Virus record (IMG/VR): IMGVR_UViG_3300026258_000262
Coordinates: 1 to 31,751 of that record
From: a virus
Lineage: Duplodnaviria; Caudoviricetes
Length of the DNA stretch: 31,751 nucleotides
Direction: 5' to 3' (one strand)
Shown here: piece by piece, positions 1 to 31,751 of the stretch
Position numbering within the stretch: position 1 is the first letter of the stretch
Layout of the letters: every line of letters starts with the position of its first letter
The notes under the pieces: generated by a model
What the model was told of the DNA's origin: nothing
The model's input: the letters and a program-made list of their open reading frames with translations, nothing else
Databases searched by the model: none
Position numbers and translations under genes: made by a program

Positions 1-663
1 ACCATGATGTAAAATGTTAAACCCTTCGGCATACGCTTGCATGATTCCATATTCTACACCATTATGGACCATTTTGACAAAGTGTCCTGCACCAGGTCCA
101 CCACAGTGTAACCAACCATACTCAGCACTGGTTGCCCTAGTGTGTGGGTCTGTGCGGGCTGCAGCGGTAATACCAGGTGCAAGTGCCCTGAAAATGGGGG
201 CACAGACAGATACTGCTCCAGTTGTACCACCAACCATAAGACAGTATCCACGCTCCAGACCGTAAACACCACCGCTAGTACCACAGTCAATAAATTGGAT
301 ACCCAACTTAGAAAGCCTTTCTGCTCTCCGTCTAGAATCCTTAAAGTTGCTATTGCCATGATCAATAATAATATCCCCGTCGCCAAGTAATGGTAGTAAC
401 TCATTGAGTGTGTCCTCTACTAATTCTGCAGGAATAACAAGTTGAAAGATACCCGGTGCTTTACCAATCTGACCATCTTGATGATGAACTTGTTTGACAA
501 GGTTTTCAATATCGGTGGTAACTCCACTAACATAACCTTTTTCAAATGCCTCTTCTGCTTTTTGGTAATTACGTCTGTAACCCCAGACTTCAATTCCTTC
601 TTTCATCATACGACGAGCCATACCCTCGCCCATACGACCTAATCCAATCAATCCTACTTTCAT
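1..663 (-). CDS. gnd: 6-phosphogluconate dehydrogenase (decarboxylating), 3' end outside window
   Basis: Not in ORF track (no stop in window). Manual translation from ATG at 663: MKVGLIGLGRMGEGMARRMMKEG...IIDHGNSNFKDS...DCGTSGGVYG...GAGHFVKMVHNGVEYGIMQAYAEG, the 6PGDH signatures. Confidence 0.96.
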   Translation of the reverse strand, partial: MKVGLIGLGRMGEGMARRMMKEGIEVWGYRRNYQKAEEAFEKGYVSGVTTDIENLVKQVHHQDGQIGKAPGIFQLVIPAELVEDTLNELLPLLGDGDIIIDHGNSNFKDSRRRAERLSKLGIQFIDCGTSGGVYGLERGYCLMVGGTTGAVSVCAPIFRALAPGITAAARTDPHTRATSAEYGWLHCGGPGAGHFVKMVHNGVEYGIMQAYAEGFNILHHG

Positions 664-749
664 CAGTTACCCCTATATCTTACTGGCCATGTTAGTTCCA
701 TTACAGAAACTAGCAACGTTATAAAAGCAAATACAAACAAAGCACTCAT
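663..749 (-). CDS. 28-aa hydrophobic microprotein
   Basis: MSALFVFAFITLLVSVMELTWPVRYRGN*; ATGA overlap with the PTOX stop and TGATG overlap with the gnd start; fills the gap exactly. Confidence 0.7.
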   Translation of the reverse strand: MSALFVFAFITLLVSVMELTWPVRYRGN

Positions 750-1249
750 TTAATTAACTCCATTGCATTTGACAATTCACTAGCATGTTCTAATTCGTCA
801 TTCATAATTTCTACAATACGCTCATCATCTTTATTTGTTTCTAAGAACTTTTCATATGTATGCGCTGCGTGAATCTCTACTTCGTAGGAGAGATGGTAAG
901 CAGACCTAGGAGCCAACCAGTAATAAACCACGTTGATCCAATAGTAGATAAGTACAAGGTGTCTGGCGAAAGCGCGATCCACCCAATAAGCAGAACCGCC
1001 CCTGCTTTCCATGTACTCCAGATGTTCTGTTTCGTTAAGAGTTTGAGCAAAATGTTCCTCCATTAGATAGAGATGTTCTGGACCTCGTAGCCCCATAGAT
1101 TCTCTTAAATGCAACACACTGAGAAAAGCAAAGTAAGGTGCTCTTGCAATTTCTTCAAGAACCCAAAACCTCTGGTAGTCTCTACCCTTGTATAAAAAAT
1201 CTATTATTGAAACTGTAATATCTAAAACAAAAGTATTGAAAAATTTCAT
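746..1249 (-). CDS. ptoX: Plastoquinol terminal oxidase (alternative oxidase family)
   Basis: RFWVLEEIARAPYFAF, NETEHL, EVEIHA and DELEH di-iron carboxylate motifs. Confidence 0.95.
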   Translation of the reverse strand: MKFFNTFVLDITVSIIDFLYKGRDYQRFWVLEEIARAPYFAFLSVLHLRESMGLRGPEHLYLMEEHFAQTLNETEHLEYMESRGGSAYWVDRAFARHLVLIYYWINVVYYWLAPRSAYHLSYEVEIHAAHTYEKFLETNKDDERIVEIMNDELEHASELSNAMELIK

Positions 1250-1261
1250 ACATTTGATGAC

Positions 1262-1552
1262 TCAATAAAGTTCTTCTTCAGCCTCCCCTTGAACTACACA
1301 ATCAGATTCAGGATATGAAACGCAAAGAAGTGCAAAACCTGCTTCAATCTGATCATCATCAAGGAAAGATTGATCTTCCTGATTTACTGTTCCACTTAAA
1401 ATTTTACCGGCACATGAAGAACAAGCGCCTGCGCGACAAGAATATGGTAAATCGACTTCTGCCTCATCAGCAGCATCAAGAATATATTGATCTGCTTCGC
1501 AATCAAAAGTGGTTTCTGTTTCTGGAAGTTTTAGTGTAATTGAATATGCCAT
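1262..1552 (-). CDS. petF: Plant-type [2Fe-2S] ferredoxin
   Basis: [15 protein letters not shown]...QSFLDDDQI...LLCV. Confidence 0.97.
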
Positions 1553-1555
1553 TAG

Positions 1556-1897
1556 TTATTTTACGTGAATAGTGCCTGTCATTCCTGCTCCCTGATGAGG
1601 ACCACAGAAGAAGTCATAGTCTCCAGCATCCGCAAATAAAATATCTTGCGATTCACCAGGACTAAACATCAGTGATTCTCTTGAGAGATCAGCACGACCC
1701 TCAACAATAATATTGTGAGGAGGTAACATACCATTTACAAAATGTATAGTTTCACCCGCATCAATTGTAACATCAGATGGATCAAAAATCAAATTTCCAT
1801 TTGATCCCATTGTGATGTCAACAGCATATGCCATCTTCGGTAACAAAAATATCATAGCTGCTACAACAGCAATAATTATGCCGCTAATAAACTTCAT
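1556..1897 (-). CDS. petE: Plastocyanin
   Basis: Signal peptide (AYA); copper ligands in PHN and CGPHQGAGM. Confidence 0.95.
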   Translation of the reverse strand: MKFISGIIIAVVAAMIFLLPKMAYAVDITMGSNGNLIFDPSDVTIDAGETIHFVNGMLPPHNIIVEGRADLSRESLMFSPGESQDILFADAGDYDFFCGPHQGAGMTGTIHVK

Positions 1898-1923
1898 GTG
1901 AGTATTTGCAACTACACTATCTA

Positions 1924-2121
1924 TTACATTCGTATACCGTGATACCTACTATTTGTTCGCACTTCCTGACTTAACATTTCACTAAATTCATCACAACATT
2001 TACTCCATTTTTCTCTTACTTCTATATGTTTAGGATCATTATTTTTCCATAAGCAATGCCATTCCCTCCAAATGATAGCACATTCGTCGGATTTTTTCTG
2101 TAGATGGGGTTCCCTATACAT
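1924..2121 (-). CDS. Hypothetical phage protein
   Basis: 65-aa ORF co-oriented with neighbours and preceded by TAAATA. Confidence 0.7.
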   Translation of the reverse strand: MYREPHLQKKSDECAIIWREWHCLWKNNDPKHIEVREKWSKCCDEFSEMLSQEVRTNSRYHGIRM

Positions 2122-2148
2122 CGGAAACCTATCCAGTTTTGACGTAAC

Positions 2149-2154
2149 TATTTA
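2149..2154 (-). promoter_or_regulatory. Putative T4-type late promoter (TAAATA)
   Basis: gTAAATAg immediately after a terminator, about 28 nt upstream of the ATG at 2121. Confidence 0.5.
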
Positions 2155-2156
2155 CA

Positions 2157-2180
2157 CAAAAAAAGGGGTGTTACCCCCTC
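2157..2180 (-). terminator. Rho-independent terminator
   Basis: Minus strand GAGGGGGTAACACCCCTTTTTTT: GC stem plus U-tract after the stop at 2185. Confidence 0.75.
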
Positions 2181-2184
2181 TGTG

Positions 2185-2760
2185 TTAGCAATCACTAATC
2201 AATGAATTTACCTGTGATCCTGCTTCAGATCCAATTTTTTGTCCTAGTAATAGTGCCCAACCACCAGCTAACCATCCAACATAAGGAATACTAGAAACAG
2301 CAGGAACAGCAAGACCAGCAGCAACACTAGTTCCTGCCATTGCACCTTGTGACCGTGCTCCAGCGTCCGCCGCTATACACTCTGCGCTTACACCTCCGGT
2401 CTTTCCCAGTTCACCTATTTCACCTCCCATATTTCTAGTGCCCTCTCTGGTGTACTGATCACGACGATATTCTGTTCTTTGCTCTCTTCCACCGCCAAAG
2501 AATCCACGTCGTTCTTTATCTAGATTTAGACTCCTTTCTGACTCTAGAATCTTAGGATCATCTGCATGATACTCAATACGGTAACCATTCTTCCCTGCCT
2601 CTATTTTATAAGAAGAATATGGGCCATTAGGAATATTGATTGTGGGAACTTCAACAACCCTTTCAGGTTGTTGTCTAATAACATACCCTAACAACCCAAC
2701 GTGAGCAATTGCTACAATACTACCAACACTAATTGCGGCCCATTTAAGAGAAGGTTTCAT
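2185..2760 (-). CDS. Hypothetical membrane protein
   Basis: 191-aa ORF; N-terminal TM segment and C-terminal Gly/Ala-rich hydrophobic segment. Confidence 0.8.
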   Translation of the reverse strand: MKPSLKWAAISVGSIVAIAHVGLLGYVIRQQPERVVEVPTINIPNGPYSSYKIEAGKNGYRIEYHADDPKILESERSLNLDKERRGFFGGGREQRTEYRRDQYTREGTRNMGGEIGELGKTGGVSAECIAADAGARSQGAMAGTSVAAGLAVPAVSSIPYVGWLAGGWALLLGQKIGSEAGSQVNSLISDC

Positions 2761-2762
2761 GG

Positions 2763-3212
2763 TTACATCTTGTACGTGTCTTTAGGATCTGGTGTATCAA
2801 CCTTTAAGGTAACTGGTGCTTGCTCAATACGAAGAGTTTGATGTGGTGCAGTTTGTGCTGCCTTTTCAATTAGTTTCTCCATCTGTTCTTTGGTGATACT
2901 AGCACCACCGCCACCACCATTAGCACCATTCTTTTTAGCGGTCTGGACGCCGAAGCTAGCTAAAACTCCGGTGAAGACGCTGGCGATGAATGTCGGATCC
3001 AGTTTTTGCTCCGGGATTCCAAGAGCAGGGGGGAGTTTGATATATGCCAACGTGAGTATTCCACCACTCCATACAAGAATACCAAGGCGGACAAAGGTAG
3101 AAAGAATAGCAAGTTGTTCTTCCTTGTCATCTGTCGCCTCCTTGATCTTACCGAGAATACCTTTTTTCTTTGGTTTCTTTTCTTCTTCGGTAGGTTTTAC
3201 TTCTTCAGGCAT
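2763..3212 (-). CDS. Hypothetical membrane protein (2 TM)
   Basis: 149-aa ORF with two hydrophobic helices; cTAAATA at 3235-3240 upstream. Confidence 0.8.
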   Translation of the reverse strand: MPEEVKPTEEEKKPKKKGILGKIKEATDDKEEQLAILSTFVRLGILVWSGGILTLAYIKLPPALGIPEQKLDPTFIASVFTGVLASFGVQTAKKNGANGGGGGASITKEQMEKLIEKAAQTAPHQTLRIEQAPVTLKVDTPDPKDTYKM

Positions 3213-3233
3213 AAGTTACCAGGAAAGGCAACT

Positions 3234-3908
3234 TTATTTAGTGAGATAACCGTTTTTGACCAACCATTCGCGAGTCATAGGCGTGGGTTCATAATCAGTC
3301 CACATCGTACCACGAGCACAGGATTGTAGTGCTTCCATGGTCATTTTCTCAGTACGGCCTGCCCATCCTGCCTCTGCTTCCCAAGGAACGGCACTCTCAG
3401 GATATGTACGTTCTGCCATCACACGCCAGATCATTGGCACTTCATCTTCAGGTTTAATGATAGCAATCATACTATTTTTGATGGTTCCTGCCATGCAATC
3501 TTGTGCTGCATGCCATCCTTCATGACGCATAACCATCATCAGTGTGGCAGGACTATCCATAAACTTTTTATTAAGAAAGAAATTATTACCCACAGTATGA
3601 TAAACACCACGATGCATAGCAGGGAAATATTTTGAATCTGCTAAAAACACCTTAACTCCGACCTGATTAAGGGCGACGAGCATTCTGTTGAACTCGTCAG
3701 CAACAGGATAAAAATCATCAGTATTAGGATACTGAGAAGATACATCAAGTAGACTGAATACTTCCTCGATTCCATCAGTGCATTCGCGTAGTAGCATACA
3801 CCCCATAGAATCCATAGTGTTATAACCCTTGGTGATCTTAGAGTCATCAGCAAGTGCTGGAGCAGACATACTAGCTGCTACCAGCAAACTCATAATAATT
3901 TTTTTCAT
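3234..3908 (-). CDS. Secreted protein with HExxH zinc-metallopeptidase-like motif
   Basis: Likely start MKKIIMSLLVAASMSAPALA (signal peptide) at 3908; MRHEGWHAAQ motif and downstream WEAEA. Confidence 0.7.
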   Translation of the reverse strand: MKKIIMSLLVAASMSAPALADDSKITKGYNTMDSMGCMLLRECTDGIEEVFSLLDVSSQYPNTDDFYPVADEFNRMLVALNQVGVKVFLADSKYFPAMHRGVYHTVGNNFFLNKKFMDSPATLMMVMRHEGWHAAQDCMAGTIKNSMIAIIKPEDEVPMIWRVMAERTYPESAVPWEAEAGWAGRTEKMTMEALQSCARGTMWTDYEPTPMTREWLVKNGYLTK

Positions 3909-3909
3909 A

Positions 3910-4158
3910 TCAGAAAGGGAGAGAAACGCCAGGTGTAGAAGGAATGACACCACCAGTGGCACCAGGAAGTTCAGGCAATGCTGAGTCCATCATCCCCGGA
4001 AGTGCGCCTGTAATCGCCTCTGTTGCTGCTTTAGCAACGTTTTCTTTGACTTGCTCGATGATAGCATCTCGCCTTACATAGACGACACCAGCAGTGCCGA
4101 CAATACCTGCAGTTCCTACAAATGATAGAACTGCTAAAACGTTAATTACTTTTTGCAT
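3910..4158 (-). CDS. Hypothetical membrane-anchored protein
   Basis: 82 aa; N-terminal TM and Pro/Gly-rich tail. Confidence 0.75.
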   Translation of the reverse strand: MQKVINVLAVLSFVGTAGIVGTAGVVYVRRDAIIEQVKENVAKAATEAITGALPGMMDSALPELPGATGGVIPSTPGVSLPF

Positions 4159-4363
4159 AATAAGCCTCGTAATATTTTACAATCCCTGAAGTGTGCATGT
4201 TACCTTGTGAGACCCAATCTTGGGCACACTCATAGATTGATTGACTGCTGTATTTAGGACAGGGACCATCCATTTGCCCTCCAAATTTTGTAAGAAGGAT
4301 TTTGATAACTTGTTCACGAATTTTCATTTTTTGTTCATCATAGCGCCAATCACTTGTGGACAT
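4142..4363 (-). CDS. Hypothetical protein
   Basis: ORF track 4142..4399; the ATG at 4363 (MSTSDW) minimises overlap with the upstream gene. Confidence 0.7.
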   Translation of the reverse strand: MSTSDWRYDEQKMKIREQVIKILLTKFGGQMDGPCPKYSSQSIYECAQDWVSQGNMHTSGIVKYYEAYYAKSN

Positions 4364-4751
4364 TTTCGGAACCGCCTTGAAAGTTTTCAGAACCACCAAT
4401 GGGATCTAGGTGGAGTGTAGTTGTTTGTGCTTTAGTTGCAATTTCATACATTCTTTGGTGAATGTCATTAGGTTCAACGAAAAAAGTTTTCTCTCGTTCT
4501 TGTCGTTTGATTTCAATTTCTTGTTCCATGTAATCAATTTGCTTTTGAGATCTAACAGGTAATCCAAACCAATCATCTTCAGGAAGATATGTAGGAGCAG
4601 GGACACCTACATATGACTCCTCATCAATCTCTTTACAATCAACTACTTCTTCATCAATTACACACTCAATATCTTCTTCCTTAAATACACCTGCTTTTTT
4701 TCTAAGAAGGGAAGTTTGTGTCTCAAAAAATTGTTTGAGTTTCTTGATCAT
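4350..4751 (-). CDS. Hypothetical acidic protein
   Basis: ORF track 4350..4760; the ATG at 4751 forms an ATGA overlap with the upstream stop. Confidence 0.7.
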   Translation of the reverse strand: MIKKLKQFFETQTSLLRKKAGVFKEEDIECVIDEEVVDCKEIDEESYVGVPAPTYLPEDDWFGLPVRSQKQIDYMEQEIEIKRQEREKTFFVEPNDIHQRMYEIATKAQTTTLHLDPIGGSENFQGGSENVHK

Positions 4752-5143
4752 GATTGCCAATGATAGTGGTAGAAGTTTCCTCTAGTATCGCACATTGGAT
4801 CATGAGATGCAACTCGATATCTGAGCATACTCTGACCTTTAAAGTCAGTCCTGTCACCAATAATACTATATGCCTTTAGAAGGTTTTCCTTGCCTTCCTC
4901 TGACATAAGTGTATTTACTAGATTAGGATCTGCTACTGGACGCCATTTAGTGAAGCCCTCATATTGTCCAGGAGCATATACAACACTAGCAACCGTGTTG
5001 GGATAGAGTGGTGATCTCACGCGGTTAAGAACAGATACCGCTACACAATACTGATCAAAACTTCCACGGTAGGTTTCGACTTGAATCGTCCTTGCGAGAT
5101 GATCATAATCGATTGCCGATAAAGCAAGAATAGTCGCGAGCAT
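4748..5143 (-). CDS. SleB/CwlJ-like cell wall hydrolase (Hydrolase_2-like)
   Basis: LARTIQVE...VAVSVLNRVRSPLYPNTVASVVYAPGQYEG pattern. Confidence 0.8.
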   Translation of the reverse strand: MLATILALSAIDYDHLARTIQVETYRGSFDQYCVAVSVLNRVRSPLYPNTVASVVYAPGQYEGFTKWRPVADPNLVNTLMSEEGKENLLKAYSIIGDRTDFKGQSMLRYRVASHDPMCDTRGNFYHYHWQS

Positions 5144-5175
5144 AAAAATAGGGGACCATATAACTGTCCCCTATT
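5144..5175 (-). terminator. Rho-independent terminator overlapping the next promoter
   Basis: AATAGGGGAC-agttatatg-GTCCCCTATT-TTT. Confidence 0.7.
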
Positions 5176-5201
5176 ATAGAATATTTAATTGTCTATGTCA
5201 A
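5173..5201 (-). promoter_or_regulatory. Sigma70-type (early) promoter
   Basis: TTGACA-N17-TATAAT, perfect consensus. Confidence 0.85.
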
Positions 5202-5344
5202 GAAGGTGATGGTGCATAAAGTGGTTGCATCATACCACCATCGGAACCATCATCATCTTCATCTTTACTTGCCAACGCAAGCATCAGGAAGTAAGGAGTG
5301 ATGATGAAGACCAACGTCTGTAGTAGTGTCCAATCATACGTCAT
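5198..5344 (-). CDS. Small membrane protein (48 aa)
   Basis: MTYDWTLLQTLVFIITPYFLMLALASKDEDDDGSDGGMMQP...; true start probably 5344 (ATGA overlap) rather than 5467. Confidence 0.7.
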   Translation of the reverse strand: MTYDWTLLQTLVFIITPYFLMLALASKDEDDDGSDGGMMQPLYAPSPS

Positions 5345-5406
5345 GAGTTTTTCACTACTGCAGCAATTGGAATCAGCATGATTATAGCTGCTACTACAAA
5401 TGCCAT
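5341..5406 (-). CDS. 21-aa hydrophobic microprotein
   Basis: MAFVVAAIIMLIPIAAVVKNS*; TGATG overlap with hli and ATGA overlap with the next gene. Confidence 0.6.
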   Translation of the reverse strand: MAFVVAAIIMLIPIAAVVKNS

Positions 5407-5513
5407 CACCAGATACCAGGAATGATTTGTCCTGAAACTGCATAAGATCCCATTGCTGCAACAACACCGATCATTGCTGCCCAACCATTAATGCGTTCTG
5501 CCTTTTCGTTCAT
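5406..5513 (-). CDS. hli: High-light inducible protein (35 aa)
   Basis: Below ORF-track cutoff: MNEKAERINGWAAMIGVVAAMGSYAVSGQIIPGIW*, with AExxNGxxAMIG and GQIIPG motifs. Confidence 0.93.
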   Translation of the reverse strand: MNEKAERINGWAAMIGVVAAMGSYAVSGQIIPGIW

Positions 5514-5658
5514 TTTTTTGCTCCAGTGTTTTGTTTGTGATTATAATTTTTGTCCCATCATGAGTGAATTGTAACTCATCGTCTGGGTGCCACAGAAGTT
5601 CTTCGTACATATCGTCTAACTTCTGCATGTCCTCGTAGAGTTGATCAGGATTTGGCAT
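5488..5658 (-). CDS. Hypothetical protein (56 aa)
   Basis: MPNPDQLYEDMQKLDDMYEELLWHPDDELQFTHDGTKIIITNKTLEQKNERKGRTH*; AAGG RBS-like site upstream. Confidence 0.65.
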   Translation of the reverse strand: MPNPDQLYEDMQKLDDMYEELLWHPDDELQFTHDGTKIIITNKTLEQKNERKGRTH

Positions 5659-5693
5659 ATAAGAACCTTACATTATTTCGTATATATCAACTG

Positions 5694-5966
5694 TCACTGG
5701 ACAGCTGCACGGACATAATGCGTATAAGGTTTTTGATCGCTCATCTTTCCATTTTCATAGGTAGATGAATAACCATAATCCTTATGGTCCTTGTATCCAA
5801 TCTGTGCTCCCTTGGTCCTTTGCAGTGCTGGCATAAAAGCAATGAAGAAGAATACTCCAGGTGCTCCTACAATCAGTGCTGCTCCAAATACATATCCTGC
5901 AAGGAATTCTGCGATGGTGTGGTTAGCAGCCCAAGAGAATTCGGTCTGCGTCAAAAGTTCAATCAT
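5694..5966 (-). CDS. Hypothetical membrane protein
   Basis: 90-aa ORF with a central TM helix. Confidence 0.7.
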   Translation of the reverse strand: MIELLTQTEFSWAANHTIAEFLAGYVFGAALIVGAPGVFFFIAFMPALQRTKGAQIGYKDHKDYGYSSTYENGKMSDQKPYTHYVRAAVQ

Positions 5967-6019
5967 GAAAGTTTAGAAGTTGTTCTAAGGATAGGACAAG
6001 AGGACGAGAAATGCAACTG

Positions 6020-6247
6020 TCAGACGAGACCAAAGAAGAAGTTGCCTGTGAATGCATAAGAGAACACTCCAAAGACAAATCCAATCATCGCAGTGCGACC
6101 GTTCAGTTTTTCTGCACGTTCTGCGTAGGTCTCATAACCGTAACGCTCTGCTGCGGTTTGATCAATGTACATACGGGGTTCGGTAGCCCACATATTTGTG
6201 CGGCCGCCTTCTTCAATTGTTACAGTGTTTGAGCGTGTTACAGTCAT
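6020..6247 (-). CDS. hli: High-light inducible protein (long form)
   Basis: AERAEKLNGRTAMIGF motif with N-terminal EEGGRTNMWATEP extension. Confidence 0.92.
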   Translation of the reverse strand: MTVTRSNTVTIEEGGRTNMWATEPRMYIDQTAAERYGYETYAERAEKLNGRTAMIGFVFGVFSYAFTGNFFFGLV

Positions 6248-6256
6248 TTACTTAGT

Positions 6257-6274
6257 GTTGCATAACTTTACATA
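6257..6274 (+). promoter_or_regulatory. Putative HLR1 (RpaB-binding) direct repeat
   Basis: GTTGCATA-AC-TTTACATA, one mismatch to (G/T)TTACA(T/A)(T/A)-N2-(G/T)TTACA(T/A)(T/A); overlaps the predicted hli transcription start. Confidence 0.65.
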
Positions 6275-6302
6275 TTATATAGTATTTCTAAAGTTTTGTC
6301 AA
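6274..6302 (-). promoter_or_regulatory. Sigma70-type promoter of the hli cluster
   Basis: TTGACA-N17-TATAAT, perfect consensus. Confidence 0.85.
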
Positions 6303-6321
6303 CACATATTTTCTTAAGATT

Positions 6322-6501
6322 TCAATCTGAGGCCATGGACTTACAAGTATCGGGGTTTGCTCTACAGTATTGTCTGACATACCCATGCACATCTACCTCC
6401 ATAGCACGGTGAGTATGTTCGTGCAGCACTCCAATAAAAACTAAAATACCCACTAACATTAAATTGATGTGGGTAACCGGCGAAAGAAGAATTTTTTTCA
6501 T
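6322..6501 (-). CDS. Small hypothetical membrane protein
   Basis: Likely start MKKILLSP at 6501, because the ORF-track extension lies within a terminator hairpin. Confidence 0.65.
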   Translation of the reverse strand: MKKILLSPVTHINLMLVGILVFIGVLHEHTHRAMEVDVHGYVRQYCRANPDTCKSMASD

Positions 6502-6526
6502 AAAAAAGGGGTGCCGTCGCACCCCC
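6502..6526 (-). terminator. Rho-independent terminator
   Basis: GGGGTGC-GACG-GCACCCC-TTTTTT. Confidence 0.85.
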
Positions 6527-6554
6527 AGTATAGCATCTAGATATTGATTGTCTA
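6527..6554 (-). promoter_or_regulatory. Putative sigma70 extended -10 promoter
   Basis: TAGACA-N16-TATACT with TG at the extended -10 position. Confidence 0.5.
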
Positions 6555-6560
6555 CTTAGA

Positions 6561-6932
6561 TCAGAAGTTGTACTTCAGACCCAGCTTAGCGCCGTATCCA
6601 CGGTCGATATCGTCATCACCGGAACCGATGAAGGAGACTTCACCATATGCACCCAGGTTTTCGGTGACACCGAAACCAAGACCTGCCTTACCAGAAGGAA
6701 CGGTGTCGCTTTCGCCACCATCAGGACTTACCAGACTAGCACCACCTTGGACGTAGTAAGAAGCAGAATCGCCAATAGCACCTTCATAGCCTACGTGAAG
6801 GTCCGTGGTAGCTCCATTATACTCGCTACCAGTCCATCCAGCATTGGTTTCTACGTTTACGTAGGGACCTGCAAGGGCAGCGCCTGCGGAAAGAGCGGTT
6901 GCAGACAGTGCTGCGAATACAGATTTGATCAT
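6561..6932 (-). CDS. Small outer-membrane beta-barrel-like protein
   Basis: Signal peptide (ALA), alternating Gly/aromatic strands, C-terminal LGLKYNF (terminal Phe BAM-type signal). Confidence 0.75.
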   Translation of the reverse strand: MIKSVFAALSATALSAGAALAGPYVNVETNAGWTGSEYNGATTDLHVGYEGAIGDSASYYVQGGASLVSPDGGESDTVPSGKAGLGFGVTENLGAYGEVSFIGSGDDDIDRGYGAKLGLKYNF

Positions 6933-6949
6933 TTGAATTACCTTTAGTT

Positions 6950-7038
6950 ACTTGCGGAGTGATTACCCGCAGATGAATAGGGACTCGACTTGTCCCGTTT
7001 GTTTCCTTTTGTTACTGAAATTACTGTCAGACAAAAGG
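6950..7038 (-). ncRNA. Structured 5' leader (three hairpins), family not identified
   Basis: Hairpins CCTTTTGT..ACAAAAGG (7005-7038), GGGAC-aagtcga-GTCCC (6980-6996) and TGCGG..CCGCA (6953-6971) between the promoter and the ATG. Confidence 0.55.
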
Positions 7039-7043
7039 TTAAG

Positions 7044-7077
7044 TATTTATACTACCTGACTTTTATGATTCTGTCAA
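7044..7077 (-). promoter_or_regulatory. Overlapping sigma70 and T4 late promoters
   Basis: TTGACA-N17-TAGTAT overlapping TATAAATA (7044-7051). Confidence 0.7.
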
Positions 7078-7925
7078 GTAGTAGGGTTTTCCTCATTTTT
7101 TTGCTCCTCTTGAGGTTGAGGAGGAACAGAGTTTGGAGTTGCTCTGCCCAAGTATGGATCATAGTCCATCCATCGCTTAATGTCAACCGTGGCACCAGAT
7201 TGACTCCAGTAATTCCAGAGTGCATTATGTGGACCCCGATGAAACACATTAGTATGTTCAGGGTGAATGGTTGACTGAAAGTCAAGATTGTAAAGAAAGA
7301 TAGGAATAGAATAAGTCTTTCCACTCTCAAGGATAGTATCCTCGGATACTGCCCTTGGCTTTACATTATTATCCAACTTCCATTTATCACCACGCATATG
7401 ATTACGAAGAACCTTTCCTGCGTGATGACGTGTAATTAGATAGACCGCAGCGGAGAAGTCATTTACAAACTTCAGATGTAGTCTGACATAAATGTCTCCT
7501 GTTGTAATTGTAGTCAACTGGAGACAATCCCAGTCATACGGAACATAAGAGAAAAACTCCTTCCAGGTAAAGTTCCAGAACCTAGCAACCTCAAGCACTG
7601 CATCATCTTCCATGATCATGCAATACTCATCATCAGTCTCCTCATAAAAGTGTTTGATTGCTTTGAGATGTGACATACAACAACCAACTTCTTGCTGGTT
7701 CATCATGTCAGGAAATTTTCCCTTCATATGTGAAGTGACATCATCCTCTCTTCCATCATACCCAGAGATACGAGTATGATTTTCAATCTCCCAATAATTA
7801 AACTGCCTTTCCATATACTCACGTCTTTCGACATCAGCATCAAGATTTAACCAGTAGATATGTGGAAGTCCTTGTAGTTTAAACGCTGCCTTATTTTTGT
7901 CAAGCAGCAATTCTTGTCCAGCCAT
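7074..7925 (-). CDS. Glycosyltransferase family 25
   Basis: IYWLNLD..ERREYM, ISGYDG, EVGCCMSH, IMEDDA, AVYLIT. Confidence 0.85.
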   Translation of the reverse strand: MAGQELLLDKNKAAFKLQGLPHIYWLNLDADVERREYMERQFNYWEIENHTRISGYDGREDDVTSHMKGKFPDMMNQQEVGCCMSHLKAIKHFYEETDDEYCMIMEDDAVLEVARFWNFTWKEFFSYVPYDWDCLQLTTITTGDIYVRLHLKFVNDFSAAVYLITRHHAGKVLRNHMRGDKWKLDNNVKPRAVSEDTILESGKTYSIPIFLYNLDFQSTIHPEHTNVFHRGPHNALWNYWSQSGATVDIKRWMDYDPYLGRATPNSVPPQPQEEQKNEENPTT

Positions 7926-8712
7926 CGGGAATTAAATCAGAAGTATCGTGGTCTTTAGTATATCCAGTTCCAAACCACTGGACGGGTGCGATAACTTTCT
8001 TATCCTTGCTTGTAGAAAGCCATGCTCCCCACCAAGAGAAAGTTGAGTTTGCAATAATAAAATCAGAACAGAGACTCATTAAGCAGAGGTCCATTCTATT
8101 GTCATCATTCTCAGAAATCATAAAACGATCACTAGAGAATAGTTCCTGTTCTTTACACCATGTAGGATCATCTGAGAATACAACCACTTGTCTATCATCA
8201 TCAAAGTGCTTCAGTGCCTTCTCATAATAACTAAGAGGACATGGAGGATGATTAGCACTATTAGAGATGTAGTCTGTGCGGCGGACATGAAGAGCAATTG
8301 GAAGATCCAATTGCCACATTAGTTCCTGACAAGGTGTAAGAATTTCTTCCTTAAAGGTAAAGTCCTCACGAATTTCACCTTTAATATTACGAAAATATTT
8401 TTCAGTATTAAAAAATCCTTGCAAACTTATGTTATCAGGACACCTATGAAATAGCTCATCATCATAATGAAAGTGTCTCTCATGAACAACAGGAGATTTC
8501 CCACCGTTCAATAATCCAATGTTTGTATTCAAATCAAAGGAATCAAACAACTCCGTGCGGAGCATATTTCCAATACCATCATCTACCGCATCTTTGTGAT
8601 AAGGAATGGTAATATCTGTTCCAATGTTTTTTGCTATTCCTTTTAGAGCAGCATATTGAAACATCTGATTACCGAGACGACCCATTCGCCCCAGAGCATT
8701 AAATCCAATCAT
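7900..8712 (-). CDS. Glycosyltransferase family 11 (alpha-1,2-fucosyltransferase-like)
   Basis: GRLGNQMFQYA, HVRRTDY, FSDD, NSTFSWWGAWL. Confidence 0.92.
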   Translation of the reverse strand: MIGFNALGRMGRLGNQMFQYAALKGIAKNIGTDITIPYHKDAVDDGIGNMLRTELFDSFDLNTNIGLLNGGKSPVVHERHFHYDDELFHRCPDNISLQGFFNTEKYFRNIKGEIREDFTFKEEILTPCQELMWQLDLPIALHVRRTDYISNSANHPPCPLSYYEKALKHFDDDRQVVVFSDDPTWCKEQELFSSDRFMISENDDNRMDLCLMSLCSDFIIANSTFSWWGAWLSTSKDKKVIAPVQWFGTGYTKDHDTSDLIPDGWTRIAA

Positions 8713-9530
8713 TTCTGTTGTGCTTTACGTATTTTCAGATAGTCCTGTTGTTCATAATACTCCTGAAGTTGTTTTTTGTCAAACTCCATCAAGGTATCAT
8801 GAAGGTTCTTGTTATTTTGGATGAAAGGATTTGAGAACCAAGAATTATCAGTTCTTGCATGTTCCATATGATATACGTGTGCATCTAATCTACACACCTT
8901 ATATCCCAATTTGATGAACCGAAAGTATCTTTCATCATCCTCATATCCATATGCAATAAATCCTTCATTTTCTAATCCACCCTCAATATATTTCTTGGTA
9001 GAGAAGAATTGACAGAATCCATACTTTGCATCGTAGACTCTAGATCTCTGTCTAAGAATAGAGAGGTCATAGTCTTGATTGATAAACTTAGATACTAATT
9101 CATCCGTGGCTAAAATTTGAAACTGCCAGTTCCCATCACCGTATGGATAGACAACATCACATTCATCGGAAAGAATTTTCTCCTCAGATGTAACGTATGA
9201 TTCTAGTGGTAAAATGATATCACAATCATAATTTACCACTACATCTGTGGTAGTCATCATGACCATATCATTCAACAGTCTTGTACGATGAAAATAATTC
9301 TCATCACTTTTCTCAAAGACATGAATCAATCTATCTGCTTTCCCACCCACACATTCACGAATTTGTGATAAGGCTCTTTCAGCAAAGACAGAGGTCTTAT
9401 CAGATTCTTTGATGATGATTTTGCAATCAGTATTATCAAGAAGGTAGATTGAACTTACAATCACGTTCCTAAGTCTGTCATCACTTTCAATCCTGAGAGG
9501 GACTATAAAAGTTGTATTGGATAAGGTCAT
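8709..9530 (-). CDS. GT-A fold glycosyltransferase (GT2/GT7 C-terminal-like)
   Basis: YDCD (DxD) and GGLENEGFIAYGYEDDE; start probably 9530 (TGATG overlap). Confidence 0.8.
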   Translation of the reverse strand: MTLSNTTFIVPLRIESDDRLRNVIVSSIYLLDNTDCKIIIKESDKTSVFAERALSQIRECVGGKADRLIHVFEKSDENYFHRTRLLNDMVMMTTTDVVVNYDCDIILPLESYVTSEEKILSDECDVVYPYGDGNWQFQILATDELVSKFINQDYDLSILRQRSRVYDAKYGFCQFFSTKKYIEGGLENEGFIAYGYEDDERYFRFIKLGYKVCRLDAHVYHMEHARTDNSWFSNPFIQNNKNLHDTLMEFDKKQLQEYYEQQDYLKIRKAQQK

Positions 9531-10387
9531 CACATTACCTTCCATCCTGTAGGAATCAAGTCATCCATATGATAGTGATCATACTGTGGACCAAACCATT
9601 TTTTTGGTGCAATTACTTGCTGATATGGATTGGTCTGCAACCAAGCACCCCACCAAGAAAATGATGAGTTAGCAATGATTGCATCAGTGCAAAGAGACAT
9701 CAAACATAGATCTGTCCAGGGTAACCTTTGTCCATCAGAGAACTCTTCAGTGCTTTCTGACATGATGAACCTATCAGGTGCAAAGAATTCTTGTTCTTTA
9801 CACCACTCAATGTGGTCTGAGAAAACTACCACGGGGATATCATCAGGGAACTCCGCAAGAGCTCTCTCATAGTAATCAAAGGTGCAGACAGGATGTGTGG
9901 TTTCAAGGTTCACGTATGCCCATGGTAGTTTAGGATCACCACGGCGAATATGTAAGAAAATTTTACGATCACCTTCAATGCTATCAATCATCTCCTTACA
10001 AGGATTGTAGATAGAATCATGAAACTGAAAGTCCTCACGAAGTTCCTTCTCTACATTTTTAAAATATTTTTCTGTCTGAAAATATCCCTCAAGATTAACA
10101 TTATCAGGACACTCATCAAACAATTCTTGATTAAAGTGAAACTCTTTCCAGATAGCCCACTGTCTATCACCAGGTATGCCATAGTGCTCCTCTGTAGCAC
10201 CTGTCATCTTAAAGGTCTCAAACATACAGTAGTTGTTCTCACAACCAAACTCATCAATACCTGATGTACCTGGAGGAGGAATGACCCAATCAAATCCACG
10301 ATTAGCAGCAATACCTCTCAGTGCTGCATATTGAAACATCTGGTTGCCAAGACGACCAGACTTACCAAGTTTATTAAAAGATAACAT
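9530..10387 (-). CDS. Glycosyltransferase family 11 (second paralog)
   Basis: GRLGNQMFQYA, HIRRGD, NSSFSWWGAWL. Confidence 0.92.
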   Translation of the reverse strand: MLSFNKLGKSGRLGNQMFQYAALRGIAANRGFDWVIPPPGTSGIDEFGCENNYCMFETFKMTGATEEHYGIPGDRQWAIWKEFHFNQELFDECPDNVNLEGYFQTEKYFKNVEKELREDFQFHDSIYNPCKEMIDSIEGDRKIFLHIRRGDPKLPWAYVNLETTHPVCTFDYYERALAEFPDDIPVVVFSDHIEWCKEQEFFAPDRFIMSESTEEFSDGQRLPWTDLCLMSLCTDAIIANSSFSWWGAWLQTNPYQQVIAPKKWFGPQYDHYHMDDLIPTGWKVM

Positions 10388-11238
10388 CAGTAACCATACT
10401 CCTTTTTCATTTCATTGAATACTTTTGCGATACCATCTTGCATGTTGGTTTTAGGTAACCACCAGTCCATGATATAATTGTTTGCTTCATTTCTCTTATC
10501 CATCTGCACACTATCTTTGGCAAGACCAGGATTAATTTTAACTGGTTTGTCAATTAAATTAAACTGTCCCATGATAATTGCTGCTACATCTTTGATTGAT
10601 GTTGCATTGAAAGATGTGATGTGCAGAGGGTCTTCTGGTTTAAATTGTGTATAGCACTCCATGATGGTCTCTAATGCCTCACAGCAGTCCTCAGCATAGA
10701 GGAACTGACGTTCTTCAGTACCATCAGTCATCATCTCAAAATCACCCTCTTCAAATCCTTTTTTGATGAAGTCAGTAATAACATGAGCCTTGTCCATATC
10801 TTTCTCAATACCATACACATTCCAGAACTTAACGGTCAGTCCTTTCAGTGACGTGGTGTAAAGTTCACCAACACGTTTCATCACACCATAAGGAGAGTAT
10901 GACATGTTGCTCATTTGAGATGATGCAAACACAAACCTCTTCTTATACTTTTCGAGATGATCAAAAACATTTGCCATCAATCTAGTATTATTGTTAATGA
11001 AGTCAAAGGTATGTTGATACTTCTTCAGGTATCGTGATCCACCTACATCAAATGCGAGGAAGAATACAAAGTCAGCTTCCTTAACACAGTGCTCTAACCA
11101 GGTGCTAGGAATAGCAGTCAAGTTATATTGTGGTCCAATATTCTTATCATACTCAATAACTTCGTGACCTTTCTTACGAAGATACTCAGTCAAGTAAGCA
11201 CCAATCTGTCCACTAGATCCCAGAATTAAAACTTTCAT
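10387..11238 (-). CDS. NAD-dependent sugar epimerase/dehydratase (extended SDR)
   Basis: GSSGQIG, FASS, YGVMK, FWNVYG, RQFLY. Confidence 0.88.
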   Translation of the reverse strand: MKVLILGSSGQIGAYLTEYLRKKGHEVIEYDKNIGPQYNLTAIPSTWLEHCVKEADFVFFLAFDVGGSRYLKKYQHTFDFINNNTRLMANVFDHLEKYKKRFVFASSQMSNMSYSPYGVMKRVGELYTTSLKGLTVKFWNVYGIEKDMDKAHVITDFIKKGFEEGDFEMMTDGTEERQFLYAEDCCEALETIMECYTQFKPEDPLHITSFNATSIKDVAAIIMGQFNLIDKPVKINPGLAKDSVQMDKRNEANNYIMDWWLPKTNMQDGIAKVFNEMKKEYGY

Positions 11239-11246
11239 ATGTCAAA

Positions 11247-11999
11247 TCAAATACCGTAAATGTGGTTTTGGCAGTAAACCTTAAAAATCCAATCGTGTTT
11301 TGAATACTCTAGATTATTGATAACCTTAGCATTATAACCCAAAGAGGTATCAGGTGAAAACATGGGGCACCCTTCTTCTGTGATCCTCTGTAGATTAGAA
11401 TAGATTGTACCATATTTATCCATAACCTCAGACCCACCCCAGGCAATGATGTCAAGAATAGCAAAATCATCTACCCCTGTTTGAATCCAATCAGGTCCAG
11501 GATTTATATTAAATGAGTGTAGTTTATTTTGATCATAATCCTCAAACTTAATAGGAGAAGGATGTTGCATCCAGAGAAGATCAGATCTCATACGAATAAC
11601 ATAGTCATACTTAAAATTATTCTCCTCCTCATACTGCTTCTTTAGATTCATCACCTGCTCAATGCCATAAAACATTGAGATTTGATTATCTTTTGGATGA
11701 GTTGCTTTCCATTTAGTTTGCCAGGTATCAGCAAACATGTCTGCAAAGTATCTTGGTTTTTCGTAAGTTATTTTCTTAGGTTTCCAGTTCTCATCAATCC
11801 AATCTTTAACACTATCATCTGGCCAAGTTCCTTGACCAACATCTGTTCTAAATTGAGAACCGACAAGATCCTCATCAAACCACATGTGTGCAAAAACATC
11901 TACATCAGGAAGACCTAGACGAAAATATTGTTTGTGGTTTTCATGACATTCTTGATAACTTCTAGGTCTTCCAGAATAGCAAAGTGCAATCTTAGTCAT
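11247..11999 (-). CDS. Hypothetical glycan-related protein (possible GT-A fold)
   Basis: IALCYSGRPR and YDYVIRMRSDL motifs, a pattern common in polysaccharide loci. Confidence 0.6.
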   Translation of the reverse strand: MTKIALCYSGRPRSYQECHENHKQYFRLGLPDVDVFAHMWFDEDLVGSQFRTDVGQGTWPDDSVKDWIDENWKPKKITYEKPRYFADMFADTWQTKWKATHPKDNQISMFYGIEQVMNLKKQYEEENNFKYDYVIRMRSDLLWMQHPSPIKFEDYDQNKLHSFNINPGPDWIQTGVDDFAILDIIAWGGSEVMDKYGTIYSNLQRITEEGCPMFSPDTSLGYNAKVINNLEYSKHDWIFKVYCQNHIYGI

Positions 12000-12444
12000 T
12001 TAGCATATAAGGATAATCTGTACAGATGCCATATGGCACCTCATTTTTAATATGAGTTTTAAAACTATCTACTAGTTCCCAGTCAAGGAGAGGGATGATT
12101 GTTGTTTGATCAAATTTTCTTTCAAGATCATGTAACCAAATTTTATCATTTGATGTATACGTATATGGATCATTTGTATGACAAAATGCTTGAAAAGTAT
12201 GACAGGTTTTTGCTGCCTCAACGTTCTTACAATGAATCCAAAGGTTTTTTTGCCTATGAAAAATCCAATTCCAAGTTATTTTATATTGTGGTTTATCATG
12301 ACCCAACCATAGTTCACCATTGTATTCTCCTACATCAACCTCTACGTCATACCCATTACCTATGGCACAATCAATATAACTGGGAGCATTTTCTCTGCTA
12401 GGAACACGTCCTCGGATATTACCTCGATGAGATATAATCTTCAT
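11992..12444 (-). CDS. GDPD/PLC-like phosphodiesterase-fold protein
   Basis: IISHRGN, EN, VEVDV, LGHD, WIHCK, GICTD. Confidence 0.75.
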   Translation of the reverse strand: MKIISHRGNIRGRVPSRENAPSYIDCAIGNGYDVEVDVGEYNGELWLGHDKPQYKITWNWIFHRQKNLWIHCKNVEAAKTCHTFQAFCHTNDPYTYTSNDKIWLHDLERKFDQTTIIPLLDWELVDSFKTHIKNEVPYGICTDYPYMLND

Positions 12445-12752
12445 ACTTCCTCAATACGTAATGATTTATCCTCAATAAACAGATCGTAAAATGGTTTGTC
12501 AGTGCGGAGTTCGTGATACTTACATCCCCAATCAGACAATTGTTGTTCTGTTAAGTTAGTCCAATCAATTTGTTTTCTACTGCCTCTTGCGGTCCAATAC
12601 ACAATTGTATTTCCTTCATCATAGAGTTTATTAATTTTATCAATATTCTCTTTAATTGGCTCTGCTTTAGTATAATCATGCGTCACACCAAAATCAGTAT
12701 TAGATTCTCGACGACAGATTGTTTCATCAATGTCAACATAAATTACTTTCAT
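12441..12752 (-). CDS. Minimal HAD-family phosphatase (capsule biosynthesis type)
   Basis: YVDIDETIC, WTARG, KP..DLFIEDK. Confidence 0.8.
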   Translation of the reverse strand: MKVIYVDIDETICRRESNTDFGVTHDYTKAEPIKENIDKINKLYDEGNTIVYWTARGSRKQIDWTNLTEQQLSDWGCKYHELRTDKPFYDLFIEDKSLRIEEV

Positions 12753-13423
12753 TGATACATTTTTCTCCTGCGTTCTTCACTGGGACACTTATCAATTTCA
12801 CTGACCTGTTCTTCTGTAAGAAAATTTGTTTGACCAAGTGTCTTAGCTCCAACAAAAATCTCAGCAGATTTTTCGCACATCATGGTTGATGCAACGCATT
12901 CTTTATCAGATGCAGATGCTACAATTATACCATGATTCTGTAGCAATATCAATTTAGGGAAATATCCTTCTTCTTCTACAAATGCAAGGATACTCTTTTT
13001 CATTTCCTCAAGTAAGGGTTTACCTGGCATGGCATAAGGAACAACACATGACTTTGCACCATTCCTTACAACTTGATCAGGAAATAATCTGTGCTCAGCA
13101 AATGACCAAATTTGCTCAGAGCATACCACTTGCATAGTTTTAAGTGGATGAGTGTGTGCTATAAATCTAACTTCATCAAATTCTCTTAATATCCATGCAT
13201 GAAATCCAGTTTCAATACTTGGTTTAGGACCAAGTGAATCGAAAGGAACGCCACTCATTTTGCAAGCAACGAGTTGGTCTTTCTCCAAAGTGTCTAGAGA
13301 AGTTCCACTTGCCTTGATATAAAAAAGAGTTTGATATTCGTCTTCTGCTTTAGCTGACACATTTCCCTCACCGCAAATTGCGTAAGGTCCAAGTGTATGT
13401 GCTAATTCTAAGAGATTAACCAT
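12749..13423 (-). CDS. Class II aldolase/adducin family protein
   Basis: EGNVS, IKASG, PSIETGFH, HTHP, LQNHG zinc ligands. Confidence 0.88.
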   Translation of the reverse strand: MVNLLELAHTLGPYAICGEGNVSAKAEDEYQTLFYIKASGTSLDTLEKDQLVACKMSGVPFDSLGPKPSIETGFHAWILREFDEVRFIAHTHPLKTMQVVCSEQIWSFAEHRLFPDQVVRNGAKSCVVPYAMPGKPLLEEMKKSILAFVEEEGYFPKLILLQNHGIIVASASDKECVASTMMCEKSAEIFVGAKTLGQTNFLTEEQVSEIDKCPSEERRRKMYQ

Positions 13424-14517
13424 TCATCTAAGATTTTGGATAGTTTATTTAGATCTACTTCCCATGGAGAATTCATTCCTCCAGAGATTGATAGTGATCC
13501 TGCACCATCAACTGTCGCTTCTTTCTTCTCAGTAAAACTGGTATGATCAAAGTGAGTTAGTTGAGTGTGTTCCATAGCATGTCTTAGTCTATCATTAACG
13601 TCAAAAAATAATGGACTGTTAATTGATAACACTTTGGTCTCTGGTGGACAAAATAAAACGTTAGCCATTCCACCACCAATTGGACCAGCAACATACTTTG
13701 CTGAATTAAAGATACCAATCTTTTCTTTCATTGTCAAGTTCTCGCAGAATACTTCTTTAAACCCATACAAACTAAAGATCTGTGCCATCTGGTCTTCATT
13801 CATACACCTACGACGTTCAGTGTAGTTCGTACCAATATTGCCGAGATTATTATGTGTCCATGTTCTACGTGAAATATAGACTCTCTCAGGTCCCTCATAT
13901 TCTCCAGTAAGTCTATTGATTATATCAAACGTGAATTTATGCGGAGGTTTCTCTGACAGACCTCCATGAGTCAAGGAAGACCCTATCAGGACATAGTTGT
14001 AAATAACATCTTGCTTTAGAAATATAACATCTTCTCTGGTTATACCAAGCAGTTCTAATGTCTCCCAAACAAAAGGATATAGATCATCTTCTCCTTCAGC
14101 AGGACTGACAAGTAACTTTAAGTCTGAGTGTATCTTCTTACCCTCAAAATATGTGTAGAGATATGGGAGGGTATCATAAATGAAATGAAAATAGTTAGCC
14201 ATATTATAGGCAAAGTAGAAGACTGGAATATCACAACATGACCATGACGAACATAACTCCATGTCATACTTCATCGTCTCCTCATATACAGTTCCTCTAC
14301 CCAAAGACATAAACCTCTCAATCGTTGGTAATCGAAGTTTCTTATCTTTGTGAGAGTACATCAAAGGCATTGGATAATGCTTAGAATATCCAGTAAATTG
14401 AACTGAGGAAAAATAAGCACATTCAAGAACTCTACCATTCTCATCTTCGGGAGAGAGTGTCTTAGTTCTTCCTTCGTTCCAAAACTCAATAGGTAAGGTA
14501 ATCTTTTCGGTAGTCAT
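13408..14517 (-). CDS. Glycosyltransferase family 61-like protein
   Basis: NYFHFIYDTLP, VYISRR, GPIGGGMANVLF. Confidence 0.75.
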   Translation of the reverse strand: MTTEKITLPIEFWNEGRTKTLSPEDENGRVLECAYFSSVQFTGYSKHYPMPLMYSHKDKKLRLPTIERFMSLGRGTVYEETMKYDMELCSSWSCCDIPVFYFAYNMANYFHFIYDTLPYLYTYFEGKKIHSDLKLLVSPAEGEDDLYPFVWETLELLGITREDVIFLKQDVIYNYVLIGSSLTHGGLSEKPPHKFTFDIINRLTGEYEGPERVYISRRTWTHNNLGNIGTNYTERRRCMNEDQMAQIFSLYGFKEVFCENLTMKEKIGIFNSAKYVAGPIGGGMANVLFCPPETKVLSINSPLFFDVNDRLRHAMEHTQLTHFDHTSFTEKKEATVDGAGSLSISGGMNSPWEVDLNKLSKILDEWLIS

Positions 14518-16051
14518 AGGGATGCCAATTTACTGCATTGAAGAAGTTTTGCCAGTAGCGATAAGTTTTCAAATCATTAGGTGTGCCCCAACAAATATAA
14601 TGATCGACTTCAAAATTCTTGACATTATATCCAAGAGCAATCGCTTCATTCAAAATACTATCGACATAAAACTCACCATTGGTTCTAATGTCTTTCTCAT
14701 AAGTTTGTTTGAGTGAGTTGAGATATACATCCTTGTTGCGGAAGAACATTGTACCAACAATGGCATATTCATCTACAGGATTATCTCCAGTAAATTTTTT
14801 AACAGAAACACCTTTAACATCATCACCATCTACATCTAACCAAGAATACATATCAGGATTGCGATATGCTGTGTAATTATTTCTATAACTCCAAACAACA
14901 ATATCATTCTCAAGATCCTCAATTAGATCTGCAAATTTATCTGAGTCATACAATACACCATTGTCACAGGCAGATAAAAGGATTGATGTGTCATCATCAA
15001 TCTCATCCATAATTTTTTCAGTAGTAAGGGCTTGACCATCAAGTACATCATCAATCCAAACAACATGATTATACTCTTCAAGAGGAAGCATACTCATATG
15101 AGATTTTAGACAGGCATAAACTGTTTTATCTGTCTTAGGTAGACAATATTCCGCCTGATCAACCATATAGTTATCATTAACGACAAGGAATGGTTTTGGA
15201 ACTGAGAATCCATCTTTTCTAAATCTATCACCAGCACCTGCCATAGGGAGAGCAGTAACACAGTTTTTAATCTTCAAAGGTTTATTACCTTCAAGCACCG
15301 CCTTATAATAATTCGACCACTGCAGATACATGTTCATGTCCAATGGGGTTCCCCATTGAAGCATCACCGGTATTTCATATACAAAGTTTGGCAACTCATC
15401 TTGAATTAATAAATTATGGACCAGGCTTACATAGTATTCTCCATTGATATTGATATCCTCATCAATCAACTGTTGAAAATACTTTTTGATATATCTTCCT
15501 TTCTTAAAATAGTATGTTCCGGTAGAAGCAAACTCTGACATTTTATCAGCAGTGAATGGTTGTTTCTCCCGGATCTCTAAGATTTCATTTCTCTCCCCAG
15601 TTTTACAGAAAGCATAGTTATCACTACCAAGCATGTGAGGATGGAATCCAGTATAACAAACCACACATCCATCACATTCAGTCTGTTCAACAAACTCCTT
15701 AAAATCACCATAATCCCAATACATTGAAAAATCACAGTAATTCACTACGACTGGTTCATCGTCATCAATATATTTGGTTGCTTGCAAAACACTATGAACA
15801 GGTCCCTTCTTATGAGAAGGAACAGTAACGATTACAGAATCAGGAGCAGCATTATTTAAAACTTTAACTACATCAGTTTCATTTTTGTGTTTGTCATTGA
15901 TAATAAAAACAAACTCACTATCTTTAGGATAAAGATCAATGATGTGCTCAATGACTTTTTTTCCGTCAATCTCAATAAGATGTTTTGGTGTTTGATATCC
16001 AGCAGTAGTAAATCTACTACTTTGACCAGACATTGGGATAATAACTTTCAT
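14486..16051 (-). CDS. Tandem two-domain sugar nucleotidyltransferase-like protein
   Basis: Two repeats: IPMSGQSSRF..PK..NGEYYV..WGTP and LPMAGAGDRF..PKP..NGEFYV..WGTP. Confidence 0.85.
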   Translation of the reverse strand: MKVIIPMSGQSSRFTTAGYQTPKHLIEIDGKKVIEHIIDLYPKDSEFVFIINDKHKNETDVVKVLNNAAPDSVIVTVPSHKKGPVHSVLQATKYIDDDEPVVVNYCDFSMYWDYGDFKEFVEQTECDGCVVCYTGFHPHMLGSDNYAFCKTGERNEILEIREKQPFTADKMSEFASTGTYYFKKGRYIKKYFQQLIDEDININGEYYVSLVHNLLIQDELPNFVYEIPVMLQWGTPLDMNMYLQWSNYYKAVLEGNKPLKIKNCVTALPMAGAGDRFRKDGFSVPKPFLVVNDNYMVDQAEYCLPKTDKTVYACLKSHMSMLPLEEYNHVVWIDDVLDGQALTTEKIMDEIDDDTSILLSACDNGVLYDSDKFADLIEDLENDIVVWSYRNNYTAYRNPDMYSWLDVDGDDVKGVSVKKFTGDNPVDEYAIVGTMFFRNKDVYLNSLKQTYEKDIRTNGEFYVDSILNEAIALGYNVKNFEVDHYICWGTPNDLKTYRYWQNFFNAVNWHPYDYRKDYLTY

Positions 16052-16052
16052 A

Positions 16053-16406
16053 TTAATCTCCTTTCTTTACTCTGTAACTGTCTTCATCGAAATGTTGTGT
16101 AGAAAATTCAAATAACTCAGATGGTTCAATAGCAATCATCTGATGCCTCAATCCTCTATGAATATGAAACTTATCTCCAGGAACTAAGACTTTATCTTTT
16201 GCACCTTCAAGACTATCGGTATTTCCATAGTATAGGAGAATTTTACCTGACTGAAGATAAAAGGTCTCATCTTTCAGTTTATGGTAATGCCAAGAACATC
16301 TTTTCCCTTCATTGAAGAATAGAAGTTTTCCACAATACTCTTTGGTGTTAACGATCCATTTTTCATATCCCCAACCTTTAGGGACATGTTTGATCTCTAA
16401 TGTCAT
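16053..16406 (-). CDS. Cupin-fold sugar isomerase-like protein
   Basis: KGWGYE, SWHYHKLKDETF, H..EFST. Confidence 0.8.
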   Translation of the reverse strand: MTLEIKHVPKGWGYEKWIVNTKEYCGKLLFFNEGKRCSWHYHKLKDETFYLQSGKILLYYGNTDSLEGAKDKVLVPGDKFHIHRGLRHQMIAIEPSELFEFSTQHFDEDSYRVKKGD

Positions 16407-16756
16407 TTCTTATCATTAAAGAATACATCATCTGGCCATGCTTTATCGTCAATAAACATGTCAGCATGTGGTTTACCCATAATTAATTCGTGGTATTTAC
16501 ATCCCCACATACTAAGTTGTGCTTTAGTTAGTGGGTATAATAATTTATGCGCGATCTCCCGTGCCTCTTCGTAGGGTTTATCACTAGACCTTCCCATCGC
16601 TCTAGCAGTAAAGTATATAATATAATTACCTTCATCATATAGATCATTAATTACAGAGATTCTCTCTTTCTTTGGAGTCGCATTTTCGTACTGACAATTT
16701 CCACATCCTTTCCCAGGAGTACAGATAGTTCCGTCAATATCAATCACATATCTCAT
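16403..16756 (-). CDS. Minimal HAD-family phosphatase
   Basis: IDIDGTIC, FTAR, GKPHADMFIDDK. Confidence 0.8.
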   Translation of the reverse strand: MRYVIDIDGTICTPGKGCGNCQYENATPKKERISVINDLYDEGNYIIYFTARAMGRSSDKPYEEAREIAHKLLYPLTKAQLSMWGCKYHELIMGKPHADMFIDDKAWPDDVFFNDKK

Positions 16757-17489
16757 TTACATCCTCCTTAGATAATACATAGGTTCCAAAGTGTGTCACA
16801 GCAATAGCTGCTGCTTTATTTGCATAAGGTATTGCTGTCTCTATTTTACCATACAAAAGATAAAAGTAAACCAAAGTAGATAGGAAAGTATCTCCTGCAC
16901 CACATACATCAAAAACACTTACTCTGACTGCTGGATAGTTCTTACCTTGATAGTCAGCACCTTTAGGTCCTTTTGTGATGATCATCTTATCTGTAGTCTT
17001 ACCGACCGCAGCATGTTCATTATCATTGATTTTAATAAACGCTTTATCAGGAGGACAAACAGGTTTTTTTGTATCAATAAAGACAGGTCCATCAAACCAC
17101 TCAACCAACTCAAATATTCTTTGGGTGGTTAGAAAACCCTTATCATAGTCTGATATGACAAGTGCATCAAATTCTTCATCTGGTATGTTGCCCCTGAAAG
17201 ATTCTATCTTATCCTCAACATCAACCCTAAGTATTTGTTGATTATATCTTTCATCAATAAACCTACGCTTGACGATCAACTCTCCTTGTGTGATAAGAGT
17301 GACCTGAATATCAAACGCCAAAAGATTTTGCTGCACGTTAAGAGCCATACCTTTCTGGGTATCAACTCTAGTTTTCTTAAGAATAGGTACAGGTGCTTCA
17401 GGATTCAACCTTTCACATACACCGTACACATATTCATCAGTGCAACTATCCCCGATCAATAATACTTTGAATTGTTTTTGTTGTTGCAT
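16740..17489 (-). CDS. PfkB-family kinase, HldE/RfaE domain I-like
   Basis: RLNPEAPVP, ISDYDKG, DVCGAGDTF. Confidence 0.88.
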   Translation of the reverse strand: MQQQKQFKVLLIGDSCTDEYVYGVCERLNPEAPVPILKKTRVDTQKGMALNVQQNLLAFDIQVTLITQGELIVKRRFIDERYNQQILRVDVEDKIESFRGNIPDEEFDALVISDYDKGFLTTQRIFELVEWFDGPVFIDTKKPVCPPDKAFIKINDNEHAAVGKTTDKMIITKGPKGADYQGKNYPAVRVSVFDVCGAGDTFLSTLVYFYLLYGKIETAIPYANKAAAIAVTHFGTYVLSKEDVNEICD

Positions 17490-17856
17490 ACTCTTCTATT
17501 CTATCAAAGAACCTCAACTCAGCAGCGTACATTGATCCAATGACTGACTTGTCTTTCCAGTCAGATCCTACAACCATTATATCAGGTTTTACTGTTTTTA
17601 TACAGCGTCCCAATTCTTCATCACTGTCAAAGACTACAATATAGTCAACAGCCTTTAGATTCTGGAGCATATATGCTCTATCACCAACGCTATTTACTGG
17701 TCTAGTTGGACCTTTCTTTTCCCTAACTCTTCTATCACTATCAATACCGACAGTTAGGGAATCACCTAGAGACTTAGCATAGTTCAAGAGTTGAATGTGT
17801 CCTGGATGCAGGATGTCAAACGTTCCGTTGACAAAGATATGCTTCATAACACTCAC
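17446..17856 (-). CDS. Nucleotidyltransferase, HldE/RfaE domain II-like
   Basis: NGTFDILHPGH, GIDSD, KGPTRP, GSDW; start may be 17847. Confidence 0.88.
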   Translation of the reverse strand: MSVMKHIFVNGTFDILHPGHIQLLNYAKSLGDSLTVGIDSDRRVREKKGPTRPVNSVGDRAYMLQNLKAVDYIVVFDSDEELGRCIKTVKPDIMVVGSDWKDKSVIGSMYAAELRFFDRIEEYATTKTIQSIIDRG

Positions 17857-18673
17857 GAATTCCTTTTTCTAAACCATCATATTTGATAGGAAGAGTATTT
17901 GATTTTCCACAATATGAAAACTCAGGATACTGACCTTCCATAATAACATCAACTTCATGATCTCCCATTCGGTTAATCATTTTAGCAATGTCACTAAGCA
18001 TGTACTTCTCCGAATATACACAGTTCATATCAGCCGGTGCATAGTTAGTTGTCATGTCATCAAGATGATATTTGATGATTTTATATAAATCGTTTGCATA
18101 AATGAAATCAATCTTCCTATCCTTGAGCAATCGAATGGGTTTATGATTAATGTAGTTATTGATGTTGGTATTAAAAAATCTAGATGACTCTTCGTGGACA
18201 CCAAAGCACCCAAAAACACGAAGATTCACTCCAATTGGACTACTTAATACACGTTTAGCAATGATATATTTTGATAGTCCATATGGATCACTAGGGATTA
18301 CATCTCCAAAATTTATAGGAGTTGGTTCAGGCACTGAGGATGGTCTACCGTATGAAGCACCACTATCCAAGTTAATAAACTTAGATGTAGAACCAGAGGC
18401 ATACTTATACAAAGTCTCAAACATTCTGAGATTAGTTGCAAGAACTTTTGCACTATCATCAATGTCTCTCCTGCCACCGACGATAGCAGCATGAATGATG
18501 GCATCATATAGTTGACCATCCTCAAACAAAGTAGCAACCTCAGCATCAACCTCAAGACGAACTTGTGTTGATCTAGGTCGAACTACTTCATACCCATCTT
18601 TCTCCAAGAAAGGAATAATTTGGCGACCAATGAATCCATTGCCACCAGTGAAAAGGATTTTTTTATTTGTCAT
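17816..18673 (-). CDS. NAD-dependent sugar epimerase/reductase (extended SDR)
   Basis: TGGNGFIG, SGASYG, YGLSK, LRVFG. Confidence 0.85.
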   Translation of the reverse strand: MTNKKILFTGGNGFIGRQIIPFLEKDGYEVVRPRSTQVRLEVDAEVATLFEDGQLYDAIIHAAIVGGRRDIDDSAKVLATNLRMFETLYKYASGSTSKFINLDSGASYGRPSSVPEPTPINFGDVIPSDPYGLSKYIIAKRVLSSPIGVNLRVFGCFGVHEESSRFFNTNINNYINHKPIRLLKDRKIDFIYANDLYKIIKYHLDDMTTNYAPADMNCVYSEKYMLSDIAKMINRMGDHEVDVIMEGQYPEFSYCGKSNTLPIKYDGLEKGIRECYEAYLCQRNV

Positions 18674-19529
18674 GTTTCCATCCGGCTCCTTGTCCTAATA
18701 GTTTTTCAAGTTCTTCATCCTTGATCTCATAGAAGTTTTCTTGTGAAGGGAACTGTAGATCACGTACTTCATTCACATATTCGGTGAGAGCAGACTGAAT
18801 CATTTGACCTGCCTCACAATATCTTTTTACAAACTTAGATTTGAACTCCCAAAAGAGTCCAACCAAGTCATGCATAATAACCAACTGCCCATCAACCCTG
18901 TCACCAGCACCAATACCATATACCGGTATCTCAAGGTTAGTTGCAATCATCTCAGCAGATTCTCTAGGCATACCCTCAAGAAGAAGGAAAGTACATCCGG
19001 CATCTTGTAAACGCAAAGCTTGATCAAGAATAACCTTTGCTTGGTCTGCAGTCTTACCTTGAACACGATACCCACCAAGTTTAGCACGAGTATGAGGAGT
19101 CAATCCAAGGTGACTCATCACCATGATACCAGCATCGCAGATTGCTTTAACTCTCTCAACCATACATCCCTCAACTTTAACAGCATCCATTCCAGCTTGA
19201 ATGAAATCACCAGCATTCCTGACTGCTTCTTCGTTAGAAATCTGATAGGACATGTAAGGCAAATCACCAACAGTAAAAGCACGACTTGAACCTCTTGCCA
19301 CTGCTCTAGCAGAGCGCAGCATATCATCCATGGTGACTGGAATAGTGCTCTTATACCCCAAGGTAGTCATACCAAGAGAATCACCAACTAAAATCCAATC
19401 AACACCAGCATTGTCTGCCATCAGTGCCTGAGGATAATCATAGGCAGTCACACCAACAGTCTTCACGTTGTTCTGTTTTTGTTTGCGTAACTTTAGAATA
19501 GTTACCTTATCTTTATTATCAGCAGGCAT
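18663..19529 (-). CDS. panB: Ketopantoate hydroxymethyltransferase (PanB) family protein
   Basis: TAYD, ILVGDSLGM, GDLPYMSY, AVKVEG, HLGLTP, YRVQGK, LLLE, GIGAG..DGQ. Confidence 0.93.
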   Translation of the reverse strand: MPADNKDKVTILKLRKQKQNNVKTVGVTAYDYPQALMADNAGVDWILVGDSLGMTTLGYKSTIPVTMDDMLRSARAVARGSSRAFTVGDLPYMSYQISNEEAVRNAGDFIQAGMDAVKVEGCMVERVKAICDAGIMVMSHLGLTPHTRAKLGGYRVQGKTADQAKVILDQALRLQDAGCTFLLLEGMPRESAEMIATNLEIPVYGIGAGDRVDGQLVIMHDLVGLFWEFKSKFVKRYCEAGQMIQSALTEYVNEVRDLQFPSQENFYEIKDEELEKLLGQGAGWKHDK

Positions 19530-19530
19530 A

Positions 19531-21216
19531 TTAATCTAGGGGCTTAATAATCATATTATCATAAAATTCCTCTCTGGACAAGAAAGGATACATGTCTTCT
19601 AAAGGTGGAGCACTAATTGTTCCATCAGGATTTTTTCTTCCCTGAAGTGTTGGAACAACCTCTTGCCATTTTTCACAGAAGACTTCACAAACAACAGGAC
19701 CAGGATAATCTAGAGTATATTTAATTGCTCCTTCCAATCCATCGGCATCAGCAAAAGCATATTCAATTCCAAAACTTTCAGTTACTTTCCGAATATTTGG
19801 GATCGATACTCCACTTGACTCATCGGTCCCAATCTCTCTACCCTCAAAGAACTTCTTTTGTGTGGTGCGAATAGAAAGATATCCATCATTGTTCCACACG
19901 AATAGTTTAACGGGAAGATTGTAATGTGCAATAGTTTGGAGTTCTTGCATATTCATCATGAATGAACCATCACCAGTTACTCCAATCACAGCACCATCTT
20001 TGGCAAATGCAGCACCAATACAAGCAGGAATAGTGAATCCCATCTCTGCTTGGGAACTGGACGTGATAAATCTCTGATTTGCTTGAATTTCTGTTGCTTG
20101 AGCACAGACATAGAATGCAGATCCAGCATCGGAAATGACTACATCATCAATACGCTTAGTTTCATTCAACACCTTCATAAAGTAATAAAGATCTACTTTA
20201 TCTGAGGGATTCTCAGTAGGACAGACAGGCCACTTTTTCTTCCATGAACGACAGATCTGATTCCAATCATCCTTCTTACGATCAAACTTATTCAGAGTAA
20301 GGAAATCTTTCGCATCACGATGAATAAATCGATCAATCTTTACAGTTTCTTTTGAATGTTCATCCTTATCAATGTCCACAACAATTACTTTTGCATCTCT
20401 AGCAAAAGTTTTGTAGTTATATCCAGTCACAGGGACAGGAAGACGGCATCCAATCACTAAGAGTAAGTCACAATTCTGCATCGCAAAGTTACCAGCACGG
20501 GTTCCTTTAACACCAACCCTACCCACAAAGTTTGAATAAACAGAGGGAAACAGATCGACCGCATTATATGAAGTAACTACAGGAATGTTTGTGCTCTGAA
20601 CAAAATCAACAAATTCATTACGAGCTTGAGCACAGTTAATACCATTACCAGCAAGAATAAGCGGTCTCTCCGCCTTTCTTATAGTATCCTCAAGGTCAAA
20701 ACACTGAGCACCTTGTACGTCCATAGGAATATCAACCCATACAGGACCAGGACGGCCATGAGTAGCAATCCGAATCGCATCTTTCATCACCTCATCAATA
20801 TCATCAGGATCATCAACAAATACCGCATACTTAGTAATTGGTTTTACAATATCAATAATATTTGCCTCTTGTACCCCAAGGTTTCTACTGCCCTCTGGTG
20901 CCATGTGTGGGCGATTTACATTGCCAGACACAAAGATGACAGGAACACTGTCCTGCCATGCGTCTAGGAGTCCTGTGATAGCGTTAGTTCCGCCACAACC
21001 GGTGGTGACACAAACAGCACTTAGACTATTCTTATACTTTGCATATGAGACAGCACCCATTGCACATGCTTGTTCATGGTGATTACAAATTGGTTTGATG
21101 TTTTCATGGGCAGCAATCGCATCATTCAAAAACATGGCTCCACCACCAGTTACAAGAAAGATGTGTTCACATCCTGCCTTGTAGATCTGATCGATAACAT
21201 AATCTGCTACTCTCAT
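19531..21216 (-). CDS. ThDP-dependent acetolactate-synthase-like enzyme (YerE-like by context)
   Basis: HHEQ, TTGCGGTN, GRPGPVWVDIPMDVQ, GDGSFMMN...NN, C-terminal PPLEDMYPFL. Confidence 0.88.
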   Translation of the reverse strand: MRVADYVIDQIYKAGCEHIFLVTGGGAMFLNDAIAAHENIKPICNHHEQACAMGAVSYAKYKNSLSAVCVTTGCGGTNAITGLLDAWQDSVPVIFVSGNVNRPHMAPEGSRNLGVQEANIIDIVKPITKYAVFVDDPDDIDEVMKDAIRIATHGRPGPVWVDIPMDVQGAQCFDLEDTIRKAERPLILAGNGINCAQARNEFVDFVQSTNIPVVTSYNAVDLFPSVYSNFVGRVGVKGTRAGNFAMQNCDLLLVIGCRLPVPVTGYNYKTFARDAKVIVVDIDKDEHSKETVKIDRFIHRDAKDFLTLNKFDRKKDDWNQICRSWKKKWPVCPTENPSDKVDLYYFMKVLNETKRIDDVVISDAGSAFYVCAQATEIQANQRFITSSSQAEMGFTIPACIGAAFAKDGAVIGVTGDGSFMMNMQELQTIAHYNLPVKLFVWNNDGYLSIRTTQKKFFEGREIGTDESSGVSIPNIRKVTESFGIEYAFADADGLEGAIKYTLDYPGPVVCEVFCEKWQEVVPTLQGRKNPDGTISAPPLEDMYPFLSREEFYDNMIIKPLD

Positions 21217-22496
21217 TTCTTAAAATTATCCACTACAGTGCCAACATATTCAATCATCTCTTCTGTAATAGTGGGTGAGCATCCAACAAAGAAGACAAGA
21301 TCAAGAACCTTACAAGCATTAGAATAATTACGATAGTAATCAAGGTGACTATATCCAGGGTGCATAAGGATATTGCCAGCAAAGTAATTACGAGTTTGAA
21401 CTTTATTATCCTCCAAATGTTTAGTCAAATTATTTTTAGTTTCTCTACTATCACAAATGATAGGGACACCAAACCAACTAGTTTCTGCTTCAGGTCTTTC
21501 ATTCACACTACGAACACCAGGGATACGTTCAAAATGTTCCTGCATCAGCAACTTATTTTTACGACGTAACCGATGAATCTCATCCTGTTTATCTAACTGA
21601 ACAACACCAACCGAACCCTGAAAGTCCATTGGTTTAAGATTATATCCCATGATACTGTAGACATACTTATGATCAATCAGTCCATCATAATGCTCAATCC
21701 ACTTATCAAATCTCTTGCCACATGTTCCACAAGACAGAAGATTCTGTGTACCAACACAATAGCAATCACGTCCCCACCATGCAAAGCTACGAGCAATGTT
21801 AATCAGTTCCTCATCGTCAGAAGAGATCATACCACCCTCACCAGTACAGATGTGATGTGCGGGATAAAATGAGCATGAAGCAGCGATAGCATGATCAGTT
21901 AGGAAATTACCTCTCCATTTACTGCCAAGACTATCACAATTGTCTGCAATCAATAGAATTTTATTACGATCACAAATATCTAAGATCTCATCAAAATCAT
22001 AGGGATTACCCAACACAGGAGATGAGAAAATACCACGGGTTTTCGTGGTGATCTTATCCTCAATCTCACTAACATCCCAATTTAAATCAGAGAAGTCAAT
22101 ATCAACAAATACAGGTTTCAGTCCATTCTGAACAATGGGTGCGATAGTAGTAGGAAAACCAACGCATGACACAATGATTTCGTCACCATCTTGCCAACCA
22201 TATCTCCTCTTTAGAGCAGCAATCATCACTAGATTAGCAGATGAACCAGAGTTCACCATCAAGGAATACTTTTTACCAAACTGTTTGGAGAACTTACGTT
22301 CAAATTTATTCACCTCTCCGCCAGATGGCAACCAGTTCCCAGCCAATAAAGATTTTACAGCAACCTCTAACTCTTTATTGTCCCAATAAGGTCCAGAGTA
22401 ATAAACCGTTTTACCAGGTTTCCAATTTTTGTTAGCAAGATAAGGGGGATCTGCATCTCTAATAAGTGCTTCAATATCAACCATTTTGAACCTCAT
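21213..22496 (-). CDS. rfbH: NDP-4-keto-6-deoxyhexose 3-dehydrase (E1/RfbH/DdhC family)
   Basis: NSGSSANL; SFYPAHH (His in place of the PLP Lys); candidate Fe-S cysteines in DNCD and WGRDCYC...C; DHKY; start may be 22484. Confidence 0.88.
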   Translation of the reverse strand: MRFKMVDIEALIRDADPPYLANKNWKPGKTVYYSGPYWDNKELEVAVKSLLAGNWLPSGGEVNKFERKFSKQFGKKYSLMVNSGSSANLVMIAALKRRYGWQDGDEIIVSCVGFPTTIAPIVQNGLKPVFVDIDFSDLNWDVSEIEDKITTKTRGIFSSPVLGNPYDFDEILDICDRNKILLIADNCDSLGSKWRGNFLTDHAIAASCSFYPAHHICTGEGGMISSDDEELINIARSFAWWGRDCYCVGTQNLLSCGTCGKRFDKWIEHYDGLIDHKYVYSIMGYNLKPMDFQGSVGVVQLDKQDEIHRLRRKNKLLMQEHFERIPGVRSVNERPEAETSWFGVPIICDSRETKNNLTKHLEDNKVQTRNYFAGNILMHPGYSHLDYYRNYSNACKVLDLVFFVGCSPTITEEMIEYVGTVVDNFKK

Positions 22497-23334
22497 TCAG
22501 ATAATCATTAACTTCATCAGATACAACAGAGGACAACCAATTCCGAAATCCTCCTGATTCTCTATTTAATTTTGCAGCAGCATGTCCACCTGCCTGATGC
22601 ATGACTTTAATATACATTGGTTCCCCTGTCTTAGGATCATCAAGGTACAGTCTATCATCTTTTACATAAATTTGCGACCAACTTTCCCAATGATTATCAT
22701 TTTTACCCCAGGTATTAGAAAGTCCGTAAGAAACCCCGGTTCCCATAGCATCAATAATTTTTGTAGTATACTTTCCTGAGTGAAAAATTTGATTCAAAGT
22801 ATCTTGCTCATCACCAATTCCATGAGCATATGGGTTAACTTCTGTTTTAATTCTAGCAGCTTCAACATTTAAACTATGCCAATCATACCAAAACTGTTTG
22901 CTGTTGGCACCAATCGTACCTGCATTAATAAATCCTTGAATTGGAATTTGTTGACCATTTCCAAAAGGTGGTAAATGAGTAATGGTTATACCAAAATTGT
23001 GCCCCCCTGCATGATCTAAAGAGTTGTTGTTTCTGACTCCGATAATATCTTCTTCACTCTCAAAAAACTCAGTCATTGGTCCAGTGACAACCGCATCAGC
23101 ATCCAAATGAACAACCATATCATATTCCTCAACAAAAGGAAGACAAGTAGCTGCCATCATCCAGATAGGTTTCATCCATGGCATTTCAGAGTGTATTTGT
23201 TCAGTCATCTTAGTATCAAAGATAAAGTGATCTACCTCTGGATGAAAATATTTGACAGAGTTAATTAATTTATCTAGACCTAGAAGTTCTACATAATCGT
23301 CAGTACACCAAGTTGTAACAGCAATTTTTTTCAT
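22477..23334 (-). CDS. Putative GT8-like glycosyltransferase
   Basis: HLDAD (DxD), FINAG, DEQDTLN. Confidence 0.65.
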   Translation of the reverse strand: MKKIAVTTWCTDDYVELLGLDKLINSVKYFHPEVDHFIFDTKMTEQIHSEMPWMKPIWMMAATCLPFVEEYDMVVHLDADAVVTGPMTEFFESEEDIIGVRNNNSLDHAGGHNFGITITHLPPFGNGQQIPIQGFINAGTIGANSKQFWYDWHSLNVEAARIKTEVNPYAHGIGDEQDTLNQIFHSGKYTTKIIDAMGTGVSYGLSNTWGKNDNHWESWSQIYVKDDRLYLDDPKTGEPMYIKVMHQAGGHAAAKLNRESGGFRNWLSSVVSDEVNDYLNEVQNG

Positions 23335-24314
23335 CAGTTAATTTTATCGTACCAATATTTTAAAAGATCATTGAGTGTAGTGTCAATGTCATACTCTTCT
23401 TTAAATCCAGTCAGTTCAACCAGGTTAGAAGAATCACCATGTTGATAGTAGATTTCATGTGGACGCCAAAAAGGTTTATGAATCTTTTGTACCACATTAT
23501 CCAAACCTGACAGTTCAATCAGTTTATCAGTGAAATACTGCATCTGTCTGGGTGTATCACCACAGATATTAAAAACATGATTAGTCACATCCTTATGCAT
23601 CATAGCAAGATAGTATGCTCTGACAGTATCACGAACGTCCATGACAACTCTTGTTGTGCTGAGATTGCCAATCAATAGTTCTTTAGATTGCAAACCTTTC
23701 ATCATCCTAGCAATTTGATAAGCATCAGATGAGATAGAAAAAATTCGTCCTCTACGTGGTCCAGTATGAGAGAATGCTCTAGTAATAAATCCCTTCAGAA
23801 ATCCATTATTAAATCTCTCCTGGAGATACACATCAGTGGCTGCCTTAGAGGCACCATATGGGTTAGAAGGAACAATAGAATCATTCCAGTGAATCTTACG
23901 TCCATCCTGCCCCACATTGCCGTACACCTCTGATGTAGAACAGAACATCACCTTACATTCAGGTTGATGATCTTGAAGGACCTGGATTAGATTGGCACTA
24001 CCCATAACATTAGTTTCCATAGTGCCAATAGGATCATGGAAACTAGTGGGTGGGTGTGATTGTGCTGCTAAATGGAAGACACCGTTAAACTCATTCTCCT
24101 CAAAAACCTTACGCATTGAGCGATAGTTAGTTAAATCCCCATACAGGAAGGTGATAGAGTTATAAACATCATCAGGGACAACATCACGGATATCACTCTC
24201 CATACCATTGGTACGACGAATGAGACCAAAGACTTTATGTCCCTCACGATAAAGAAGGTTTGCTAAGTGAGCACCAGCAAATCCTGTTATACCGGTAATT
24301 AAAAAATTTGACAT
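23334..24314 (-). CDS. GDP-mannose 4,6-dehydratase-like SDR
   Basis: TGITGFAG, LAAQSH, STSE (dehydratase Thr/Glu), YGASK, GNL...R; start probably MSNF at 24314. Confidence 0.8.
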   Translation of the reverse strand: MSNFLITGITGFAGAHLANLLYREGHKVFGLIRRTNGMESDIRDVVPDDVYNSITFLYGDLTNYRSMRKVFEENEFNGVFHLAAQSHPPTSFHDPIGTMETNVMGSANLIQVLQDHQPECKVMFCSTSEVYGNVGQDGRKIHWNDSIVPSNPYGASKAATDVYLQERFNNGFLKGFITRAFSHTGPRRGRIFSISSDAYQIARMMKGLQSKELLIGNLSTTRVVMDVRDTVRAYYLAMMHKDVTNHVFNICGDTPRQMQYFTDKLIELSGLDNVVQKIHKPFWRPHEIYYQHGDSSNLVELTGFKEEYDIDTTLNDLLKYWYDKIN

Positions 24315-24315
24315 A

Positions 24316-25032
24316 TTAATTTGGAACAAAAGTTGGATTTTTAGAAAAAGGAATATATTTAACGTCAGAGTGATGATTTCCCTGATACATGAAATATTTT
24401 TTGCATTGAATATCTAATTTATCAATAACATAATTTACCGCAGTATGGACTGTATGTATTTCTGTTGCTTTTTCAAGCACCTTACACCAATCAAGTAGAG
24501 TAAATCCGTCAATGTATTGAAGTTCTACTACTGGCAAATCATAATCTTCAGCAGATAATGGATTTATGTTACAATATCTAGCTTCGTTATAAAGATTATT
24601 CATGAATACAAACTCAGAGTCATCTTTAAGACCAAGGACATTATAGTACAGATCATCCTCTTTATCAAACTTCCTATCAAAGGTAAGACCATCTCTCCAA
24701 TCAAGACAGTTCATGTTCATCACATGATACTTAGAAGACATGATCCTCTCATCACCAATATTCCATAGATGAGGTCTCATGATACCAAGATATACGAAGT
24801 TAGGAGTGATGATGACTGCATCTTGACCATAATATTCATTTCCAGGAAAGATATCAGATCTAGAACAAAAATTAATATCTTTAATATAATCACCTAACCA
24901 TAAAATATCATCTCTAAGAGGCCAAAAAATTTCATATCCCATAGAGATGTATTTTTTTGCTATCGCTTGAAGATAAAGAATATCTCCAATCCCAGCCCAA
25001 TGATGTATCAGACAAACTTTATTCAAATTCAA
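24316..25032 (-). CDS. Hypothetical protein (possible glycosyltransferase)
   Basis: 238 aa; N-terminal AGIGDIL motif reminiscent of GT-B enzymes. Confidence 0.6.
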   Translation of the reverse strand: MNLNKVCLIHHWAGIGDILYLQAIAKKYISMGYEIFWPLRDDILWLGDYIKDINFCSRSDIFPGNEYYGQDAVIITPNFVYLGIMRPHLWNIGDERIMSSKYHVMNMNCLDWRDGLTFDRKFDKEDDLYYNVLGLKDDSEFVFMNNLYNEARYCNINPLSAEDYDLPVVELQYIDGFTLLDWCKVLEKATEIHTVHTAVNYVIDKLDIQCKKYFMYQGNHHSDVKYIPFSKNPTFVPN

Positions 25033-25864
25033 AGTAGTTCTCCCAAATAAAATCTTCTAACATTTCCATTTTCATTGCACGATCAAAGTTATCTTTGATT
25101 GCGTCTTCCATAGACTTATAAAGATCTTCATTTAACTTTTCAATATCAAATCCATCTTCAAGGAAAATAATACCATCTGTATTAAACCACTTACCAATAC
25201 TAGGAGTACCATAATAAATGGGAACAGTTCCGGTCAAGAAACAATCAAGAATCTTTTCCGTAAACCAATCATCAGCATTTTCAATGGCAACCGAGAACAT
25301 ATAGTCTGCCAATGCTTCTTCCTTATATTCTACTTCATTGAATCCACGACCAAACAAAGGAGCATAATCCTTCAGTTGTTCCAGCATATGAATTCTCTGC
25401 TGGTGACCAGGAAGGTGAGACTTATTAGATGCAATAATAGAAACTAATTTGTTCTTTGGATAGATTTGTGGTTCACGAATCCAAGATCCATTACCAGGAA
25501 TCCAACAGAACTTCTCATGCAGTTCACATAATTCTTCATTCCAAGTAAAGATTTTCTCATATGCACTTACATATGCATCGAGATTATTTTTAATCTCATT
25601 GAAGAGTGGATTAAGAATCCAGCAGCATTCCAAAAGAATAGCATACTTCTTCTTGCTCACATTATCATGTAGTCCTGCGGGGATAAACCTATCAACATAG
25701 AATGTTTCATCATCAGAAGTTAGATTATTAAAGGTAAGTTGCTGTTTACCTTCCCCCTCATGCACCCAGTTAATATACTTAGACTCTTTACCATGGGTTG
25801 AATACCCTTTGTTACCATTACTAAGATGGATAAAGGTATCATTTATAAGTTTAAATCTTTTCAT
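25019..25864 (-). CDS. GT10-like (alpha-1,3-fucosyltransferase-like) protein
   Basis: YMFSVAIEN..WFTEKILDCFLTGTVPIYYG. Confidence 0.8.
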   Translation of the reverse strand: MKRFKLINDTFIHLSNGNKGYSTHGKESKYINWVHEGEGKQQLTFNNLTSDDETFYVDRFIPAGLHDNVSKKKYAILLECCWILNPLFNEIKNNLDAYVSAYEKIFTWNEELCELHEKFCWIPGNGSWIREPQIYPKNKLVSIIASNKSHLPGHQQRIHMLEQLKDYAPLFGRGFNEVEYKEEALADYMFSVAIENADDWFTEKILDCFLTGTVPIYYGTPSIGKWFNTDGIIFLEDGFDIEKLNEDLYKSMEDAIKDNFDRAMKMEMLEDFIWENYFEFE

Positions 25865-26595
25865 TTTAGTAAATACTTCTCTCTGTTAAAAGGTTCTAAT
25901 TCTTTATCGTTCCTTACAAAAACAGAGTCTCCCCATTGTTCGTAGTTATAAGAGTCCGACATTTCTTTGAGGGTAAAATTTCTTTCGCTCAACCAATCTA
26001 CAATTACATCATGAGAGGCTCCTGTATTATTTCTATCATCAAGAGAAGTTTCTAAGAAAATAGTATTAATATACTTAAGATTATCTTCAAAACCTTTCAA
26101 GATTTCAAGTTCAGCACCTTCAACATCAATGTTTAAAAAGTCATATTGATTCATATCAATATTATTTTCTTCTATCAGAGTAGATAACTTTTTAGTTGTA
26201 ACATCAACATATCCACCTCTAGAGAGTTTTGCTGCTAGATGATCAGAGTATGCAACTGGATTTAATGTTGAGCAATCATTTGCAAGATAAAATTGTTTCT
26301 TTAAACCATCTTCACTATAAAGACATTCATTAAAACAAAGATATCCACACTTGTCTGCAACTGGTTTTGACATTGCGTCATAAACAAATTTATTTGCTTC
26401 TACACCAAGGACTCTAGTTCCAACTAGTTTAGTATAGCAATCATGTTCGGGAAAATCATACAGCCCGACATGAATAATTCCTTTTACATCAATGTCTAGT
26501 CTTTCAAAAATACCAGTGTACTCTGCAGTTGGATGATCCCATGTAGCATATCCAGTCTCCTTATCATAAGAAGCATAGGGTCCTAATTTACTCAT
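25861..26595 (-). CDS. FkbM-family SAM methyltransferase
   Basis: IIHVG, GVEAN, LNIDVEGAELEILKG, WGD; start probably 26595. Confidence 0.8.
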   Translation of the reverse strand: MSKLGPYASYDKETGYATWDHPTAEYTGIFERLDIDVKGIIHVGLYDFPEHDCYTKLVGTRVLGVEANKFVYDAMSKPVADKCGYLCFNECLYSEDGLKKQFYLANDCSTLNPVAYSDHLAAKLSRGGYVDVTTKKLSTLIEENNIDMNQYDFLNIDVEGAELEILKGFEDNLKYINTIFLETSLDDRNNTGASHDVIVDWLSERNFTLKEMSDSYNYEQWGDSVFVRNDKELEPFNREKYLLK

Positions 26596-26596
26596 A

Positions 26597-27712
26597 TTAA
26601 ACGGGGTGATAAAATGGAACGTATGGTTCAGAACTTTCGATTTGTTCTTTGATCCAATAATAGGTATAACGAATACCTTCTTCAAGGGTCATTTGATAAT
26701 CCCAATCCAACTTTTCGCGAATCAAATCGTTGTTGGAGTTACGTCCACGAACGCCTAGAGGTCCATCAATATGGATCTTAGTAACTTCTTTCTCTGCAAC
26801 TCTAGCAGCAATATCTACCAGTTGATTGATAGTCACCATCTCTTCTGAACCAATATTCACAGGACCCATAAAGTCACTGTCCATCAATCTTCTAGTTGCT
26901 TCAATGCATTCATCAATGAACAGGAAGGAACGAGTTTGTAGGCCATCTCCCCACACCTCGATTGCTCCACCTTCCTTCGGGAGGTAAGCCACCTTACGGC
27001 AGATTGCAGCTGGTGCCTTTTCTCTTCCACCGTCCCAGGTTCCTTCAGGTCCGAAGATATTATGATACCTAGCAATACGAACAGGGATCCCATGGTTGCG
27101 ATTGTAAGCAAGGTAGAGACGCTCGGAGAATAATTTCTCCCATCCATATTCGGAATCGGGGTTTGCAGGGTATGCTGATTCTTCACGGCAATCAGGGTTG
27201 TCAGGGTCAAGTTGATTATGCTCTGGATACATACACGCAGAACCAGAGTAGAAGATCTTAGTAGGTTGTTCCAGAGAAGGTCTTACACACTCTGTTCCAT
27301 TCTCTTCACCATCAAAGGTCTCATTAAGTTTACGAACTTCCTCAAGGACATTCAAGTTGATAGACACAGAGTTGTGCATGATGTCTGCATCATTCTCACC
27401 AGTGAATACAAAACCTGCTCCACCCATATCAGCTGCAAACTGATAGATCTCATCAAAGGGACGAATACAACGGTAGGGAACACTGTTATAGAAATTACCT
27501 TGCTCACCTTTGAATTGAATAACACGGCGAACAAATTCTACGTCACGCAGATCTCCCTGGACAAACTCATTTGCTTCGGTGCTAGAAAATTCAGGCCACT
27601 TAAGATCAACACCACGCACCCAATATCCTTCAGAGCGGAGACGTTTGACCATATGTGATCCAATAAACCCACCCGCACCAAGCACAAGTGCGGTCTTATT
27701 ATAGTCAGACAT
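26597..27712 (-). CDS. GDP-mannose 3,5-epimerase-like SDR
   Basis: GAGGFIG, AADMGG, SACMYP (catalytic Cys), YGWEK, GGREKAPAA (catalytic Lys). Confidence 0.85.
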   Translation of the reverse strand: MSDYNKTALVLGAGGFIGSHMVKRLRSEGYWVRGVDLKWPEFSSTEANEFVQGDLRDVEFVRRVIQFKGEQGNFYNSVPYRCIRPFDEIYQFAADMGGAGFVFTGENDADIMHNSVSINLNVLEEVRKLNETFDGEENGTECVRPSLEQPTKIFYSGSACMYPEHNQLDPDNPDCREESAYPANPDSEYGWEKLFSERLYLAYNRNHGIPVRIARYHNIFGPEGTWDGGREKAPAAICRKVAYLPKEGGAIEVWGDGLQTRSFLFIDECIEATRRLMDSDFMGPVNIGSEEMVTINQLVDIAARVAEKEVTKIHIDGPLGVRGRNSNNDLIREKLDWDYQMTLEEGIRYTYYWIKEQIESSEPYVPFYHPV

Positions 27713-27738
27713 AAAATATTAATGTTGTCATAGTATGT

Positions 27739-27767
27739 ATTATACCTCACAGAAGGTAATTAGTCAA
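27739..27767 (-). promoter_or_regulatory. Sigma70-type promoter
   Basis: TTGACT-N17-TATAAT upstream of the 21-gene glycan operon. Confidence 0.75.
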
Positions 27768-28689
27768 GATACCACTTGACAGTCTCGGCTAAACCTCTAT
27801 TAAATTCTACACCTGGAAACCATCCGGTTTTTTCTGTGAGTTTAGAAAAATCTGTTCCATACCTTTGATCCTGTCCTGGTCTCTCATCAGATTGTCCTAT
27901 TAAAGAGTGTGGTTTATCAAGGATGTCTAAGATTTTTTTTGTTATATCCATATTTGTTACCTCACATCCGCCACCAATATTAAACTTATCGTTAATTACT
28001 TTCTTTTCATCCAAAGACCAGATCGCAGCACAGTGATCAAGAACGTGAATCCAATCCCTAATTTGATGACCTCCACCATACATGTTGGTGACAGTATCAT
28101 TCATTGCGTTTTGAATGACTTTTGGAATTAGTTTCTCTGGGTGTTGGCGAGGTCCGTAATTATTAGAGGAACTAGTAATAATATACGGTAGATCATAAGT
28201 GTTATTCCATGTCCTCACCATGTGCTCAGCAGATGCCTTTGTAGCAGAGTATGGATTACGTGGATCATATGGTGTATTTTCTGTAAAAAGAGAACCATCA
28301 AAATCTAAAGATCCATACACCTCATCTGTGGATACATGATGAAATTTTTCAACACCAACAGCAACACTAGATGAAAGAAGATTTGTTGTTCCAATAATAT
28401 TTGTTTTGATGAAAGGGGTCACGTCTCTGATAGAGTTGTCAACATGACTCTCTGCGGCAAAGTTAAACACCTTTGTTGGTTTTACTTTCTTAAAAATATA
28501 ATCTACATGTTCTTTGTTAGAAATATCACACCAGATGAATTCCACACCAGCTGGTATATTACTTTCCTTACCAGCATATGTGATATTATCTAAAACAATA
28601 ATCCTGTCGTCGGTAACATTCTCTAAAAAGTATAGAAAGTTGCTGCCAATAAATCCAGCACCTCCAGTCACCAAAATTGTATTAAACAT
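27760..28689 (-). CDS. rfbB: dTDP-glucose 4,6-dehydratase
   Basis: TGGAGFIGSN, TYAG, FAAESHVDNSI, STDEVYG, PYSATK, NNYGP.Q.PEKLIP. Confidence 0.93.
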   Translation of the reverse strand: MFNTILVTGGAGFIGSNFLYFLENVTDDRIIVLDNITYAGKESNIPAGVEFIWCDISNKEHVDYIFKKVKPTKVFNFAAESHVDNSIRDVTPFIKTNIIGTTNLLSSSVAVGVEKFHHVSTDEVYGSLDFDGSLFTENTPYDPRNPYSATKASAEHMVRTWNNTYDLPYIITSSSNNYGPRQHPEKLIPKVIQNAMNDTVTNMYGGGHQIRDWIHVLDHCAAIWSLDEKKVINDKFNIGGGCEVTNMDITKKILDILDKPHSLIGQSDERPGQDQRYGTDFSKLTEKTGWFPGVEFNRGLAETVKWYLD

Positions 28690-28708
28690 TACGTATGTGT
28701 TTTCTTAA

Positions 28709-28737
28709 ATGATACTAAAAAAGACCCTCAATGTCAA
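28709..28737 (-). promoter_or_regulatory. Sigma70-type promoter with -35 embedded in a terminator hairpin
   Basis: TTGACA-N17-TATCAT. Confidence 0.7.
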
Positions 28738-28746
28738 GGGTCTTTT
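28717..28746 (-). terminator. Rho-independent terminator (possibly bidirectional)
   Basis: AAAAGACCCT-tgacattg-AGGGTCTTTTTT. Confidence 0.8.
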
Positions 28747-28790
28747 GGGTCGCCATGCACGCCACTTACTTTTAGGAAGCAAGAAACCAT
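28746..28790 (-). ncRNA. wcaG-like RNA motif, 3' part
   Basis: GGTTTCTTGCTTCCTAAAAGTAAGTGGCGTGCATGG: hairpin plus TGGCG, upstream of an NDP-sugar dehydratase; family assignment from recall. Confidence 0.55.
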
Positions 28791-28981
28791 TAGTTCCAGA
28801 GTTTTTGAACCTTGCTCTCCAACTCCTCAAACCTTGCATCAACTTCTAGTTGTGCTTTGTCGCTTGCCTCAAGTGCAGCAACCTTTGCCTCAAGTGCCTG
28901 AAGCCTTGCTTCTACTTCAACGTCATATTTTGACATTGCTGCACCACTTGCAGATTTTGCTGCAGATCCTTTTGCTGACAT
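28790..28981 (-). CDS. Small coiled-coil hypothetical protein
   Basis: 63 aa with heptad pattern VEARLQALEAKVAALEA; cTAAATA at 29004-29009 upstream. Confidence 0.75.
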   Translation of the reverse strand: MSAKGSAAKSASGAAMSKYDVEVEARLQALEAKVAALEASDKAQLEVDARFEELESKVQKLWN

Positions 28982-29015
28982 AATAGTAAATTAACTCTTG
29001 GATTATTTAGTTTTT

Positions 29016-29063
29016 AGAAGGGTCTAATGACTCCACCAGTTCTGTTTAAGTCCATCCGTGACT
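29016..29063 (-). ncRNA. wcaG-like RNA motif, 5' part
   Basis: AGTC-ACGGATG-GACT hairpin, then AGAAC-TGGTG-GAGTC-ATTA-GACCCTTCT; family assignment from recall. Confidence 0.5.
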
Positions 29064-30434
29064 GTATATATTCTCTAGTAAGAATTCAGAAGTTTTCTTT
29101 AACCCTTGGACAAAACTATTCATCTCTCTGTCATAATCTATCCAACTACGATCAGTGGTTTTCGTAGTATACGGTAACTTGTATCCATTACCAGCAAGAA
29201 TATAAGGGAGTCCCTCATTGATCATAGGAGGTAAATACTCAATTTCATTGGTAACGTAGTTCCAATAATCAGTATCGTTCCTATGTGCTGCAGCATAATG
29301 CATTTCAATGAACTTACTTTGCTTGTCAACTTCTTGACTGATAAAGTCATTGAAAATTTTTCTATCAAGATAGTTTACTGATTCATTGGATAGAACACTG
29401 AGTAACTTGAAGATACCAGCAATACAGGTATAGATTCCTGTGGCTTCCAATGGTTCAATAAAACTATATGACAGACCAATTGCAACAACATTCTTGATCC
29501 ACCCATGTTCATATCGACCAGAGGTAAAGTCAACTGCTCGAATGTTTTGTGGATCTACTGAGTATCTTTGCGAAATAAAATCTCGAAACTCTTTTTCTAT
29601 TTCTTCAGTAGTTGCAAACTTAAGAGAGTGAACATAACCAAGTGACATAGAGTCCCATAAAGGAATCTCCCAACACCACCCGTTATTCATTGTTACATTA
29701 TTGGTGTAGTTCTTAAGTTGTTCTTGCTTGTTTGTGTATGGAACTTTGCAAGTGATTGCTCGGTGATTAATCAGAGTGTCAGAAAAGGGAATGAATCTTG
29801 ATTTCATTTCCTTAAGCAACAGTGATTTAAATCCAGTGCAATCGACAAAGAGATCTGCATGATGATTACCACTCTCTTTGCAAGTTATGTAATCAATTCC
29901 CTTTGATGACTTGGCACAGGCAATGTATTCATCATCAAAAAACTTGACTCCATTGTTCTTTGCGTAATCAAATATAATCTTTGACAGAGAGTGGCTATCA
30001 AAATGATAAGAAGTCAATCTATCAAAATCCCATCCCTCATCGGTTAATCGATTGAACTCTGCAAGCCTTGAATGTGGAAGACAATATCTTGCATAATGTT
30101 CTTTCTTTACTTCTTCAGGAAAAGATCTCAATAGATCAAAGAATTCATCATCTTTGACTTCTGATTCTCCGAAAGGATAAAAAAATTGTTCTCCTTTCTT
30201 TGACCAGGATTCAAATCCAATGTTTGTTTTATAGGTTGCATTACACTTTGGCATCCAATCACTATCTTCAAGATCAAGATATTGAAGAATAGTGTTCAGA
30301 CTCAATTGTGCAGACTCACCAACACCAATGGTGCCAACTTTGGATGAGTAAATGCATTCAACATCAAAGTGTTTTGAAAGAACTGCTGCGGTAAAAAAAC
30401 CAGCGGTTCCTCCACCGACAACAGTTATTTTCAT
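29046..30434 (-). CDS. Flavin-dependent tryptophan halogenase (PrnA-like) family protein
   Basis: GGGTAG, IGVGES, ATYK (catalytic Lys position), FVDCTGF, GWCWEIPL (WxWxIP), FIEPLEATG; start at 30434 (ATGA overlap). Confidence 0.88.
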   Translation of the reverse strand: MKITVVGGGTAGFFTAAVLSKHFDVECIYSSKVGTIGVGESAQLSLNTILQYLDLEDSDWMPKCNATYKTNIGFESWSKKGEQFFYPFGESEVKDDEFFDLLRSFPEEVKKEHYARYCLPHSRLAEFNRLTDEGWDFDRLTSYHFDSHSLSKIIFDYAKNNGVKFFDDEYIACAKSSKGIDYITCKESGNHHADLFVDCTGFKSLLLKEMKSRFIPFSDTLINHRAITCKVPYTNKQEQLKNYTNNVTMNNGWCWEIPLWDSMSLGYVHSLKFATTEEIEKEFRDFISQRYSVDPQNIRAVDFTSGRYEHGWIKNVVAIGLSYSFIEPLEATGIYTCIAGIFKLLSVLSNESVNYLDRKIFNDFISQEVDKQSKFIEMHYAAAHRNDTDYWNYVTNEIEYLPPMINEGLPYILAGNGYKLPYTTKTTDRSWIDYDREMNSFVQGLKKTSEFLLENIYSHGWT

Positions 30435-30664
30435 GATGCTACGTCCTTCACATAGCAAGGGACACGATCAGGGTCCAACCATTTTGTGTATTCAAAATCT
30501 TCCATAGCAGTCAGAAGTTGCATCTGATTATCACAGAGATACATATCAGCATACCTTTTGGTATACTCATGTGCTTTTTGGATACGATAGTCTGGCATAC
30601 CATTGATTTCCAATGTGCCACACTCAACATAGCGATAAGGGAAACGCTCTAGAAGAACTTTCAC
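30431..30664 (-). CDS. Hypothetical cyanophage protein
   Basis: 77-aa ORF with ATGA overlaps on both sides. Confidence 0.8.
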   Translation of the reverse strand: MKVLLERFPYRYVECGTLEINGMPDYRIQKAHEYTKRYADMYLCDNQMQLLTAMEDFEYTKWLDPDRVPCYVKDVAS

Positions 30665-30876
30665 TTTACCTCCACAGTCTCAAGATCAATAGCAACCTGC
30701 TCCATCAAAATATCATAATCATCAAGAGGGTCGCCAGAAAAAACAACTCCTGTGTTTTCATAGTAACGACGAACCTTTTTGAGAAGTTTTGGATTCTTCA
30801 CATCCAGGAAGAAGTCGCCGTTTACTGCTCCACGAAGAGTTTGGAGATCTTTCTTGAACTTACTAGTCAGTGTCAT
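30661..30876 (-). CDS. Hypothetical cyanophage protein
   Basis: Start MTLTSKF at 30876, downstream of the promoter and an AAGG RBS-like site. Confidence 0.8.
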   Translation of the reverse strand: MTLTSKFKKDLQTLRGAVNGDFFLDVKNPKLLKKVRRYYENTGVVFSGDPLDDYDILMEQVAIDLETVEVK

Positions 30877-30898
30877 TGTCTTGATTGTTGACCTTAGT

Positions 30899-30927
30899 AT
30901 TATAGGTGATTGACAGTTCTGTGTCAA
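30899..30927 (-). promoter_or_regulatory. Sigma70-type promoter
   Basis: TTGACA-N17-TATAAT, perfect consensus. Confidence 0.85.
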
Positions 30928-30936
30928 GACTGTCAA

Positions 30937-31009
30937 TGGGGGTCGCGAGGATCGAACTCGCCTTAGCCGAATTATGAGTTCGGTGCATTCACCAGATTGC
31001 TAGACCCCC
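30937..31009 (-). tRNA. tRNA with CAT anticodon (probably Ile2, possibly elongator Met)
   Basis: GGGGGTC/GACCCCC acceptor stem, CCGAA-CTCATAA-TTCGG anticodon arm, GGCGAG-TTCGATC-CTCGC T arm; no initiator features; no encoded CCA. Confidence 0.9.
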
Positions 31010-31012
31010 AAA

Positions 31013-31084
31013 TAGGACCGCTGGGAGTTGAACCCAGTTCACACCGTTATAAGCAGTGGGCCTTAACCGATAGGCGACGGTCCC
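31013..31084 (-). tRNA. tRNA-Ile(TAT)
   Basis: GGGACCG/CGGTCCT acceptor stem, CACTG-CTTATAA-CGGTG anticodon arm, CTGGG-TTCAACT-CCCAG T arm. Confidence 0.92.
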
Positions 31085-31258
31085 TTAAGGAGCTTCGTTA
31101 TTTTCTTCAGTGTATATGCGTATGATTTCATCATCCGCTGGCACCATTACTGCTCTATTTCCATTCTCGTTCTCTACGCCTATTGTCTCCCCATTCTCCA
31201 CTCTATCCATAAGAGTTTCCCAGTTCTCTTGCCAGTATTCCACGGAATAAAAATGCAT
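31085..31258 (-). CDS. Small protein with Phd/YefM-like N-terminal pattern
   Basis: Likely start MHFYSVE at 31258; WQENWETLMDRVENGETIGVENENGNRAVMVP. Confidence 0.65.
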   Translation of the reverse strand: MHFYSVEYWQENWETLMDRVENGETIGVENENGNRAVMVPADDEIIRIYTEENNEAP

Positions 31259-31275
31259 CTTGTCACTATGTATAA

Positions 31276-31472
31276 TACGGTTAACGATACACTTATCAGA
31301 ATGTCCGCAGTTCGTCAACCGCTAGGGCATCACACCCAACACTCTGACAGTATGTACCGGAGTAGGATGGGGGTCCTCCCCAAACATCCAGAGGGGGCTA
31401 GTTCCAAGTTCCCGGGCTTCAGTATATCTGAGCCACTTGGCACCTCTGGTCGGAACGTCTCAAGTCCTCTCT
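31276..31472 (-). ncRNA. Complex structured RNA, probably the manA RNA motif
   Basis: GC-rich intergenic ~195 nt with nested stems CCAGAGG/CCTCTGG, CCAAGT/ACTTGG, TGGGG/CCCCA, TCAGAGTGT/ACATTCTGA and a possible GTTCC/GGAAC pseudoknot; follows a promoter and precedes tRNAs; family from recall. Confidence 0.7.
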
Positions 31473-31478
31473 GCAGCA

Positions 31479-31507
31479 ATTATAACACTATGGATTTCTA
31501 GGGTCAA
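31479..31507 (-). promoter_or_regulatory. Sigma70-type promoter
   Basis: TTGACC-N17-TATAAT with extended -10 TG. Confidence 0.8.
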
Positions 31508-31745
31508 TGCCCAAACTCTTAAGATATTCTATCCACCAATCTTGGTCTTTAATATATCTCCAATTTGGAACTTCTTTTCCTTGTTCAACCACATAATATT
31601 GATAGAGGGCATCATCGATAATCTGTGCGATCTCCATACTCTTCATCCTCTTCGTCAACGTCTGCATATGCATTTGCCACGTAGGGTCCATGTGGTTTTT
31701 TGGATTCTGATCGGACATACTTCTGTTCGTCATTGACTGCTGCAA
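31488..31745 (-). CDS. Hypothetical protein
   Basis: 85-aa ORF; start uncertain (several Met codons). Confidence 0.65.
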   Translation of the reverse strand: MQQSMTNRSMSDQNPKNHMDPTWQMHMQTLTKRMKSMEIAQIIDDALYQYYVVEQGKEVPNWRYIKDQDWWIEYLKSLGIDPRNP

Positions 31746-31751
31746 CCCACA

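Follow-up and report, generated by a model that had tools for sequence, protein, structure and literature searches.

A PanB homologue in a viral glycan island

What does a virus make with a PanB-family enzyme encoded between a ThDP enzyme and an SDR, next to a deoxysugar dehydrase? The DNA analyzed here (31,751 nt; the window) is a 31.7-kb marine cyanophage fragment, and the four-gene unit that raises the question sits in its glycan island. We argue that the four genes probably build a C4-branched 3,6-dideoxy sugar with a three-carbon side chain, by way of 4-hydroxy-2-oxobutanoate (HOB).

The E1, ThDP, PanB, and SDR ORFs are all intact on the minus strand, with junctions of −4 nt (E1/ThDP), +1 nt (ThDP/PanB), and −11 nt (PanB/SDR), as the original prediction of four abutting or overlapping genes had it. 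In four DNA runs the stretch is represented by short contigs, which bridge the E1/ThDP and PanB/SDR junctions, with no indels among the differences listed; no RNA run containing the stretch was among the runs listed. A promoter scan returned 73 sites versus 71 expected, and a search for NCLDV capsid proteins matched nothing anywhere, controls included.

Family searches of the island (7074..28689, minus strand) identified GT25, two GT11, GT7-like, GT61, and GT10 genes, HldA/HldC-like genes, a nucleotidyltransferase, FkbM, and several SDRs. A class II aldolase/adducin gene lies in the island 4.4 kb from the unit; at the four-gene locus itself there is no aldolase donor-maker of the ErwI, HpcH, or citrate-lyase type, and the slot is held by PanB. 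A Pfam scan of 37 of the 65 ORFs of at least 80 aa in this 31.7-kb fragment matched no PanC, PanD, PanE, IlvC, or IlvD family and no AHAS regulatory (small) subunit, and E. coli PanC and PanD as tblastn queries found nothing in the window, in agreement with the earlier statement that panC/D/E and ilvC/D are missing from it.

The E1 dehydrase, the SDR, and their neighbors

The first gene (21213..22496, minus strand, 427 aa) was assigned by PDB match and motifs as an E1/RfbH-type PMP- and [2Fe-2S]-dependent NDP-4-keto-6-deoxyhexose 3-dehydrase. Its best PDB match is Yersinia E1 (3bcx; E=3.4e-77), followed by ColD (3.9e-55). The motifs SFYPAHH, with His instead of the aminotransferase Lys, RDCYC, and another CxxC are all present; of two adjacent Cys in Yersinia E1, one reads Asn here, and the RfbH equivalog model scores 371 bits, under its cut-off of 423. 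E3, RfbF, and RfbG had no match in the window, and none of five virus records queried gave a full-length E3 match. The E1/E3-based scheme first suggested for this locus is supported for E1, by the catalytic His and [2Fe-2S] motif, whereas the E3 it calls for was not found in this fragment. SpnQ works with ferredoxin/flavodoxin pairs in place of E3, as described in PMC8987622. A phage [2Fe-2S] ferredoxin (1262..1552, minus strand; Pfam Fer2 and PHROG ferredoxin) possibly stands in for the missing E3 reductase.

Two minus-strand genes are possible sources of the sugar acceptor. The GDP-sugar 4,6-dehydratase-like SDR at 23334..24329 best matches 7us5 (E=1.5e-49), a GDP-D-glycero-D-manno-heptose 4,6-dehydratase; it is not conserved, with no homologue at ≥50% in the compared loci or in five close records. 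The other, an RmlB-type dTDP-glucose 4,6-dehydratase at 27760..28689 (TIGR01181, 371 bits; cut-off, 365), has an orthologue in one of five close, fragmentary records.

The last gene of the unit (17816..18673, minus strand, 285 aa) encodes an extended SDR (Pfam Epimerase, E=1e-22) with the motifs TGGNGFIG and YGLSK, whose PDB matches are weak and to generic SDRs. It is 47% identical to an SDR encoded between RfbH and ThDP genes in a bacterial locus (L081), and SDR homologues lie ≤200 nt from PanB in 57 of 80 viral loci. This SDR is a candidate reductase of the branch ketone, in the role of YerF or ErwF, although it could be a C4 ketoreductase. Directly upstream of E1, a GT8-like glycosyltransferase gene (22477..23334, minus strand; Pfam GT8 E=0.005, below cut-off) is kept in 25 of the 27 closest viral loci; its Atlas neighbor cluster has GT8 in 11% of members. 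We regard it as a lead only, a candidate transferase of the branched sugar. No usable Atlas match was obtained for a 420-aa neighbor.

The ThDP enzyme resembles YerE

The ThDP enzyme (19531..21216, minus strand, 561 aa) is a three-domain DC-family protein closest to JanthE/YerE, within the deoxy-keto-sugar cluster. Its best PDB matches are 8rph (the ketone-accepting JanthE; E=4.7e-112) and 5ahk (E=1.4e-68), with plant and E. coli AHAS lower; we take 5ahk to be a YerE homologue, although its PDB title reads acetolactate synthase II. All listed AHAS models fall far short (352 bits versus a cut-off of 738, 333 versus 538). The HHEQA and GDG..NN motifs are intact, and the F, K, R, and W positions of E. 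coli IlvI, which are presumably AHAS active-site residues, read V, M, P, and T. JanthE shares the C-terminal PPLED tail of the window enzyme but has CDG where the latter has GDG. Judged by its sequence, the enzyme is a YerE-like carboligase, not an AHAS. Over 200 YerE-like clusters were reportedly described by Krug in 2024.

Donor ranges differ within this group. JanthE has a broad donor range that includes pyruvate, and no physiological substrate of it is known; according to a 2025 review, YerE uses only pyruvate and 2-oxobutyrate, and ErwE, MyGE, and MMAR_2332 accept HOB in vitro, as reported by Steitz et al. (PMC9306805).

A PanB lineage with a filled pocket

The PanB homologue (18663..19529, minus strand, 288 aa) was placed by family models, alignment, and trees in the PanB family of hydroxymethyltransferases. 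It scores over TIGR00222 (278 bits; cut-off, 207.55) and NF001452, its model aligns with KPHMT structures at TM 0.78 to 0.79 by query length, and it is 39% identical to E. coli PanB (PDB 1m3u), with the Mg ligands and catalytic Glu retained. E. coli D45, D84, K112, E114, H136, E181, and D217 are kept as D50, D89, K118, E120, H140, E185, and D221, so that the catalytic motifs claimed for this protein are there in full.

The pocket differs from that of E. coli PanB by V179L, I200Y, I212L, and V214I (L183, Y204, L216, and I218 in the window), with Q142H in its subclade, and the canonical isopropyl pocket (V179, I/V212, V214) is absent; the argument for a smaller pocket compares side-chain sizes at alignment-mapped positions. 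We take V179 to be a pocket residue of E. coli PanB, whereas I200 is not known to be one; the literature searched yielded no paper describing the KPHMT pocket. The E. coli substitutions I202A and I212A are described as widening the active site, and V214G as favoring ligation to a large aldehyde (PMC7610986).

The four positions read LYLI, or a close variant of it, in 110/110 ThDP-linked rows, versus VIVV or VIIV in all 22 panC/D-linked rows. Among PanC/PanE-fused PanBs, LYLI occurs in 0/22 and V179 in 22/22; among 46 genome loci, the signature is found only in the five that adjoin a ThDP gene. A PanB-GT2 fusion (P0261) carries the canonical pocket.

The small-pocket proteins lie on a separate side of the tree from housekeeping PanB, and the window PanB does not nest with the housekeeping enzymes. 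All trees were quick trees with rows thinned at 90% or 80% identity, the first built without L102, L150, and L151 (stop or short length); in one with six pocket-region columns removed and E. coli omitted, the small-pocket group forms one side of a branch with an SH-aLRT of only 86. Fold, Mg ligands, catalytic Glu, and family scores are common to the window and E. coli enzymes, but the window copy belongs to a separate lineage, and panC or panD adjoins in-clade PanB in 0/111 loci. Four of the five bacterial genomes holding a sugar-linked copy have a second PanB together with panC, and the pockets of these second copies read VIVV, VIIV, LIVV, and VIVV.

PanB travels with ThDP genes in viruses and bacteria

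A ThDP gene lies ≤400 nt from PanB in 80/80 viral, 8/10 GTDB, and 19/21 in-clade metagenome loci. As a control, 59 more distant metagenome PanBs had 2 ThDP, 20 panC, and 10 panD neighbors; the PanB-ThDP linkage (80/80 viral versus 2/59 control loci) is far above chance. The ThDP gene is upstream of PanB in 62 viral loci and downstream in 18, and the ThDP partners are spread over several ThDP lineages. The PanB-ThDP linkage is conserved across partner lineages and in both gene orders. This, together with the placement of PanB outside the housekeeping enzymes, decides both sequence-level checks of the original prediction in its favor. An E1-like gene was not seen in the available flank of 13/80 viral loci. 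Small-pocket PanBs also occur with no ThDP neighbor, in L083, L087, L114, L125 to L127, and L144.

The bacterial locus L081 has the order E3-like reductase, RfbF, RfbG, RfbH, SDR, ThDP, PanB, ABC transporter, and GT2, with RfbF, RfbG, and RfbH over cut-off. Beside related viral ThDP genes, the PanB slot is taken by a NeuB-like gene in 15/65 and an HpcH-like gene in 2/65 ThDP loci; we read these as other 4-hydroxy-2-oxo-acid makers that replace PanB. A search for PanB-ThDP or PanB-ThrC fusions among 38 longer proteins found none, a weak negative. Neither panC nor ilvC was matched in four large PanB-carrying virus records, three of them ≥90% complete, and panC was absent from nine virus records. 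In annotated phage and plasmid collections, the matches to PanB and ThDP were all distant; among the annotated phage records listed, from which very near genomes may be omitted, the best were 45% for PanB and 31% for ThDP. The panB of a Microcystis phage record sits near panC.

A sister group beside threonine genes

PanB relatives with the same pocket occur in panB-thrC-thrB operons (6/6 such loci), with an aminotransferase directly upstream in four. The six loci represent one lineage (77 to 98% identical), and their ThrC and ThrB score over curated cut-offs; Hom, Asd, and LysC families were not found among the scanned part of the flank ORFs. HOB is the keto acid of homoserine, and this sister group points independently to formation of HOB from pyruvate and CH2-THF.

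It is quite possible, although we hold this more tentatively, that small-pocket PanB is an unrecognized enzyme class whose natural reaction is the hydroxymethylation of pyruvate (HOB synthase). In marine viruses it would serve a C3-branched dideoxy sugar; in Gemmatimonadota-like bacteria, with the aminotransferase, ThrB, and ThrC, it would allow homoserine and threonine to be made independently of aspartate, from pyruvate and a one-carbon unit carried by folate. In synthetic C1 engineering, this hydroxymethylation of pyruvate is regarded as non-native.

A proposed pathway and its alternatives

What was observed above is which genes these are, their intact motifs and their linkage, and the lineage and pocket residues of PanB; from this we infer every substrate and product as follows. 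E1 would remove the 3-OH from NDP-4-keto-6-deoxyhexose. Small-pocket PanB is predicted to convert pyruvate and methylene-THF to HOB, which the ThDP enzyme would decarboxylate, placing a 3-hydroxypropanoyl unit on C4. The SDR would then reduce this unit to a 1,3-dihydroxypropyl branch, giving NDP-3,6-dideoxy-4-C-(1,3-dihydroxypropyl)hexose, a sugar that may be placed on the host surface or the virion.

The same pathway could run with another PanB donor, 2-oxobutanoate giving a 3-hydroxy-2-methylpropanoyl branch or ketoisovalerate giving, from ketopantoate, a hydroxypivaloyl branch. We consider this unlikely. The linkage evidence fits it equally, the window PanB passes curated panB models, and wild-type E. 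coli PanB, given formaldehyde, turns over several 2-oxo acids, both linear and branched (PMC7611260, Table 2). However, no panC/panE-linked copy has its pocket filled in this way, an unbranched C4 product fits the thrC/thrB-linked sister, and the donor table of Steitz et al. has no 3-branched donor (PMC9306805).

Quite improbable is a PanB that works without folate, as a class II pyruvate aldolase like ErwI, and yields HOB from formaldehyde or a longer 4-hydroxy-2-oxo acid from a larger aldehyde. It sits poorly with the scanned window ORFs, which include no aldehyde supplier such as ErwJ, and with the equivalents of Y25 and F229, presumably folate-binding residues of PanB, which are invariant in 39/39 ThDP-linked rows. 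In its favor, aldolase-type genes occupy the same slot in other loci, E. coli PanB is described as a metal aldolase that needs no folate and accepts C1 to C5 aldehydes (PMC7610986), and P. putida PanB partly acted as an HOB aldolase in vivo (bioRxiv 10.1101/2025.02.17.638773).

Still less plausible is a plain, yersiniose-type acetyl branch, transferred from pyruvate by the ThDP enzyme, with PanB either hydroxymethylating it afterwards or working in some other glycan decoration. Pyruvate is accepted by YerE and JanthE, and in L083 and L087, where a ThDP gene is missing, same-clade PanB adjoins an ATP-grasp ligase. Yet PanB directly adjoins ThDP in all 80 viral loci, and ErwE does not accept pyruvate, according to Steitz et al., who tested the order question (PMC9306805). 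With what looks like a smaller pocket, and with its residues for the 2-oxo acid and Mg retained, PanB is unlikely to extend the branch after ligation. Of the two roles foreseen for a repurposed PanB, making a HOB donor is thus favored by the pocket changes, the thrC/thrB sister, and the acceptance of HOB by YerE-like enzymes, and extending the branch is not.

That PanB and the ThDP enzyme are AMGs for pantothenate or branched-chain amino acids, with AHAS feeding ketoisovalerate to PanB, is very improbable: automatic annotation reads panB and acetolactate synthase, AHAS and PanB share one route, and a virome paper interprets pantoate transferase as a means to raise vitamin B5 and CoA (PMC8940887), but the ThDP enzyme misses the AHAS cut-offs and has other residues at the AHAS positions, the scanned window has no regulatory subunit, ilvC, ilvD, panC, or panD, virus records hold panC in 0/9 and ilvC in 0/4, and PanB stands apart from housekeeping PanB in lineage and pocket. 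Linkage, lineage, pocket, and AHAS scores thus support the earlier warning that an AMG annotation would be wrong.

Relation to known systems

The HOB-based pathway resembles that of erwiniose (ErwI/ErwJ, ErwE, ErwF), in which a 4-hydroxy-2-oxo-acid maker, a YerE-like enzyme, and a reductase accompany 3,6-dideoxy-4-keto sugar genes (PMC9306805). There, an aldolase makes the donor, whereas here the candidate is a PanB-family hydroxymethyltransferase and the predicted branch is C3; the window cluster is also viral, lacks E3, RfbF, and RfbG, and has no fixed nucleotide carrier. The predicted product would be erwiniose minus the terminal methyl; it would supply the C3 member that the yersiniose/erwiniose series (C2/C4/C6/C7) lacks. 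The "unifying scheme" for acyl-branched sugars of Steitz et al. (2022) covers erwiniose, caryophyllose, and gastriose (PMC9306805), and its gene set (deoxy-keto-sugar genes, ThDP, and a reductase) is found in the window and L081, with the reductase role a putative one. The logic of donor-maker, YerE-like enzyme, and reductase is already published; the PanB donor-maker and the predicted sugar are new. The terms "PanB" and "hydroxymethyltransferase" are absent from the PMC9306805 supplement and the 2025 review, and no description of the sugar was found in the open-access literature searched. What the window has in common with yersiniose A synthesis (E1/E3, YerE, YerF) is a unit that joins an E1 carrying the catalytic His to a YerE-like enzyme and an SDR; L081 adds E3, RfbF, and RfbG. 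The window differs by the extra PanB tied to the ThDP gene and by the missing E3.

If the proposal is correct, "panB" and "acetolactate synthase" AMGs of ocean viromes, possibly including those of PMC8940887, would be glycan genes, and four pocket residues would sort glycan panB from vitamin B5 panB. The lineage may hold an undescribed threonine route and a natural HOB synthase, an enzyme wanted for synthetic homoserine-cycle methylotrophy (bioRxiv 10.1101/2025.02.17.638773). In its setting, the locus recalls the LPS clusters of cyanomyophage P-SSM2, likewise an island of sugar epimerases and transferases, for which a change of the host surface was proposed (Sullivan 2005, PMC1079782).

The four genes are intact and encode an E1-type dehydrase, a YerE-like ThDP enzyme, PanB, and an SDR

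All four reading frames are intact and, as originally described, lie end to end or overlapping on the minus strand (gaps of -4, +1, and -11 nt). The E1 product (21213-22496) is nearest to Yersinia E1 (E = 3.4e-77) and retains both the His in place of the aminotransferase Lys and the Cys-rich motif described as hallmarks of E1-type 3-dehydrases (PMC8987622); its score of 371 falls under the RfbH cut-off of 423. E3, a part of the E1/E3 scheme put forward for these genes, has no match in the window, and neither do RfbF and RfbG.

The ThDP enzyme (19531-21216) is nearest to JanthE (8rph) and then 5ahk, with true AHAS ranking behind both. It has V, M, P, and T at the E. coli IlvI positions F, K, R, and W, which are AHAS active-site residues. 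An AHAS identity was rejected, the protein scoring under every AHAS cut-off listed. PanB (18663-19529) scores above the curated model cut-offs, has a KPHMT-like fold in the predicted model, and keeps all the expected catalytic residues (D45, D84, K112, E114, H136, E181, and D217, E. coli numbering), and the SDR (17816-18673) has intact NAD-binding and YxxxK motifs. The claimed absence of pan and ilv partners held among the 37 window ORFs scanned.

Alongside two tRNAs, the 31,751-nt window codes for ferredoxin, plastocyanin, a plastoquinol terminal oxidase, and a protein resembling a cyanophage outer-membrane protein; it is therefore a marine cyanophage fragment, and from gene content we infer a T4-like phage. 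Near-identical DNA is present in marine metagenome runs, 10 of which contain at least half of the sampled words. A glycan island (7074-28689, one strand throughout) includes glycosyltransferases, heptose kinase-like and adenylyltransferase-like genes, and several SDRs. At its upstream edge are a tryptophan-halogenase-family gene (29046-30458) and tRNA-Met(CAT) and tRNA-Ile(TAT) (30936-31084). Genes upstream of the island are swapped freely among close relatives (the L005 PanB locus and L387-L390); one record lacks a 4,6-dehydratase there, and two have a Gmd-like and ColD-like pair.

PanB is linked to the ThDP enzyme in viruses and bacteria

The ThDP and panB genes co-occur well beyond the window: of 107 PanB relatives in viruses, the best 80 were examined, and a ThDP gene lies within 400 nt of PanB in all 80 loci (upstream in 62, downstream in 18), an E1/ColD-like gene lies in the available flank of 67, and panC and panD are found in none. 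Many of these loci are near-copies, and thinning at 90% identity leaves 39 ThDP-linked rows. The exact four-gene order is kept in 26 of the 27 closest loci, and 71 of 84 E1-like neighbors have the catalytic-position His, the other 13 being unreadable there. Another 25 viral contigs came from two extra scans; the distance to a ThDP gene is at most 1.8 kb in 24 of them, and one contig ends ∼0.1 kb behind PanB. In L363 and L365-L368, the best ThDP match lies ∼720 to 770 nt from PanB, and the ThDP gene may be split.

The pair occurs in 8 of 10 GTDB loci. In metagenomes (the best 80 of 594), ThDP pairing was seen in 19 of 21 in-clade loci versus 2 of 59 more distant PanBs; of these 59, 20 have panC nearby and 10 have panD. 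Among Prochlorococcaceae, 2 of 401 genomes have the pair (L082 in G005 and L249 in G066), which may lie in host islands or in phage contigs within single-cell assemblies.

Searched from the ThDP side, 37 of 40 loci at ≥44% identity had PanB adjacent, 2 loci were truncated, and 1 had no PanB. At 25 more distant ThDP loci, the neighbor is NeuB-like in 15 and, weakly, HpcH-like in 2 (E = 9e-5). Several ThDP lineages partner PanB on the tree, while the NeuB-linked and HpcH-linked enzymes form one clade each. A NeuB-family gene occupies the PanB slot in L229, L232-L234, L236, L237, L239-L243, and L245-L248; beside a separate viral YerE-like clade, it possibly marks another undescribed branched sugar. 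In L219, L224, L226, L227, and L230, several of them GVMAG records, the YerE-like enzyme has GEG, not GDG, and a weak HpcH-like aldolase, a dehydroquinate-synthase-like gene, and a transketolase are nearby; the related L220 contains an NCLDV capsid gene.

ThDP-linked PanB forms a separate lineage with a predicted small pocket

A quick tree placed ThDP-linked and panC/D-linked PanBs on opposite sides (SH-aLRT 98), as anticipated. Read at E. coli positions 179, 200, 212, and 214, the pocket is LYLI in 103 ThDP-linked rows, LFLI in 5, and FYLI and LLLI in 1 each, versus VIVV (17) and VIIV (5) in panC/D-linked rows. Small-pocket rows fall on one side of a branch with SH-aLRT 95, or 86 after removal of six pocket-region columns and E. 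coli. Position V179 is presumably a pocket residue. As a rough estimate, V179L plus V214I would add two carbons, the deficit of pyruvate relative to ketoisovalerate. In E. coli PanB, I202A and I212A are reported to widen the active site and V214G to favor a large aldehyde (PMC7610986, PMC7611260).

Four of five bacterial genomes with a sugar-linked PanB also carry panC and a second PanB, the second copies reading VIVV, VIIV, LIVV, and VIVV. Genomes of Prochlorococcaceae, Bdellovibrionota, Omnitrophota, and Nitrospirota gave 46 further loci, of which 5 have LYLI, each next to a ThDP gene (3 are re-finds); the other 41, 44 to 52% identical to the query, have neither LYLI nor a ThDP neighbor. A set of 38 longer proteins includes 22 PanC/PanE fusions, every one with V179 and none with the signature, and four methyltransferase-PanB fusions (P0241-P0244) with LYLI. 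Contrary to this pattern, the GT2-PanB fusion P0261 has VIVV.

A pantothenate-enzyme identity is improbable: by fold and catalytic residues the phage protein is a PanB, yet its pocket and gene context differ from those of pantothenate PanB. Judged by sequence, it is a different enzyme lineage from panC/D-linked PanB. A virome study counts pantoate transferase as a vitamin-B5 gene (PMC8940887).

Other contexts were also seen. In L083 (7983-12218) and L087 (7983-11146), a same-clade PanB without ThDP is followed by an ATP-grasp ligase; L083 has a formyltransferase in addition, and L087 an ornithine-cyclodeaminase-family gene. These loci perhaps make an acyl decoration derived from 4-hydroxy-2-oxobutanoate (HOB) or homoserine. 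In L125 (6947-8209), L127 (6889-8157), L144 (4028-5290), and L145, a small-pocket PanB precedes a conserved 420-aa protein with no match in Pfam, NCBIfam, or Atlas. MTHFR and methyl-THF methyltransferase genes lie near L127 and L143.

panB-thrC-thrB loci point to HOB as the probable PanB product

Six metagenome loci (L115:4896-9020, L120:6001-9082, L121, L122, L128, and L129) carry panB-thrC-thrB, with a LYLI PanB 50 to 52% identical to that of the window and, in four, an aminotransferase directly upstream. ThrC is above TIGR00260 in all six and ThrB above TIGR00191 in all five tested. NCBI close relatives of these PanBs are named Gemmatimonadota, and 118 of 120 have LYLI. The simplest reading of gene order is an operon for an HOB synthase, a transaminase, ThrB, and ThrC, in six loci of one lineage: pyruvate and a C1 unit would give HOB, transamination would give homoserine, and threonine would follow. 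These loci are an independent pointer to HOB. A preprint terms the formation of HOB from pyruvate and C1 non-native and reports that P. putida PanB partly performs this step (bioRxiv 10.1101/2025.02.17.638773). Gemmatimonadota-like bacteria may possess a natural, aspartate-free route from pyruvate and C1 to homoserine and threonine, for which we found no paper in the openly accessible literature. More tentatively, small-pocket PanB could be a natural HOB synthase serving both a viral C3-branched sugar and this bacterial pathway.

PanB may supply the donor for a long-branched sugar

In the scheme shown by Steitz et al. (PMC9306805) for long branches, the donor is a 4-hydroxy-2-oxo acid supplied by an aldolase; a YerE-like enzyme attaches it to a 3,6-dideoxy-4-keto sugar, and a reductase acts last. 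HOB, unlike pyruvate, is a substrate of ErwE (33% with benzaldehyde), and MyGE and MMAR_2332 convert it too. The working principle is alike here, but the donor-maker of erwiniose and caryophyllose is an aldolase and here is PanB type, so on that count the window cluster is not a member. Small-pocket PanB would fill the donor slot, giving a 3-hydroxypropanoyl branch that the SDR would reduce. The original proposal of a PanB repurposed for a branched sugar is supported by the conserved ThDP linkage, separate lineage, pocket, and thrC/thrB loci, and we consider it probable that HOB-making PanB, the ThDP enzyme, and the SDR yield a 3,6-dideoxy-4-C-(1,3-dihydroxypropyl)hexose. Searches of openly accessible literature found no paper on a PanB-type donor-maker or a 1,3-dihydroxypropyl sugar branch.

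The bacterial cluster L081 has a complete CDP-3,6-dideoxy set (E3-like, RfbF, RfbG, and RfbH), followed by SDR, ThDP, PanB, ABC transporter, and GT2, in that order; identities to the window are 47% (SDR), 59% (ThDP), and 79% (PanB). In the phage, RmlB (27760-28689) is a candidate for a dTDP carrier route, and an SDR-type dehydratase (23334-24329) nearest to GDP-D-glycero-D-manno-heptose 4,6-dehydratase is one for GDP. Since neither is conserved among close relatives, the carrier may be dTDP, GDP, or host made. The latter dehydratase was found only in this record, and many close relatives have a small methyltransferase-like gene in its slot. By analogy with SpnQ, which works with ferredoxin pairs (PMC8987622), the phage ferredoxin may be the E1 reductant. 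A GT8-like gene upstream of E1, which 25 of 27 close loci also have, is a candidate transferase for the branched sugar, which may be destined for the virion or for the host surface, a use proposed for cyanophage P-SSM2 (PMC1079782).
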